DNA from: Alphaproteobacteria bacterium
GTDB taxonomy: Bacteria; Pseudomonadota; Alphaproteobacteria; CACIAM-22H2
Reading direction: 5' to 3'
NCBI GenBank assembly: GCA_041690495.1
Contig: JAWLHE010000001.1
Span: 11,369-75,368, forward strand
Length of the DNA: 64,000 nucleotides
In this document: piece after piece, positions 1-64,000 of the stretch
Numbering within the stretch: the first letter of the stretch is position 1
How the letters are laid out: each line of letters opens with the position of its first letter
Notes under the pieces: generated by a model
The model's database searches: none
Told to the model about the DNA's origin: nothing
The model's input: only the letters and a program-made list of their open reading frames with translations
Translations under genes and position numbers: made by a program

Positions 1-187
1 TTGAAGTCCTCGAAATAGCGCTTCCCCATGTCCCCTCCGCTCGCCGTCTGGCATGCCTTAGCAGAGTCGGTCGCGATGTGCATACCGGCGACGTCGCCGA
101 CCGGGCGGCGGCACCAGCGGAACCGTCTGTCACACACTCCGTTGCCAGCCGGGTGGGGAGCGCCCCCCGCACGCATCGAGGTCGGTA

Positions 188-370
188 ATGCTCGGAATCG
201 CGGTCCTCGTCCTGCTGCTGGTTCTGCTGGTCGTGACCTGGCCGGGTTGGTCTTACAGCCGCCGCTGGGGCTACATCCCGACCGGCGCCATTGCTTTGTT
301 GATCGTTGCCGTTCTCATACTCGCCTATTCCGGGTTCCTGGCCATCCGGAACCCGTTCTCAGCCTTGTAG
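188..370 (+). CDS. DUF3309 family small membrane protein (60 aa)
   Basis: Hydrophobic 60-aa ORF with a TWPGWSYSRRWGY motif typical of DUF3309; two predicted TM segments. Confidence 0.6.
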   Translation: MLGIAVLVLLLVLLVVTWPGWSYSRRWGYIPTGAIALLIVAVLILAYSGFLAIRNPFSAL

Positions 371-472
371 GGCTGTCGGAACCGCACCGCCACGCGGTCG
401 TTCCGCGATCACGGCGGGCGCATGCGCTTGCCACGGCATTCGCCTGAACACGACATTTCGGAGAGCGCAGCC

Positions 473-934
473 ATGAGCATGACCGGACTCGAGGTCTTCG
501 ACGATACTCTGCAAAAGACGAATATCTGGCTCAAGGAGATCATGGCGGTTCTGGGCCCGGACCGCCGCCGCGCCTATACGGCCATGCGCGGCGTGCTGCA
601 TTGCCTGCGCGACCGGCTCACGGTCGACGAGGCGGCGCATCTGGGCGCGCAGCTTCCCATGCTGGTGCGCGGCATCTACTACGAAGGCTGGCGACCGACG
701 GGCAAGCCCGACAAAATCCGTTCACGCGACGAGTTCCTGGCCGGCATCGCCGATCATTTCAAAAACGTCCGCCCGATCGATCCGCAGGACGCGGCGCGGG
801 CGGTATTCCAGACCCTCGAGCATCACGTCGACCCGGGCGAGATTGCCGACGTGATCCAATCCCTGCCGCAGGATATCCGCACGATGTGGCCGCGCCACGC
901 GCAGTATGCGATGAACACCCCTGCTTCGGCCTGA
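473..934 (+). CDS. DUF2267 domain protein
   Basis: ATG at 473 inside the 422..934 ORF; conserved LRDRL…AAHLGAQLP…GIYYEGW pattern of DUF2267. Confidence 0.6.
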   Translation: MSMTGLEVFDDTLQKTNIWLKEIMAVLGPDRRRAYTAMRGVLHCLRDRLTVDEAAHLGAQLPMLVRGIYYEGWRPTGKPDKIRSRDEFLAGIADHFKNVRPIDPQDAARAVFQTLEHHVDPGEIADVIQSLPQDIRTMWPRHAQYAMNTPASA

Positions 935-1116
935 ACCCCGGGCGCGGGGCTGCCGGTCCGCCCCACATGCCCCTGGGCCGGGGAACGGACCGCGCGATCC
1001 GGCAATGGCTCTCCGTCTGGTGGCGCCGGACACGCGATTGTGCGCGTGATATTCGGTTTCGGCGCGTGGCCGCCGTCATGCTACGCTTGCCCCGGCACTC
1101 CTACGGATGGCAAGCC

Positions 1117-1611
1117 ATGGCAAACGATGCTCCGCCTACTGATAACGCCGCGGTCGCGATCGATGCGGCCAGCCTGAAAGCGCTCACCGGCACCGGCTAT
1201 CCCGATCCGTTCCGCAAGGCGGTGGCCGGCCGCGAGAAGCGCAGGCTCGGCGATGCATTCGGACTGAGCAATTTCGGCGTCAATCTGGTGAAGCTGCCGC
1301 CCGGCGTCATGTCGTCGATGCGGCACTGGCACAGCAAGCAGGACGAATTCGTCTACATGCTCGAGGGCGAAGTCGTCCTGATTACCGATGCCGGCGAGCA
1401 GATCCTCCGGCCGGGCATGGTCGCCGGTTTTCCCGCCGGCCGGGCCAACGGGCATCACCTCGTCAACCGCTCTACGCGCGATGCGCTCTACCTCGAAGTC
1501 GGCGATCGCATGCCGGGGGACAGCGCGACCTATCCCGACATCGACATGCACGCGACGCAGCAGCCCGACGGCAAGTGGGTCTACCTGCACAAGAACGGCG
1601 ACCCCTACTGA
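1117..1611 (+). CDS. cupin domain protein
   Basis: ATG at 1117 in frame within the 601..1611 ORF; small beta-barrel cupin-like sequence (…HWHSKQDEFVYMLEGEVVL…); upstream part of the ORF is Arg/Gly-rich filler. Confidence 0.65.
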   Translation: MANDAPPTDNAAVAIDAASLKALTGTGYPDPFRKAVAGREKRRLGDAFGLSNFGVNLVKLPPGVMSSMRHWHSKQDEFVYMLEGEVVLITDAGEQILRPGMVAGFPAGRANGHHLVNRSTRDALYLEVGDRMPGDSATYPDIDMHATQQPDGKWVYLHKNGDPY

Positions 1612-1719
1612 CGGACGGAAAGCGCCGTGATTGCGCCGATCACAGAGATGCGGCCGCGAACTATCGCTCCGCAACCATGGCCATGGACCGCCGGCGATCG
1701 TCCGCTATTTCATCGGGCC

Positions 1720-2208
1720 TCAACTGCCCAGTCGTGACTCGACCCGCACGCTTGCCTCAAGCGTGCGGTGGACCGGACATTTCTCGGCGATCTCCAGCAA
1801 CCGCGCCCGCTGTGCGTCGTCGAGCGGCCCGACCAGCTCGATCAGCCGCTCGATGCGCTCGATCTGCACATTGCCTTCAGGACAATTCTTGCAGTCGGTA
1901 GCGTAATCGCGGAAATGGCGGAGCCGGACGGTGATCCGGTCGACCGGCCAGCCTTTCCGGTTCGCATAGAGCCGCAGGGTCATCGACGTGCAGGAACCCA
2001 GCGCCATCAGCAGCAGGCGATAGGGCGACGGACCACGATCGTCGCCGCCGGCCTCCTTCGGCTCGTCGGCGAGCAGCACGTGCCGGCCGTCGAGCATCAC
2101 CTGGGTGAAGGCGCCGTCGCCGCGCTCGGTCACGACGACCGTGCCCTTGCCGGTACTCAGCTGCAGGCTTTCGATGGCGCCCGCTTCGATCGGTTTGCCC
2201 ATGCCCAC
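1720..2208 (-). CDS. OsmC/Ohr family protein
   Basis: 162 aa with OsmC-like length and conserved Cys-containing segments (LGSCTSMTL…, EKCPVHRTLE). Confidence 0.8.
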   Translation of the reverse strand: MGMGKPIEAGAIESLQLSTGKGTVVVTERGDGAFTQVMLDGRHVLLADEPKEAGGDDRGPSPYRLLLMALGSCTSMTLRLYANRKGWPVDRITVRLRHFRDYATDCKNCPEGNVQIERIERLIELVGPLDDAQRARLLEIAEKCPVHRTLEASVRVESRLGS

Positions 2209-2231
2209 CCTCCGAATACGAATAGGGGCGG

Positions 2232-2255
2232 GTTTAAACCCGCCCCTGGAGGGAA
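2232..2255 (-). terminator. GC-rich perfect hairpin (AGGGGCGGG-TTTAAA-CCCGCCCCT) downstream of rho
   Basis: 9-bp perfect inverted repeat with 6-nt loop between the rho stop (2279) and the osmC start (2208); moderate T content downstream on the minus strand. Confidence 0.5.
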
Positions 2256-2278
2256 TCCAATCAATTCTCGCAGGCCCG

Positions 2279-3655
<1,377 letters not shown>

Positions 3656-4266
3656 CGGTGGGCTTCATTGGGGAAAAGGGCCCGGTCGGTCGGGCCGGAT
3701 ATTCGCTGGACGGGGACGGCGCGACGACACGCGCCGTGGTTTCAAGAGTTTCAATGACCAACCCGCAAACGGGCCGACACGACGGAAATTTCGGGGGTTG
3801 GCTGGCCGTGGCGCTGCGCCTCGATCTACCCGCAACGCTGTAGGCCAAATCTGATCGCCTCGAAAGAAGCGACGTCTACAAGCATTTAGTCGAAGGTGGG
3901 GGGCAAGTCAACCCGCTCAATTGTTGCCATTCCGATGCCCGCCGCGGCCCCGGATCCGTTCAGGATATACGATCACAGGTTGTGGCCCGGTGGCTCCCGG
4001 TCGTGCGCGCCCTTATCCCGCTTTGTTCTTAAATCTCTGTTAAATCGCCCGGCTTACAGTGTACCCACCCAACAAATCATAAACCGGGGACCCCGATGGC
4101 TTGTGCACGCGGCGCCGCAATTTCCGGTATTCGGTGCCACCGGTACGGGCCCGGCGCGGCCAGCGGCCGGGGTCCGGGCGAGCCAGTCCCGGCCGTCCGG
4201 AAAGCCGGCTTCCGGGTGATCGATCCCCGCGACGGCAGCAGCGCCTGACGGCCGCCGGAGATCCCG

Positions 4267-6459
4267 ATGCTCCCTATCCGCAAACAACATTCTTCCGCCT
4301 CACACGCGCGCGATGTTTCGGCCGAACCGGTCCTGGCGGCAGGCGATCCGCGACGCACCTTTGGCCTTCGCCACAAGCTGTTTGCCGCCTTCGGCGTGGT
4401 TGCCGCCACGACCGTCGCGGCTAGCATCGTTGCGTGGATCAACTTCACCGGGGCCGGCGCGACCATCCAGGACATCACCGCCCGCCGCATGCCCTCCGTG
4501 GTGGGATCGCTGCAGCTCGCGCGCGTCACCGCCGATGCCGCCGCAATCGCTCCAGGCCTCGCCACCGCAGCCGACGAGAGCGAACGTTTCGAAGTGCTCA
4601 GCACCCTGCAAGAGAAGGAAGCGGCCATGCAGGAGCAGCTCGGCAAGCTCCTCGAGGCCGGACACACCGCGGCGGTCGAAACCCTGCAGCCGCTCGCGGC
4701 AGACATGTCGGCAAAGCTCAACGAACTCAACGCGGCGGTGCAGGAACGCATCATCGTCGGCCAGCAGAAGACGCATGGCGTGGTGGCGCTGCGCGACGCT
4801 CACGGGAAACTCCTGCAGGTGCTGGCGCCTCTCGCCGACGAAACCGGCTCCAATCTTCGCGCCGGCCTGCAATCCGCCGCAGCCAAGCAGGCCGGGCAGG
4901 ACGTCGCGCAGCAACTTGCAAAGCTTGCTGACCAGGACCTCGCCTCGTTCGAGGCAATGCTGAAGCTTGCAAGCGAGGCCAATCTGCTCGTCGGCATCCT
5001 GACCGAGGCCGCATTCGCACCGCAAGCCGAGCTTCTTGTCCCGGCGCGCGAACGCTACGTCGCCAGCAGGGATCGGCTCACGAAGGCGCTCGGGATTGCC
5101 GCCGACGAAGCGCGCGCCGCCGCCGCCGCGCTGCTTGCTTTCGGCGAAGGCAGGACCGACCTTATCGAGCTGCGCAAGCGAGAACTCGCCGCGGTCATGA
5201 CCGCTTCGAACGCAATGCGCGCAAGCCGCGAGATCGCCGAACGCTTCGCCGAGGAAGTCAGCGCGATCGTCGCCGCTACCGATGCCGCCAATCGCGACGC
5301 CGTCGCCGCCTCGGACGACGCCATCGCGTGGGGCAAGATGCTTCTGCTCGTCTTCGCCGGACTGAGCGTCGTCTCCGCCGGGGGCCTCGCCTGGCTCTAT
5401 GTCGGCCGCTATATCGTCGGCCGCCTGACGACGCTGGGGCGCGCCATGCGCGCGGTCGCGCGCGGTGAGCTCGACACCCCGATACCGTCCGGCGGCCGCG
5501 ACGAGATCGCCGACATGGCGGCGGCGCTCGTGATCTTTCGCGATACGGCGCTCGAGGTCAGAGCGGCGAACGCGCGCGCCGAGGAGGAGCGTGCGAAGGC
5601 TTCGGCACAGCGGCACCAGGACCGGCTGCGCCTCGCCGACAGTCTCGAGGAGACCGTCAAGAACGTGGTCGGCGTCGTCTCGAGCTCCGCTGCGACGATG
5701 CACGCGACCGCCGAATCGATGACGGTCACCGCCGAGCAGACCTCGCGCCAGTCCGCCGCGGTCGCGACTGCGTCGGAGGAGGCATCGAGCAACGTGCAGA
5801 CGGTTGCATCGGCCGCCGAGGAGCTCTCGTCCTCGATCGTCGAGATCGGCCGCCAGGTGGAACAGTCGGCCGCGATGGCACACCGCGCCGTCGAGGAGGC
5901 GAACAGCACCAACGCTTCCGTGCAGGGCCTGGCCGAGGGCGCGCAGAAGATCGGCGAAGTGGTGAAGCTGATCAACGACATTGCCGCGCAGACCAATCTC
6001 CTGGCCCTCAACGCCACGATCGAGGCAGCCCGCGCCGGCGACGCCGGCAAGGGCTTCGCCGTCGTCGCCGGCGAGGTCAAGGCGCTCGCCAATCAGACCG
6101 CCAAGGCCACCGAGGAGATCGCTTCGCAGATTTCCGCCATCCAGGGCGCAACCATGGAGTCGGTCGGCGCCATCCGCAAAATCGGCAAGACGATCGCCGA
6201 CATCGCCGAAACCGCTACATCGATCGCAGCGGCTGTCGAGGAGCAGCGCGCGGCGACGCAGGAGATCGCGCGCAACGTGCAGCAGGCCGCGCGCGGCACC
6301 AGCGATGTCTCGCGGAACATCGACGGCGTTTCGACAGCTGCGAATGAAACGGGTCAGGCTGCCGGCCAGGTCCTCGTCATTGCCGGCGAGCTCGCCAGGC
6401 AATCAGATCAGCTGCAGGCCGAGGTCGACACGTTCGTGGCACGCATCCGGGCGTCCTGA
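4267..6459 (+). CDS. methyl-accepting chemotaxis protein with HAMP domain
   Basis: 730 aa; N-terminal TM, helical periplasmic region, second TM, HAMP, and conserved MCP signalling segment ([31 protein letters not shown]). Confidence 0.9.
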
Positions 6460-6525
6460 CCGGCGTGCGGAACCCTGCGGGAGCGCGTTCATGGCCACCC
6501 CGCCGCCGCCGGCCGGCCAGGCGGA

Positions 6526-6978
6526 TCAGAACGGCTTGACGATCACCAGGATGACGATGGCGATCAGCACCAGCGTCGGAACCTCGTTCCAGATCCGATA
6601 GACGCGTGCCGGCCGCTTATTGCGGTCGTCGGCGAAATCCTTGCGCCAGGCCGCATAGAGGTGGTGCACCACCGTGAGCACCACGACCAGCACCAGCTTC
6701 GCGTGCAGCCAGCCTTGAGCCCAGTCCTGCACCACAAGCATCAGCCCGCCGAACACGTACACTGCAACCATCGCCGGGTTCATGATCGCGCGCAGCAGGC
6801 GGCGTTCCATTACCTTCAGAGTTTCGGACAGCGCTGAGCCGACGGGCGCATCCGCGTGATACACGAATAGCCGCGGCAGATAGAGCAGCCCGGCCATCCA
6901 TGCGATCACCGATATCAGGTGAAGCGCCTTGATCCAGAGGTACCACTCCGCGACCCAGGCGCTGATCGAATCGAACAT
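6526..6978 (-). CDS. hemJ: protoporphyrinogen IX oxidase HemJ (CopD-like/UPF0093 family)
   Basis: About 150 aa membrane protein with a HemJ-like N-terminus (LYLPRLFVYHA); lies directly downstream of hemH/hemE. Confidence 0.75.
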   Translation of the reverse strand: MFDSISAWVAEWYLWIKALHLISVIAWMAGLLYLPRLFVYHADAPVGSALSETLKVMERRLLRAIMNPAMVAVYVFGGLMLVVQDWAQGWLHAKLVLVVVLTVVHHLYAAWRKDFADDRNKRPARVYRIWNEVPTLVLIAIVILVIVKPF

Positions 6979-7035
6979 GGCCCGCGACTTTGCCCCAAGC
7001 CGCACACGCGAACAACGGCCAATGGTCGCGCGAGG

Positions 7036-8064
7036 TCAGGGCGTGGCGAAGCATCGTCCGCAGTGGGCCGGACACAGCCGCATGCCTGTTTCGGAGCGGC
7101 GGCCGGACGCGGGCAGGGCCGCGGCGGTCACTACCAGCCGCGCGAGACCGGCGATGAATGCCGGATGGGTCGAAACGGTGGGGACGCGCAGATAGGCCGG
7201 CACACCGTGCTTCTCAGCGCGATCGCGGTAGTCGATGTCGAGCTCGACCAGCGTTTCCGAGTGCTCCGACACGAACGAGATCGGCACGACCACCAGCGGC
7301 ATATGCTCGCGGCCGGCGCGCTCGATCTCAGCTTCCGTGTACGGTCCGATCCATTCCAACGGACCGACGCGGCTCTGATAGCAGACCACATGGTCCAGCT
7401 CGCGAACGGCCAGCTCGCGGACGACCGCCGCGGCAGTCTGCTCGACCTGCCACTGATAGGGGTCGCCGCCACGAACGACCTTCCTCGGCAATCCATGCGC
7501 GGAGAACAGGACCCGCGGCTTGCCGGATTCGCCGGCCGCGGCAAGTACCGGACGAATCAATGCAGCGATTGCCGTGACGAAGCCGGGCTCGGTCGGGTGG
7601 CAGCAAATCGTCCTGGTCGGGCGGTCCAGGCCGGCCCTGCGCGCTGCCTGCGTCCACTCCCGGTGCGAGGATGCGGTAGTCGTCGTGGAGAACTGGGGGT
7701 AGAGCGGCAGCAGCACGATCTCGTCCGGCTCATAGGCCTTCACCGCCGCGGCTGCCTCGTCGCTCATCGGATGCCAGTAGCGCATCGCGATGAAGACGCG
7801 CGTGTCGCCGCCGAGTGCCGCTTGAAGCGCTTCAGCCTGCAGGCGCGTGTTGGCCAGCAACGGCGACGAGCCGCCGATACGATTATAATTCTCCGCCGCG
7901 GTGACCGCGCGGCGCGCCGCAAGCAACCGCGCCAGCACGAAGCGCAGGGGCTGCGGCAAGCCTATGATCGACGGGTCGTTGAAGAGATTGAACAAGAACG
8001 GGCGCACCGCTTCCGGCGAATCCGGCCCGCCGAGATTGAACAGGACGACGGCGCGGCGTGTCAC
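7036..8064 (-). CDS. hemH: ferrochelatase
   Basis: 342 aa; conserved ferrochelatase segments (VLLFNLGGPD…, RYWHP…, SAHGLP). Confidence 0.95.
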   Translation of the reverse strand: MTRRAVVLFNLGGPDSPEAVRPFLFNLFNDPSIIGLPQPLRFVLARLLAARRAVTAAENYNRIGGSSPLLANTRLQAEALQAALGGDTRVFIAMRYWHPMSDEAAAAVKAYEPDEIVLLPLYPQFSTTTTASSHREWTQAARRAGLDRPTRTICCHPTEPGFVTAIAALIRPVLAAAGESGKPRVLFSAHGLPRKVVRGGDPYQWQVEQTAAAVVRELAVRELDHVVCYQSRVGPLEWIGPYTEAEIERAGREHMPLVVVPISFVSEHSETLVELDIDYRDRAEKHGVPAYLRVPTVSTHPAFIAGLARLVVTAAALPASGRRSETGMRLCPAHCGRCFATP

Positions 8065-8073
8065 GGCTCGAGA

Positions 8074-9195
8074 TCAGTTCCGCCAGCGCCGGATGAAATC
8101 GCAGAGAATCCCGACATTGTCGGGGGGCGTTTCCGGCACGATCCCATGGCCCAGATTGAACACGAACGGTCCCTTTCCCAAAGCCGTCAGAATATGCGCG
8201 GCTCCTTCCGCCATGGAGCGACCGCCGATCGCCACCAGCATCGGGTCGAGATTGCCCTGCACCGTCGCCTGGCGCTGCAGAACCGACGCTGCCCAGCCCG
8301 GCGGCACGCTGGAATCGATGCCGATCGCCGTGACGCCGGTCAGAGCAGGAAAATCCTGGTACTGTACGCCCGCCCCTTTCGGGAAGGCGATGATCGGTAC
8401 CGCCGGATGACGCATCCGAAGCTGCTGGGTGATCTCGCGGATCGGCGCCACGCACCAGCGCTGGAAGGCCGCGTCCGAAAGTACGCCCGCCCAGGTGTCG
8501 AAGATCTGCACTGCCTCCGCTCCGGCATCGATCTGCGCGGCAAGATATTCGACCGTCGCGTCGACGAGCAGCTCGATCAGCCGCTGGAACGAATCCGGAT
8601 CTGCATAGGCCCAGCGCCGCACATGACGGAAATCGTGTCCGCCCCCGCCTTCGACCATGTAGGTGGCGACCGTCCAGGGCGCTCCGGCGAAGCCGATCAG
8701 CGCCGTATCCAGCGGCAGTCGCTTCGATACCAGCCGCACGGTCTCAAGCACCGGTGCGAGCCGCGTCGTGACTTTCTCCAGCTGATCGCCAAGCCTCGCT
8801 ACCTCGCGGGCCGAGCGTATCGGTTCCAGCACCGGCCCCTCGCCCTCCCGGAATTCCAGCTTCTGTCCCAGGGCATGCGGCACCAGAAGGATGTCGGCGA
8901 ACAGGATCGCCGCATCCATGCCGAAGCGCCGGATCGGCTGGAGCGTGATTTCCGAGGCCAGCTCCGGCGTCAGGCACAGCGATACGAAATCCGGCGCCTT
9001 GGCGCGCAAGACCCGGTATTCGGGCAGATAGCGCCCGGCCTGGCGCATGAACCAGAACGAGGGACGGGCATGGACCTCACCATGCAGGGCACGAATGAGG
9101 GATTTGGCCTGGGCGAGCGTACCGGTCGATGACACGACGATTGTGCAGCTTGAAAGCGATATGGGAACGAGACTGGTCCGAAGACCCGCCCTCAT
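8074..9195 (-). CDS. hemE: uroporphyrinogen decarboxylase
   Basis: Conserved PSFWFMRQAGRYLPEY motif and full-length URO-D homology; true start may be the GTG near 9135, giving an MSSTGTLAQAKSLIRAL N-terminus. Confidence 0.92.
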   Translation of the reverse strand: MRAGLRTSLVPISLSSCTIVVSSTGTLAQAKSLIRALHGEVHARPSFWFMRQAGRYLPEYRVLRAKAPDFVSLCLTPELASEITLQPIRRFGMDAAILFADILLVPHALGQKLEFREGEGPVLEPIRSAREVARLGDQLEKVTTRLAPVLETVRLVSKRLPLDTALIGFAGAPWTVATYMVEGGGGHDFRHVRRWAYADPDSFQRLIELLVDATVEYLAAQIDAGAEAVQIFDTWAGVLSDAAFQRWCVAPIREITQQLRMRHPAVPIIAFPKGAGVQYQDFPALTGVTAIGIDSSVPPGWAASVLQRQATVQGNLDPMLVAIGGRSMAEGAAHILTALGKGPFVFNLGHGIVPETPPDNVGILCDFIRRWRN

Positions 9196-9242
9196 ACTAC
9201 TCTTCTTATGAATCTATAAGGAAGTGAAGGTAGTGGATACCT

Positions 9243-9441
9243 GTGAATCGGGTGAATTCACGGCCATGCTCCGGTTATCCACCTCGAGCTGCGCCCACGC
9301 GCGGCTGTGGGCAGGGCTGTGCGCTGGACGTCCGCGATGCGCCCGCAAGGCGCAGGTATCCCCGCCGGAGGCGGTGAGCATATGGCGATGTGGAAAGCGT
9401 GGATCACGATCATTACACCGGCTCGGACCGTGATTCACGGA
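9243..9441. promoter_or_regulatory. cluster of GTGA-N1-3-TCAC palindromes in the hemE–ppsR divergent intergenic region
   Basis: GTGAATcggGTGAATTCAC at 9244-9262, GTGGATCACGATCAT at 9399-9413, CCGTGATTCACGG at 9429-9441, plus cgtgaat at 9566-9576 just before the ppsR start. Confidence 0.4.
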
Positions 9442-9573
9442 CACGCACAGAATTTTTCCTCAGCCGGGCATTTCGCGGTATGCATGGCGCGCTACGGGCG
9501 CGGAATTCGACCCCGTCGGGATAACACCCGACTTATCCCCGCTCGCAACGGGCTGTCCCCAGCTGGATCGTGA

Positions 9574-10404
9574 ATGAAGAACTTCCATCTCCATCTCGTC
9601 TCGGATGCGACCGGGGAAACCAATAACGCGGTTGCGCGCGCCTGCTTCGTGCAGTTCGAGGAGGTCGAGCCGATCGAGCACAACTGGTCGATGATCCGTA
9701 CCGAGCGCCAGCTCGAGAAGGTGATCGCCGGTATCAAGGCCAATCCGGGCGTCGTCCTGTTCACGATTCTCGACAAGGATCTTCGCAAGTATCTCGAGAA
9801 CGCTTGCCGCGAGCTGTCGGTGCCGTACATCTCGGTGCTGGATCCGGTGCTCGACGTGCTCGCGAACTATCTCCATGCCAAGGCGCGCAATCTTCCGGGC
9901 CGGCAGCATGCGCTCGATGCCGAATATTTCGCTCGCATCGAGGCGATGGATTTCGTCATGGCGCACGATGACGGCCAGGCGCTGGTCGACCTGCGCAAGG
10001 CGGATGTCGTGTTGGTCGGCGTCTCGCGCACCTCGAAATCGCCGACCTGCATCTACCTGGGCAACCGCGGAATAAAGGCCGCCAACGTGCCGTTGGTGCC
10101 CGGTCTCAGACTGCCTGAAGAGCTCGAGGAACTCGACGGTCCGCTCATCATCGGCCTGACCAACGATCCCAACGTTCTCGTCCAGATCCGCCGCAACCGG
10201 CTGCGGATGCTCAATGAAACGCGCAACACCGAGTATATCGACCCCGAGGCGGTGAAGGCCGAAGTGGCGGCCGCCCGGCGGCTGTTCTCGGAGCGAGGCT
10301 GGCCGGTGCTGGACGTCTCGCGTCGTTCCATCGAGGAAACGGCTGCTGCCATCATGCAGATGGTCGCCGAGCGGGGCGGCAAACAGAAGAAGATCACCGC
10401 GTGA
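9574..10404 (+). CDS. pyruvate,phosphate dikinase / PEP synthase regulatory protein (DUF299 kinase-phosphotransferase)
   Basis: 276 aa with the typical MKNFHLHLVSDATGET N-terminus and P-loop GVSRTSKSPT of PpsR/PDRP family. Confidence 0.9.
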   Translation: MKNFHLHLVSDATGETNNAVARACFVQFEEVEPIEHNWSMIRTERQLEKVIAGIKANPGVVLFTILDKDLRKYLENACRELSVPYISVLDPVLDVLANYLHAKARNLPGRQHALDAEYFARIEAMDFVMAHDDGQALVDLRKADVVLVGVSRTSKSPTCIYLGNRGIKAANVPLVPGLRLPEELEELDGPLIIGLTNDPNVLVQIRRNRLRMLNETRNTEYIDPEAVKAEVAAARRLFSERGWPVLDVSRRSIEETAAAIMQMVAERGGKQKKITA

Positions 10405-11021
10405 GTGCGTTGTTGGTCCAGGGCGCACCGAAGATCGTGCTGGCCTCGGCGAGCGTGGCTCGCCGTGCTCTGCTGACAAATGCCGGTATTCCAGTCGAAG
10501 CCGATCCGGGTGTCGTCGACGAGGACGAGGTCAAGCGCGCCATGCGCGCCGATGGGGCGCCGGCCGCCGCCGTGGCCGAGACCCTCGCTGAAATGAAGGC
10601 GCTCCGCGTGGCGCCGCGCCATCCCGACGCCCTGGTGCTCGGCGCCGACCAGATGCTCGAGTGCAATGGCGTGTGGTTCGACAAACCCGCCGATCGCGCG
10701 CACGCGGCGGCGCACCTGGCAGCGCTTTCCGGCCGCACGCACAAGCTGATCAGTGGCGTCGTCTGCGTGCGTAACGGCGCCAGAATCTGGCATCACACCG
10801 CGACCGCATCGTTAACCATGCGTTCTCTGTCGCGAGAGTTCATCGAGACCTATCTCGATGCCGTCGGTTCGCGCGCGCTCTCGTCGGTCGGTGCGTACCA
10901 GCTCGAGGGCATCGGCGCCCATCTCTTTGCCCGGGTCGAAGGCGATTATTTCACTGTACTCGGCTTGCCCTTGCTCGACGTACTCGCTTTCCTGCGCGGG
11001 CATAGCGTGGTTATAGGTTAG
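10401..11021 (+). CDS. maf: Maf-like nucleoside triphosphate pyrophosphatase
   Basis: 206 aa; Maf family motifs (LASAS…R, GADQ…, AY.LEG); overlaps the preceding gene by 4 bp. Confidence 0.85.
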   Translation: MSALLVQGAPKIVLASASVARRALLTNAGIPVEADPGVVDEDEVKRAMRADGAPAAAVAETLAEMKALRVAPRHPDALVLGADQMLECNGVWFDKPADRAHAAAHLAALSGRTHKLISGVVCVRNGARIWHHTATASLTMRSLSREFIETYLDAVGSRALSSVGAYQLEGIGAHLFARVEGDYFTVLGLPLLDVLAFLRGHSVVIG

Positions 11022-11023
11022 AA

Positions 11024-11869
11024 ATGACGATCACGGGCGCCGCACGCATCGCCGGTGTGATCGGGTGGCCGGTCAAGCATTCGCGCTCCCCGCAACTGCA
11101 CGGCTACTGGCTGACCAAATATCGTATCGACGGCGCCTATGTTCCCTTTGCGGTGGCGCCGGAGGATCTCGGGGCCGTCATCTCCGCGCTGCGGCCGCTC
11201 GGAATGGCCGGCCTCAATGTCACCGTTCCGCACAAGGAAGCGGTCCTCTCCCTGGTCGATGAGGCCGATTCGCTCGCGCGCCGGATCGGTGCGGTGAATA
11301 CGATCGTGGTTCGCGCCGATGGATCGCTTCACGGGAGCAACACGGATTCCTTCGGCTTCATCGAGCATCTGCGTGCATCGGTGCCGGGCTGGAACGCAGG
11401 CGCCCCGGCCGTCGTGCTTGGGGCCGGCGGTGCCGCACGCGCGGTGGTCGTGGCGCTCATCGACGCGGGTGTTCCCGAGCTGCGCATCGTCAACCGCTCG
11501 CGCAGCCGCGCCGAGCGCCTCGCCGCGGAGCTCGGCGGACCTATCCGTGTCGCAGACTGGGGCGACTGGAAAACTCCGCTCGGCGATGCCGGTCTGCTGG
11601 TCAACACCACCACGCTGGGGATGGAGGGAGAGCGGCCGCTGGAGATCGATCTCGCGATGCTGCCGCCATCGGCGGCGGTCAATGACATCGTATATGTCCC
11701 GCTCGAAACCCAGCTGCTCGCCGCGGCACGGCGGCGCGGCAATGCGATCGTCGACGGGCTCGGGATGCTGCTGCACCAGGCGCGGCCCGGCTTCCGCTCG
11801 TGGTTCGGCGTCGATCCGGAAGTGACGCCCGAGCTGCGTGCGCATGTCGCCGCCGACCTGCTCCGGTAA
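11024..11869 (+). CDS. aroE: shikimate dehydrogenase
   Basis: 281 aa; SPQLHGYW substrate-binding motif and NADP Rossmann GAGGAARA. Confidence 0.92.
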   Translation: MTITGAARIAGVIGWPVKHSRSPQLHGYWLTKYRIDGAYVPFAVAPEDLGAVISALRPLGMAGLNVTVPHKEAVLSLVDEADSLARRIGAVNTIVVRADGSLHGSNTDSFGFIEHLRASVPGWNAGAPAVVLGAGGAARAVVVALIDAGVPELRIVNRSRSRAERLAAELGGPIRVADWGDWKTPLGDAGLLVNTTTLGMEGERPLEIDLAMLPPSAAVNDIVYVPLETQLLAAARRRGNAIVDGLGMLLHQARPGFRSWFGVDPEVTPELRAHVAADLLR

Positions 11870-11875
11870 GGTGCC

Positions 11876-12502
11876 GTGGTCATCCTCGGTCTCACCGGAT
11901 CGATCGGCATGGGTAAGAGCACCGCGGCGGCCATGTTGCGCCGCCGCGGCATTCCGGTCCATGACGCCGACGCCGCGGTGCATCGCCTGATGGCAGCGGG
12001 CGGAGCCGCCGTCGAGCGGGTCGGGCGCGCCTTCCCCGGCGTGGTGCGTACCGGCGCGGTTGACCGCGCCGCGCTCGGCAAGATCGTGTTCAGCGATCAG
12101 GCGGCACTCCGGAAGCTCGAGGCGATCCTGCATCCCATGGTGCGTGCCGCCACCGGCCGGTTTCTTGCAAAAGCGGCGCGGGCACGTCGTCGCGTCGTCG
12201 TTCTCGACATTCCGCTTCTGTTCGAAGGCGGCAACGAACGACGCTGCGACGGCGTGATTGTCGTCAGCGCGCCGCAGTTCCTCCAGGCCCAGCGCGTGTT
12301 ACGGAGGCCAGGCATGACACCCGCCCGATTCGCGGCCATCCTGGCGGCGCAGCTGCCCGATCGCGAGAAGCGGCGGCGCGCCGATGCGGTGGTCACCTCC
12401 GGTCTCGGCAAGGGCCGCACCGGGCGCCAGCTCGTCCGGATCATCCGAGCCGCACGGAGCGGACGCGGCAAGGCTTGGCGGCCCGGGTATTTGCTGCGAT
12501 AG
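11876..12502 (+). CDS. coaE: dephospho-CoA kinase
   Basis: GTG start; P-loop GLTGSIGMGKST, CoaE length and order (aroE–coaE–dnaQ conserved in alphaproteobacteria). Confidence 0.9.
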   Translation: MVILGLTGSIGMGKSTAAAMLRRRGIPVHDADAAVHRLMAAGGAAVERVGRAFPGVVRTGAVDRAALGKIVFSDQAALRKLEAILHPMVRAATGRFLAKAARARRRVVVLDIPLLFEGGNERRCDGVIVVSAPQFLQAQRVLRRPGMTPARFAAILAAQLPDREKRRRADAVVTSGLGKGRTGRQLVRIIRAARSGRGKAWRPGYLLR

Positions 12503-12523
12503 GCCGAAGAGCTGCAGTGTCGC

Positions 12524-13096
12524 GTGGCGGCAGCCGAACTTTTACCGAGCTCGACCGTTCTTGTAGCCGTGTCATTGCCTCCATTCGTTTCAGAGCCGGC
12601 GATAAGCCGGCTCCTGCACCGGATCGCGGACGCGCTGCTGCTGGCGGCTGCCATCGCGTTGATATTGCTGGGGACGATGCTGATCGTTTATGCCTGCTGG
12701 GCCGTTGCCCGCCCGCTCTGGGGCGCCGAGACTCTCTCCCACGCCGTGGTCGAAGCGGTCAGCTTCATCATCATCGCCTTCGCCGTGATCGCCTTGTCGA
12801 AGTTTATCGTCGAGGAGGAGATCGAGCGGGAACGCGAGCTGGCTTCCGCCCGCGAGGCGCGGCGGTCGCTCACCAAGATGCTCACTATCGTCATTATCGC
12901 GCTGAACCTCGAGGCGCTCGTGATGGTCTTCGAGGCGAATCGCGGCGATGTCGCCACCGTGATCTATCCGACCGGACTTCTCGCCGTGGCGATTCTGGCG
13001 CTGGTGGGGCTCGGCGCGTATCAGTGGCTCAGCAACGTGGTCGAGCGGGAGAATATCGGCGAGGCGCACGAGGAAAAGCAGCGCGGCAAGAACTGA
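12524..13096 (+). CDS. hypothetical membrane protein
   Basis: 190 aa with several hydrophobic helices and a charged EEEIERERELA linker; no family recognised; inserted between coaE and dnaQ. Confidence 0.4.
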   Translation: MAAAELLPSSTVLVAVSLPPFVSEPAISRLLHRIADALLLAAAIALILLGTMLIVYACWAVARPLWGAETLSHAVVEAVSFIIIAFAVIALSKFIVEEEIERERELASAREARRSLTKMLTIVIIALNLEALVMVFEANRGDVATVIYPTGLLAVAILALVGLGAYQWLSNVVERENIGEAHEEKQRGKN

Positions 13097-13120
13097 ATTC
13101 GTTCGCGCCCATACGGCGCC

Positions 13121-13849
13121 ATGCTATATCGATCGAGCTGCGCCTGCGGAATCGCCGGGGGAGATATCTTGGCTTTGCGCGAGATCGTTCTGGATACCGA
13201 AACGACGGGCCTCGATCCCGATGCCGGGCATCGCCTCGTCGAGGTCGCCTGCGTCGAGCTCGTCAATCATCTGCCGACGGGACGGACCTTCAGGCGCTAC
13301 ATCAATCCCGAGCGCGACATGCCGCAGGATGCGTTCGCGGTACATGGGCTGAGCGAGGCGTTTCTCGCAACCCAACCTGTGTTCGCGGAAGTCGCGGCGG
13401 AATTTCTCGAGTTCGTCGGCGATGCGCAGCTGGTGATCCACAACGCAGAGTTCGATCTCAAATTCGTCAATGCCGAGCTTGCGCGGCTCGGCTTTCCTGC
13501 CATTGCGGCGCAGCGTGCGATCGACACGGTGCAGCTTGCGCGACGCAGATTTCCGGGCGCCGCGGCTTCGCTCGATGCGCTGTGCACCCGCTTCAATGTC
13601 GACAATTCGAACCGCACGCTGCATGGCGCGCTGCTCGACGCGCAGCTGCTGAGCGAAGTCTATCTCGAGCTGATCGGCGGCCGCCAGGCAACGATCGAGC
13701 TGGTGTCGGGACCGGGCGTCATCAGTGTCGCGGTGGACGAGGAGCGTCCGGTGCGCCCGCCGCGGCCGCACCAGCCCAGCGCCGACGAGCTGGCCGCGCA
13801 CGCGGCTCTGCTGCAGCAGATCAAGGGTCCGATCTGGCTCGACTCCTGA
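13121..13849 (+). CDS. dnaQ: DNA polymerase III subunit epsilon (3'-5' exonuclease)
   Basis: Exo I motif VLDTETTGLD, Exo II and III motifs (HNAEFD, HGALLDAQLL); true start may be a TTG/alternative codon near 13170. Confidence 0.9.
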   Translation: MLYRSSCACGIAGGDILALREIVLDTETTGLDPDAGHRLVEVACVELVNHLPTGRTFRRYINPERDMPQDAFAVHGLSEAFLATQPVFAEVAAEFLEFVGDAQLVIHNAEFDLKFVNAELARLGFPAIAAQRAIDTVQLARRRFPGAAASLDALCTRFNVDNSNRTLHGALLDAQLLSEVYLELIGGRQATIELVSGPGVISVAVDEERPVRPPRPHQPSADELAAHAALLQQIKGPIWLDS

Positions 13850-13859
13850 TCGGCGCGGA

Positions 13860-14348
13860 TCAGGCGGTTCCGGCGGTCGCGGTCGCGGCGGCCTGCGCCT
13901 GCTGGCGATAGAGAGCCGCGAAATCGATTGGATTGATCATCAGCGGTGGAAAACCGCCATCACGCGTCGCTTCGGCGATGATCGCGCGCGCGAACGGGAA
14001 CAGCATGCGCGGGCATTCGATCAACAGCAGAGGCCGAACCTGCTCCTGCGGTAGCGCCGGCAGGGTGAACAGCCCGGCATAGGTCAGCTCAACCACGAAA
14101 ACCGGCTCTTCGGCCGACTTCGCCTCCGCGTTCAGCACCAGCGTCACCTCGTACATGTTCTCCGCCACCGGCCGCGCGTTGACGTCGACGTTGACCTGAA
14201 CCTGCGGCGCGCGCTCGTTGCTGGCGAAGACCTGCGGCGCGCGCGGATTCTCGAACGAGAGATCCTTCACGTACTGCATGTTGACGGTAAGCGCGAGATT
14301 CGACTGCGTCGGCTGAGCCGCGGCCGTGCCGGCGGGCTGGTCGGACAT
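13860..14348 (-). CDS. secB: protein-export chaperone SecB
   Basis: ATG at 14346-14348; about 162 aa with the SecB pattern (…NMQYVKDLSFENP…LLIECPRMLFPFAR…). Confidence 0.92.
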   Translation of the reverse strand: MSDQPAGTAAAQPTQSNLALTVNMQYVKDLSFENPRAPQVFASNERAPQVQVNVDVNARPVAENMYEVTLVLNAEAKSAEEPVFVVELTYAGLFTLPALPQEQVRPLLLIECPRMLFPFARAIIAEATRDGGFPPLMINPIDFAALYRQQAQAAATATAGTA

Positions 14349-14435
14349 GAGCTGGGCTCCGTGAATGCGAGGAACGGAAACGGGGCGTGTGGTAACACGC
14401 GAGACTGAATGCCGCAATGCGCGAGGAGCGCCGTT

Positions 14436-14996
14436 TCAGAGCGGCAGCGAAGGCTGTTCGAGGCGGGGATCGATGCGGACGATCTCGCAATTCGTCACCG
14501 GCCGTCCGGTGAGACCGCGAATGAAACCCCAATGCGTCACCACCGCAACCTCGGACCAGTCGGCGAGCGCGGTTGCGACGCGGCGGAAGGCAGCGCAGCG
14601 TACGGCCAGGGCCTCCTCGGTCTCTGCGATGCCAGTGGCGATATGGTCATGCCACCAGGGGTTTTCGAGGTGATCGAAGCGATAGCGCGGGAACAGCTGC
14701 CCGAGCATCTCGGGAGCCGTGCCGATATCGCAGTGGAACGCGGCCCGCTCGCGTACCAACGGCTCGATCGTGACGTCGAGGCCGAGAGCATCGGCGATGA
14801 TCGTCGCGGTTTCGAGCGCGCGCCGATACGGGCTGGAGATCAGCCGGCGCACGCCGGCTCGGCGCAGCGCTTCAGCGGCCTGTGCCGCCTGGCGGCGCCC
14901 CTCGCTGGTCAACCGGGGGTCCGGAATGCCGGGATCGACCCGCGAAACCGAGAACGCGGCGTTAAACTCCGACTGGCCATGGCGTACGAGGATCAT
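14436..14996 (-). CDS. histidine phosphatase family protein (phosphoglycerate mutase-like)
   Basis: N-terminal RHG catalytic motif (MILVRHGQSEFN) and a later His motif (VVTHWGFIRGL). Confidence 0.8.
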   Translation of the reverse strand: MILVRHGQSEFNAAFSVSRVDPGIPDPRLTSEGRRQAAQAAEALRRAGVRRLISSPYRRALETATIIADALGLDVTIEPLVRERAAFHCDIGTAPEMLGQLFPRYRFDHLENPWWHDHIATGIAETEEALAVRCAAFRRVATALADWSEVAVVTHWGFIRGLTGRPVTNCEIVRIDPRLEQPSLPL

Positions 14997-15261
14997 CGAA
15001 CCGGCTGCTCCAGACTAACTAACACATTGATATACCGTCCCCGGCTTGAGCGGCGGGCGGTGCGTTCCTATCTATCTACAGGGATGCAGCAGGCCAAGCG
15101 CAGAACGATCTCCCTCGACCGTCAACCGGACCGGGCTCTAGACCCCGAACCCCGGGGCCGGTACCTTGGTTATATAGGGGCCGGCTGCCCCAGCAAGGGT
15201 GGCGGATTCAGCCACAGCGGAGCCGTGCCGGACCGGCGGCCCAACACGCGGGGATAAATTC

Positions 15262-15954
15262 ATGGACGGCGGTTTCGCCTTCTTCGACATCGTATTTTTC
15301 GCCATGGTAGCGGCGTTTCTGATCCTGCGCCTGCGGAGCGTGCTTGGCCGCCGGACCGGCAACGAGAATCCCGAACGCTGGACCACGCGCACGCCGAAAC
15401 CGACGGCGAACCGCGCCGAGCTGCCGGAGAATGTCTCGCGCCTGCCGGATCGCAACCGTCCGGCGGTCGACGTCAAGCCGATCGACATCGCGCCGGGTTC
15501 TCCGGTCGAGGCCGGCCTGGCCCAGATAGGGGTCGCCGATCCGACCTTCGACGCGCGGATCTTCCTCGACGGCGCGCGCCAGGCTTTCGACATGATCGTC
15601 CAGGCCTATGCGCAGGGCGATACCGCGACTCTTCGGCCGCTGCTTTCCGATGAGGTCTATGAGAATTTCGCGGCCGCAATTCATGCGCGCCAGCAGGCGC
15701 GGCACACACTCGAGACGTCCCTGATCGGCATCAAATCGGCCGAGATCAGCGAGGCAAAGATGGACGGGCGCATGGCGCTGGTCACGGTCAAGTTCGTGAC
15801 CGAGCAGATCAACGTCACCCGCGATGCCGACGGTCATGTGGTCGAGGGCGACCCACAGCACGTCGCGACCGTGACCGATGTCTGGACGTTCGCGCGCAAC
15901 ACCCGCGCGCGCGATCCCAACTGGTCGCTTGTCGCCACGTCGGACAACGCCTAG
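15262..15954 (+). CDS. Tim44-like domain protein
   Basis: ATG at 15262; N-terminal TM helix followed by a Tim44-like C-terminal domain; conserved Tim44–mltA neighbourhood of alphaproteobacteria. Confidence 0.8.
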   Translation: MDGGFAFFDIVFFAMVAAFLILRLRSVLGRRTGNENPERWTTRTPKPTANRAELPENVSRLPDRNRPAVDVKPIDIAPGSPVEAGLAQIGVADPTFDARIFLDGARQAFDMIVQAYAQGDTATLRPLLSDEVYENFAAAIHARQQARHTLETSLIGIKSAEISEAKMDGRMALVTVKFVTEQINVTRDADGHVVEGDPQHVATVTDVWTFARNTRARDPNWSLVATSDNA

Positions 15955-15975
15955 CAAACGGGTCCGGCGCGGCAG

Positions 15976-17151
15976 ATGATTCGGCGCAGCCTCGGTGCGC
16001 TCGCGCTCGCGACCCTTGCTGCACTGGCTGCCTGCGAAACCAGGCCGCCCGAGCCGCGGCTGACGCTGGTGCCGGCGGAGTTCGGCGACCTGGCCGGCTG
16101 GGGCGACGACCGCCAGGCCGAGGGGCTAGCGGCGTTCAAACGCTCCTGCGCGCGAATCGCGGTGCTGCCGGAGGACCGCATGATCGGACCGGCCGGCCAG
16201 GAGGCACCGACCACCGCGTGGCGCGCGGTCTGCGACGAGGCGCTGGACGTAGCGGACGATGACGCGGCGGCCCGTGCATTCTTCGAGCGCGCCTTCACGC
16301 CCTTCGCCGCCGGCGACAACGGCGAGGCCGAGGGGCTGTTTACCGGCTATTACGAGCCGGAACTGCACGGGTCGCGCAGGCCGGGCGGCCGCTACACCGT
16401 TCCGCTTCATGGCCGACCCGCCGATCTCGTCACCGTCGATCTCGGCCTGTTCAAGGCGGAATGGCGGGGCCAGCGCATCACCGGACGCCTCGACGGGGGC
16501 AGCCTGCGGCCCTACCCGACGCGCGCCGAGATCGCCGCCGGCGCTCTCGGAAATGCGCAATCGGAAATCGTCTGGGTCGACAACCCGGTTGACGCCTTTT
16601 TCCTGCAGGTTCAGGGATCGGGGCGAATCCTGCTCGAGGACGGCAGCGTGCTGCGCGTCGGCTATGCGGCGCAGAACGGCCATCCCTATGTTGCGATCGG
16701 TCGCGAGCTGGTGGCGCGCGGTGCGATGGCGCGCGAGCAGGTGTCGATGCAGTCGATCCGCGCTTGGCTCGCCGACAATCCCGCCGAGGCGGCAACTTTG
16801 ATGAACCTCAACCCGTCCTACGTGTTCTTTCGCGAGCTCGATGGTGACGGGCCGATCGGCAGCCAGGGGGTGGCGCTGACGCCGGGGCGCAGTCTCGCCG
16901 TCGACCGCGCGTTCCTGGCGATGGGCCTGCCGGTCTGGCTTGATGCCGAGGATCCGCTCGATCCGGCAGCACGGGTGCGCCGGCTGATGGTGGCGCAGGA
17001 CACCGGTGGTGCCATCAGGGGGCCGGTGCGCGGCGACGTATTCTGGGGGCACGGCGACGAGGCGGCCGAGCGCGCCGGCCGCATGCGCTCGCGCGGACGC
17101 TACTGGATCCTGATGCCGCGCGCGACCGCGGGCCGCGTCGCCGCGCGCTGA
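15976..17151 (+). CDS. mltA: membrane-bound lytic murein transglycosylase A
   Basis: 391 aa; lipoprotein signal (LAALAAC), MltA and 3D domain homology (…GYYEPELHGS…, QDTGGAI.G…D). Confidence 0.9.
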   Translation: MIRRSLGALALATLAALAACETRPPEPRLTLVPAEFGDLAGWGDDRQAEGLAAFKRSCARIAVLPEDRMIGPAGQEAPTTAWRAVCDEALDVADDDAAARAFFERAFTPFAAGDNGEAEGLFTGYYEPELHGSRRPGGRYTVPLHGRPADLVTVDLGLFKAEWRGQRITGRLDGGSLRPYPTRAEIAAGALGNAQSEIVWVDNPVDAFFLQVQGSGRILLEDGSVLRVGYAAQNGHPYVAIGRELVARGAMAREQVSMQSIRAWLADNPAEAATLMNLNPSYVFFRELDGDGPIGSQGVALTPGRSLAVDRAFLAMGLPVWLDAEDPLDPAARVRRLMVAQDTGGAIRGPVRGDVFWGHGDEAAERAGRMRSRGRYWILMPRATAGRVAAR

Positions 17152-17177
17152 CGCAGCGCCCCGCCGGATCGGCGATC

Positions 17178-18032
17178 TTGCGTTGCGCCGGTGCGAAGGC
17201 CATTAATACGCGCGCAACAAGGAATTCCGCTTTGGCCGAAACCGCAACCAAGCCGCGCGTCGGGCTGTTCATCACCTGCCTCGTCGACTTCTTCCGGCCG
17301 TCGGTGGGCTTCGCTGCAGTGAAGCTGCTCGAGGATGCCGGCTGCGAGGTTCACGTTCCCGAGGCGCAGACCTGCTGCGGCCAGCCCGCCTACAATTCCG
17401 GCGACCGCGCCGACACGAAGGAGCTCGCACGCCGCACGATCGCGCTGTTCGAAGGCTTCGATTACGTGGTTGTGCCGTCAGGCTCATGCGGCGGCATGCT
17501 CAGGGAGCACTATCCCGGGCTGTTCGCCGACGAACCGGACTGGGCGCACCGTGCCCAGCATCTCGCGGCGCGCACCTATGAGCTGATCTCGTTCCTCCAC
17601 GATGTGCGCGGCATGCGCGGCGTCGCTTCGCGCTATGAAGGCACCGTGACCTATCACGATTCCTGCTCGGGCCTGCGCGAGCTCGGGGTCAAGCAGCAGC
17701 CGCGCGCGCTCCTGAGTTCGGTCGAGGGGCTGAAGCTGGTCGAGCTGCCGGCCGCCGAGGTGTGCTGCGGCTTCGGCGGCACGTTCTGCGTCAAGTATCC
17801 GGAGATCTCCGACAAGATGGTCTCCGCCAAGGCGGTCGACATTGCGAGCACCGGCGCCGACACCGTGCTCGCCGGCGATCTCGGCTGCCTTATGAACATG
17901 GCCGGCAAGCTCAAACGTCAGCAGATCGAGGCGGGCGGACCCGATATCCGCGTGCGCCACGTCGCCGAAGTGCTGGCCGGCATGACCGACGAGCCGCCGA
18001 TCGCGGCGGCGAAGACGCGCGACGGCGCATGA
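17178..18032 (+). CDS. lutA: lactate utilization protein A (LutA/YkgE; Fe-S oxidoreductase, CCG domains)
   Basis: Two cysteine-rich CCG domains (TCCGQPAYNSG, DSCSGLRELG, VCCGFGGTF); start may be downstream of 17178. Confidence 0.85.
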   Translation: MRCAGAKAINTRATRNSALAETATKPRVGLFITCLVDFFRPSVGFAAVKLLEDAGCEVHVPEAQTCCGQPAYNSGDRADTKELARRTIALFEGFDYVVVPSGSCGGMLREHYPGLFADEPDWAHRAQHLAARTYELISFLHDVRGMRGVASRYEGTVTYHDSCSGLRELGVKQQPRALLSSVEGLKLVELPAAEVCCGFGGTFCVKYPEISDKMVSAKAVDIASTGADTVLAGDLGCLMNMAGKLKRQQIEAGGPDIRVRHVAEVLAGMTDEPPIAAAKTRDGA

Positions 18033-19471
18033 CGATGCAGCCGACCTCCCGGGCCTTCAAGGCCAATGCACATGACGCCCTCGCCGACGCGAAGCTGCAG
18101 CGGGCGCTGGGATTTTTCCAGTTCGGCCAGGCCGGACTCGCCGAGCGGCGGCGCCAGGCGGTCGACAGGCTGCCCGAGTTCGATGTGTTGCGCGACCGCG
18201 CCAAGGCGATCAAGGACCATACGCTGGCGCATCTCGACTGGTACCTCGAGCGTTTCGAGCGCAACTGCACGGAAGCGGGCGGGCATGTCCACTGGTGCCG
18301 CAACGCCGAGGAGGCGCGGCAGGTCGTGCTCGACATCTGCCGCAAGCTGAACGCGCGCACGGCGACAAAGGGCAAGTCGATGATCGGCGAGGAGATCGCC
18401 ATCAACGACTATCTGGCTGCGAACGGGGTCGAGCCGATCGAGACCGACCTCGGCGAATACATCGTCCAGATCCGTCACGAGATGCCCTCGCACATCATCG
18501 CGCCCGCGATCCACCTGACGCAGCATCAGGTCGAGGCCTCGTTCCGGAAGACGCACACCCAGCTCGATCCCGCGCGCCAGCTCGAGGAACCGCGCCAGCT
18601 GCTCGACGAGGCGCGCGGCATTCTCCGCCAGAAGTTCCTCGACGCCGATGTCGGCATCACCGGGGCCAATTTCCTGATCGCCGAGACCGGCACCTCGGTG
18701 ATCGTCACCAACGAGGGCAACGGCGACCTGACGCAGCTTCTGCCCAAGGCGCATATCGTGCTGGCGAGCCTCGAGAAGGTCGTGCCGACGCTTGAGGATG
18801 CCTCGACCATCCTGCGCGTGCTGGCGCGCTCGGCGACCGGCCAGGACATGTCGGTCTACACGACCTTCTCGACCGGGCCCCGTCGTGCTGGCGACCTCGA
18901 CGGCCCGGGCGAGTATCACGTGATCCTGCTCGACAACGGCCGCAGCGCCCTGCTCGGCACCGAGTTCCAGGACATCCTGCGCTGCATCCGCTGCGGCGCG
19001 TGCATGAACAACTGTCCGGTCTATGCGTCGGTCGGCGGGCATGCCTATGGCTGGGTCTACCCCGGCCCGATGGGCTCGGTGCTGACGCCGGCCCTGATCG
19101 GCGTCGAGAACGCCGGCCATCTGCCCAATGCCTCGACCTTCTGCGGACGCTGCGAGAGCGTGTGTCCGATGAAGATCCCGCTGCCGAAGATGATGCGGCA
19201 TTTCCGCGAACAGGAGTACGAGCGCAAGCTGTCGCCGCGCACGGTGCGCGCCGGGCTCGCCGTCTGGGCCTTTCTCGCGCGCCATCCGGTGCTGTACCAT
19301 TTTCTCGCCGGCAAGGCTGCCGCGCTGCTCGGGCGGCTCGGCCGGCGCAATGGCAGCTTCTACGGCCTGCCGCTGGCCGGCGGCTGGACCGCCACGCGCG
19401 AGATGCCGGCGCCGCAGGGCCGCACGTTTCAGGCGATGTGGCGCGGGCGGCAGGCAGGAAAGGTACGCTGA
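18029..19471 (+). CDS. lutB: lactate utilization protein B (LutB/YkgF; 4Fe-4S ferredoxin-type iron-sulfur protein)
   Basis: ATG at 18029 overlapping the lutA stop (ATGA); two 4Fe-4S motifs (CIRCGACMNNCP, CGRCESVCP); LutB-type N-terminal domain. Confidence 0.9.
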   Translation: MTMQPTSRAFKANAHDALADAKLQRALGFFQFGQAGLAERRRQAVDRLPEFDVLRDRAKAIKDHTLAHLDWYLERFERNCTEAGGHVHWCRNAEEARQVVLDICRKLNARTATKGKSMIGEEIAINDYLAANGVEPIETDLGEYIVQIRHEMPSHIIAPAIHLTQHQVEASFRKTHTQLDPARQLEEPRQLLDEARGILRQKFLDADVGITGANFLIAETGTSVIVTNEGNGDLTQLLPKAHIVLASLEKVVPTLEDASTILRVLARSATGQDMSVYTTFSTGPRRAGDLDGPGEYHVILLDNGRSALLGTEFQDILRCIRCGACMNNCPVYASVGGHAYGWVYPGPMGSVLTPALIGVENAGHLPNASTFCGRCESVCPMKIPLPKMMRHFREQEYERKLSPRTVRAGLAVWAFLARHPVLYHFLAGKAAALLGRLGRRNGSFYGLPLAGGWTATREMPAPQGRTFQAMWRGRQAGKVR

Positions 19472-20175
19472 TGGCGAATGCGCGCGACCAGGTTCTCGGC
19501 GGCATTCGCCGTGCTCTGCGGCGCGCAGCGCTGGATTCCGCTTCCGCCGTACCGCTCGAGCAGCGTCTGGCGCAGCCGCCGCGCGGTCCCGTTCCCGCGC
19601 GTACGCACGGCCTCGACCGCCGGCGGCTGGTCGATCTCTTCGAGAAATACGCCGTCGAGGTAAATGCGACGGTCATGCGCGTGGCCGGGCTCGACGACGT
19701 GCCCGAAGCGGTCGCGACGTTTCTTGCATCGCAGAACCTGCCGGCCGAGATTGCAATGGCGCCCGATCCGCTGCTCGACCGGATGCCGTGGGCCAGGCGA
19801 CCGCTCCTGAAAATCCGCAAGGGCCGCAGCGACGGGCGCGACGCGGTGGGGCTGTCGGCGGCGTTCACCGGCGTCGCGGAGACCGCGACCCTGATGCTCG
19901 CCTCCGGTCCGGGCAATCCGTCAACGCTCAACTTCCTGCCCGATACCCATATCGTCGTCCTGCCCGCCTCGCGCGTCGTCGGTCCTCTCGAGGATGCTTG
20001 GGCGAGGCTGCGCGCGGCGCATCCGGGTGCACCGCTGTCGGGTGCGGCCATGCCGCGCACGGTCAATCTGATCACCGGACCGTCGCGCACCGGCGATATC
20101 GAGCAGAAGATCCTGATGGGCGCGCACGGGCCGCGCCGCCTCCACATCGTGATCGTCGAGGATGAGCAAGATTGA
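19471..20175 (+). CDS. lutC: lactate utilization protein C (LutC/YkgG)
   Basis: ATG at 19471 overlapping the lutB stop (TGATG); LUD-domain length and conservation. Confidence 0.8.
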   Translation: MANARDQVLGGIRRALRRAALDSASAVPLEQRLAQPPRGPVPARTHGLDRRRLVDLFEKYAVEVNATVMRVAGLDDVPEAVATFLASQNLPAEIAMAPDPLLDRMPWARRPLLKIRKGRSDGRDAVGLSAAFTGVAETATLMLASGPGNPSTLNFLPDTHIVVLPASRVVGPLEDAWARLRAAHPGAPLSGAAMPRTVNLITGPSRTGDIEQKILMGAHGPRRLHIVIVEDEQD

Positions 20176-20725
20176 GGCCGCGGGCAGGCGCCGGCTGCCG
20201 CCCGACGATGCGAAGCTGTTTCGCGCGGCGATGCGCGATGTCGATCCGCTGCCGAAGCGCCGCGCGCCGCCTGTTTCGACCACCGATGCGCAGCCGGCGA
20301 GCCGGTCGGGGACGGAACCGGACGCGCGTGCTGCCAGGGCCGCGCCGCCGGCCCGGACCGCGCCTCCGCCACCCGCAGCAAAGCCCAATCCAGGCATCGA
20401 TCGCCGCACCGCGGAGCGGGTACGCAAGGGCGAGATCCCGATCGAGCGCCGCCTCGACCTGCACGGCATGACGCAGGATGACGCGCACGCGGCGCTGGAC
20501 CGCTTCGTCCGCCAGGCGTGGAGCGACGGCAAGCGCATGCTGCTGATCATTACCGGCAAGGGCAGTGTCAGTGCCGGCGGCGGCGTACTGCGCCGCCATG
20601 TGCCGCGCTGGCTTGCCGCCGGCGAGCATGCCGCACGCGTGCTGCGGGTCGAGACGGCGCAGGCCCGCCATGGCGGCGGCGGCGCGCTCTATGTCCTGCT
20701 GCGCCGCCGGCGCGACGAGCGATGA
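20162..20725 (+). CDS. Smr domain-containing protein
   Basis: C-terminal Smr domain (LDLHGMTQDDA…LLIITGKG); overlaps lutC by 14 bp. Confidence 0.8.
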   Translation: MSKIEAAGRRRLPPDDAKLFRAAMRDVDPLPKRRAPPVSTTDAQPASRSGTEPDARAARAAPPARTAPPPPAAKPNPGIDRRTAERVRKGEIPIERRLDLHGMTQDDAHAALDRFVRQAWSDGKRMLLIITGKGSVSAGGGVLRRHVPRWLAAGEHAARVLRVETAQARHGGGGALYVLLRRRRDER

Positions 20726-21126
20726 CCCCGTTCGGCGAGAAGCTGCGCGCGCTGCGGCGCGAGAAGGGTGTCACGCTCAAGCAGATGGCAGGCGCGCTCG
20801 AGCTCTCGCCGGCCTATCTTTCGGCGCTGGAGCACGGCCATCGCGGCCGGCCGACGCCGGCGCTGATCGTGCAGATCTGCGAGTATTTCCACCTGATATG
20901 GGACGATTACGAGGAGATGCACCGCCTGGCGCGGCTATCGCATCCGCGCGTCGTGGTGGACACCAGCGGGCTTTCGCCCGAGGCGACCGAGCTTGCCAAT
21001 CTCCTCGCCGAGCGGATCGACGCGCTGACACCGCCGGCCATCAGGACGATGCGCGACATGCTGCTGGCCGTGCGGCCCGCGGCGCCGTCGCGCGCGAGCC
21101 GCACGCGACGGCACGGTGCGGCATGA
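20722..21126 (+). CDS. XRE-family helix-turn-helix transcriptional regulator
   Basis: ATG at 20722 (ATGA overlap with the smr stop); HTH_XRE N-terminus (LRALRREKGVTLKQMAGALELSPAYLSALE). Confidence 0.7.
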   Translation: MTPFGEKLRALRREKGVTLKQMAGALELSPAYLSALEHGHRGRPTPALIVQICEYFHLIWDDYEEMHRLARLSHPRVVVDTSGLSPEATELANLLAERIDALTPPAIRTMRDMLLAVRPAAPSRASRTRRHGAA

Positions 21127-22184
21127 AGGTCGATTCGCGTGCCATTGCAGGGTTCCTCAAGCGGCCCGACGCGGCCTGCCGGGCGGTGCTGGTCTGGGGC
21201 GAGGATGCCGGCCTGGTGCGCGAGCGCGGCGAGGCGCTGGCGCGCACGGTCGTCCCGGATCTTTCGGATCCCTTCCGGGTCGCCGATCTGACCGGTGCGG
21301 CGCTGGCCGATGACCCGGCGCGGCTGGCCGATGAGGCCGCCTCCATGTCCCTGACCGGCGGCCGCCGCGTGGTGCGCGTGCGCCACGTGACGCCGGCTCT
21401 GGGCAAGGAGCTCGCCGACTGCTTTGCCGCCCTGCTCAAGCAGGATATTGCCGGCCACAAGCCGGAGGACCTTGCCTTGATCGTCGTCGAGGCGGGGGAG
21501 CTCGACGGGCGTTCGGGTCTGCGCAAGCTGTTCGAGACGGCCCGCAACGCCGCGGCGATCGCGTGCTACCGCGACGAGGCGCGCAACCTCCCCGCCGTGA
21601 TCCGCGATACATTGGCGCAGTACAAGGTCACCGCCAGCGCGGACGCGCTGACCTGGCTCGCCGGCCGCCTCGGCGGCGACCGCGCGGTGACGCGCGGCGA
21701 ACTCGAGAAGCTGGCGCTCTATGTCGGCGCGGGCCACGAGGCGAGCCTCGAGGATGCCCGCGCCACCGTCGGCGACAGCGCCGATATCGGCTTCGACGAC
21801 CTGGCGAATGCGACCGCGGGCGGCGATGTGGCGACGCTCGCGCGCGTCTTCGACAAGCTGACCGCGGAAGGCATGCCGGCAGTGCCGATCCTGCGCGCCG
21901 TGCAGCGGCATTTCACGCGTCTGCACCACTGCGCCGGCCTGGTCGCATCCGGCCAGGACCCGGAAGGGGCCATGATGCGGCTGCGGCCGCCGGTGTTCTG
22001 GAAGGAGAAGGACAGTTTTCGCGCGCAGCTCAGGCGCTGGCCGCCCGATCGGCTGTCGGAGGCGCTGGATCGCCTGCTCGACGCCGAGATCGCCTGCAAG
22101 ACATCGGGGCCGGTGGCGGAGATGCTGGCCGGACAATGCCTGCTGGACATCGCCGCCCGCGCCGGGCGCGGCGCGCGGCCTTGA
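21123..22184 (+). CDS. holA: DNA polymerase III subunit delta (HolA-like)
   Basis: ATG at 21123 (ATGA overlap); 353 aa; HolA-like N-terminus (…VLVWGEDAGLVRE…) and C-terminal helical domain. Confidence 0.75.
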   Translation: MKVDSRAIAGFLKRPDAACRAVLVWGEDAGLVRERGEALARTVVPDLSDPFRVADLTGAALADDPARLADEAASMSLTGGRRVVRVRHVTPALGKELADCFAALLKQDIAGHKPEDLALIVVEAGELDGRSGLRKLFETARNAAAIACYRDEARNLPAVIRDTLAQYKVTASADALTWLAGRLGGDRAVTRGELEKLALYVGAGHEASLEDARATVGDSADIGFDDLANATAGGDVATLARVFDKLTAEGMPAVPILRAVQRHFTRLHHCAGLVASGQDPEGAMMRLRPPVFWKEKDSFRAQLRRWPPDRLSEALDRLLDAEIACKTSGPVAEMLAGQCLLDIAARAGRGARP

Positions 22185-22195
22185 GTGGTTCGCAC

Positions 22196-22345
22196 CGGGC
22201 GCGGCATGTGCCGCTCGCCCGTCCTTCGAGACGCGATTCGCCGCAGCGAAATCGCTCCCCAGGACGAGGCGGTTCGGTTAGTTAGATTTCGTCCTGGGGA
22301 GCGCGCGTTGCGCGCGTTTCGAAGGACGGGCCGCGCGCGCCCGGT
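22196..22345. repeat. mosaic of nested GC-rich inverted repeats (RIME-like intergenic element)
   Basis: gcggca-tg-tgccgc hairpin; 13-bp stem ctccccaggacga/tcgtcctggggag (22256-22301); cgcgcg-ttg-cgcgcg; outer arms cccgtccttcgagacgcg / cgcgtttcgaaggacggg (22218-22326). Confidence 0.6.
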
Positions 22346-22369
22346 CCGGCGCCAACACTGAAAGGATTC

Positions 22370-23065
22370 GTGCGAATGCTGGTCGTCATTCCGGACATTC
22401 TGACCAAGGCCGAGCTGCAGGAGATCCGCTCCAGGCTGCGCGCCGAGGATTTCCGCGACGGCCGCCTGACTGCAGGAGCCCGCACGGCCTCGATCAAGGC
22501 GAATCTGCAGACCGACGCCAAGGCAGAGACGATGCGCGCGCTGCAGGAGCTGGTGCTCGCCGCTCTCATGCGCCATTCGACCTTCATCACCGTCGCGGCG
22601 CCCAAGCGGATCCTGCCGATCCGCTTCAACCTCTACAAACAGGGCATGTATTACGGCGACCACGTCGACAACGCGATCATGGGCGGCACGCCCGGCGAGC
22701 CCGATACGGTCCGGGTCGATATGTCCTTCACGCTCTTCATCTCGCCGCCGGACAGCTACGACGGCGGCGAGCTGGTCATCAAGTCAGGCTATGGGCGTCA
22801 TCCGTTCAAGCTGCCGGCCGGGCAGCTCGTCGTCTATCCGACCTATTTCTTCCACGAGGTAACGCCCGTGACGCGGGGCGAGCGGCTGGCCTGCGTCAGC
22901 TGGCTGCAGAGCATGATCCGCAGCGAGAATCACCGCGAGGTTCTGCTCGATCTGGCCATCGCCTCGCAGGCGATGGCGAGCAAGGAGCCGGCCGGGCGGA
23001 TCGCCGCCGGCAATCTCATCGACAAGGTGCGCAAGAACCTCTTGCGCATGTGGGCCGAAAACTAG
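22370..23065 (+). CDS. PKHD-type Fe(II)/2-oxoglutarate-dependent hydroxylase (PiuC/YbiX family)
   Basis: 231 aa matching the PKHD-type hydroxylase family (HVDN…, FFHEV…GER). Confidence 0.85.
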   Translation: MRMLVVIPDILTKAELQEIRSRLRAEDFRDGRLTAGARTASIKANLQTDAKAETMRALQELVLAALMRHSTFITVAAPKRILPIRFNLYKQGMYYGDHVDNAIMGGTPGEPDTVRVDMSFTLFISPPDSYDGGELVIKSGYGRHPFKLPAGQLVVYPTYFFHEVTPVTRGERLACVSWLQSMIRSENHREVLLDLAIASQAMASKEPAGRIAAGNLIDKVRKNLLRMWAEN

Positions 23066-23075
23066 CCGCGGGACG

Positions 23076-23633
23076 TCACCGCCCGGCGCTGTCGATCCGC
23101 ATCTGCCGGGCGCGGGTGAGGATGGTGTTCTCGAGCTCGGTCGCGGTCTTCGCCTCGACCGCCGCATCGACCCAGCCACCGTTTCCGTCGGAGCGCTGGC
23201 GGAATACCGCCGCCCGGATGCCGTCGGCGCGCAGCTGGCGCCCGAGAATGTAGATGTTGAGCTTGACCCGCTCGGCCGGCGTCTCCGGCGGCGAATACCA
23301 GTCGGTTATGATGACGCCGCCGAACGGGTCGGCCGAGGCCAGCGGCATGAACGAGATCGAGTCCAGCGAGGCACGCCACAGATAGCTGTTCACGCCGATG
23401 CCGCCCCCGCCGGGGTCTTCCTGTTTGCTTCCGCCGAACACATTGAAGCCGTCCTGGCCGAGCAGGCCCTCGTACTGCTTGTTGCTGCCGGTCGGGTCGA
23501 TCCCCTGCCCAGGCTTCTTGTCCGGATAATTATACTCGGTCCTGCCGCTGCAGGCCGCAAGCGCACCGAGCGCCAAGGCGAGCGCCAAGGGGAGAAGGCC
23601 CCGTGCTCTGGTGGACGGATTGCGAATCGACAT
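23076..23633 (-). CDS. DUF3576-like lipoprotein
   Basis: ATG at 23631-23633; lipoprotein signal with lipobox (LALALALGALAAC); upstream part of the 23076..23942 ORF is not coding. Confidence 0.6.
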   Translation of the reverse strand: MSIRNPSTRARGLLPLALALALGALAACSGRTEYNYPDKKPGQGIDPTGSNKQYEGLLGQDGFNVFGGSKQEDPGGGGIGVNSYLWRASLDSISFMPLASADPFGGVIITDWYSPPETPAERVKLNIYILGRQLRADGIRAAVFRQRSDGNGGWVDAAVEAKTATELENTILTRARQMRIDSAGR

Positions 23634-24181
23634 GACGACCTGACCGTATTGAAATGAAGCGGCTCCTCGCCGCGGAGGAATAATAGCGTGGCGCTCTGCT
23701 TTGCAACACTGCTGCGAGGCGAAGCCGGACGCGGGGGGTATATGCCCGCGAAATGTGTCGAGATCAGGGTAAGGCGAACTGCCGCTGGCCTGAATCCGGT
23801 CGGGCAACAGTCCCGGACCGGGTTTCAGCCCCGCCCCGGGACGCCTCGGCCGGAGGGCAGCCGGACACGAGAGCCGAAGCCATTCATAACGAGTCGAAAC
23901 AACCCTGGTGCGAAGATTGCCGCCACCTTTACGTTCACGCAACGATTGCGCCCAGATGGCACTTTCTCCAGATATTTCAGGGCACTATCGAGTATCCTAA
24001 CAGTTCCTTATCGACAGAAGGGGCTAGCGCCCTGTGGCGTAGAAACAACACTGCGCGATTTTCGACACAAATTGCGGTTGGTTTCCTTGACCGGTGCGGG
24101 ACGGCATGGAAAGACTGCTCCGCCTAATGAGAGGCGCAGTCTGGCCGCAAGGCTGGCGAGCACAACTGGAGAGGTAATCAG

Positions 24182-25351
24182 ATGAAGAAACACCTGCTAG
24201 GGACGACGGCGCTGGTGGCGGCTGGCATGTTTGCCATGGCCGACACTGCCGCTGCTCAGACCAAGGTCATGCCGATACAGGTATCGGTTGGCGGCTACTG
24301 GGCCGAGTATTTGAGCTTCACGAGCCAGGACGACGTGGCCGGCGCGACCGGCGATCAGGAAGCCACGCAGTTCGACCAGTATTCCGATAAGGAAATCCAC
24401 TTCAACGGTCGCACGACGCTGGACAACGGTCTGACGGTCGGCTTCCGCGCGGAGCTGGAGGCGAACACCGAGAGCGACCAGATCGACGAGTCGTTCATGT
24501 TCATCGAGGGCCGCTTCGGCCGTGTCGAGCTGGGCGCGATCAACAACGTCCAGTATCGCATGGCGTACAAGGCGCCCGAGGCTCAGACCCGTCCGTGGTC
24601 GAACGAAGGCAACATCTTCAACGTCATGGTGCAGCAGACGGGCTCGCCGACGTTCGACTCGATGCTCGGCACCACGGTGTCGCGCTTCAACGACAACGAT
24701 TCGGAAAAGATCAACTACTACACGCCGCGCTTCGAGGGCTTCCAGCTCGGCCTGTCGTACATTCCGAACTCGTCGCAGGACAAGCAGTCGCCTGATGCCG
24801 TCTCGGCTGCGTACTCGCGCGGCTGGGCCGCTGCCGTCAACTTCGTTCGCACCTTCGGCGCGTTCAGCGTTGCGGCATACGGCGGCTACATGACGTGGCA
24901 GGCTCCGGACGGAGTCGGCTCGGATCCGGACCAGTGGAACCTCGGCCTGCAACTCGGCTACGGCGGCTTCAAGGTCGGCGGCAGCTACGGCAAGATCGAG
25001 GACGGCCGCTCGGGCTCGGCCGGTACCGCCAGCGTTTCGTCGGCCGGCACGGGCGCCAATCGCGTCGAAGGCAGCGCCTTCGACCTCGGCATCATGTACA
25101 CCTTCGGTCCTGCCGCGGTCAGCCTGAACTACATCAACGGCGAGAACGACGACAGCCCGGCGGCTGCGGCGTCGACCGGCGATGATGAGTTCGAGATGAT
25201 CTCGGTGGCCGGCAAGTACACCCTCGGGCCAGGCGTGAGCCTCGAGGCGGCCATCTTCCATGCCGAGCTGGACAACAACGGCTCGGGTGGCACGACGACC
25301 GAAAGCAACGACGCGACCGGCGGCATCGTCGGCGTGGTTCTGGTGTTCTAA
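24182..25351 (+). CDS. outer-membrane porin (alphaproteobacterial Porin_2 family)
   Basis: Signal peptide (MKKHLLGTTALVAAGMFAMADTAAAQ), beta-strand-rich 389 aa with C-terminal aromatic residue (…VVLVF); strong SD ggagagg before the ATG. Confidence 0.85.
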   Translation: MKKHLLGTTALVAAGMFAMADTAAAQTKVMPIQVSVGGYWAEYLSFTSQDDVAGATGDQEATQFDQYSDKEIHFNGRTTLDNGLTVGFRAELEANTESDQIDESFMFIEGRFGRVELGAINNVQYRMAYKAPEAQTRPWSNEGNIFNVMVQQTGSPTFDSMLGTTVSRFNDNDSEKINYYTPRFEGFQLGLSYIPNSSQDKQSPDAVSAAYSRGWAAAVNFVRTFGAFSVAAYGGYMTWQAPDGVGSDPDQWNLGLQLGYGGFKVGGSYGKIEDGRSGSAGTASVSSAGTGANRVEGSAFDLGIMYTFGPAAVSLNYINGENDDSPAAAASTGDDEFEMISVAGKYTLGPGVSLEAAIFHAELDNNGSGGTTTESNDATGGIVGVVLVF

Positions 25352-25373
25352 GCAACGCCAGTTACCGAACTGG

Positions 25374-25404
25374 AAGGGGCGGCTTCGGCCGCCCCTTTTT
25401 TCTT
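25374..25404 (+). terminator. rho-independent terminator of the porin gene
   Basis: AAGGGGCGGC-TTCG-GCCGCCCCTT followed by TTTTTTC immediately after the porin stop. Confidence 0.85.
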
Positions 25405-25437
25405 CGGGGTGCTTGGAGCGCGGGATGTGCGACCATA

Positions 25438-26169
25438 TTGTCGTCGCACGCCAATTCCGACCCCGAGGCCATGAGCCAGGACGCTACAGCCAGAGACATC
25501 GCCGCGAACCTCGCATCCGTTCGGCAGCGCATCACCGAAGCTGCGGCTGCCGCCGGGCGCACGCCCGGTTCGATCGCGCTCGTTGCAGTTGCAAAGACCT
25601 TCGGCGCGGATGCGGTACGCGCCGCGCTGGCCGCCGGTCAGTCGGCGTTCGGCGAGAACCGCGTCCAGGAAGCACAAGGCAAGTATCCGCCGCTCAAGGC
25701 GGCGCACCCGTCACTCGAGCTGCACCTGATCGGCCCGTTGCAGACCAACAAGGTGCGCGATGCCGTTGCGCTGTTCGATGTCATTCAGACGGTCGACCGG
25801 CCGAAGCTCGCCGCGGCCCTGGCGGCGGAGATGAATCGGAGCGGCCGGAGGCCGCGCTGCTTCATCCAGGTCAACACCGGCGAGGAGCCGCAGAAGGCAG
25901 GTATTCTGCCGGACGGCGCCGACGCGTTCATCGCCGAAGCACGCGAGAAGCACGGCCTTCCCGTCGAAGGCCTGATGTGCATCCCGCCGCTCGACGAGGA
26001 GGCGGCGCTGCATTTCGCACTGCTGCGCGAGATCGCGCGGCGCAACGGCCTCTCGGGCCTCAGCATGGGCATGAGCGGCGACTTCGAGACCGCGATCCGC
26101 TTCGGCGCCACCCATGTCCGCGTCGGTTCCGCCATCTTCGGCGCGCGAGCGCTTGCGAAGTCGGCGTAG
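25438..26169 (+). CDS. yggS: YggS family pyridoxal-phosphate-binding protein (PLP homeostasis)
   Basis: Alanine-racemase N-terminal barrel fold; conserved lysine segment (VAVAKTFGAD) and SMGMSGDF motif; start may be at 25471. Confidence 0.9.
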   Translation: MSSHANSDPEAMSQDATARDIAANLASVRQRITEAAAAAGRTPGSIALVAVAKTFGADAVRAALAAGQSAFGENRVQEAQGKYPPLKAAHPSLELHLIGPLQTNKVRDAVALFDVIQTVDRPKLAAALAAEMNRSGRRPRCFIQVNTGEEPQKAGILPDGADAFIAEAREKHGLPVEGLMCIPPLDEEAALHFALLREIARRNGLSGLSMGMSGDFETAIRFGATHVRVGSAIFGARALAKSA

Positions 26170-26217
26170 CTCAGTTTCAAAGGATGAGGCGGAGCGGGCG
26201 GGTGCATCGCGCCGCAT

Positions 26218-26727
26218 TCACGTGCGGATGCAGATGCGGTCTTCCGGTCCAAGTGCGGCGACGAGGGCGAGCGCGAGCTCGCGCGTGACGCCGACGCAGC
26301 CCTCGGTGGGGCCGCCATCATCGCGCGCAAGATGCAGGAAGACGGCGCTGCCCAGGCCCGGCACGACCGGCGCATCATTGTGGCCGAGCACGACGACGAG
26401 ATCGTAGAGCCCGTCTTCCCGCCACATCCGCTCGGCGCTGGCGGGGTACGGCAGGCGGACCTTGCGGTTATAGGCGGGATCACCGGGCGCGTCGCACCAG
26501 CCGTCGTCGCGGGCGATCGCGGCGCAGGGCAATCGCGTTACCGGTGCCGCCAGGCGGTCGCCGCGGTAGAGCACGCCGCGCAGCGGAAAGCAGCCGATCG
26601 GGCTGGCGCCATCGCCTTCGCGTTTATTCCTGCTTGCACCGCTACGGCCGAGCGTCACGTCATGACGCCGCCCGTTCCAGGTCAGGACGCCGCGCCCCGG
26701 CGCCGTGCAAACGACATCAATATCCAT
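26218..26727 (-). CDS. L,D-transpeptidase family protein
   Basis: 169 aa with a YkuD-type catalytic motif (H…GGPTEGCVGV). Confidence 0.65.
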   Translation of the reverse strand: MDIDVVCTAPGRGVLTWNGRRHDVTLGRSGASRNKREGDGASPIGCFPLRGVLYRGDRLAAPVTRLPCAAIARDDGWCDAPGDPAYNRKVRLPYPASAERMWREDGLYDLVVVLGHNDAPVVPGLGSAVFLHLARDDGGPTEGCVGVTRELALALVAALGPEDRICIRT

Positions 26728-26754
26728 GGGCTGCGATCCTACACGGCCGCGCTC

Positions 26755-27600
26755 TCAATGCGAGAGATCGACCTGCGGTGCGGCTTCGCCGCGTTGCATC
26801 GCACGATAGCGATCGAGCCCGCGCATCATCGCCGCGTTGAACCATTGTGCGGGCGGGCCGTCGGGCGACGTGCTTGCGTCCGCTTCCTCGCGCGCCGCGT
26901 CGGCGATCCGGGCGGCGGGCGGCGCCGGCGCCTGGATTGCGGGCTGCACGGGCTGCGCCTGGATGACGCGACCCTTCGACGGGTCGGTCGGCGGCAGCCG
27001 GCGGCCGGCATTGGCAAGATAGTATCCGATCGTGCGGCCCTGGCCGGAGTCTGAGGCGGTCTCGGGCACCGCGGCGGCGGCAGGCTCAGTCTTGGCCGGC
27101 TGTTCGCGCAGTCCTTGCAGATCGGCCGCGAGCTGGGCCAGCGCCTCGGCTCCGGTGCTGGCCGGCGTCTCGGACTCCGCCCCGGCGAGTGCCGCCGCGT
27201 TCGCCGGCGCTGCAGCCAGCTCCGGCGTTGGCGCCGCGCCGGCCGGCTCGTCGCCGTCGAGCAGCGCCAGGACTTGCGCACCGAGATCCGCGCCCTTCAC
27301 CTGTTCGACGATGGCATTGATGGCGGCCGAGGCGAGACCGATCGGCCCGCCAAACAAGGCCCCGCCGACCACGCGGGCCGCGGGCTTGATCGTATCGCCG
27401 GTGATCCAGCGGTAGACCGACGAGACCACCGGAATATGCTGCAGCGGATTGAAGACGGACAGAAAGTCGCTGAAGGTGAGCTCGTCCTCGCCTTCGGCCG
27501 CAGGCGGGTCAGGCGCAAGCGGTCCGCCGGAAACGCGGCGGCCCTCGCCATCCCAGGACAGCGGAGCGGTGCTCGTGAGCGAGGCCGGAAAATCGGTCAT
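26755..27600 (-). CDS. hypothetical protein with conserved N-terminal domain and Ala/Pro-rich tail
   Basis: ATG at 27598-27600 (MTDFPAS…); well-composed N-terminal about 110 aa (FSDFLSVFNPLQHIPVVSSVYRWITGDTIKP…); upstream extension of the ORF overlaps the esterase gene and is rejected. Confidence 0.45.
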   Translation of the reverse strand: MTDFPASLTSTAPLSWDGEGRRVSGGPLAPDPPAAEGEDELTFSDFLSVFNPLQHIPVVSSVYRWITGDTIKPAARVVGGALFGGPIGLASAAINAIVEQVKGADLGAQVLALLDGDEPAGAAPTPELAAAPANAAALAGAESETPASTGAEALAQLAADLQGLREQPAKTEPAAAAVPETASDSGQGRTIGYYLANAGRRLPPTDPSKGRVIQAQPVQPAIQAPAPPAARIADAAREEADASTSPDGPPAQWFNAAMMRGLDRYRAMQRGEAAPQVDLSH

Positions 27601-27792
27601 CGCCCCTGTCACAGCAAGTCCGATGCCAGCCGCAATACCGCGCCTTATCAAGCGGTTAGACAAGGGCCGATCGGGCCGCCCGGCAGGATTTGCCGACCCG
27701 ATCTGCCGATCAGGCGGTTGAACAAGCCTGGCCGGTCCAGTATCTGGAAGGCGCGGCAGCCGGCGCCGCTGACATATTCGGGCGGGAGACCA

Positions 27793-28659
27793 ATGAACGT
27801 TTTTCGCGACTACGACCAGCAGGAACTCGATGCGCAGTACAACCTGCGCGCCCGCTTCACCGACCATCCCAAATACATCGGGCAGTGGCAGCGGCTCGGC
27901 GATGCCGAGGCGGGCAAGCCGGGGTGGAAGCTCGATCTCGCTTACGGGCCGACACCGCCGGAAAAACTCGACCTCGTCGTTCCCGAGCGCGCCGAAGGCA
28001 GGCGCGCGCCGCTGATGGTCTTCGTCCATGGCGGCTACTGGCAGAATCTCGACAAGCGCGATTGCCGGCTGCTTGCGCCCGCCTTCGTCGATGCCGGCGT
28101 CGCCTTCGCCACCATCAACTACACCCTGGCGCCGGTCGCGGGCATGGATGAGATCGTCCGTCAGGCCCGCGCCGCCGTCGCCTGGCTGTGGCGCAATGCA
28201 CCGCTGCTCGGCTGCGATCCCGACCGCATCGCCGTCGCCGGCCATTCGGCGGGCGGGCATCTCGCGGCGATGCTGGCCGCCACCGACTGGACGAAACAGG
28301 GCGGGCTGCCGGCCGACCTGGTGAAGGCGTCATACCCGGTCAGCGGAATCTACGATCTCGAGCCGATCCGGCTGTCCTACCAGAATCCGGTGCTGAAGCT
28401 CGACGAGGGGACCGTCCGCCGCAACTCGCCGATCGGTCTCGAGCCGCGCACCAGGCGGATCATTCTGAGCGTCGGCGAGAAAGAGCCGGACGAATTCCAG
28501 CGCCAGCAGGAAGAATTCGCTGCGGCCTGGAGGAAGAAGGGGGCGTCGGTCGAGATCGTGCCCGCCGCCGGCCTGCACCATTTCGACATCCTCGAGAAGT
28601 TCGGCGATCCCGCTCACCCGATGGGCCGCGCCGCGCTTGCGCTGATGCGCGAGCTTTGA
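27793..28659 (+). CDS. alpha/beta hydrolase (esterase/arylformamidase-like)
   Basis: ATG at 27793; HGGYW oxyanion motif, nucleophile elbow GHSAGGHL, C-terminal His; 288 aa. Confidence 0.85.
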   Translation: MNVFRDYDQQELDAQYNLRARFTDHPKYIGQWQRLGDAEAGKPGWKLDLAYGPTPPEKLDLVVPERAEGRRAPLMVFVHGGYWQNLDKRDCRLLAPAFVDAGVAFATINYTLAPVAGMDEIVRQARAAVAWLWRNAPLLGCDPDRIAVAGHSAGGHLAAMLAATDWTKQGGLPADLVKASYPVSGIYDLEPIRLSYQNPVLKLDEGTVRRNSPIGLEPRTRRIILSVGEKEPDEFQRQQEEFAAAWRKKGASVEIVPAAGLHHFDILEKFGDPAHPMGRAALALMREL

Positions 28660-28888
28660 ATACGCGTCTCAAATGAAACGACCGCATCCTGAGGCGCGAT
28701 TTCGCGATCAGTGAAATCGCGTCTCGAAGGATGGGCCACGGGCACAATACGTTGCAATTCAATGGTGTACGAGCAGATCACCGGTCTCCAACGGCCATTT
28801 CTGCTCAAGGTTGTGTCACCCGCGCTGCCGCCTGGGGCGGCCAGCGGCGGTTTTGCCCCAGGGATACGCCCGTGCTAGAAGCACGCCC

Positions 28889-29569
28889 ATGAACCGGCGC
28901 CGGAAAGTCCTTTTGGTGGATGACGATGCGGCTTTGCGCAGCTCCCTCGCCGAACAGCTCGCCGCCGATTACGACACCGCCGAGGCCGAGACGGGGGCGG
29001 CGGCGCTCGCCGCCGCCAGGGCGGACCGCTTCGATGCGATTCTGCTCGACATCGGCCTGCCCGATGCGGACGGCCGCGAGGTCTGCCGCAGCCTGCGCGA
29101 GGCCGGCGTCAGCGCGCCGATCATCATGCTGACGGCATCGGCCGGCGAATCCGATACCATCGCCGGCCTCGACTCCGGCGCGAACGACTACATCACCAAG
29201 CCGTTCCGCCTCGGCGTGCTGATGGCACGGCTGCGCGCGCAGTTCCGCCAGCACGAGGCTTCGGAGGACGCGGTTTTCAGCATCGGGCCCTACAGCTTCC
29301 AGCCCGGGGCCAAGCTGCTCCTGGAGGGCAGCTCCAAGCGCAAGATCCGCCTGACGGAGAAGGAGGCGGCGATCCTGCGCTTTCTCTACCGCGCCGGCGA
29401 TCCGGTCTCGCGCGAGACCCTGCTGGGCGAAGTCTGGGGCTACAACGCCGGCGTCAACACCCACACCCTCGAGACGCACATCTATCGCCTGCGTCAGAAG
29501 ATGGAGCGCGATCCCGCCAACGCCGAAATCCTCGTCACGACACCGGGCGGATATCGCCTTGTGCCGTAA
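28889..29569 (+). CDS. OmpR-family two-component response regulator
   Basis: ATG at 28889; receiver domain (VLLVDDD…, LLDIGLPDADG, phospho-Asp context) and winged-helix C-terminal (…THIYRLRQK…GYRL). Confidence 0.9.
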   Translation: MNRRRKVLLVDDDAALRSSLAEQLAADYDTAEAETGAAALAAARADRFDAILLDIGLPDADGREVCRSLREAGVSAPIIMLTASAGESDTIAGLDSGANDYITKPFRLGVLMARLRAQFRQHEASEDAVFSIGPYSFQPGAKLLLEGSSKRKIRLTEKEAAILRFLYRAGDPVSRETLLGEVWGYNAGVNTHTLETHIYRLRQKMERDPANAEILVTTPGGYRLVP

Positions 29570-29595
29570 AGCATAACGGGATATCGGAGAGGTCG

Positions 29596-30432
29596 GTGGG
29601 GACTCCTTCGCACCAATTCACCGTCCGCTTCTGGGGCGTCCGCGGGTCAATTCCATGCCCCGGCCCGGAGACGGTGCGCTATGGCGGCAATACCGCCTGC
29701 GTCGAAATGCGCTGCGGCGAGCGGCTGCTGATCTTCGACGCCGGTACCGGCCTGCGGCCCCTCGGCGCCCATCTCGACGCACTCGGCACGGTGAGCGCCG
29801 ACCTGTTCTTCACCCACACGCATTTCGACCATATCTGCGGCTTGCCGTTCTTCAGCTCGGCGTATGCAAAAACCAATCACTTCCAGTTCTGGGCGGGTCA
29901 TCTGCTGCCCGACCACACGCTGCGCTACGTGCTGTCCGAGATGATGATGGCGCCGCTTTTCCCGATCCCGATCAGCGTGCTCGGCGCCGACATCTCGTTC
30001 CATGACTTCCGGGCCGGCGAGACGCTCGAGCCGGGGCCGGGCATCGTCATCCGGACCGTGGCGCTGAACCATCCGAACGGCGCCACCGGCTATCGCGTCG
30101 AATATGCCGGAAAGTCGGTGTGTTACGTGACAGACACCGAGCACGTGCCTGGCACGCCGGACAAGAACGTACTCGGGCTGATCGCCGGTGCTGATCTGGT
30201 GATCTACGATGCGACCTATACCGACGACGAGTATCCCGATCATGTCGGCTGGGGCCATTCGACCTGGCAGGAAGGCGTACGGCTGGCCGACGCGGCGCAG
30301 GTGAAGCAGCTCGTCATCTTTCATCATGATCCCGGCCATGACGACGAAACCATGGATGCGATCGCCGCCGCGGCCGGCAAGGCGCGCCCCGGCACGCTCG
30401 TCGCCCACGAAGGCATGATCCTCAAGCCGTAG
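29596..30432 (+). CDS. MBL-fold metallo-hydrolase
   Basis: GTG start; HxHxDH motif (FFTHTHFDHICG); 278 aa; 26 bp after the response regulator. Confidence 0.85.
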   Translation: MGTPSHQFTVRFWGVRGSIPCPGPETVRYGGNTACVEMRCGERLLIFDAGTGLRPLGAHLDALGTVSADLFFTHTHFDHICGLPFFSSAYAKTNHFQFWAGHLLPDHTLRYVLSEMMMAPLFPIPISVLGADISFHDFRAGETLEPGPGIVIRTVALNHPNGATGYRVEYAGKSVCYVTDTEHVPGTPDKNVLGLIAGADLVIYDATYTDDEYPDHVGWGHSTWQEGVRLADAAQVKQLVIFHHDPGHDDETMDAIAAAAGKARPGTLVAHEGMILKP

Positions 30433-30542
30433 CGGAGCTCTCGCCTGCTGAGAATTTTCTTGGGGCGCCATCCTCGACTTACCCTCTCCCGCGAGCGGGA
30501 GAAGGCGGGGGATGAAGGTCCCGCCGCCGCCAGAGATTTCAC

Positions 30543-31388
30543 ATGACCTGGCGCACGAACCCGCTGTTGCGATCGGCCTGGATGACCCTGTCCGCCGCGG
30601 CGGGACGGCCGCGCGGATTCGTCATTCCCTACCGCTACGCGGACTCGGTCGAGGCGCCGCCATCCTATCCCGCCCTCGCGCCGCTGTTCGCCGCGGCGGA
30701 ACCGGAGTTCCGCGCACTGCTGGTGCTGGCGCAGGGGCATCTCGAGCGGCTGCTGACGTTCGGCGGGGCGAGCCCGCCGGCGCCGCGCTTCGACCAGGAC
30801 TGGTTTCCGCGACTCGATGCGGCGATCGCCTACACGATGGTGCGGACGCTGCGCCCGGCCCGTATCGTCGAGATCGGCTCTGGCCACTCGACGCGTTTCC
30901 TCGCGCGCGCGGTGGCCGACGAGCGTTGCGCCACCAGGATCGTCGCGATCGATCCGGCGCCGCGCGCGACGATCGAAGGACTGCCGATCGAATTCGTCCG
31001 CTCGACGGTGCAGCGCGCGGGCCTTGACCCATTCCGCGGCCTCGCCGCCGGCGACATCGTCTTCGTCGACTCCAGCCACATCCTGATGCCGGGCACCGAT
31101 CTCGACGTCGTGCTCAATGCGGTGCTGCCGGCGCTGCCGCCCGGCGCGCTGGTGCATTTCCACGACATCTTCCTGCCGGAGGGCTATCCGGCGGACTGGG
31201 CATGGCGCGGCTACAACGAGCAGAACGCGGTCGCGGCGCTGGCGATGTCGGGTGGCTACCGCCTTCGCTGGGCCTCGCACCATGCTGCGACGCGCCTGAC
31301 GGCCGGGATCGCCGCCGCTGGCCTCGATCGGCTCCCTCTCGTCCCGGGCGCCCGCGAAACCAGCCTGTGGCTGGAAAAGGTGCGTTGA
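30543..31388 (+). CDS. class I SAM-dependent methyltransferase (Methyltransf_24-like)
   Basis: Motif I IVEIGSGHSTRFLA and acidic motif II (VFVDSSH); 281 aa. Confidence 0.65.
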   Translation: MTWRTNPLLRSAWMTLSAAAGRPRGFVIPYRYADSVEAPPSYPALAPLFAAAEPEFRALLVLAQGHLERLLTFGGASPPAPRFDQDWFPRLDAAIAYTMVRTLRPARIVEIGSGHSTRFLARAVADERCATRIVAIDPAPRATIEGLPIEFVRSTVQRAGLDPFRGLAAGDIVFVDSSHILMPGTDLDVVLNAVLPALPPGALVHFHDIFLPEGYPADWAWRGYNEQNAVAALAMSGGYRLRWASHHAATRLTAGIAAAGLDRLPLVPGARETSLWLEKVR

Positions 31389-31404
31389 GGCCGCCCTTTG
31401 CGGT

Positions 31405-32559
31405 TCAGCGATAGGGGTCGGCCGCGTCGCGCAGGCCGTCGCCGAGGAAGTTGAAGGCGAGCACGGTGATAATCACCGGGACCACCGGGGCCAGCAGCCA
31501 CGGATAGAGCGCCACCACGTTGATGTTCTGCGCCTCGGTCAGCAATACGCCCCACGAGGTGATCGGCGGGCGCAGGCCGAGGCCGAGGAAGGACAGCGCC
31601 GTCTCGCCGAGGATCATCGCCGGGATCGACAGGGTGGCCGAGGCGATGAGATGGCTCATGAAGCTCGGAAGGAGGTGGCGGCCGATGATGCGGCGCGGGC
31701 TTGCTCCCATCAGCACCGCCGCAGTGCAGAAATCCTCCTCGCGCAGCGCCAGCAGCTTGGAGCGCACCGCACGCGCCAGCCCCGTCCAGTCGATCAGGCC
31801 GAGGATGACGGTGATGCCGAAATAGATCAGCAGCGGATTCCACGACACCGGCAGCGCCGCGGACAGCGCCATCCACAGCGGCAGTTCGGGGAACGAGCGG
31901 ATGATCTCGATCACGCGCTGGATGACGTTGTCGACCCAGCCGCCGTAATAGCCGGCCAGCCCGCCCAGCGTCATGCCCAGAGCGAAGCTGATCGTGATGC
32001 CGATCAGCCCGACGGTGAGCGAGATGCGCGCTCCGTAGATCAGGCGCGAGAGCATGTCGCGGCCGAGCCGGTCGGTGCCGAGCAGGAACAGCACGCCGTC
32101 CTGCGCCGGGCAGACCAGATGCAGATTCGCCGGCACCAAGCCCCAGAAATCGTACGGGTCGCCGCGGCAGAAAAAGCGCAGCGGATAGACCCGATCGTGA
32201 TCGGGCGTGTACTCGCGTTTCAGGGTGTCGAGGTCGAGATTGTACTTGAAGCCGTAGACGAACGGCCCGATGAAACTGCCCTCGTGGAACAGGTGAACGG
32301 TCTGCGGCGGCGCGTAGATGAAATCGGTGTTGCGCGTGTAGAGGCTGTAGGGCGCCAGGAACTCGGCGACCAGGATCGACGCATACATGACCAGCAGGAT
32401 GACCCCGGAGATGACCGCGAGCCGGTGGCGCTTGAGCTTCCACCACATCATCCGCCACTGCGAGGCCATGTAATAGCGCTCGAGTTCCGGCGTCAGCCGC
32501 TCCGCCTCCTGCGGGTCGAACGGCGCCGTGCTGGCGTAATGCTCGAGCCGTGTGCTCAT
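31405..32559 (-). CDS. yejE: ABC transporter permease, YejE/DppC-OppC family
   Basis: 384 aa; BPD-transporter permease signature; N-terminal extension typical of YejE. Confidence 0.88.
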   Translation of the reverse strand: MSTRLEHYASTAPFDPQEAERLTPELERYYMASQWRMMWWKLKRHRLAVISGVILLVMYASILVAEFLAPYSLYTRNTDFIYAPPQTVHLFHEGSFIGPFVYGFKYNLDLDTLKREYTPDHDRVYPLRFFCRGDPYDFWGLVPANLHLVCPAQDGVLFLLGTDRLGRDMLSRLIYGARISLTVGLIGITISFALGMTLGGLAGYYGGWVDNVIQRVIEIIRSFPELPLWMALSAALPVSWNPLLIYFGITVILGLIDWTGLARAVRSKLLALREEDFCTAAVLMGASPRRIIGRHLLPSFMSHLIASATLSIPAMILGETALSFLGLGLRPPITSWGVLLTEAQNINVVALYPWLLAPVVPVIITVLAFNFLGDGLRDAADPYR

Positions 32560-33554
32560 CTGGTGGCGCCGCCATGCAGCCGGATGCGCGGGTCGAGAGC
32601 GGCCAGCGCCAGGTCGGACAGGAACACGCCGACCACGACCAGAAGCGCCTCGATCATCAGGAACGAGCCGGCGAGATACATGTCCTGGCTCTGCAGCGCG
32701 CGCAGCAGCATCGGGCCGTTGGTCGGCAGCGACAGCACCACCGAGACGATCGCGGCTCCGGAGATCAGGCTCGGCAGCAGGCTGCCGATATCGGCGATGA
32801 ACGGATTGAGCGCCATGCGCAGCGGGTATTTGAACAGCAGGCGGCGCGGCGGCAGCCCCTTGGCGCGCGCCGTCACGACATACTGTTTCTGCAGTTCGTC
32901 AAGGAGGTTCGCGCGCAGCCGCCGGATCATCGCCGCGGTGCCGCCAAGGCCGATGACGATCACCGGAATCCACAGGTGCTCGAGGATCGAGCCGAGCTTG
33001 CCCCAGGACATCGGCTTGTCCATGTAGACCGGATCCATCAGCCCGCCGATCGACGTGCCGAACACGGCATTGCCGACATAGAGCAGCACCAGCGCCAGCA
33101 GAAAGCTCGGCGTCGCCAGACCGAGGAAGCCGACGAGGGTCAGCCCGTAGTCGCCGAGCGAATACTGGTGAGTCGCCGAGTAGATGCCGATCGGAAAGGC
33201 GACAACGTAAGTGAAGATCACGGTCGCGATGGCGACGATGAAGGAGAGCGCAAGCCGCTCGCCGATGACGTCGCGCACCGGCAGGTTGTATTCGAAGGAC
33301 CACCCCAGGTCGCCCTGGACGAGGCCGACCACCCAATGGAAATACTGCTCGATCGGCGGCCGGTCGAGGCCGTACTGCTCCCGCAGGAAAGCGATCCGCT
33401 CCATGCTGGCGCCTTCGCCCTGGGCCTGCAGCTCCATCATCATCGTCGTCAGATAGTCGCCCGGCGGAAGCTGGATGATGGTGAAGACGATGGCGCTGAT
33501 CGCGACCAGGGTCGGGACCATGATCAGAATGCGGCGGATGAGATAGCTCAGCAT
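32556..33554 (-). CDS. yejB: ABC transporter permease, YejB/DppB family
   Basis: Likely start MLSYLIRRIL…; DppB-type permease with EAA-like loop; 4-bp overlap with yejE. Confidence 0.88.
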   Translation of the reverse strand: MLSYLIRRILIMVPTLVAISAIVFTIIQLPPGDYLTTMMMELQAQGEGASMERIAFLREQYGLDRPPIEQYFHWVVGLVQGDLGWSFEYNLPVRDVIGERLALSFIVAIATVIFTYVVAFPIGIYSATHQYSLGDYGLTLVGFLGLATPSFLLALVLLYVGNAVFGTSIGGLMDPVYMDKPMSWGKLGSILEHLWIPVIVIGLGGTAAMIRRLRANLLDELQKQYVVTARAKGLPPRRLLFKYPLRMALNPFIADIGSLLPSLISGAAIVSVVLSLPTNGPMLLRALQSQDMYLAGSFLMIEALLVVVGVFLSDLALAALDPRIRLHGGATR

Positions 33555-33567
33555 GCAAGGCCCGTGG

Positions 33568-35480
33568 TCATTGCGCCGCCGCCGTGTTCGGCGCATCGGC
33601 GAACCAGAACGTGTCCGGATGATAGATGCCGAAGAATGCGCCGGGGTCGAAATTGTAGACGCCGTCGGTCGGCACGTTACGCAGCCGATTGGATACGACC
33701 ACCGGCTGCTTCACCGCGGCGATCAGCCCGATCGAATAGACCTGCTCGGCGTGGATGGCGAGCATCCTGTGCCACACGGCGCGGCGCTGCTCGGTCGTGG
33801 TGGCGTGCTGCCATTCCGCGTTCAGTTTCGCGAGCTCGATGGCGTGCGGGTCGTCCACCTTCTCGCCGCTGGCGCCGCCGGTTTCCGCATACTGCCCCCA
33901 TTTCGGCCATTGCAGGTGCTGCTGAGAGGTCGGCGCAAGCTCCGCGGGCGACATGTCGGCGGTCGGGATGCCGTTCTCCAGGCCGATCCAGATGGTCATG
34001 ACGCTCTCTCCGGAGAAGACCCGGTTGCGGAACATCTCGCGCTGCAGCGGACGCGAATACAGCTTGACGCCGACGTCGAGCCAGGAATCGTGGATCAGCT
34101 CGAGCACGTCGGTCTGCTCGGTCTCCTCTCCTGCTGTCTCGACGATGACCTCGAGCGGGCGGCCATCGGGCAGAAGCCGCACGCCGCGGCTGTCGCGTTT
34201 GGTGAGTCCGATCTCGTCGAGCAGCCGCTTTGCCTCCGCCCTGTCGAACTTCGCATAGGCGTCGCGATACTCGGGGCGATAGAGCGGGCTTTTGGGCAGG
34301 ACCGTGTTCTGCCCCTCGATCGCCAGGCCGAAATAGACGACCTGGTTGATTTCGTGCCGGTTGATCGCGAGCGACAGCGCACGGCGGAAGCGCACGTCGC
34401 GGTTGAGCTCGCGCCAAACGCGGTCGTTGGCGTTGAGGTTGGGATAGAGCGCCAGATGCGCCCCCTTGGCGGTATCCCAGAGATGCACCGAAAAGTCGTT
34501 GCGCTTCGCCGCCTGCCTCAGGAAGGTGAAATTGCTGAAAGAGAGATTGCGTGCCTGGATATCCGATTCGCCGGCGCCGGTCTTGGCGGGAATCAGCCGG
34601 CTGTCGGACACCGACGCGACGACGCGGTCGATATAAGGGAGCTGGCGCCCGTTGACGTCGATACGGTGGAAGTACGGGTTGCGCACGAACACGAAACGGT
34701 CGGCCGGCGGATGGGTCTGCGGCACCCATGGCTCGAGCGAGGGCAGATCCGGATTGTCGTTGCGGTACTGGTTGTCGAGGCGATTGTGTAGCTGCGCCCA
34801 CCCGCGCACATGGGCATTGCGAACCGCCTCCTCGAGTTTCGCGGTTTCGGCGTAGCGCTTGTGGAAGCGCTTCAGGTAATGCGCGGGCCGATAGATATAG
34901 AGCGGTGCCGCGCCGGCGAGCGCCTGCAGGAAATAGGGGTTGGGCGTTGGCCAGGCGTAGCGGACCGTGACCTCGTCGATGATCGTCACTTCGGGCGGCT
35001 TGCCGTCTATGATCAGGCTGCGCGGGGGCCCGACGGGCGACAGCTTCTTGTCGTTGGCGACGTCTTCCCAGTAGTAGCGGAAATCCTCGGTCGTGAAGGG
35101 ATGGCCGTCCGACCAGCGGTGGCCGCGGCGGAGCTTCAGGGTGAAGATGCGGTTTCCCGTGTTCTCGATGCTCTCGAGAATGTCGGGCTTGAGCTCGAGA
35201 TTGGCGTTGTAGCCGACCAGGCGCGCATAGCCGTAGACGACCATCATCCGGATGTCCTGGCTGCGGCCGATCAGGAGCCGTGCCTCGCCGCCGTGCCGCC
35301 CCGGCTCGGCGCCGGGCCGATCGGGTTTCAGCACGAGCGGCACCTCCGGCAGGCGTTGCTCGACCGGCGGCAATCTGCCTTCGCGGACATCCTTCTCCAG
35401 CGCGGGGCTGTCGATCAGCGCCGCTGCCGCCGGGCCGCCGAGCGTCGCGGCCAAAAGAATTGCGGCAAGCAGCGCGCGGA

Positions 35481-35484
<4 letters not shown>
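33568..35484 (-). CDS. yejA: extracellular solute-binding protein, family 5 (YejA-like)
   Basis: ATG at 35482-35484 (MIRALLAAILLAATLGGPAAA signal peptide); 638 aa SBP_bac_5 homolog; ATGA overlap with yejF. Confidence 0.85.
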
Positions 35485-37377
<1,893 letters not shown>

Positions 37378-37394
<17 letters not shown>

Positions 37395-37875
37395 TACCCA
37401 ATGCCCCGAAATTCGCTCGCGTGGCGTCCGACAGACTCAGCCCTGCGGCGCGCGCGGCTTCGGCAGCCTGGCGCGCGATTTCGTTGAAACCTTCGAGGGT
37501 GGAATCGAGGCGGATAGTCCCGCTATCGGGACCGCCATTCCCTTTGAGCATCAACTGCATCCACCCTCCCGTCCGGTCGAATCGCGTTGAGTAGTAATTA
37601 AGCCGGACGTCCTTCAACTTCTCCCACGCCAACCTAGCCCGCCATGGTGAAGAAAGCGATATGTCGTGCGCTGTGACGGTTATCACAGCTACGCTCCGCC
37701 GCCACGTCCGGATGCCGAAAATGGCGAAAAGGGTGGCCAGCGGCAACAGAACGAACTGCGCCGCTGACGTCGCGGGGATGGCGAGCGCGGGGCCGAGCGT
37801 GAGTGCGAGCCCGGCGCCGGCGCGGATGAAGTCGCCGGTCAGCGACTGCCGCGGATAGCGATGGTAGGCGGTCAT
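37378..37875 (-). CDS. hypothetical membrane protein (two N-terminal TM helices plus soluble domain)
   Basis: 165 aa; balanced composition; 4-bp overlap with the upstream deacetylase gene and 17-bp overlap with yejF. Confidence 0.5.
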
Positions 37876-38618
37876 GATCGGAACAGCGCGGCCGCGTCGA
37901 CCAGCCTTGCTGCGGGGTGGCGGCGCAGCGCCGCCAGGAACGCATCGACAAACGCCCAGGCGGCCTCATCGTGGGCGAGGTGGTGCGTCAGCAGGCCGGT
38001 CGGCTCGTCGGGATCGGCGTCGCCGATGCGGCGGGCGCGCAGATGAGCGACGGCCAAGCCGAGCGCAACGTCGCTGCCGCCGAAGGCGCGGGTGGTCCAG
38101 TTCATGACGTCGACATGGGTATTGACCCGGACGAGTCCGGGTACCGCGCGTCTGCGGGGGCCGTAGGTCGACAGGCCGATATAGCCGGCGGCGGGGAGGG
38201 CAGCGGCAAGCTCGCCTGCGATACGGTTATGCGGCGGAACCAGCGCGCGGGTCCAGCGGCCGAACAGCGCGTCCATGACGAGCTGGCCGCGTGCGAGCTC
38301 GCCGAGCATAAAGGACAGCGGCCGGTGCGGCCCGAGCTCGGCCTTCGAGGCGCCGACCGGCGCATGGTTCGCATGCATCCAGCCGTGCTGGACCACGGTC
38401 ACCAGAGGTCCTTCGATCCGCTTCCCGAGCTCGGGCTCGGCCCGGGCGGGGATCACCGCGATGGTGATCGGCGCGTCGTGCCTGCGGTGCAGCTCGAGCA
38501 GCCGGTCGAGGGCCGGCGTCGGCGCCGTTGCGTCGTCGTCGCGCCACCAGAAAGTTGCAGTCCGGCCCGATTCGCGCCAGCATTCGAGTTCGCCGGCCAG
38601 ATCCGCCCAGGAGCTCAA
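37872..38618 (-). CDS. polysaccharide deacetylase family protein
   Basis: 248 aa; N-terminal WWRDDD and His-rich motifs typical of this deacetylase family. Confidence 0.65.
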   Translation of the reverse strand: MSSWADLAGELECWRESGRTATFWWRDDDATAPTPALDRLLELHRRHDAPITIAVIPARAEPELGKRIEGPLVTVVQHGWMHANHAPVGASKAELGPHRPLSFMLGELARGQLVMDALFGRWTRALVPPHNRIAGELAAALPAAGYIGLSTYGPRRRAVPGLVRVNTHVDVMNWTTRAFGGSDVALGLAVAHLRARRIGDADPDEPTGLLTHHLAHDEAAWAFVDAFLAALRRHPAARLVDAAALFRS

Positions 38619-39772
38619 GCGCCGGCACCCCGCGTCGTCAGCCAGGTGCGGATCAGCCGGGCGGTTTCCGCCGCGCCGTCGCAGCGCAGCGCCCCGGACT
38701 CGGGCCGCTTCATCGCCGCCGCGCGGTCGATCGCCCCGGCGAGGGTCGCCGGCGTCAGTGTCGACTCCGCGACCATCTCGGCCCAGCCGCGATCGACCAG
38801 TGCGGCGGCGCGCACGGTCTGCTCGGTTTCCTGGCCGGCGGCGAACGGCACCAGTACGGCACGCGCGCGCGCGTTGAGAATGTCCATCACCGTATTATAG
38901 CCAGCCTGCGCCACCGCCACATGGCAGCGCGCGAGCAGGCCGGGAAAATCGGCACGCGCCGGCTCGACGATACAGCCCGCACTGGTGGCTGCGGCCAATT
39001 CCATCCGGATCGCGGCAGGAAGATTGGGGCCGACCAGCAGACGCCAGACGCGGCTGCCTTGCGCGCTTTGCAGCCGTGCGGCGAGCGCTGCGCGCAGCAG
39101 CGGCGCGCCGACGGCGCCACCGCCGACCGAGACGACGATCTCGCCTTCGCCATGGCCGGCCGGCGGCTCTGGTGCGGCGCCATTCGCAACATAGCCGGTA
39201 TAGACCACGCGGTCGGCAATGCGGTCCTCGGGAAAGCTCTTGGCCAAGGGGAGGAACCCCGGATCGCCGTGAACGAGCACGTGGTCGTACCAGGCGCGGA
39301 CCCGCTCGGCCATCTCGTAGAGCTTGCGTTCGTCGCTCTTCTGCGCGAGCACGTCGCGCACCGACGACAGGATCAGCGGCTGCGGCCGTTGCCGCCGCGC
39401 CGCGGCGATCAGCGGAATCAGCTCGAATGCCAGCATTCGCCGCCCGAGCGGGAACAGCTCGGTAATGACCACATCGGGACGCGTGGCAGCGAACCACGAT
39501 AGCAATGCCTCGCTGCGCGCCGCCCGCCAGGCGTCGTCGACCGGCCGACCCTCGGCATCGACCAGTTTCCTGAATGTCTCGTCCGTGGCCCGCATCGGCG
39601 GGAGCTGCACCAGTCGTGCGCCGCCGCAATCGAGGTCGGGGATCGGCGGGCCGCCTGAAACGAGCACGACGTCGAAGCCGTCGCGTGCCAGTGCCGCGGA
39701 GATCACCGCCGCCCGGCGCAGATGCCCGCTGCCGAGCAGATGCTGAACGTGAAAGAGGATGCGCGCGGTCAT
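38615..39772 (-). CDS. glycosyltransferase, GT28/MurG-like C-terminal domain (GT-B fold)
   Basis: ATG at 39770-39772 (MTARILFHVQHLLGSGHLRR…); C-terminal AGYNT motif; paralogous to the 42868..44094 gene. Confidence 0.75.
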   Translation of the reverse strand: MTARILFHVQHLLGSGHLRRAAVISAALARDGFDVVLVSGGPPIPDLDCGGARLVQLPPMRATDETFRKLVDAEGRPVDDAWRAARSEALLSWFAATRPDVVITELFPLGRRMLAFELIPLIAAARRQRPQPLILSSVRDVLAQKSDERKLYEMAERVRAWYDHVLVHGDPGFLPLAKSFPEDRIADRVVYTGYVANGAAPEPPAGHGEGEIVVSVGGGAVGAPLLRAALAARLQSAQGSRVWRLLVGPNLPAAIRMELAAATSAGCIVEPARADFPGLLARCHVAVAQAGYNTVMDILNARARAVLVPFAAGQETEQTVRAAALVDRGWAEMVAESTLTPATLAGAIDRAAAMKRPESGALRCDGAAETARLIRTWLTTRGAGA

Positions 39773-40356
39773 TGCACCTCGAGCGGCAGGTTGAGCTTCT
39801 CGACGCGCGGCACGCCTCCCCTGTCCAGCGCGAACAGGTGCAACGCGTACAGGTCGAGTCCTTCGGGCGGCTCGCCGGTCATATCCCAGTTGACGGCGCG
39901 CGCATAGATGGCGCGGATGACGCCGCGGTGGGTCACCGCCAGGGTCGGCCGAGCCGCGGCGCCGATCTCCCGCAGCAGCGGCGCAACGCGCGCCTGCACG
40001 TCGCGGGGACTCTCGCCGCCTGGCGGACGGAAATCCAGCCCGCGCGCCTCGTTCGTCGCCAGATCGGTGCCGTGCGCGTCGCGCAGCTCGGACAGCGTAC
40101 GGCCCTGGAACTCGCCCCAGTCCATCTCGATCAGGCGCGGATCGGGCGACACCACCAGGCGCAGCATTGCCGCGGTGTCGAGACAGCGCCGCAAGGGCGA
40201 GGACAGCGCGCGGAACCCGGCATAGGCGTCGGGGATGCGGCGCCGCAGGAGATCGGCGCGGCTCTCGTCGAGGAGCGGGACGTCGCTGCGCCCCTGCAGC
40301 CGGCCGGCCTTGTTCCACGCCGTCGGCGCGTGGCGGATCAGCGCCAGCAGGGTCAT
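39769..40356 (-). CDS. histidine phosphatase family protein
   Basis: RHG motif (LALIRHAPTAWN), second His motif (AVTHRGVIRA); ATGA overlaps on both sides. Confidence 0.8.
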   Translation of the reverse strand: MTLLALIRHAPTAWNKAGRLQGRSDVPLLDESRADLLRRRIPDAYAGFRALSSPLRRCLDTAAMLRLVVSPDPRLIEMDWGEFQGRTLSELRDAHGTDLATNEARGLDFRPPGGESPRDVQARVAPLLREIGAAARPTLAVTHRGVIRAIYARAVNWDMTGEPPEGLDLYALHLFALDRGGVPRVEKLNLPLEVQ

Positions 40357-41501
40357 GCGCGCTCCGCGGCCACGGCCTGCAGGATCCGGTCGAGCGCGGC
40401 GCCGGCGGAAACGACGTCATGCTCCGCCGCAACTTTTGCCATCGCCGCGGCACCATAATCGAGACGCCGCTCGGGTGCAGCGAGCAGCGTGTCAACCGCC
40501 GCGGCGAATGCCGCCGCATCGCCCGGCGGCGTCAGCAGACCGGTTCGCTCGTGGACGATCAGCTCGGGCACACCGCCGCTTCTGCCCGCGACCGCCGGCA
40601 ATCCCGCCGCCTGGGCCTCGAGAATGGCCATTCCGTAGGCCTCGTTGATTGCCGGCCAGACCAGGAGATCGGCTGCCGCGAGAAGGCCGGGCAGCCGCCC
40701 GGGATCGACCGCGCCGACGTGGACGACGCGATCGCGGACCGGCGCCAGTGCCGCCTCGACCTCCCGCCGCGCCGGTCCATCGCCGATGGTCAGGAGCCGC
40801 CAGGGTCTCGCGCGCAAGACGTCCAGGGCTGCGCCGAGCACGCGGTACGAGGCCAGCTTGTCGCCAGCACGCATCATCGCGACGGCGACGAGCCAAGGCT
40901 CGTCGGACGGGAGATGGAAGCGCCCGGCGATTTCGCGTCGCTGGTCGGCGCGACCTTGCGCCGCCGTGGCGAATGCAGCCGATTCGAGGAATGGCTTCAG
41001 GTGGCGCAGACGCGCAGCGTCGCGCAGATGCGGGATGACGCCGTCATCGTCGGCGGGATTGAGCGAGATTACGGCGTCGGCGCGCTTGAGCGCCGCAAGC
41101 GTCGCTTCGTGACCGAGCGACCACGGGCCGCCAGCGCGCTTTGCTGCGACCGATGCCTCGACGACGACGTACGGAATGCCGAGCCGGGCGGCGACGCGTG
41201 GCCCGATCCAGTCCGGCGCCTTGTGATAGAGGTGATAGGTCAGCCATGCGCGGGGACGCCGCGCCGGCGTACGGGCGCCGAGCTGCTCGATCAGCCGCGC
41301 CGCGAGACGTCCACCGAGCTCCGCCAGACGGTGCTGGCGTTCCGTATCGCCGCCGCCGTCATAACTGCGCAGCCGTGCGGCGAGCTCTACCTCGTGTCCG
41401 GCGCGGCTCAGCGCCAGCCGAAGGAGCTGTGCCACGCGCCGGTCGCCGGACGGGACCGGATGATCGGGCGGTTTGAGCGGGGCGTAGAAGGCGATGCGCA
41501 T
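40353..41501 (-). CDS. glycosyltransferase family 4 (GT-B, retaining)
   Basis: 382 aa; C-terminal E-x7-E region (…INEAYGMAILEAQAAGLPAVAGRSGGVPELI…). Confidence 0.85.
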   Translation of the reverse strand: MRIAFYAPLKPPDHPVPSGDRRVAQLLRLALSRAGHEVELAARLRSYDGGGDTERQHRLAELGGRLAARLIEQLGARTPARRPRAWLTYHLYHKAPDWIGPRVAARLGIPYVVVEASVAAKRAGGPWSLGHEATLAALKRADAVISLNPADDDGVIPHLRDAARLRHLKPFLESAAFATAAQGRADQRREIAGRFHLPSDEPWLVAVAMMRAGDKLASYRVLGAALDVLRARPWRLLTIGDGPARREVEAALAPVRDRVVHVGAVDPGRLPGLLAAADLLVWPAINEAYGMAILEAQAAGLPAVAGRSGGVPELIVHERTGLLTPPGDAAAFAAAVDTLLAAPERRLDYGAAAMAKVAAEHDVVSAGAALDRILQAVAAERA

Positions 41502-41519
41502 GCGGTCGGCGAAGGTCGG

Positions 41520-42815
41520 TTACCTCGCCGCTTCGCGCGCCGGCGCGCGTCCGTCTGCAATCGTCGAAGACAACAGAAGGGCGGCAATGCGGCCGATGCC
41601 GCGCTCGAGCGGGAAGTCGCGGCGCACCCGCGCCTCGCCGGCGGCCGCGAGGCGCGCGCGCAGGGCGGGGTCGCTGACAAGGCGTGTGATTGCCGCTGCC
41701 ATGGCGGCGGGGTCGCCCGGCGGAACCAGTGTGCCGGTGACGCCGTCCGCGACGAGCTCGGGTATCGCCGAGACGGCGGTCGCCGCCACCGGGCAGCGCT
41801 GGCTCAACGCCTCGAGCAGGACGTTGGGCAGGCCGTCGCGATCGCCGTCGCCGCTGATCCTGCTTGCCAGAACGAACAGGTCGGCCTCGCGATAGGCCGC
41901 GCGCACCACGTCCTCGGTCTGGGCGCCGCGCCACGCGATGCGGTCTGCGAGGCCGCGCCGCTCCGCCTCGCGCCGGAGATCGGGGAGCAGCGGTCCGCCG
42001 CCGATATGGATCATCCGCCAGTGCAGGTCGCGCGGCAGCAGGGCCAGAGCCGCGAGCAGGTCGCCGTAGCCCTTTTTCGGCACCGCGCGCCCGACCGACA
42101 GCAGGATGACCGGATCGGCCGGCGCCGTTCCGTCGCGGGGCGGGCGCGATGCGTCGTGCGGTGGGAAACGCGCGGCATCGATGCCGTGGTAGACGAGCTC
42201 GACTTTCGCCGGCGCGGCAGCCAATTCGGCGAGGTGCTCGCGTCCCGCACGCGTGCAGGTCACCGCCCATGCCGCGTCGTCGAGCTTCTCGCGTTTCTCC
42301 CAGCCGGGCGTGGTCCAGATGTCCTTGGCGTGCGCCGACACGCTCCACGTCAATCCGGCGAGAAGCGCGGCATAGCGCGCGACCGATGCAGGCGTGTGCA
42401 GAAAATGCGCGTAATAGTGCACGACATCCGGGCTGCGCTCCGCCGCCAGCACCAGCGCCTGGCCGAAGCGCCGGATGCGATTGGGCGTCGGATCGCGAGC
42501 GAGGTCCTTGAGCCAGGCGGCGCGTGCGCGCGCATAGCCGGGCAGACGCCGCACCGCACGCCAGGCGCGCCAGACCCGCGCCGGCTCGCGCCACAGATAT
42601 TCGGGCAGATACGTCAGCGCGGCGCCGACTGACCGGTTGAGCGGGTGCACGCGCTTGTCGGTAGGATGGCGCAGCGAATAGATGCGCAGGTGCACGCCGC
42701 TGCGCTCGAGCGCGCGCAACTCCTGGGCGATGAAGGTTTCCGACAGGCGCGGCCAGCCCTTGACGACCACGCCGATTGCGGCGACGGATGGCTGGCTCGT
42801 CGGCTCGTGAGGCAT
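41520..42815 (-). CDS. glycosyltransferase family 4
   Basis: ATG at 42813-42815 (MPHEPTS…); about 431 aa; GT4 C-terminal domain (…GLPNVLLEALSQRCPVAATAVSAIPELV…). Confidence 0.85.
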   Translation of the reverse strand: MPHEPTSQPSVAAIGVVVKGWPRLSETFIAQELRALERSGVHLRIYSLRHPTDKRVHPLNRSVGAALTYLPEYLWREPARVWRAWRAVRRLPGYARARAAWLKDLARDPTPNRIRRFGQALVLAAERSPDVVHYYAHFLHTPASVARYAALLAGLTWSVSAHAKDIWTTPGWEKREKLDDAAWAVTCTRAGREHLAELAAAPAKVELVYHGIDAARFPPHDASRPPRDGTAPADPVILLSVGRAVPKKGYGDLLAALALLPRDLHWRMIHIGGGPLLPDLRREAERRGLADRIAWRGAQTEDVVRAAYREADLFVLASRISGDGDRDGLPNVLLEALSQRCPVAATAVSAIPELVADGVTGTLVPPGDPAAMAAAITRLVSDPALRARLAAAGEARVRRDFPLERGIGRIAALLLSSTIADGRAPAREAAR

Positions 42816-42867
42816 GAAGCAATCTAGCGTCGAAGCGGCGCCCGTCGGAAGCAGGATGCGCAGACCT

Positions 42868-44094
42868 TCAGCCGTGATCGGCGAGGGCGAGACGGCGTGC
42901 AGCCGGCTGGACGACGCGGTCGGGCAGCCAGCGGTTGACCAGGCGCCCGACATTCTCGAAACCGTCGAGCAGACCGGGCACCACCATTTCCGACGGGCGG
43001 GGCTGGCCGGGCAGGCGGCGCAGCGCGTCCGCCATCAACCGCGCGTCGCGCTTGCCGTCGTCCTGCAGCATGCGGACGAGGCCGAGATCCTGGGCACGGC
43101 TGGCGCGGATGTACTGTTCGAGCCGGGGTGCCGTGCGCGGCACGATGATCGCGCGCTTGTTGAACGAAAGGATCTCGCAGAAGGTGTTGTAGCCGCCCAT
43201 CGCCACCACGCCGGCGGCGCGGTCCATCAGCTCCTCGAGATGCGTGTCGAAGGTGATCGCCTCGACGTGCCGCAGACGCCGCGCGCGCTCGATGAAATCG
43301 GTCTGCAGCTCGGGCTGCATGAACGGTCCAAGGACCAGCACCGCACGGTGCGGCAGGTTGCGGTCGTATTCGTAGGCGCGCAGCACCCAGTCGACCAGCG
43401 TCTCGCCGTCGCCGCCGCCGCCGGTCGTCACCAGGACATAGGGCTCCTCGGGATTCTCGTGCCGGCGCGTGCGCTGCGTGGCGACCGGCACCGTGCGCGG
43501 CAGATAGCCGGTGTAGCTGATCTTGCGCTTGACCGAGCGAGGGACCGCGATGCCCGCAAGCGGATCGCAGATCTGCGGCAGCCCGTAGATCCAGATGTCG
43601 TCGTATAGATCGCGCAGCGCCGGCAGCACGTTCTTACGTTTCCATTCCGGCTCCAGCAGCACCGGGTCGTCCATTACGTCGCGCAGGCCCAGCACCAGCG
43701 GCACGCCCATCGACTTGAGCATCACCAGCGTGTCGTGGACCTCGCCGCGGAAGCCGAGGGGTTCCTTGTCGACCAGGAACAGGTCGGGGCCGAACGCCTC
43801 CGCCGTATGGCGGATGATCGAGGAGCGGATGCCGATCGTCTGCTGGATGTCGATGTGCAGGTTGAGCGAGGTGTATTCGCCGTTGCGCAGCTTGATGACG
43901 CCGGGCACGCGCACGAAATCGACGCGGGTCTTGAAGTCGAAGCTGCCGATGATCGGCGAGCCCGATAGGATCAGGACCGAGAGATCCTTGTTGCGTTCGA
44001 CCAGTGCATGCGCGAGGGCGCGGCAGCGGCGCAGATGGCCGAGGCCGAGCGTATCGTGGCTGTAGATGAGAATCCGGGAGCCGCCGCTTTTCAT
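42868..44094 (-). CDS. glycosyltransferase, GT28/MurG-like C-terminal domain (paralog)
   Basis: Start MKSGGSRILIYSHDTLGLGHLRR… (paralogous N-terminus to the 38615 gene); MGGYNT motif; about 408 aa. Confidence 0.75.
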   Translation of the reverse strand: MKSGGSRILIYSHDTLGLGHLRRCRALAHALVERNKDLSVLILSGSPIIGSFDFKTRVDFVRVPGVIKLRNGEYTSLNLHIDIQQTIGIRSSIIRHTAEAFGPDLFLVDKEPLGFRGEVHDTLVMLKSMGVPLVLGLRDVMDDPVLLEPEWKRKNVLPALRDLYDDIWIYGLPQICDPLAGIAVPRSVKRKISYTGYLPRTVPVATQRTRRHENPEEPYVLVTTGGGGDGETLVDWVLRAYEYDRNLPHRAVLVLGPFMQPELQTDFIERARRLRHVEAITFDTHLEELMDRAAGVVAMGGYNTFCEILSFNKRAIIVPRTAPRLEQYIRASRAQDLGLVRMLQDDGKRDARLMADALRRLPGQPRPSEMVVPGLLDGFENVGRLVNRWLPDRVVQPAARRLALADHG

Positions 44095-44290
44095 GCGCTG
44101 TGCTATCTCGCTCAAGGGCTGGCTCTCCGTCGCTCCCCAGCGGAGGACTATGGCATAAGGCCGCGGGGGCGAAAAAGTCACCTTTTTTATTGACTGGGGC
44201 TACAAAGTGCGCGGATTTTGGATCGATTTTACAATTCAGCGCAAGGGCTTAATGATTCGGAGCATTATTGGAGGGCCTTACCGCGGGCTC
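44095..44290. promoter_or_regulatory. AT-rich divergent promoter island between the glycosylation operon and the PCuAC-like/ABC gene set
   Basis: Local AT-rich stretch (…gaaaaagtcaccttttttaTTGACTggggctacaaagtgcgcggattttggatcgattttacaattcag…) in a 65% GC background. Confidence 0.45.
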
Positions 44291-44764
44291 CGCGGCCGGC
44301 TCCCGTATGCGGCGGGCGGCCGGTCCGGGATGCCGCTGGGGCCGCTCTGCGGGATCGCGCTTGCCGTGCTGATCGGCGGGCCCGGCGAAGCTCACGACCT
44401 GCGCCACGGCGACCTGCATGTCGGTCACGCCTGGACACGCCCGGCCGCGGCCGGCGGTGCCGCGGAAGTCTATTTCCCGATCGTCAACCGTGGGGCGCGC
44501 GCGGATCGGCTGACCGAGGTGCGCACGTCGATCGCGGCGGAAGCCGGCTTGGCGGAAACGCGAGACGGAACTGCGGAACGCCTCGATGCGATTGCGCTGC
44601 CCGCCGGGCGGCCGGTGGCGCTGCGTCCGGGCCGGTTCCATGTCCGTCTTGAGGGGCTGGCGCGCAGGCTGGAGGCCGGCGATCAATTCATCGTGACCCT
44701 GATTTTCGCGGCGGCAAGCCCGGCCGATGTCACCGTGATCGTCGAATCGGCGGCCGGCCACTGA
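44207..44764 (+). CDS. PCu(A)C/DUF461-like periplasmic protein lacking the Met/His copper ligands
   Basis: Pattern H.W.RP…Y..I.N.G…L……HVRLEGL…GD.F.VTL.F collinear with copper chaperone PCuAC, but H(M)-Mx/MxM ligand positions are V/L/R/E; start may be an internal Met (MIRS… or MPLGPL… signal). Confidence 0.45.
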   Translation: MRGFWIDFTIQRKGLMIRSIIGGPYRGLRGRLPYAAGGRSGMPLGPLCGIALAVLIGGPGEAHDLRHGDLHVGHAWTRPAAAGGAAEVYFPIVNRGARADRLTEVRTSIAAEAGLAETRDGTAERLDAIALPAGRPVALRPGRFHVRLEGLARRLEAGDQFIVTLIFAAASPADVTVIVESAAGH

Positions 44765-44886
44765 GGGCCACTTGGCCGGCGGTGCCGCCGGGCCCTAGTG
44801 ATATGGTGGCGCCGATTGGGTAGATTTATGCGCTGCCTTCACGACCCCATGGCGCACGGATAGCCGGGGCGATCGCGACGACCCTG

Positions 44887-47523
44887 ATGGAATCGAACCT
44901 CTATCGCTTCGTTCTGAAATACGCGCCGCGCGAAACCGCATGGGTCTGCACGCTTACCGTGCTGTCGATGCCGTTCTACTACCTTTCGCTCGAGGTGCCG
45001 AAGACGATCGTCAACAAGGCGCTGCTGCAGAAGGACATTACGTTTCCGACGGCCATTCTTGGTGTGGAGGTAGGCCGCGTCGCCTACCTGTTCCTGCTCT
45101 GCGCCGCATTCTTCTTCCTGTTCGTCACCAATACCGGCCTCAAGCAATACATCAATACGCTGAAGGGCAGGCTGGGCGAGCGGTTGCTGCGGCGATTGCG
45201 CTATGACCTGGTCTCGCGCGTCCTTCGTTTTCCGCTGCCCCATTTCCGCAAGGTTTCGGCCGGCGAGATCATCCCGATGGTGACATCGGAAGTCGAGCCG
45301 CTCGGCGGCTTTATGGGCGACGCGATTGCGCAGCCGCTGATCCAGGGCGGCACGCTTCTGGTGATCATCACCTTTCTGTTCATGCAGAATCCCTGGATCG
45401 GCCTGGCCGCGATCTCGCTCTATCCGCTGCAGGCCTACCTGATCCCCAAGCTGCAACGTCGCGTGAACCAGCTCGGCAAGGAGCGCGTACGTGCGGTGCG
45501 CAAGCTGTCGGAGCGCATCGGCGAGGCCATCCAGGGCGTCCAGGAAGTCCACGCTCACGGCACCACGACCTGGGAGCGTGCCGACTTCTCCGACCGGCTC
45601 GGGCTGATCTTCAAGATCAGGTTCGAGATCTACCAGCGCAAATCGTTCGTCAAGTTTCTGAACAATTTTCTCAACCAGATGGTGCCGCTGCTGTTTTATT
45701 CGCTCGGCGGCTATCTGGTGATCCGGGGCGACCTGTCCGTCGGCGCGCTCACAGCGGCACTGGCGGCGCACAAGGACATGTCGGCGCCATGGAAAGAGCT
45801 GCTCGACTATTACCAGCAGAGTCAGGATTCGAAGATCAAGTACGAGCAGGTCACCGAGCAGTTCAAGCCGGAGAACATGTTCGACGAGACGCTGGAGCAG
45901 CCGATCGATGAGCCGCCGGGCCGGCTTGAAGGCGAGATCGAGGCGACCAATCTCGCTCTCTACGAGGACGCCCAGACCAGGCTGCTTGAAAGCACCAGCT
46001 TCAGAATCGCGCCTGGAGAGAAGGTGGCGCTCGTCGGCCCTTCAGGCGGCGGCAAGGAGGCGGCTGCCATGCTGCTCGCGCGTCTCTATCAGCCGAGCGC
46101 CGGCCGCATTGCTGTCGGCGAGCGGGATCTGCGGACGATTCCGAGTGCGGTGCTCGGCGCGCGCATCGGCTATGTCGGACCGACCGCCTATCTCTTTTCC
46201 GCCAGCGTGCGGGACAACCTGAGCTATGGCCTGCGCCAGCGGCTGGTGAAGGCCCGCGAGGATGCCCAGTTGCGCCAGAAGCAGCGCTGGCTCGCCGAGG
46301 CGGCGCGCGCGGGCAACCTCGCGCTCGACACCCAGGCCGAATGGATCGACTGGCGCGGCGCGGACCTTTCTGGCGATCAGGGTCCGACCGAGGCGATGAT
46401 CGAAGCGCTGTCGCTCGTCGGCCTCTCGGAGGATCTCTACCACTTCGGTCTGCGCGGGACGATCGATCCGAAGAAGCGCAGCGACATCGCGGATTGCATC
46501 GTAAAGGCGCGCGCGGCGCTGCAGGAGCGGATCAGGGATCCCGAGCTGGCGCCGCTGGTCGAGGTGTTCGATCCGGGGCGCTACAACAACAATGCGACGA
46601 TGGCGGAGAACCTGCTGTTCGGAACGCCGGTCAGCGCCGCCTTCGACATCGATCGCCTCTCCGAGAACGCGTATGTGCTTGGCGTGCTCGACAAGGTCGG
46701 CCTCACCGATGATCTGGTCGCCATCGGCCGCGAGGTCGCGACCACCATGATCGAGATCTTCGCCGACCTGCCGCCCGGGCACGAGTTCTTCGAGCAGTTC
46801 AGCTTCATCTCGTCGGACGAGCTTCCGGAATTCCAGGCGCTGCTCGGCCGTGTCGACGGCAAGGGCATGACCCCGGCGGACCGCGCGCGCCTGCTCACGC
46901 TGCCTTTCAAGCTGATAGAGGCGCGCCACCGTCTGGGTCTGATCGACGACGCCCTCAAGGCGCGAATCCTCGAAGCGCGGCACGTCTTCCGCGAGGATCT
47001 GCCCGAAACGACACGCTCGGGTATCGAGTTCTTCGATCCGGCGGCCTACAATGCCGCAACGTCGCTGCAGGACAATATCCTGTTCGGGAAGCTCGCCTAT
47101 GGGCAAGCACGGGCCGCCCAACGGGTCGGCAAGCTCATCGTCGAGATCCTGGACGAGCTCCATCTCCGCCCAGCGGTGCTCGAAGTCGGGCTCGAATACC
47201 AGGTCGGCGTGGGCGGCGCGCGCCTGAACCAGGGCCAGCGCCAGAAGCTGGCGATCGCGCGATCTCTGCTCAAGCGCCCGGATATCATGATTCTCAACGA
47301 GGCCACGACGATCTTTGATTCGACGACGCAGGCGCACATCATGGATGGCATTTTCAAGGCGTGCGAAGGCCGCACCGTGATCTGGGCGCTGCATACGCCG
47401 GCGATGGCCAAGCACTTCGATCGTGTCCTCGTTTTTGCGGACAACCGCCTTGCAGAGTCCGGTGATTTCGGCGAGCTCGGGCGCCCGGGCACGCTGTTCA
47501 CCGAGCTGCTCGCGGCGGCATGA
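44887..47523 (+). CDS. ABC exporter (type I TMD + NBD) with degenerate ATPase motifs and triplicated helical-subdomain segment
   Basis: 878 aa; 6-TM exporter domain; Walker A GPSGGGKE, signature LNQGQRQK, Walker B IMILNEAT, H-loop IWALH; three tandem copies of the Q-loop/ENIxFG segment (46169-46231, 46560-46623, 47026-47088). Confidence 0.85.
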   Translation: MESNLYRFVLKYAPRETAWVCTLTVLSMPFYYLSLEVPKTIVNKALLQKDITFPTAILGVEVGRVAYLFLLCAAFFFLFVTNTGLKQYINTLKGRLGERLLRRLRYDLVSRVLRFPLPHFRKVSAGEIIPMVTSEVEPLGGFMGDAIAQPLIQGGTLLVIITFLFMQNPWIGLAAISLYPLQAYLIPKLQRRVNQLGKERVRAVRKLSERIGEAIQGVQEVHAHGTTTWERADFSDRLGLIFKIRFEIYQRKSFVKFLNNFLNQMVPLLFYSLGGYLVIRGDLSVGALTAALAAHKDMSAPWKELLDYYQQSQDSKIKYEQVTEQFKPENMFDETLEQPIDEPPGRLEGEIEATNLALYEDAQTRLLESTSFRIAPGEKVALVGPSGGGKEAAAMLLARLYQPSAGRIAVGERDLRTIPSAVLGARIGYVGPTAYLFSASVRDNLSYGLRQRLVKAREDAQLRQKQRWLAEAARAGNLALDTQAEWIDWRGADLSGDQGPTEAMIEALSLVGLSEDLYHFGLRGTIDPKKRSDIADCIVKARAALQERIRDPELAPLVEVFDPGRYNNNATMAENLLFGTPVSAAFDIDRLSENAYVLGVLDKVGLTDDLVAIGREVATTMIEIFADLPPGHEFFEQFSFISSDELPEFQALLGRVDGKGMTPADRARLLTLPFKLIEARHRLGLIDDALKARILEARHVFREDLPETTRSGIEFFDPAAYNAATSLQDNILFGKLAYGQARAAQRVGKLIVEILDELHLRPAVLEVGLEYQVGVGGARLNQGQRQKLAIARSLLKRPDIMILNEATTIFDSTTQAHIMDGIFKACEGRTVIWALHTPAMAKHFDRVLVFADNRLAESGDFGELGRPGTLFTELLAAA

Positions 47524-47544
47524 GAAAGGCCGGAGGAAACACCG

Positions 47545-48003
47545 ATGTCGATCAAGGAAGAAGTCGAGATTCTCCGCAACATTCCGCTTTTCGCAAAGCT
47601 CGAGCCGGCGAAACTGAAACTGCTGGCTTTCACCAGCCAAAGACTGACTTTCGAGGCCGGCCAGCCGCTGTTCCAGCAGGGCGATCCCGGCGATGCCGCC
47701 TACATCGTCCTGGACGGAGAGGCGGAGGTCATGATTCACACGGCGCAGGGACCGGTTCGGGTCGCGCGGGTCGGGCGCCACGCGATCATCGGCGAGGTGG
47801 CCATACTGTGCGAGGTGCCGCGCACCGCGACGGTGATCGCCAGCTCGCAGCTCACTACATTGCGCATCGACAAGGATTTGTTCTTCCGGCTGGTCAACGA
47901 GTTCCCGCAGATGGCGGTCGAGATCATGCGCGAGCTCGCGCACCGGCTCGAGAAGACCAACGAGCAGCTCCGCGTTGCCGTGACGCGCGCCGGAAACGCC
48001 TGA
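47545..48003 (+). CDS. stand-alone cyclic nucleotide-binding domain protein
   Basis: 152 aa; cNMP-binding beta-roll (…FEAGQPLFQQGDPGDAAYIVLDGEAEV…GEVAIL…RTATV…); no DNA-binding domain; SD ggagga precedes the ATG. Confidence 0.85.
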   Translation: MSIKEEVEILRNIPLFAKLEPAKLKLLAFTSQRLTFEAGQPLFQQGDPGDAAYIVLDGEAEVMIHTAQGPVRVARVGRHAIIGEVAILCEVPRTATVIASSQLTTLRIDKDLFFRLVNEFPQMAVEIMRELAHRLEKTNEQLRVAVTRAGNA

Positions 48004-48004
48004 C

Positions 48005-48526
48005 ATGGCGCCCTCGGATCGCGGGCGCAAGGGCAGCCGTCTGGACAGCTTCATCCGCCGCCTCGAGGCGCAGCGCGCCTGTCTCGACTGGGCGACGGCC
48101 GCGGTCGCCGATGTTCCGGGTGCAACCCTCGAGCTCGGACTCGGCAACGGCCGCACCTACGATCACCTGCGAACGAGGCTGTCGGCCGGTCGCGAGATCT
48201 TCGCTTTCGACCGCCAGGTCGCGGCACATCCCGACTGCATTCCCGACGCCGATCATCTGCTTGTCGGCGACTTCCGTGACACCGTACCGGCTTTCGCCGC
48301 GCGACATGGGGCGACGGCGGCTCTCGTCCATGCAGACATCGGCTCGGGCGACGCGGCCGCCACCGCGGCGCTGGCGCGCTGGCTTGGACCGGCGCTGATA
48401 CCGTTGCTTGCCGCGCATGCGATCGTTCTGTGCGACCAGGCGCTCGATGCGCAGGGACTGCGCCTTCAGCCGCTTCCGCCCGGCGTGCCGGCGGACCGCT
48501 ATTTCATCTATCGCCGTGTGCTCTGA
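48005..48526 (+). CDS. small methyltransferase-like protein (putative class I SAM-binding fold)
   Basis: 173 aa; motif-I-like LELGLGNGRT and acidic motif (LLVGDF); start codon 1 nt after the cNMP-protein stop (TGAcATG). Confidence 0.5.
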   Translation: MAPSDRGRKGSRLDSFIRRLEAQRACLDWATAAVADVPGATLELGLGNGRTYDHLRTRLSAGREIFAFDRQVAAHPDCIPDADHLLVGDFRDTVPAFAARHGATAALVHADIGSGDAAATAALARWLGPALIPLLAAHAIVLCDQALDAQGLRLQPLPPGVPADRYFIYRRVL

Positions 48527-48600
48527 CCGGGGATGCTGAAGGCGGCGGCCGGCCGCGAGCAAGACGCGCTGCAGCGCAGGCGCGGCGCCGCCTGCGTCTG

Positions 48601-49488
48601 TTACGGCTTCAGATCGAGCAGCACGGGAACGTGGTCCGACGGCGTCGGCCAGTCGCGCGCCTCCTTGAGAATGTGCACGCCCATGACGCCGCCGGCGAGC
48701 GCCGGCGTCACCCAGGCGTGATCGAGCCGCCGGCCGCGGTCGGACCGGCGCCAGTCCTGATTGCGATAGCTCCACCAAGTGTAAATCCGCTGCGGCTCGG
48801 GGAACAGCTCGCGTGTCGCATCGACCCAGTGATGCGCGTCCTGGAACGCCGCCAGCAGCTCGACCTCGACGGGCGTGTGGCTCACCACCGTCAGCAGCTG
48901 CTTGTGCGACCACACGTCGTTCTCGCGCGGCGCCACATTGAGGTCGCCGACCAGGATGCGCTTGCGGCCGTTGGGCTGCCTGGCCCAGTATGCGCCAAGC
49001 TCGCGCAGGAACTGGAGCTTGTGCGCGAATTTCGGGTTTACCGCGGGATCGGGAACGTCGCCGCCGGCGGGCACATAGACATTGTGCAGCTCGATTCCGC
49101 CGGGGAGCTCCACCTGGCAATGGCGCGAATCGTCCTTCTCGCACCAGCGCTCGCGGCCGCTGCGCGCCAGGCTGTGCCGTGACAGGATCGCGACGCCGTT
49201 ATAGCCCTTCATGCCGTAGAAGCACTGGTGCGGGTACCCCGCCTTGGCCAGGGCATCCGCCGGGAAATGCTGGTTCTCGGTCTTGGTTTCCTGCAGGCAG
49301 ATCACGTCGGGCTGCGCTGCCTTGATCAGCTTCTTGATCAGCGGCAGCCGCAGGCGCACCGAGTTGATATTCCAGGTTGCGACGCGCAGGCCCGATGCGC
49401 CGGGCGCCCGAGGAATTTTCCTGGCGAGGTAAGGCGTGGGTATGGCGGCTTCTTTCTTCGCCGGTCGCGCGGCGGCACGGTTCGACAT
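48601..49488 (-). CDS. xthA: exodeoxyribonuclease III
   Basis: EEP-fold nuclease motifs (LRVATWNINSV, DVICLQETK, VGDLN, …SDHVPV); the N-terminal 30 aa extension may not be translated. Confidence 0.9.
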   Translation of the reverse strand: MSNRAAARPAKKEAAIPTPYLARKIPRAPGASGLRVATWNINSVRLRLPLIKKLIKAAQPDVICLQETKTENQHFPADALAKAGYPHQCFYGMKGYNGVAILSRHSLARSGRERWCEKDDSRHCQVELPGGIELHNVYVPAGGDVPDPAVNPKFAHKLQFLRELGAYWARQPNGRKRILVGDLNVAPRENDVWSHKQLLTVVSHTPVEVELLAAFQDAHHWVDATRELFPEPQRIYTWWSYRNQDWRRSDRGRRLDHAWVTPALAGGVMGVHILKEARDWPTPSDHVPVLLDLKP

Positions 49489-49593
49489 CCGGATGGAAAT
49501 TTCTCAAAGCATAAAACGGCAGCGCGTTGTTTTGCCGTGCCGCCGTCGGCACGGTCAAGCCCGCCGCGAGAAATCCGGGTGCGCAAATGCAAA

Positions 49594-49640
49594 GCGCCCG
49601 GTCGGGGGGAAGACCGGGCGCTCGGAAGCTCCTCTCGGAG
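49594..49640 (-). terminator. hairpin terminator downstream of the hydrolase/GATase/LolA-like operon
   Basis: Perfect 11-bp inverted repeat AGCGCCCGGTC-GGGGGGAA-GACCGGGCGCT; on the minus strand it is followed by TTTGCATTTG. Confidence 0.55.
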
Positions 49641-49776
49641 CCCGGCGGACGTCAGGGGAGCCGTCCACCGAACGGTCGACCGGAGCCGACCGCCTCTTGT
49701 CCTAAGAAATGGTAGCGAGCCGCGTCCGTTCAAGACCCTTCGCAGCGGCGCTCAGGATCCAAAAAGCGCAAGTCGC

Positions 49777-50757
49777 TCAGCTTGATGCAAGCTGCTCACG
49801 CACCTGTGAAAGGGCCCGGTCCGGTGCCTCGAACACCATCATATGGCCGTGCTCGCGCCAGATCTCGAACGCGGCATTGCTGAGTCGACGTGCGGCAAAG
49901 CCGATCGCCGCCGTGACCCAGTCGCGCTCTGCTCCAGCCTCGGGATCGCCGCTGACGAGCCGCAGCGGCGGCGCGGCGGGGAATTGCGGAAGCAGCCGGA
50001 AGGTCGAGTCGGGCGTATCCGTCGCGAAGATCGCGAACATTGCGGCCTCTATCTCGGGCCGGCAGGCGAGCTCGACGCCGCCTTCTTCGACCGGACGCAC
50101 CGTCGCCTGCGCATGCGCCGCCAGCATCGGCGGGGCGAAGCTGGTGAAGGGCCGCCGCCGTTGCAGATAGGCCGCATATTCCTCGACGCTGTCCCAGGAC
50201 CGTCGCCGCACCCGCGTGCGCACCACCAGCGCCGCGTTCTTCTCGACCGCCTCGGCATGGACCGGGATATCCGCACTCGGAAACAGCGCGGGCTCGAACA
50301 GCAGCAGGTTGCGGAAGGGGAGCGCCGCGAAACGGTCGGGAAAGCGGCAGCCCAGCCGCAGCAGCGCCACCGCGTTCAGCGAGTGCGCCACGTAATGAAT
50401 CGGCCCGCGGGTCCGCGAGGCGACCGTCTCCGCGATGGCAGCGAGATCGAGCGCGAACCGGTCGGGATGGTAGGTCGGCACGGCCAGTTCGTCCCGGACC
50501 GGTGCATCGGGCGGCGGTGCCTGCGATCCGCCATGGCCGCGCGCGTCGAAGGCGAACACCTCGGCGTCGGCCGCGAGCTGTTCGAGCAGCGGCAGATAGC
50601 ATCCGGCGGCGAAGCCGCCGCAATGGCCCCACAGCACGACCGGGCCGTGCGTGCGCGAGCCGCGCAGGCGGTAGAGATTGAGCCCGACGCCGCCCTGACC
50701 TCCGACCGGGATCAGCTCTGCCTTGTCGGACGGGATCGAAACGAAGCGTCGTGTCAT
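49777..50757 (-). CDS. alpha/beta hydrolase
   Basis: ATG at 50755-50757 (MTRRFVSIP…); HGGG-like region (LWGHCGGFAAG), nucleophile elbow AHSLNA; starts 1 nt after the stop of the upstream gene. Confidence 0.75.
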   Translation of the reverse strand: MTRRFVSIPSDKAELIPVGGQGGVGLNLYRLRGSRTHGPVVLWGHCGGFAAGCYLPLLEQLAADAEVFAFDARGHGGSQAPPPDAPVRDELAVPTYHPDRFALDLAAIAETVASRTRGPIHYVAHSLNAVALLRLGCRFPDRFAALPFRNLLLFEPALFPSADIPVHAEAVEKNAALVVRTRVRRRSWDSVEEYAAYLQRRRPFTSFAPPMLAAHAQATVRPVEEGGVELACRPEIEAAMFAIFATDTPDSTFRLLPQFPAAPPLRLVSGDPEAGAERDWVTAAIGFAARRLSNAAFEIWREHGHMMVFEAPDRALSQVREQLASS

Positions 50758-50758
50758 C

Positions 50759-51532
50759 TCATGCGACGTCGGCGGCCGCAGTCCGGCGCAGCGCACGGGC
50801 GCGGGCGGCGTCGCCGAATGCGGCAAAGATCGCGCGCGCCAGCGGATCATTCGCGATGTGCCATTCGGGATGCCACTGCACGCCGAGCGCGAACGTCTTG
50901 GCCGCCATGACGCGCACCGCCTCGACGATCCCGTCGGGCGAGGTCGCCTCGACCGCGAGGCCTGGCGCAAGACGGTCGATGGCCTGGGCATGCAGCGAGT
51001 TCACCGTCGCCTCGCCGGCGCCCGCCAGCCGGCCGAGCAGTCCGCCCGGCGCAAGTCGCACGGTATGGGCATAGCCGTAGCGTTCCTCGTTGTTCGGCAG
51101 GTCGCGGGCGCGGTGGTCGCGGCGGCCCGGCAGCTCATGCACGTGCTGGTGCAGCGTGCCGCCAAGCGCCACGTTCAGCTCCTGGTGGCCGCGACAGATC
51201 GCCAGCAGCGGCAGCCCGGCCTCGATTGCCAGCCGGATCAGCGGCAGGGTTGTCGCGTCGCGTGCCGCATCGTGCAGCGTACCGGCGGGCGAATCGCCGC
51301 CTCCGTAGCGGTGCGGCTCCACATTCGACGGGCTGCCGGTCAGAAGCAGGCCGTCGAGCCGGGCGATCAGGGCGGCGAAATCGGTCTGCTCGCCCAGGGC
51401 GGGTACGATCAGCGGCACGCCGCCGGCCCCGACGACAACCGCGGAGACATACTGCGTCGCCACGCTGTGGAAGCGGTGACGCTCGCCCGCGCGCACGCAT
51501 GCCGTCAGTCCGATCAACGGCGTCGCGCTCAT
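50759..51532 (-). CDS. gamma-glutamyl-gamma-aminobutyrate hydrolase family protein (class I glutamine amidotransferase-like, PuuD)
   Basis: 257 aa; catalytic Cys context (LLAICRGHQELNVALGG), His/Glu pair near the C-terminus (HPEW). Confidence 0.85.
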   Translation of the reverse strand: MSATPLIGLTACVRAGERHRFHSVATQYVSAVVVGAGGVPLIVPALGEQTDFAALIARLDGLLLTGSPSNVEPHRYGGGDSPAGTLHDAARDATTLPLIRLAIEAGLPLLAICRGHQELNVALGGTLHQHVHELPGRRDHRARDLPNNEERYGYAHTVRLAPGGLLGRLAGAGEATVNSLHAQAIDRLAPGLAVEATSPDGIVEAVRVMAAKTFALGVQWHPEWHIANDPLARAIFAAFGDAARARALRRTAAADVA

Positions 51533-52191
51533 TGTGTCGCGCGCGGCGCCATCATGCCCGGATCGGTGAAGCGGAAAAGCGCCGGGTCGAGCGGTATGCC
51601 TGCATGCGGATCGATCAGCGCCACGCGCGTGGTATTGCCTTGCGCGTCGACAACCTGCCAGTTGCTCAGCGCAAATGGCCGCTCGCTGAACACCAGGGTG
51701 ATGCGCCCGGCCTGCGGATCTTCAGTCTGCACCAGGGTAACCCGCAGGCTTCCAGGCCCGCGCTCGACCCTGGTTGCCGTGACATCGCCGGAGAGCCGGA
51801 TGCGGTCGCGCACGAGCAGACCGGCGGGAGTCGAGTTGATCGGCAGATGCGTGACCGCCTTCAGCTCCTTGTCGTAATGGATCAGGAATCGGCCATTGGC
51901 GACCATCAGGATCGGCACAGGCGGATCGTATTCGAGCCGCAACTTGCCCGGCCGAAGCAGATAGAGAGTCCCTTCCGCGGCTGCGCCGTTGTCGGCGATC
52001 TGCAGGAAGCGCGCCCGCAGCGTGCGGATCCCGTTGAGATACTCCTCCACCCGCGCGATGTCCGCGTGATCCTCGGGCGACAGTTCCGGGCGCTGCGTGT
52101 TCGGCCACGCCGCGCCGGGCAGGGCGACGCTGAGCGTTGCGGCCGCGCCAAGTGCAAGGAGACGACGGCGGGTCAGGATGGCATGGCGCAT
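51529..52191 (-). CDS. LolA-like outer-membrane lipoprotein carrier family protein
   Basis: ATG at 52189-52191 (MRHAILTRRRLLALGAAATL signal); LolA-like beta-barrel length; 4-bp overlap with the downstream gene. Confidence 0.6.
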   Translation of the reverse strand: MRHAILTRRRLLALGAAATLSVALPGAAWPNTQRPELSPEDHADIARVEEYLNGIRTLRARFLQIADNGAAAEGTLYLLRPGKLRLEYDPPVPILMVANGRFLIHYDKELKAVTHLPINSTPAGLLVRDRIRLSGDVTATRVERGPGSLRVTLVQTEDPQAGRITLVFSERPFALSNWQVVDAQGNTTRVALIDPHAGIPLDPALFRFTDPGMMAPRATQ

Positions 52192-52413
52192 GACGCGAGA
52201 TATAGGCGGTCGGCTCGAACGCGGCAAGAAAAGGCCCGGCCTCGCGCCGGACGGCTCAAGGGGATCTGCTCCACGCGACCGTGGCCGTCCTCGTCCCTTG
52301 AGCGCGACTGCAAGACCGCGTGTCCGATCCCGGAACGGGTCGTCCAGAGTATCGGACAACAGGTCAAAACTGCTGCCGAAATTACAGTATCGAGGCGATA
52401 CAAGTAACTTCTA

Positions 52414-53034
52414 ATGTATAGCATTGCCAAGGCGATTTGGAGAAAGTACGTTCATCAGATGTCTGATTCTGTCGGCCGGGTCGGCGATTTGCTCGAGCGT
52501 ATCGGACGGCTCCTGCGCGGGATTCGGCATCGCAACGAACGGCTCAATCCGGCCCAGTGGGAAGCGTTGCGCTACCTCGGTCGCGCAAATCGCTATTCGC
52601 GCAATCCGACCGCGCTGACCCGCTATCTTGGAGCGACCAAGGGCACCGTGTCGCAGACCCTGATCGCGCTCGAGCGCAAGGGGCTGGTGCGCCGGGCCGC
52701 CGATCCGCGGGACCGTCGCGGCGTGCGGCTTGGTCTCACCTCGCGCGGCCGCAGCCATCTGCATCACGACCCGATGGCGGCTCTCATTGCCGGGATCGAT
52801 CCGGCGCTGATCGCCCGCCTCGATGCGGATCTAGGCGAGCTTCTGGTCCAGCTTCAGAGACGCAACGGCCAGCGCCCGTTCGGCCAATGCGGCACGTGCC
52901 GCTTCTTCCGTGTCGCCGATGCACTCGGCGAACCCGGCGGACCGAACCGCTGCGGCCTGACCCTCGAGCCGCTCTCGCATCAGGAACGCGAACAGATCTG
53001 TGCCGAGCACGAGCTACCCGCCGCCAGGCCCTGA
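52414..53034 (+). CDS. MarR-family transcriptional regulator with C-terminal Cys-rich extension
   Basis: Winged HTH (…TALTRYLGATKGTVSQTLIALERKGLV…DRR…); C-terminal CGTC…C…C cluster; start may be at 52462 (MSDSVGRV). Confidence 0.75.
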   Translation: MYSIAKAIWRKYVHQMSDSVGRVGDLLERIGRLLRGIRHRNERLNPAQWEALRYLGRANRYSRNPTALTRYLGATKGTVSQTLIALERKGLVRRAADPRDRRGVRLGLTSRGRSHLHHDPMAALIAGIDPALIARLDADLGELLVQLQRRNGQRPFGQCGTCRFFRVADALGEPGGPNRCGLTLEPLSHQEREQICAEHELPAARP

Positions 53035-53430
53035 TCGATGCGCGGGCGGCTGCCGCCGGATGTGCTCGCGGATGATTGCGACATTGCGCAGATTGGCCTT
53101 GTACCAGACGTCGAACAGGTCGCCGGCGACCGGCACGGCGCCCAGCACCGTGTCCGCCAGCACGTTGCCGGTCATGCGCGCCAGCACGGCGCCCGGCAGG
53201 CCGACCCTCCAGCCCGCGTAAATGATGTAGCCCGCCAGCGCGGCACCCACGACGTCACCGCCGCCCGGAAAAAGCCCAATGATCGAATCCGCGCCGAAGC
53301 GGAAGCGGGTGCCGGGAATGACGATCGCGGCATCGAGGAACTTGGCAAGCCGCTCGATCTTGCGTAGGAGCGCCTCGGGTTCCTGCTTGGCGTTCAGCCG
53401 GCGTCCCCGGCGGCGTCGTACGACAAGCAC
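53014..53430 (-). CDS. DUF4112 domain membrane protein
   Basis: 138 aa with the DUF4112 pattern (…LDAAIVIPGT.FRFG.DSIIGL.PG.GD…GNVL.D…GAVPV.GDLFDV.YKAN…). Confidence 0.7.
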   Translation of the reverse strand: MLVVRRRRGRRLNAKQEPEALLRKIERLAKFLDAAIVIPGTRFRFGADSIIGLFPGGGDVVGAALAGYIIYAGWRVGLPGAVLARMTGNVLADTVLGAVPVAGDLFDVWYKANLRNVAIIREHIRRQPPAHRSGPGGG

Positions 53431-53449
53431 CGCTGGCGGGAGAATCCGC

Positions 53450-53956
53450 TCAGCGGGCGTGCTCGAAATTCAGCTTCTCGTTCTGCTCGAGGTTCGGAGT
53501 CTCGTCGGTGACGACCTTGACGAGGGATTGCTCGGCGACCATCGCGGCGCTCGGACGGTCCCAGTACTCCGCTTGCCGCACGCTGACCCTGAGCAGCGCC
53601 AGCTCGGGGTCGTCGAGCCCTCGCGGAAACCATGTGCGCAGCTCTTCGGTCCACAGATCTTGTGCCTTGGCGCGGTTGCGCACCACCGCTGCGATGCCGG
53701 AAATCGAGACGTAGTTCTGGTTCTTCTTGTCCGCAAAGGAGAGATTAACAGCGTTCTCGCTTTCGACCTCCGACGTCTTGTGCGAGGACGCATAGGTGAA
53801 GAACCACAACGTGCCGTCGCGCTCGGTCTGAATCAGCTCCATCGGCCGGCTGCGCAGGACGTCGCCGTCGCGCGTCGTCAGCATCGCAATCTTTATGCCG
53901 TCAATGAGTTCCCACAGTTTGGCCGTCTGCTCGCTCTTGCCTTGCTCGGATGTCAT
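53450..53956 (-). CDS. pyridoxamine 5'-phosphate oxidase family protein (general stress protein 26-like)
   Basis: 168 aa split-barrel FMN-binding fold (…IAMLTT.DGD…RPM…WFFT…). Confidence 0.8.
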   Translation of the reverse strand: MTSEQGKSEQTAKLWELIDGIKIAMLTTRDGDVLRSRPMELIQTERDGTLWFFTYASSHKTSEVESENAVNLSFADKKNQNYVSISGIAAVVRNRAKAQDLWTEELRTWFPRGLDDPELALLRVSVRQAEYWDRPSAAMVAEQSLVKVVTDETPNLEQNEKLNFEHAR

Positions 53957-54063
53957 GACGACCCCTCCTGTGCTCTTGTTCGCGATCTCGACTTACTCAG
54001 AACCGATCGCGCCGCGGACAGGTTCCCGTCCGCGGCAACGCCTGGCCGGGCAAGGCTGAATGT

Positions 54064-54216
54064 CTACTTGTTGTCGTCGGCTTTCTCCTGGATCCATTCG
54101 CCGGACCGCTCAATGTCGCGGCCTACGCCTTCGGTTGTGTTGCAGGCAGCAAGGGCAAGCGGTGCCGCGATCATGGCGGCCAGAACGAGCATTTTGACGG
54201 GACTTGTGCGTTGCAT
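54064..54216 (-). CDS. entericidin EcnA/B family lipoprotein
   Basis: 50-aa lipoprotein with lipobox LALAAC and NTTEGVGRDIERSGEWIQ entericidin core. Confidence 0.8.
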   Translation of the reverse strand: MQRTSPVKMLVLAAMIAAPLALAACNTTEGVGRDIERSGEWIQEKADDNK

Positions 54217-54467
54217 GTATGGCGACTCCTGGGTTCGCGCGGCACCGTGCTCCAAGGACGCGTCGCCGCGCAGGCTTGACCGGCCGATAACGCGGCTCAG
54301 CTGACAACGGTTCCGCTTGCCGGTGGGCCGAAGCTTGGCCGTTTGCCAGCAGTTTGCGGTTGTGCCACGTCAACACCGGCGTGCCGGGCCTGTCCTTCCC
54401 TGACAGCACCGGCGGATGGCGCGGCCTCTCTTATCGCTGCAGATGGCGGTCGCCACCGGCGCCCGGG

Positions 54468-55382
54468 TCAACGAGCGCTTTTTCCCTGAATGGCGGCCGC
54501 AGCGGGCTCGCGGCTCTGCCAGTGCGCAACCCACAGGCCAAGAACGACGAGCCCGAGCCCTGCCAGTGCGGTCGCCGACATCGGCTCGCCCAGTACCGCG
54601 GCGCCCAGCACGGCGGCGGTTACCGGGCTTAATGCCAGGAAAACCGTGACCCGCGTGGGCGAGGCATGATTGAGCGCCCACAGCCACAGAAAATAGCCGA
54701 TCCCGCTGCTCACGCCGATGAACACCACGGCGATCCAGCCGGTCGCGGTGAAGCGCGGCAGGCTCGCGAAGAATCCCTCGCCGGCCGCGAGCAGGGCAAG
54801 GAAGGCGACCGAGGCGAGCATCGCGAAGGCGCTGACGGGCAGGGTCGGATAGCGGCGCAGATAGGGGTGGTAGAGGACGCTGCACAGGGCGCCGCTGAGG
54901 GCGCTGGCAAACACTGCCAGCTCGCCGATCCATTGCATCGGCGCATCGCCCGTCGCCGCAGCCTTCTCGCCGAGCGCGAGGGCGACGCCGGCGATGGTCA
55001 GGGCGACACCCGCGGTCTTGGCGGCGCCCAGCCGCTCGCGGCCGAGCGCCGCGGCGATCAGCATCGTCAGCAGCGGGAACAACGCGAAGATCAGGGCGGC
55101 GCGCGCCGACGGGATGAATTGCAGGCCGTAATTCAGGAGCGCGATCAGGATTCCGAACTGGGTGATGCCGAGCAGCGCGATCGGCACCACGTCGCAGGCG
55201 GCGAAGCGCATGCGCTGGCCCGACAGGATCACGAACGGCAGCAGGCAGAAGAAACCGATGGCATAGCGCAGCAGCGCGAGCGACGCAGGATCGGTCTGGT
55301 CGACGACGAAACGCGTCGCGACGATCGCGGCGCCGACCTGGATGCCGGTCGCGGCGGCCGCCGCTATCGGCAGCGCACGCAC
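54468..55382 (-). CDS. DMT-family transporter (EamA-like, 10 TM)
   Basis: 304 aa; two EamA repeats; highly hydrophobic. Confidence 0.85.
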   Translation of the reverse strand: MRALPIAAAAATGIQVGAAIVATRFVVDQTDPASLALLRYAIGFFCLLPFVILSGQRMRFAACDVVPIALLGITQFGILIALLNYGLQFIPSARAALIFALFPLLTMLIAAALGRERLGAAKTAGVALTIAGVALALGEKAAATGDAPMQWIGELAVFASALSGALCSVLYHPYLRRYPTLPVSAFAMLASVAFLALLAAGEGFFASLPRFTATGWIAVVFIGVSSGIGYFLWLWALNHASPTRVTVFLALSPVTAAVLGAAVLGEPMSATALAGLGLVVLGLWVAHWQSREPAAAAIQGKSAR

Positions 55383-55392
55383 GCGGCGACCT

Positions 55393-56322
55393 TCACAGAT
55401 TCTTCTCCCATGTTTCGCCGATCAGGTCGTGACCGAAGCTGTGGTGCGGCTCCGACGCGACCAGGCGATAGCCGGCTTTCTCATAGATATGCCGCGCCGC
55501 GTGCAGGATGCTGTTGGTCCACAGGGTGATTTTCCTGTAGCCGGCCTGTCGCGCGAAGCGCTCGCACTCTGCCGCCAGCCGCGCGCCGATGCCGAGCCCG
55601 CGCGCCTTCGGCTCGACATAGAGCAGGCGAAGCTTGGCCACGGTCTTCGACTTCTTCACCAGGAACACCGAGCCGACGATCTCCCCGTCCTTCTCGGCGA
55701 TCCAGCAGCGCTCATGCCTGGGATCGAAGTTCCTGATGAACGCCGCGGCAACCTCCGCGACCAGCGCCTCGAAGGTCTGGTCCCAGGCGTATTCCTGGGC
55801 ATAAAGCGCGCCGTGGCGGTGAATGACCCAGCCCATGTCTCCGGGCTGGTGCGGTCGCAGGAGGTAGGGCGCCTTCGCCTCCGGCCGCGCGCCAAGCAGG
55901 CTTTCGATCGTATGCATCGCCTCGACCAGCCGGACCTGTTCGGCCTCGGCGAGCGGTCCGAGCAGTGCGCCGATCTCGGCGCGCGAGCGTACGTTGAGAG
56001 GTGCGAACGCCTCCTCGCCCCTGCGCGTCAAGGTGAGCAGATTGCGCCTGCCGTCGGCCTTGGATGGTGTCTTCCGCACCAGTCCGCGCTTCTCGAAGCT
56101 GCGCAGGATGCGGCTGAGATAACCGGAGTCGAGCCCGAGGTCCTTGCCGAGCTCGCTCGCCGTCGGCTGCTCGCGATGGGCGAGCTCGTAGAGGACCCGC
56201 GCTTCCGAAAGCGAGAACGGGCTGTCGTGCAGCCCCTCGCGCAGCACGCCGATCTTCTGGGTGTAGAAACGATTGAAGCGCCGCACCGCCGCGACGCGCT
56301 GGTCGAAACTCGCCTCGGTCAT
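55393..56322 (-). CDS. fused MarR-family HTH / GNAT N-acetyltransferase
   Basis: N-terminal MarR wHTH (…SEARVLYELAH…TASELG…) and C-terminal GNAT motifs (…RGLGIGARL…); 309 aa. Confidence 0.85.
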   Translation of the reverse strand: MTEASFDQRVAAVRRFNRFYTQKIGVLREGLHDSPFSLSEARVLYELAHREQPTASELGKDLGLDSGYLSRILRSFEKRGLVRKTPSKADGRRNLLTLTRRGEEAFAPLNVRSRAEIGALLGPLAEAEQVRLVEAMHTIESLLGARPEAKAPYLLRPHQPGDMGWVIHRHGALYAQEYAWDQTFEALVAEVAAAFIRNFDPRHERCWIAEKDGEIVGSVFLVKKSKTVAKLRLLYVEPKARGLGIGARLAAECERFARQAGYRKITLWTNSILHAARHIYEKAGYRLVASEPHHSFGHDLIGETWEKNL

Positions 56323-56447
56323 CCCGCCGCTCCGCGTCCTGGATCCATGCCAGTGTCAGGCGATCGTATGACAAAGTCAACTATCGGCGGCGCGAAGAGA
56401 CGGGTCGCCTGCCGGTCCGCGGGCGCCCCTCGACGGCGATGCTGCGG

Positions 56448-57080
56448 TCAGGCACTCTTGGCGTCCTTCACGAGTCCTTCGGCGTTGAGCGCCGCCTGCA
56501 CGTGCGGCCGCCCCGCGACGCGGGCGAGACAGGCGCGCAGGTTCCGGTACGACGCCAGGTCGACCTTCAGGAAACTGGCCCGCTCATGACCGTGAAGGCA
56601 TAGGCATCGGCGATGGTGAAGCGCTCGCCGCCCGGATACATGTGCCCGGCCAGAGCCGTGTCCGAATGTGCGAAGTGCTTTCCAAGAGTCTCGCGCACGA
56701 TCGTCTTGCAGGCATCGGCTGTTGCCGGATTCCACAGCGGGCCGAAGCCTTTGTGCAGCTCGGTCGACACGAAGCCCAGCCATTCCGGCGTGCGGTGGCG
56801 CTCGTCCGTGTCCGCGGCCGGCATCAGGCCGGCGCCAGGACTGCGGCCTGCGATGTACTGCAGGATGGCGGACGCCTCCGTCAGGACCTGGCCGTCATCG
56901 AGCGTGATCGCCGGCACGCAGCCTTTGGGATTGATCCTCGTAAAATCCGCGCCGCTCTCCGTCTTCTTGCCGCCGAGATCGACCTTCTCGAACGTGAAGG
57001 CAAGCCCGGCCCCGCGCAGGGCGATGTGCGGGGGCGGGCGAGCATGCGCCGGGGGCGTAGTAGAGCTCCTTGAGACGCCC
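56448..57080 (-). pseudogene. glutathione S-transferase gene interrupted by two frameshifts
   Basis: GST N-terminus KELYYAPGACS (one frame, about 57040-57075), middle PHIALRGAGLAFTFEKVDL… (ORF 56567..57427 frame) and C-terminus …FLKVDLASYRNLRACLARV… (ORF 56448..56783 frame); shifts coincide with C/G homopolymer runs. Confidence 0.55.
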
Positions 57081-57101
57081 CCTTGCTCGAGTTGAAATCG
57101 G

Positions 57102-57542
57102 TCAGCGCGCATACGCGCCGGCCGGAGCGAACAGATTGCGAAACGGACGCGACGGGCTGAGCGCGTATGCGCCATCCCCGAGCAGCGCTTGCACGAGCGA
57201 CAGCACGACGAGATATGCTGGGTATTCCCAGCCGCCGTTGGGATAGCCGAACATCCAGCCATTCGGTGCGTGTACCCAAACGGCGCCGAGCAGAATCGGC
57301 AGCAGCACCAGCGCCACCCACCGGCTCTGGATGCCGAGAATGAGCATGACGCCGCCGGCCAGCTCGGCGGCGAAGACCAGGTGGCCGAGCGCCGCGGGCA
57401 GGCCGATGGAAGCGAAGAACTGCGCATTCCCCGCCAGCGTGAAGACGAACAGCTTCAGGACGATGCTGTGGGACAGATACATGGTGCCGAGCGCCGTGCG
57501 CAGCAGCAGGGCGGCATAGGCGGCATTGCGGGATTCGATCAT
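57102..57542 (-). CDS. DoxX family membrane protein
   Basis: Start MIESRNAAY…; about 146 aa, 4 TM, DoxX pattern (…LRTALGTMYLSHSI.K……LAGG.MLILG…). Confidence 0.8.
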   Translation of the reverse strand: MIESRNAAYAALLLRTALGTMYLSHSIVLKLFVFTLAGNAQFFASIGLPAALGHLVFAAELAGGVMLILGIQSRWVALVLLPILLGAVWVHAPNGWMFGYPNGGWEYPAYLVVLSLVQALLGDGAYALSPSRPFRNLFAPAGAYAR

Positions 57543-57628
57543 CGCGGGACCTCGCATGGGTTTGTCGCGGTGATATGGCGCTGTTATCCTGTGCAAGGCC
57601 ATATGGCAGAAACGAAAGATAAGTTTGC

Positions 57629-58531
57629 ATGAATGCAAATGCGCTTCCGTGGGATGACCTGCATCTGGTGCTGACGATCGGACGGGCCGGCACGCTCGCC
57701 GGCGCTGCCCGCGCGCTCGCGCTGAATCACTCGACCGTGTTTCGCCGGCTGGGCGCTCTGGAGGCGCGAATCGGCGTGCGGCTGTTCGAGCGCTTCCGCG
57801 ACGGCTATTCTCCAACCGCTGCCGGCGAGGAGATGATCGCTGTCGCGGCGCGCGTCGACGCGGACGTGGCGGCGATGGAGCGCCGCCTCGTCGGCCGGGA
57901 TCTGCGGCCGAGCGGCCTCATCCGAGCAACGACGACCGATACGCTGGTCGAAATGGTAATGCCGATGCTGGCTGCGTTCCGCGCGAGACACCCCGAGATC
58001 ACGCTCGAGCTCGCGGCGTCCAACGTCCTGTTCAACCTGTCGCGACGCGACGCCGACGTCGCGATTCGGCCGTCGCAGGATCCGCCCGACATGCTGGTCG
58101 GGCGCCGTGTTGCGACGGTGGCGTTCGCGATCTATGGCGCACCTGCCTATCTGAAGCGGAAACCGGCGCGGCTCCCCCTGGAGCAGCACGACTGGATCGC
58201 GCCGGACGACAGCCTCGCGCACATCGCGCCCGCGCGCTGGCTCGACGCGGCCTTGCCCGCAGCGCACGTCGTCGTTCGCGCCAACAGTCTCGTCACCCTG
58301 CTCCGTGCTGCGTGCGCCGGACTGGGGCTCGCGCTCCTGCCCTGCTACATGGGCGACGGCGAGCGGCAGCTGCGTCGGCTCGGCGGGCCGGTTCAGACGC
58401 TCGATTCCGGGCTGTGGCTGCTCACCCATCCCGATCTGCGCCGCGTCGCACGCATCCGCGCGTTCCTCGACTTCATGGCGCCGGCGCTGGCCAGGCAGGT
58501 GCCGCTGCTGGCCGGAATGAAAGGCAAATGA
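57629..58531 (+). CDS. LysR-family transcriptional regulator
   Basis: N-terminal HTH (LHLVLTIGRAGTLAGAARALALNHSTVFRRLGALEARIGVRLFER) and LysR substrate-binding domain; divergent from doxX. Confidence 0.9.
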   Translation: MNANALPWDDLHLVLTIGRAGTLAGAARALALNHSTVFRRLGALEARIGVRLFERFRDGYSPTAAGEEMIAVAARVDADVAAMERRLVGRDLRPSGLIRATTTDTLVEMVMPMLAAFRARHPEITLELAASNVLFNLSRRDADVAIRPSQDPPDMLVGRRVATVAFAIYGAPAYLKRKPARLPLEQHDWIAPDDSLAHIAPARWLDAALPAAHVVVRANSLVTLLRAACAGLGLALLPCYMGDGERQLRRLGGPVQTLDSGLWLLTHPDLRRVARIRAFLDFMAPALARQVPLLAGMKGK

Positions 58532-58559
58532 TCGCGGGCCGGCGCGGACGCGTCGCGCG

Positions 58560-60395
58560 TCAGGAGTGGGCCGTCTCCTCCGGCGCACGGGCCTTGACCG
58601 GACTGTCGCCGGTGTGGAGCGACCGAGGAGCGAACCCGGCGCTCCGGATCTCTTGCTCGGCATTTGCCCCAGGGCTCTCCGCCTTGGGCCGCTCCGCCGG
58701 CATGGAATTGTCCGCGCGCGGAAACAGGAGGCGCACCGTGGTGCCCTTGCCGGCCGCGCTCTCGATTCTGAGATCGCCGCCCACCTGGCGGACGAATCCG
58801 TAGACCTGGCTCAGCCCCAGCCCGGTTCCCGCACTGCCCTTGGTCGAGAAGAACGGCTCGATCGCCCTGCGAACCACGTCCGGACTCATTCCGGTCCCGG
58901 TGTCGGCGACGCAGATTTCGACATATTCGCCGACCGGAACGTGGAAGCCGCGGCAATCGGCGCGGAGATCGAGATTGCGCGCCGCGACGGTCAGCCGCCC
59001 GCCTTCGGGCATCGCGTCGCGTGCATTGACGGCCAGGTTGAGCAGCGCGGCGTCGAACTGCACGGGATCGGCCTGGCATGCCCAAATGTCGGGCGCGACC
59101 TCGAAGTTCACCACAACCTTGGCGCCGGCAGCCTGGCGCAGGAGCGCCCGCAGGTCGTCCATCTTGCGGCCGATGTGAACCGGCCGGATATTGAGCGCAT
59201 GGCTCTTGGCGAAAGACAGGAGCTGGGCCATCAGCCCGCGCCCCCGCGCCACCGCATCGGCGAGCTCGGCGGCCACCATCCGGGAGCTCTCCGCGCCCGC
59301 GCCCTCGGGGCGGGACAGGATCCGCGTGCCGCTTGCGATGATCGCGAGCAGGTTGTTGATGTCATGTGCGATCCCGCCCGTCATGCGGCCGAGTGTTTCG
59401 AGGTGCTGCGTCTGCAGCCGGCGTTCGCGCGCCAGTTCGTAATGCCGGCGATAGCGGACGGCTGCAATGCCGGCGGCGGCCAGCAGGACGGCGAGCGCCA
59501 GCCCGCCGGCGGCCACGCTGGTCAGATTGCGCCGCCACGGCGCCAGCACCGCCTCCTCGGCGAGGGCAATCGTCACGATCAGCGGATAGTTGGCGAGGGC
59601 GCGGTAGCTGATCACCCGCGGCGTGCCATCGAACGCCGTTTCCGAACGGTACGAGCCGGTCTCGCTCAGCAGCAGGTGGCTCCGAAACAGCGGTATGTCG
59701 GTTCTTCGCTGTCCCATCAGCGATTCGATGTGCGGCACGCGGAGCAGCAGCGTGCCGTCACGCCGGAACAGGGCGATGCTCGCGCTCGGACCGAGTTCGA
59801 GGCTGCGATAAAAGCTCGCGAAGCGCTGCGCCTCGACGGCCGCGACTACGACCCCGCCAAAACCGCCGCTAGGCCGGCTGATGCGCCGGCTGATGCTCAC
59901 GAACCACGTATTCGTCGAGCGGCTGAGAAGGGGCGGGCCGATATGGACCCCGAGCGACGGGTGCTCGACATGCGCCTTGAAATACTCGCGGTCTGCGAGA
60001 TTGGTCCGCGGCGTAAAGGGATGGTCCGTGTCCTGGGCGATGAAGCCGTCGGGGCCGATGATGAACAGCGCACGCACATAGGGCAGGCGCGGCAGTTTCT
60101 GCCGTAGCGCTTCCTCGAAGTCGGGATCGTGGTCCGACAATTCGGGCAGCAATTGTATCGCATCGAGCGTGTGCAGCAGGGTCAGGTCGACAGCCTGCAC
60201 CGCGGCCGTTACCTGTTCCTCGAGCACCCGAGCCAGATTGGCGCCGACGTGGTAGCCCCGATCCTGGATGGTCTGTTCGCGTTCATGCACCGCCCAGATG
60301 GCGATGCCGCCACACGCCCCGAGCGCAATCGTGATTGCCAGGGCTACGGCGGCGTAGTCGATCCGCAAGGCAGAAAGCTTTGCAGGGATACGCAT
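58560..60395 (-). CDS. sensor histidine kinase with periplasmic Cache-like domain (orphan)
   Basis: Start MRIPAKLS…; TM – periplasmic domain – TM – DHp H-box (GGIAHDINNLLAII) – HATPase_c (N, G1 DTGTGM, G2 GLGLS). Confidence 0.88.
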   Translation of the reverse strand: MRIPAKLSALRIDYAAVALAITIALGACGGIAIWAVHEREQTIQDRGYHVGANLARVLEEQVTAAVQAVDLTLLHTLDAIQLLPELSDHDPDFEEALRQKLPRLPYVRALFIIGPDGFIAQDTDHPFTPRTNLADREYFKAHVEHPSLGVHIGPPLLSRSTNTWFVSISRRISRPSGGFGGVVVAAVEAQRFASFYRSLELGPSASIALFRRDGTLLLRVPHIESLMGQRRTDIPLFRSHLLLSETGSYRSETAFDGTPRVISYRALANYPLIVTIALAEEAVLAPWRRNLTSVAAGGLALAVLLAAAGIAAVRYRRHYELARERRLQTQHLETLGRMTGGIAHDINNLLAIIASGTRILSRPEGAGAESSRMVAAELADAVARGRGLMAQLLSFAKSHALNIRPVHIGRKMDDLRALLRQAAGAKVVVNFEVAPDIWACQADPVQFDAALLNLAVNARDAMPEGGRLTVAARNLDLRADCRGFHVPVGEYVEICVADTGTGMSPDVVRRAIEPFFSTKGSAGTGLGLSQVYGFVRQVGGDLRIESAAGKGTTVRLLFPRADNSMPAERPKAESPGANAEQEIRSAGFAPRSLHTGDSPVKARAPEETAHS

Positions 60396-60543
60396 CGGGT
60401 TGCTCCTCGGGGAACCCCGGAGCGGTGCATCAGACCTTTTTAGTATTTCGATCCGCCGCCTCGTTTGCAAGGCTGTGTGGAATCCGGCCTATACGGCCAA
60501 GCTTGTATCGTGCTCGGAGCAGAACAGGCCGCCCGTGTCTGCG

Positions 60544-60696
60544 TTACTTCTTGTCGCCGGCCTTCTTTTCGATCCAGGCGCCTGCATTCCTGATGTCCTG
60601 TCCGGCGCCCTCGATGGTGTTGCAGGCCGACAGCATCAGGACCGGCAGGACGAGCAGTATGCCGGCAACCATGGCGCGCACGCGGTTCGAAGTCAT
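60544..60696 (-). CDS. entericidin EcnA/B family lipoprotein (second paralog)
   Basis: ATG at 60694-60696; lipobox LMLSAC and NTIEGAGQDIRNAGAWIEKK core. Confidence 0.8.
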   Translation of the reverse strand: MTSNRVRAMVAGILLVLPVLMLSACNTIEGAGQDIRNAGAWIEKKAGDKK

Positions 60697-60725
60697 TTGC
60701 TCCCTCCCGTCAGAATCCGGACGCT

Positions 60726-63128
60726 TCAACCGGCGTAGTCGCCCTTGGGCGCGAGGACTTCGCGCTTGCCGACATGGTTGGCGGCGCTGACCACGCCTTC
60801 GGCTTCCATACGCTCGACGATGCGCGCGGCACGATTGTAGCCGATCTGCAGGTGACGTTGAATGAAACTGGTCGAGCATTTGCGCTCGCGCGCGACCAGC
60901 GCCACCGCCTGGTCGTACAGGCCGTCGCCGGATCCGCCGCCCTCTTCGGCGCCGCCGCCGTTGCCGATCGATGCAAGGGCCGCCTCGTCCTCCGTGACCT
61001 CTTCCACATAGACCGGCTCACCCTGGTCCTTGAGGAAGTTGACGACCTGCTCGACCTCGCGGTCGGAGACGAACGGTCCATGCACGCGGGTGATGCGGCC
61101 GCCGCCCGCCATGTACAGCATGTCGCCCTGGCCGAGCAGCTGCTCGGCGCCCTGCTCGCCGAGAATCGTGCGGCTGTCGATCTTCGACGTGACCTGAAAG
61201 GAGATGCGGGTCGGGAAGTTCGCCTTGATCGTGCCGGTGATGACGTCGACCGACGGGCGCTGCGTGGCCATGATCATGTGGATGCCGGCGGCGCGTGCCA
61301 TCTGCGCCAGGCGCTGGACCGCCCACTCGACATCCTTTCCGGCGACCAGCATCAGGTCGGCCATCTCGTCGATGACGACGACGATGAAGGGCAGAGGCTC
61401 GAGATTGAGCGGCTGGTCCTCGAAAACCGGTTTGCCCGCCTCGTCGAAACCGGTCTGCACCTTGCGCAGCAGCACCTCGCCTTTCTTCTTCGCCTCGGCA
61501 AGACGGGCATTGTAGCCGGTGACGTTGCGCACGCCGAGCTTGGACATCGCGCGATAGCGATTCTCCATCTCGCGCACCGCCCATTTGAGCGCCACCACGG
61601 CCTTCTTCGGATCGGTGACGACCGGCGCGAGCAGGTGCGGGATGCCGTCATAGACCGAAAGCTCGAGCATCTTCGGATCGACCATGATGAAGCGGCAATC
61701 CTGCGGCGCGAGCCGATAGAGAATCGACAGGATCATGGTATTGATTGCGACCGACTTGCCCGAGCCGGTGGTGCCGGCGATCAGCAGGTGCGGCATGCGC
61801 GCCAGATCGGCCGAAACCGGCGTACCGCCAATGTCCTTGCCGAGGAATAGCGCCAGCGCGCCGGCGTTCGGATCCTCGGCGGCGAGCAGCTCGCGCAGAT
61901 AGACGGTTTCGCGGCTGATATTCGGCAGCTCGATGCCGATGACGTTGCGCCCCGGAATCACGGCGACGCGCACCGACACCGCACTCATCGAGCGGGCGAT
62001 ATCGTCCGACAGCCCGATGACGCGGCTGGTCTTGGTGCCGGGCGCCGGCTCGAGCTCGTAGAGCGTCACGACGGGACCGGGGCGGACTTTCACGATCTGG
62101 CCCTTGACGCCGAAATCCTCGAGGACCGATTCGAGCAGGCGCGCATTCTGGGCAAGCGCGGCTTCGTCGATCGCGTCGCCGCGCTCAGAGGCCTTCGGCA
62201 AGGTCAGGACATCGAGCGGCGGCAGCTTGTGCTTGCCGCTGGTGCGAAGGTCGAGCGAAGTCTGCTTCCTCGGCGCCGCACGCCTGGCGGGCGGTTCGGT
62301 GGCGGTCGTGCGCGGCGCAACGAGATTGGCCAGCGCCGGGCGGCGCGCAGCCGGCTCCGCTTCAACGGCGAGGTCCGCGTCGTCCTCCTCCTGTTCCTCG
62401 ATCTTCGGTTCGCGGCGGTCGCGGCGTGCGACCTTGGCCTGCTTGCGCCACTTCGCCTGGTCGCCCCAGTGCGGGCGCCACGCGGCGACCCGGCGCACGA
62501 AGGCGGCGCCGGTCGCGGCGCTGACGGCGCAGAACTGCGCGATCGCGCGCCACTCGCCCCAGGTGATCGTCAGCGCAAAGAACCACGCAGTGCCCGCTAG
62601 GATCGCGGCGAGCACGCCGAATGGGTCGGGCCCCAGCCCGACCGCATGCGCGAGTTCCACGACCGGGCCGAAGAACAAATGCCCCACCAGGCCGCCGAGA
62701 CCGATATCGAGCGGCCGCGGCCAGCCGTCGCCCCCCGGCACGAAGGCCAGGGCGAGCGAAGCCATCAGCACCGCGACGGGCAAAAGGCTGACGCGCATCC
62801 ACCACAACGGCAGATGATGGATGCGCAGCAGCCGCCAGCCCCACGCCGCAAGCGTGGCCGCGATCAGGGCGGAGCCGAGCCCCAGCGTCTGAAGCAGGAT
62901 GTCGGCGACATTGGCGCCCCAGCGCCCGGCGAGATTGCGCACCGGCGCGCTCGTCGCATGGCTGAACGACGGATCCGCGGAATCGTAGCTGAGCAATGCT
63001 AGCGCGAGAAAGAGCGCGAAGGCGATGAAGCCGACGCCCGCGACTTCGATCAGGCGCCGGCGCAGGAACGGGCCGGCGCCGTCGGGCAGCAGGGTCGTTC
63101 GCATCGCAAGGCGCGAAGCTCCGGCCAT
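60726..63128 (-). CDS. ftsK: DNA translocase FtsK
   Basis: Start MAGASRL… at 63126-63128; N-terminal 4-TM domain, Pro/Ala-rich linker, RecA-like motor (GTTGSGKS Walker A) and C-terminal gamma/winged-helix domain. Confidence 0.95.
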   Translation of the reverse strand: MAGASRLAMRTTLLPDGAGPFLRRRLIEVAGVGFIAFALFLALALLSYDSADPSFSHATSAPVRNLAGRWGANVADILLQTLGLGSALIAATLAAWGWRLLRIHHLPLWWMRVSLLPVAVLMASLALAFVPGGDGWPRPLDIGLGGLVGHLFFGPVVELAHAVGLGPDPFGVLAAILAGTAWFFALTITWGEWRAIAQFCAVSAATGAAFVRRVAAWRPHWGDQAKWRKQAKVARRDRREPKIEEQEEDDADLAVEAEPAARRPALANLVAPRTTATEPPARRAAPRKQTSLDLRTSGKHKLPPLDVLTLPKASERGDAIDEAALAQNARLLESVLEDFGVKGQIVKVRPGPVVTLYELEPAPGTKTSRVIGLSDDIARSMSAVSVRVAVIPGRNVIGIELPNISRETVYLRELLAAEDPNAGALALFLGKDIGGTPVSADLARMPHLLIAGTTGSGKSVAINTMILSILYRLAPQDCRFIMVDPKMLELSVYDGIPHLLAPVVTDPKKAVVALKWAVREMENRYRAMSKLGVRNVTGYNARLAEAKKKGEVLLRKVQTGFDEAGKPVFEDQPLNLEPLPFIVVVIDEMADLMLVAGKDVEWAVQRLAQMARAAGIHMIMATQRPSVDVITGTIKANFPTRISFQVTSKIDSRTILGEQGAEQLLGQGDMLYMAGGGRITRVHGPFVSDREVEQVVNFLKDQGEPVYVEEVTEDEAALASIGNGGGAEEGGGSGDGLYDQAVALVARERKCSTSFIQRHLQIGYNRAARIVERMEAEGVVSAANHVGKREVLAPKGDYAG

Positions 63129-63139
63129 CGATCCCCTCT

Positions 63140-64000
63140 TCAAGCGACTGTCTCCAGCACCGAGGCCATTTGCGTAAGTGCAGCCTCGGTGGTTTCCAGA
63201 TCGTGAACGAGGGCGACGCGGATATACGGGTTGCCGGAATTGCGGCCGTCCGCGTCGGGCTTGGTGATGTAGCGGCCCGGCAGCACCTTGATGCCCGCTT
63301 CCGACCACAGTCGCCGGGTCGCCGCCTCGCCGTCGACGACGTCCAGCCAGAGATAGAAGCCGGCGTCCGGCCGATAATAGCCGAAGCGGCCGGCAAACAG
63401 GCGGTCGGCCATATCGTACTTGGCGCGATAGAGCGCGCGGTTCGCCTCGACATGCGCCTCGTCGCGCCACAGCGCCGTCGCCGCATCGAGCACAGCAAGC
63501 GGCGTCGCCGCGCAGCTGAACGCACGCAGGCGGTTGAATCGCGCGATCGTCTCGGGCGAGCCGACGGCGAAGCCGGAGCGCAGGCCAGGCGCGCTCGATC
63601 GCTTTGACAGAGTGTGGAAGACGATCAGGTTGTCGAGCCCCCCGCCAAGCGCGGCGGCGGCATCGAGCGCGCCTGGCGGCGGTGCGTCACCAAGATAGAG
63701 TTCGGCATAGCACTCGTCGGAGACGAGCAGGAAGTTCCACTTCCGCGCCAGCGAAAGCGCCTGTTTGAGATAGGCGAGATCGGCGGTCGTGCCCTGCGGA
63801 TTGGCCGGAGAGCACAGATACATGAGCGCGGTGCGCGCCAGGGTCGACTCGTCGAGCGCGTCGAGATCGGGCAGGAAGCCGGTCGCGCGCGTCGCCGGCA
63901 TGAAGACCGGTTCGGCACCGGCCAGGACGGCGGCGCCGTAATAAACCTGGTAAAACGGATTGGGCATCAACGCCACCGGGGCACGGCCCCCCGGCCGCTC
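63140..64000 (-). CDS. pyridoxal-phosphate-dependent aminotransferase, class I/II (5'-truncated by the window edge)
   Basis: Fold-type I aminotransferase segments (…LCSPANPQG…, FHTLSKRSSAPGLRSG with the PLP-lysine); the ORF continues beyond position 64000. Confidence 0.8.
   Translation of the reverse strand, partial: ERPGGRAPVALMPNPFYQVYYGAAVLAGAEPVFMPATRATGFLPDLDALDESTLARTALMYLCSPANPQGTTADLAYLKQALSLARKWNFLLVSDECYAELYLGDAPPPGALDAAAALGGGLDNLIVFHTLSKRSSAPGLRSGFAVGSPETIARFNRLRAFSCAATPLAVLDAATALWRDEAHVEANRALYRAKYDMADRLFAGRFGYYRPDAGFYLWLDVVDGEAATRRLWSEAGIKVLPGRYITKPDADGRNSGNPYIRVALVHDLETTEAALTQMASVLETVA

What the first reader, a model, noticed from the sequence alone, without database searches (positions are those of the whole stretch)
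47545..48526. Stand-alone cNMP-binding domain protein translationally coupled to a small methyltransferase-like protein, directly downstream of the unusual ABC exporter
The 152-aa protein is only a cyclic-nucleotide-binding beta-roll with no HTH or other effector domain. It starts 22 bp after the ABC exporter stop behind a GGAGGA Shine-Dalgarno sequence. The following 173-aa ORF starts 1 nt after its stop (TGAcATG) and carries a motif-I-like LELGLGNGRT. In NHLP-type bacteriocin exporters a cNMP-binding domain is fused to the ABC protein, whereas here it is a separate polypeptide. That suggests second-messenger gating (cAMP/cGMP) of the degenerate exporter, and possibly of the adjacent glycosylation operon. 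The four plus-strand genes at 44207-48526 form a compact divergent unit.
Basis: partly seen in the sequence, partly recalled or inferred. Interest (0 to 1): 0.6.

Follow-up and report, generated by a model that had tools for sequence, protein, structure and literature searches.

The report
cNMP-sensor subunit of unusual ABC exporter
A small protein that is only a cyclic-nucleotide sensor domain almost always sits next to, or is fused to, an unusual ABC exporter in a sugar-chain gene cluster of Alphaproteobacteria, including rhizobia, which suggests cAMP/cGMP directly controls export; the small methyltransferase gene after it is an optional extra.

Summary
The 152-aa ORF (47545-48003) is a complete cyclic-nucleotide-binding (CNB) domain with no effector domain. 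The 173-aa ORF (48005-48526) is a full-length Methyltransf_17 (MT17) protein.

- In an ABC-anchored sample, 71 of 72 orthologous exporters have the CNB gene directly downstream.
- The pair stays together through several cluster rearrangements, and also where the glycosyltransferase genes are absent.
- In about 21% of family representatives the CNB domain is fused to the exporter's C-terminus; nine of nine tested were confirmed by Pfam.
- The phosphate-binding cassette is intact; its Arg is invariant in 122 orthologues.

MT17 is an operonic but dispensable member, present in 50 of 65 loci. It is retained little better than the unrelated neighbour xth. In Sinorhizobium/Ensifer an FkbM methyltransferase occupies its slot.

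The conserved unit is five divergent glycosyltransferase/phosphatase genes plus ABC-CNB(-MT17), not the "four plus-strand genes"; PCuAC is a local insertion. The ligand, the exported substrate and the methyl acceptor remain unknown. I found no literature on this module. I rate it a new variant of second-messenger-gated glycan export.

The parts
47545..48003 (+). Stand-alone cyclic-nucleotide-binding (CNB) protein, 152 aa. It has a beta-roll, a phosphate-binding cassette (residues 82-97, IGEVAILCEVPRTATV) and a long C-terminal helix (121-151). I infer it is the regulatory subunit of the upstream ABC exporter.
   Evidence: Pfam PF00027 at 72.5 bits, with no HTH. The cassette is conserved in 122 orthologues. 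The AF2 model has pLDDT 86.5, and Foldseek gives TM 0.85-0.87 to cAMP-bound MtbCRP/GlxR sensor domains. The gene lies directly downstream of the ABC gene in 71 of 72 loci and is fused to it in about 21% of family representatives.
47532..47537 (+). GGAGGA Shine-Dalgarno sequence, 7 nt upstream of the CNB start codon, inside the 21-nt ABC-CNB spacer.
   Evidence: Sequence read directly. The ABC stop to CNB start spacing has a median of 29 nt in 127 orthologous pairs.
48005..48526 (+). Methyltransf_17 (PF12692) small class I SAM-methyltransferase-fold protein, 173 aa. Its start lies 1 nt after the CNB stop (TGAcATG). It is an optional, co-transcribed cluster member. I propose a glycan-tailoring (O-)methyltransferase role, which is inferred.
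   Evidence: - Family and fold: Pfam 178.8 bits; PDB 3IHT E 1e-42. AF2 pLDDT 90.9, TM 0.87 to 3IHT, and only generic class I methyltransferases beyond that.
- Conserved motifs: invariant E43-x-G45-x-G47-x-G49, D69, H109-x-D111.
- Context: adjacent to CNB in 50 of 65 ABC loci, with a spacing median of at most 14 nt. It is embedded among GT genes in L080. An FkbM methyltransferase replaces it in L177/L178.
44887..47523 (+). ABC exporter (TMD-NBD, 878 aa), partner of the CNB protein. Its ATPase motifs are degenerate and it has an insert of about 250 aa in the NBD, formed by triplication of the Q-loop/helical-subdomain segment.
   Evidence: - Domains: Pfam ABC_membrane plus a split ABC_tran.
- ATPase motifs: conserved across 47 orthologues as Walker A K-[D/E], Walker B Asn and signature L-[STP]-A-x-Q.
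- Insert: hhalign of repeat segments gives 97% and 80% probability.
- Family size: the insert family has 756 representatives at E <= 1e-10.
- Naming: no NCBIfam equivalog cut-off is reached.
42868..44181 (-). GT28-like (MurG/MGT-type) glycosyltransferase, first gene of the divergent five-gene operon.
   Evidence: Pfam Glyco_tran_28_C. It is divergent from ABC in 42 of 51 ABC-anchored loci, with a median spacing of 218 nt.
41520..42953 (-). GT4 glycosyltransferase (GT4b). The true start is probably near 42815, because orthologue alignments begin at about residue 47-60.
   Evidence: Pfam Glycos_transf_1. It is conserved in the cluster in most loci, including rhizobia.
40353..41501 (-). GT4 glycosyltransferase (GT4a). 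It is absent from the reduced rhizobial cluster.
   Evidence: Pfam Glyco_trans_1_4 and Glycos_transf_1; synteny.
39769..40356 (-). Histidine-phosphatase-family protein (CobC/PGAM-like). It overlaps the GT4a stop by 4 nt.
   Evidence: NCBIfam ribazole_cobC at 106 bits, below its cut-off of 162.9. Pfam His_Phos_1 is recorded for the L171 orthologue. Synteny.
38615..39772 (-). Second GT28-C/MurG-like glycosyltransferase (GTx, 385 aa). Its start overlaps the histidine-phosphatase stop by 4 nt. It is the last gene of the operon.
   Evidence: Start mapped. Weak murG match. Orthologues match Glyco_tran_28_C. Synteny.
44207..44764 (+). PCu(A)C copper-chaperone gene. It is a lineage-specific insertion in the divergent promoter region and not part of the conserved module.
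   Evidence: Pfam PF04314. It lies between GT28 and ABC in only 1 of 107 loci.

Best explanation
**Proposed mechanism**

The 152-aa protein is the detached regulatory subunit of the upstream ABC exporter. It is in effect a CRP sensor domain that keeps the long dimerisation helix but has no DNA-binding domain. The steps are:
1. It binds a cyclic mononucleotide (cAMP and/or cGMP) in an intact phosphate-binding cassette.
2. As a dimer docked at the C-terminal face of the exporter's two nucleotide-binding domains, it controls whether those domains can close and drive transport.
3. The exporter's ATPase motifs are conserved in a degenerate form, so it plausibly depends on this input.
4. The cargo is the still-unidentified oligosaccharide or glycoconjugate made by the divergent operon (GT28-like, GT4, GT4, histidine phosphatase, GT28-like).
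5. The co-translated Methyltransf_17 protein is an optional tailoring enzyme. Most likely it methylates that glycan, for example as a terminal cap.

**Shown:** domain identities, cassette conservation, near-obligate ABC-CNB pairing, natural fusions, linkage to the GT cluster, and operonic packing.

**Inferred:** ligand identity, physical docking, the direction of regulation, the cargo, and the methyl acceptor.
For: **1. The CNB domain is complete and probably binds ligand**
- Pfam E 2.7e-20.
- The best PDB sequence matches are PKA-RI and PKG CNB domains.
- The model superposes on cAMP-bound MtbCRP/GlxR, including the C-helix, at rmsd 1.7 A.
- In 122 unique orthologues (37-79% identity): Arg93 122/122, Ala95 121, Thr/Ser96 120, Gly83 117, Glu84 114.

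**2. Pairing with the ABC gene**
- 71 of 72 ABC-anchored loci have CNB directly downstream.
- Median spacer 29 nt.
- There is no terminator-like site on the + strand between the ABC stop (47523) and the MT17 stop (48526), and no Rfam element.

**3. The pair moves as a unit**
- It is relocated to the far end of the GT operon in L055 and L171.
- It is colinear with the GT genes in L080, L155, L157 and in Rhizobium/Sinorhizobium.
- It is present without any GT genes in L091, L092, L106 and L174.

**4. Rosetta-stone fusions**
- ABC_membrane-ABC_tran-cNMP_binding (with or without GGDEF) occurs as one polypeptide in L055, L080, L144 and L155.
- It occurs in 23 of 111 representatives with a complete C-terminus. 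All 9 tested were Pfam-confirmed.
- More distant ABC-B exporters also carry a C-terminal CNB domain.

**5. Signal source**
- Class III cyclases flank the fused genes in L172 and L173, and the CNB gene in L165.

**6. Precedent**

**7. MT17**
- SAM-binding motifs are invariant and the fold is class I methyltransferase.
- It overlaps GT genes on both sides in L080.
- It is kept next to the GT cluster when ABC-CNB is missing (L015, L018).
- An FkbM methyltransferase occupies the same slot in Sinorhizobium/Ensifer.
Against: - No binding, interaction or transport experiment exists. A complex could not be modelled with these tools.
- HetC's CNB domain bound ppGpp, not cAMP, so an intact fold does not prove a cNMP ligand.
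- The nucleotide cannot be assigned. Thr94 (RTA, as in PKG) is present in 77% of orthologues, but the second PKG selectivity position aligns to Ala74 rather than Arg. That reading uses the alignment plus my own knowledge of PKG.
- No cyclase is detectable in the 64-kb window, and cyclases are adjacent in only a few loci.
- L073 has CNB-MT17 with no ABC. L152 has ABC with no CNB.
- MT17's link is weak.
  - It is absent in 15 of 65 loci.
  - It is found alone next to QueG, enoyl-CoA hydratase, SLT and other genes.
  - The unrelated convergent xth is retained almost as often (28 against 32 of 45).
- The exporter may be catalytically impaired, so 'export' itself is an assumption.
Confidence: 0.6

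Rival explanations
1. The CNB protein is the exporter's regulatory subunit, but its ligand is not a cyclic mononucleotide. It could be ppGpp or GTP as reported for HetC, or another small molecule. The module would then report a stringent-response or metabolic signal rather than cAMP/cGMP.
For: HetC's CNB domain bound ppGpp and GTP and was not stabilised by cAMP (PMC10986499). No cyclase is present in the window and cyclases are only sporadically adjacent elsewhere.
Against: - The cassette here is canonical and strongly conserved, including the phosphate-clamping Arg (122/122) and Gly-Glu.
- The best sequence matches are true cNMP binders, PKA-R and PKG, at E 1e-24 to 1e-26.
- Cyclases lie directly beside three related genes.
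Confidence: 0.15
2. Methyltransf_17 has nothing to do with the exporter or the glycan. It would be a housekeeping small methyltransferase, acting on a small molecule, RNA or protein, that sits at this position through inherited gene order and is co-transcribed by accident of packing.
For: - MT17 is missing from 15 of 65 ABC-CNB loci.
- In the MT17-anchored sample, 12 of 67 loci have no cluster gene nearby, and the neighbours there are heterogeneous (QueG, ECH, SLT).
- The unrelated DNA-repair gene xth is retained next to the cluster almost as often.
- Fold search gives only generic class I methyltransferase similarity.
Against: - It is co-directional with CNB at very short or overlapping spacing in 108 loci.
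- In L080 it is inserted between GT28 and GT4b with 4-nt overlaps.
- It is retained beside the GT operon when ABC-CNB is deleted or moved (L015, L018, L055, L171).
- It is tandemly duplicated in L070, L072 and L088.
- An unrelated FkbM methyltransferase sits in the same slot in Sinorhizobium/Ensifer, with a further class I methyltransferase beside the ABC gene.
Confidence: 0.35
3. The 152-aa protein is a truncated or degenerate Crp/Fnr transcription factor, as many database records name it. It would regulate transcription of the cluster, possibly through a partner, rather than acting on the transporter protein.
For: - Public annotations call homologues 'CRP/FNR family transcriptional regulator'.
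- The fold is closest to CRP sensor domains, including the dimerisation helix.
Against: - There is no HTH domain, and CRP and FtrB NCBIfam scores are far below their cut-offs (34 against 266).
- The length is fixed at 150-152 aa across more than 100 clusters, so this is not a decaying remnant.
- The domain is fused to the exporter's C-terminus in about 21% of representatives, which makes no sense for a DNA-binding regulator.
Confidence: 0.04
4. The ABC protein is not a transporter of the GT product. It would be a membrane-anchored signalling or scaffold ATP-binding protein, and the CNB domain (plus the GGDEF-like domain in fused forms) would make it a second-messenger receptor that controls something else, for example GT activity or chemotaxis-related outputs.
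For: - ATPase motifs are degenerate across the family: Walker B Asp to Asn in 40 of 47, His retained at the H-loop position in only 16 of 47, and signature LSGGQ lost.
- In GT-less variants the pair is followed by response-regulator or CheZ-like genes.
Against: - A full type-IV-exporter transmembrane domain is conserved.
- The catalytic Glu is retained in 38 of 47, and the Walker A Lys in 43 of 47.
- The protein is tightly linked to GT genes in most loci.
- The only CNB-less variant carries a carrier-protein plus MBOAT pair, which typically acylates exported glycopolymers.
Confidence: 0.15

Closest known systems
HetC of Nostoc PCC 7120 (peptidase-containing ABC exporter with a CNB domain; PMC10986499)
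   Same: [quoted passage not shown] The control is post-translational and nucleotide-dependent.
   Different: - HetC's CNB domain is N-terminal, fused, and followed by a C39 peptidase.
- HetC's cargo is presumed to be a peptide, and its ATPase is canonical and essential.
- HetC's ligand found in vitro was ppGpp.
- Here the CNB domain is a separate polypeptide or a C-terminal fusion.
- Here the NBD is degenerate with a triplicated helical segment, and the context is glycosyltransferases.
NHLM/NHLP bacteriocin export systems with TIGR03896 'bacteriocin-type transport-associated protein'
   Same: A separate CNB protein is encoded beside ABC exporters.
   Different: - TIGR03896 proteins are about 317 aa with two CNB domains. 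The window protein scores 47.7 bits against a cut-off of 161.
- The partner exporters there are peptidase-type peptide exporters. No GT cluster is involved.
c-di-GMP-gated polysaccharide secretion (PelD degenerate GGDEF, Alg44 and BcsA PilZ)
   Same: A second-messenger receptor domain acts directly on the export or synthesis machinery of a glycan instead of on transcription. The fused variants here even add a GGDEF-like domain that keeps RxxD and has a degenerate active site, as in PelD.
   Different: The messenger is inferred to be a cyclic mononucleotide sensed by a CNB domain. The machine is an ABC exporter, not a synthase-dependent system. This comparison rests on my own knowledge of those systems.
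Regulatory C-terminal domains of ABC NBDs (MalK, MetN C2, ModC; Wzt carbohydrate-binding domain with the WbdD methyl cap)
   Same: A ligand-binding module at the C-terminus of the NBD controls NBD closure or cargo recognition. A methyltransferase-made terminal cap as an export signal is a possible analogue for MT17/FkbM.
   Different: Those domains have different folds and ligands, and most of those transporters are importers. No evidence here shows cap recognition. This is an analogy from general knowledge only.
PDB 3IHT (Ruegeria pomeroyi 'SAM methyl transferase', structural genomics) / Pfam Methyltransf_17
   Same: Same family as the 173-aa ORF (48% identity, TM 0.87).
   Different: No substrate or function has been published for the family; searches for PF12692 and Methyltransf_17 returned 0 papers.
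Sinorhizobium meliloti msbA2 operon (SMb21188-21191)
   Same: An ABC exporter co-transcribed with glycosyltransferases for an unknown glycan on pSymB (PMC3687685).
   Different: It is not the same gene. The 1021 msbA2 region gives only a 34% hit restricted to the NBD. The true Sinorhizobium orthologue is a separate locus (GT-GT-GT, ABC, CNB, FkbM).

Membership tests
Cyclic-nucleotide-binding domain (Pfam PF00027) | Profile match above the gathering score. | tested here: met
   72.5 bits against 27.5, residues 35-119.
Cyclic-nucleotide-binding domain (Pfam PF00027) | Phosphate-binding cassette with Gly-Glu and Arg-[T/S/A]-Ala. | tested here: met
   IGEVAILCEVPRTATV at 82-97. Across 122 orthologues: R93 122/122, G83 117, E84 114 (D in 8), A95 121.
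Cyclic-nucleotide-binding domain (Pfam PF00027) | Eight-stranded beta-roll with N-terminal helices and a hinge/C-helix. | tested here: met
   AF2 model pLDDT 86.5. TM 0.85-0.87 and rmsd 1.7 A to cAMP-bound MtbCRP/GlxR sensor domains.
Cyclic-nucleotide-binding domain (Pfam PF00027) | Actual binding of cAMP or cGMP. | not testable with these tools
   Needs ITC, DRaCALA or nanoDSF. The HetC precedent shows that the fold alone does not guarantee it.
CRP/FNR transcription factors | C-terminal winged helix-turn-helix DNA-binding domain. | tested here: not met
   The protein ends at residue 152, after the C-helix. There is no HTH Pfam match. CRP scores 34.3 bits against 266, and FtrB 35 against 211.
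TIGR03896 bacteriocin-type transport-associated CNB protein | About 317 aa with two CNB domains, scoring above the curated cut-off. | tested here: not met
   47.7 bits against 161.05, with a single domain.
Methyltransf_17 (Pfam PF12692) | Full-length profile match above the gathering score. | tested here: met
   178.8 bits against 27, profile positions 2-160 of 160. 3IHT E 1e-42.
Class I SAM-dependent methyltransferases | Rossmann-like seven-strand fold with motif I (E/D-x-G-x-G-x-G) and an acidic residue at the end of strand 2. | tested here: met
   AF2 pLDDT 90.9. Foldseek matches to YtqB/MnmM, FtsJ, SafC and COMT at probability 1.0, TM 0.5-0.64. E43, G45, G47, G49 and D69 are invariant in 15 sequences.
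Class I SAM-dependent methyltransferases | SAM binding and methyl transfer to a defined substrate. | not testable with these tools
   No ligand or substrate information is available. No literature exists on the family.
ABC exporters (TMD-NBD half-transporters; MsbA/ABCB-like) | ABC_membrane plus ABC_tran domains. | tested here: met
   80.3 and 68.7 bits.
ABC exporters (TMD-NBD half-transporters; MsbA/ABCB-like) | Canonical Walker A GxxGxGK[ST], Walker B hhhhD-E, LSGGQ signature and H-loop His. | tested here: not met
   The window has GPSGGGKE, IMILNE, LNQGQ and a variable H-loop. The same pattern is seen in 47 orthologues.
MsbA (lipid A exporter) equivalog | NCBIfam TIGR02203 score above cut-off. 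| tested here: not met
   209.9 bits against 602. The S. meliloti msbA2 region is not orthologous.

The most novel reading that the evidence does not exclude
Alphaproteobacteria, including the model rhizobia Sinorhizobium and Rhizobium, possess an unrecognised, widespread envelope-glycan pathway. Its ABC exporter has a conserved non-canonical ATP site (an acidic residue moved from Walker B to Walker A) and a triplicated helical subdomain. On this reading the exporter is switched on or off directly by cAMP/cGMP through a detachable CNB subunit, with an added c-di-GMP input in GGDEF-fused variants. This would be a non-transcriptional output for the many orphan nucleotide cyclases of these bacteria, and a cyclic-mononucleotide counterpart of c-di-GMP-gated polysaccharide secretion.
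Probability: 0.35. Interest if true: 0.75.

Novelty: new variant of a known kind. Interest (0 to 1): 0.58.

Why it matters
**Open question.** Rhizobia and related Alphaproteobacteria encode dozens of class III adenylate/guanylate cyclases, but very few known cNMP receptors, almost all of them CRP-type transcription factors. That statement is from my own knowledge of the field. A CNB protein that is a near-obligate, sometimes fused, partner of an ABC exporter would be a direct post-translational effector of cNMP signalling. It would tie that signalling to an uncharacterised surface or periplasmic glycan.

**Testability.** The module occurs on replicons of genetically tractable species: R. leguminosarum plasmids, and the S. 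medicae and E. adhaerens chromids, with the ABC orthologue also on S. meliloti pSymB. Standard mutants and binding assays can therefore test the idea at once.

**Annotation.** The results correct a widespread mis-annotation of these 150-aa proteins as 'Crp/Fnr family transcriptional regulator'. They also give the first contextual clue for the Methyltransf_17 family, which has a crystal structure but no known function.

**Mechanism.** The exporter's conserved degenerate ATP site and triplicated helical subdomain are of mechanistic interest for ABC transporter research.

Tried and rejected
1. **msbA2 lead (from memory).** I suspected the rhizobial orthologue was S. meliloti msbA2. This is rejected. 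The 1021 msbA2 region (L179) shows only a 34% hit restricted to the NBD. The real orthologue is a different locus.
2. **Cyclase neighbourhood as general support.** tblastn with three class III cyclases found none in the window and only sporadic adjacency. I keep it as weak support only.
3. **RNA and terminator elements.** Rfam found nothing in 38000-50000. The promoter and terminator scan was no better than shuffles.
4. **Alternative conserved partner for stand-alone MT17.** Neighbours are heterogeneous. An apparent 708-aa MT17 'fusion' in L066 has no second domain and is probably high-GC ORF over-extension. The apparent 1036-aa CNB 'fusion' in L020 was likewise a frame artefact.
5. **Source organism.** The exact look-up for P0001 found no gene record, and the cluster look-up gave no names.
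6. **Structure of the ABC protein.** No multimer modelling or PAE output is available, so the CNB-NBD interface could not be examined.
7. **Literature.** Searches for PF12692/Methyltransf_17, for CNB plus ABC plus glycosyltransferase, for pSymB plus CNB, and for stand-alone CNB proteins gave nothing specific.
8. **Substrate of MT17 from fold.** Foldseek beyond 3IHT gives only generic small or COMT-like methyltransferases.
9. **NCBIfam naming of the cluster.** Neither the GT/phosphatase genes nor the ABC, CNB and MT17 proteins reach a curated cut-off; only the neighbouring xth does.
Full report
**1. Observation**

- The ABC ORF ends at 47523. A GGAGGA lies at 47532-47537, and the 152-aa ORF starts at 47545.
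- Its TGA (48001-48003) is followed by one base and then the ATG of the 173-aa ORF (48005-48526). That ORF contains LELGLGNGRT at residues 42-51.
- Pfam assigns the first protein to cNMP_binding (E 2.7e-20) and finds no other domain.
- Pfam assigns the second to Methyltransf_17 / PF12692 over the whole profile (E 1e-52).
- The second protein is 48% identical to the structural-genomics entry 3IHT.
- Both have thousands of homologue clusters of conserved length, so these are real genes and not chance ORFs of a 67% GC sequence.

**2. What surrounds it**

The upstream gene (44887-47523) is a TMD-NBD ABC exporter whose ABC_tran match is split by about 250 residues.

On the other strand, five tightly packed genes diverge from it:
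- a GT28-like glycosyltransferase (42868-44181);
- two GT4 enzymes (41520-42953 and 40353-41501);
- a histidine-phosphatase-family protein (39769-40356);
- a second GT28-C-like enzyme (38615-39772).

Two of the junctions are 4-nt overlaps. None of these proteins, nor the ABC, CNB or MT17 proteins, reaches a curated NCBIfam cut-off. Downstream lies a convergent xth.

**3. Synteny anchored on the methyltransferase**

A scan of one genome per species with an MT17 alignment returned 80 loci, mostly Alphaproteobacteria, with 52-73% identity to the window protein. tblastn with the window's proteins shows the typical layout: GTx-HisPhos-GT4a-GT4b-GT28 on one strand, then ABC-CNB-MT17 diverging from it.

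Of the 67 loci with enough upstream sequence:
- 45 have the CNB gene immediately upstream of MT17;
- 48 have both ABC and CNB;
- 5 have GT-cluster genes but no ABC-CNB;
- 12 have no cluster gene at all.

The rearrangements are informative:
- In L055 and L171, ABC-CNB has moved to the far end of the GT operon while MT17 stays divergent from GT28.
- In L080 everything is colinear, and MT17 sits between GT28 and GT4b with overlapping stop and start codons.
- L015 and L018 keep GT cluster, PCuAC and MT17 but lack ABC-CNB.
- L073 keeps CNB-MT17 without ABC. None of these gaps contains Ns.

**4. Synteny anchored on the exporter**

To remove the bias of anchoring on MT17, I scanned metagenome contigs with an ABC alignment, which gave 80 loci.
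- Of 72 ABC orthologues with at least 520 nt of downstream sequence, 71 have the CNB gene directly downstream on the same strand.
- Of 65 with more room, 50 also have MT17.
- GT28 is divergent upstream in 42 of 51.
- The median ABC-stop to CNB-start distance is 29 nt.

The single exception, L152, has a phosphopantetheine carrier protein and an MBOAT acyltransferase in place of CNB. Such a pair typically modifies exported glycopolymers.

CNB-anchored spot checks show that ABC-CNB also exists with no GT genes or MT17 nearby: L174, with the same layout in L091, L092 and L106. The two-gene pair is therefore the minimal module.

**5. Fusions**

In L055, L080, L144 and L155 the ABC and CNB reading frames are continuous. 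Pfam confirms ABC_membrane, split ABC_tran, cNMP_binding and GGDEF in polypeptides of about 1173 aa.

A full-library search with only the NBD insert (residues 450-775) finds 756 representatives at E <= 1e-10. Among 111 top representatives with a complete C-terminus:
- 88 end like the window protein;
- 19 carry an extra 230-320 residues;
- 4 carry more than 320 extra residues.

All nine long ones tested are ABC-CNB or ABC-CNB-GGDEF. So about one fifth of the family's diversity has the CNB domain in cis at the C-terminus of the NBD. This is classical Rosetta-stone evidence that the window's separate CNB protein works on the exporter, most likely at the C-terminal face of the NBD.

In the GGDEF-like domains the active-site motif is degenerate (GTLRL, SGYSF, DSFTF). 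An RxxD motif is retained, as in c-di-GMP receptor domains. More distant ABC-B exporters with a C-terminal CNB domain also exist.

**6. Is the CNB domain a plausible cNMP binder?**

- Its best solved relatives by sequence are PKA-RI and PKG CNB domains.
- The AF2 model (pLDDT 86.5) superposes on the cAMP-bound sensor domain plus C-helix of MtbCRP and GlxR (TM 0.85-0.87, rmsd 1.7 A). In effect it is a CRP without the DNA-binding domain, keeping the helix that mediates CRP dimerisation.
- Across 122 unique orthologues the cassette is conserved: Arg93 122/122, Ala95 121, Thr/Ser96 120, Gly83 117, Glu84 114.
- Thr94 gives the PKG-like 'RTA', but the second PKG selectivity position aligns to Ala74. 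That reading uses the alignment plus my own knowledge, so cAMP versus cGMP cannot be decided.
- Class III cyclases flank the related fused genes in L172 and L173, and the CNB gene in L165. No cyclase is detectable in the window.
- One caution: the CNB domain of HetC, the only studied CNB-bearing ABC exporter, bound ppGpp rather than cAMP, although it was essential in vivo (PMC10986499).

**7. The exporter**

Across 47 orthologues the ATPase motifs are degenerate in a conserved way:
- Walker A Lys is followed by Asp/Glu (38 of 47) instead of Ser/Thr.
- Walker B Asp is Asn in 40 of 47.
- The signature is L-[STP]-A-x-Q.
- The H-loop His is kept in only 16 of 47.
- The catalytic Glu is mostly retained.

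The NBD insert is a triplication of the Q-loop/helical-subdomain segment. hhalign gives 97% probability (E 5e-11) for segments 2 against 3, and 80% for 1 against 2. A homodimer with such sites would plausibly need an accessory input, which fits a regulatory subunit. This last step is inference.

**8. The methyltransferase**

MT17 has the class I fold (pLDDT 90.9). Motif I, the strand-2 acidic residue and an H-A-D-x-G-S-G-D segment are invariant. Beyond 3IHT, only generic small or COMT-like methyltransferases match, and no paper mentions the family.

*For a role in the cluster:*
- Spacing to CNB is very short or overlapping in 108 loci (median at most 14 nt).
- It is embedded among GT genes in L080.
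- It is retained beside the GT operon when ABC-CNB is absent.
- It is tandemly duplicated in some loci.
- In Sinorhizobium medicae and Ensifer adhaerens an unrelated FkbM-family methyltransferase sits in exactly this slot, and S. medicae has a further class I methyltransferase next to the ABC gene.

*Against a role in the cluster:*
- It is absent from 15 of 65 ABC-CNB loci.
- It occurs alone beside unrelated genes.
- Convergent xth, which has no conceivable link, is retained almost as often (28 against 32 of 45).

I therefore treat MT17 as an optional tailoring enzyme. I give roughly one chance in three that the adjacency is only inherited gene order.

**9. Cultured hosts**

The ABC orthologue is on large plasmids or chromids of Rhizobium (144 records) and Sinorhizobium (80, including S. 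meliloti pSymB). It is also found in Ensifer, Azospirillum, Ruegeria and Sulfitobacter.
- In R. leguminosarum bv. viciae 248 the order is GT28-like, GT4, GT28-C-like, ABC (904 aa), CNB (155 aa).
- In S. medicae the same set is followed by FkbM, and the CNB protein is annotated as a 'Crp/Fnr family transcriptional regulator'.
- I checked, and rejected, the idea that this is the known msbA2 operon.

**10. Verdict**

Its description of the unit needs three corrections:
- PCuAC is a local insertion (1 of 107 loci).
- The methyltransferase is facultative.
- Split and fused CNB forms coexist within this very family.

The module is undescribed in the searchable literature. I rate it a new variant of a known kind: CNB-regulated ABC exporters, and second-messenger-gated glycan export.

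Noticed in passing
window 44887-47523 (ABC protein residues about 425-800): The NBD insert is an internal triplication of the Q-loop/helical-subdomain segment (SVRDNLSYG at 440, TMAENLLFG at 571, TSLQDNILFG at 725). hhalign gives 97% and 80% probability between the segment profiles. The insert defines a family of 756 representatives at E <= 1e-10.
   Followed up: partly
window 46036-46062 (Walker A) and 47284-47310 (Walker B); 47 orthologues from L011-L090: There is a conserved apparent charge swap in the ATP site. Walker A Lys is followed by Asp/Glu (38 of 47) instead of Ser/Thr, while Walker B Asp is Asn (40 of 47). The signature LSGGQ is lost and the H-loop is variable. This may be a non-canonical Mg-ATP site rather than a dead one.
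   Followed up: partly
window 44207-44764: A PCu(A)C copper-chaperone gene is inserted in the divergent GT28/ABC promoter region. It lies between GT28 and ABC in only 1 of 107 related loci. In L015 and L018 it directly precedes MT17 where ABC-CNB is missing.
   Followed up: partly
L055:889-4410(-), L080:7467-10991(+), L171:9001-11277(+); P0380, P0393: Fused ABC-CNB proteins carry a further GGDEF-like domain with a degenerate active site (GTLRL, SGYSF, DSFTF) but a retained RxxD motif. This suggests an additional c-di-GMP input, as in PelD-type receptors.
   Followed up: partly
L152:7736-7984(+) and 8069-9544(+): The only ABC orthologue without a downstream CNB gene is followed instead by a phosphopantetheine carrier protein and an MBOAT acyltransferase (a DltC/DltB- or AlgI-like pair). 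This hints that the exported product is a glycopolymer that can be acylated outside the cytoplasm.
   Followed up: partly
L178 (S. medicae CP140910.1) 12443-13192(+) and 7976-8653(-); L177 (E. adhaerens) 9604-10365(+): In Sinorhizobium/Ensifer an FkbM-family methyltransferase occupies the position that MT17 has in the window. In S. medicae a 225-aa class I SAM methyltransferase also lies divergent from the ABC gene. The CNB protein there is annotated as a 'Crp/Fnr family transcriptional regulator', which is a misnomer.
   Followed up: partly
L174:7513-7920(+); L092:5198-5998(+); L106:11235-12086(+); L175:754-1515(+): In variants without the GT cluster, ABC-CNB is followed by a stand-alone response-regulator receiver domain or a CheZ-like phosphatase gene. 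The reason is unexplained.
   Followed up: no
L049, L050, L057 (MT17 at about 10001-10500; cyclase-like hits 0.7-3.2 kb downstream): Three of the stand-alone MT17 loci have a class III cyclase-like gene within about 0.7-3.2 kb. The sample is too small to judge whether this is chance.
   Followed up: no
L038:8862-9371; L070:10518-11000; L072:10536-11009; L088:7908-8384 and 8443-8919: Some clusters carry two MT17 paralogues. They are in tandem in L070, L072 and L088, and flank the CNB gene in L038.
   Followed up: no
window 48601-49488(-) and downstream to about 53956: Convergent xth, followed by abhydrolase, class I glutamine amidotransferase, LolA, DUF4112 and other genes, keeps the same order in relatives with 76-83% CNB identity (L001-L010). 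This shows strong background synteny in this lineage, which is why adjacency alone is weak evidence for MT17.
   Followed up: yes
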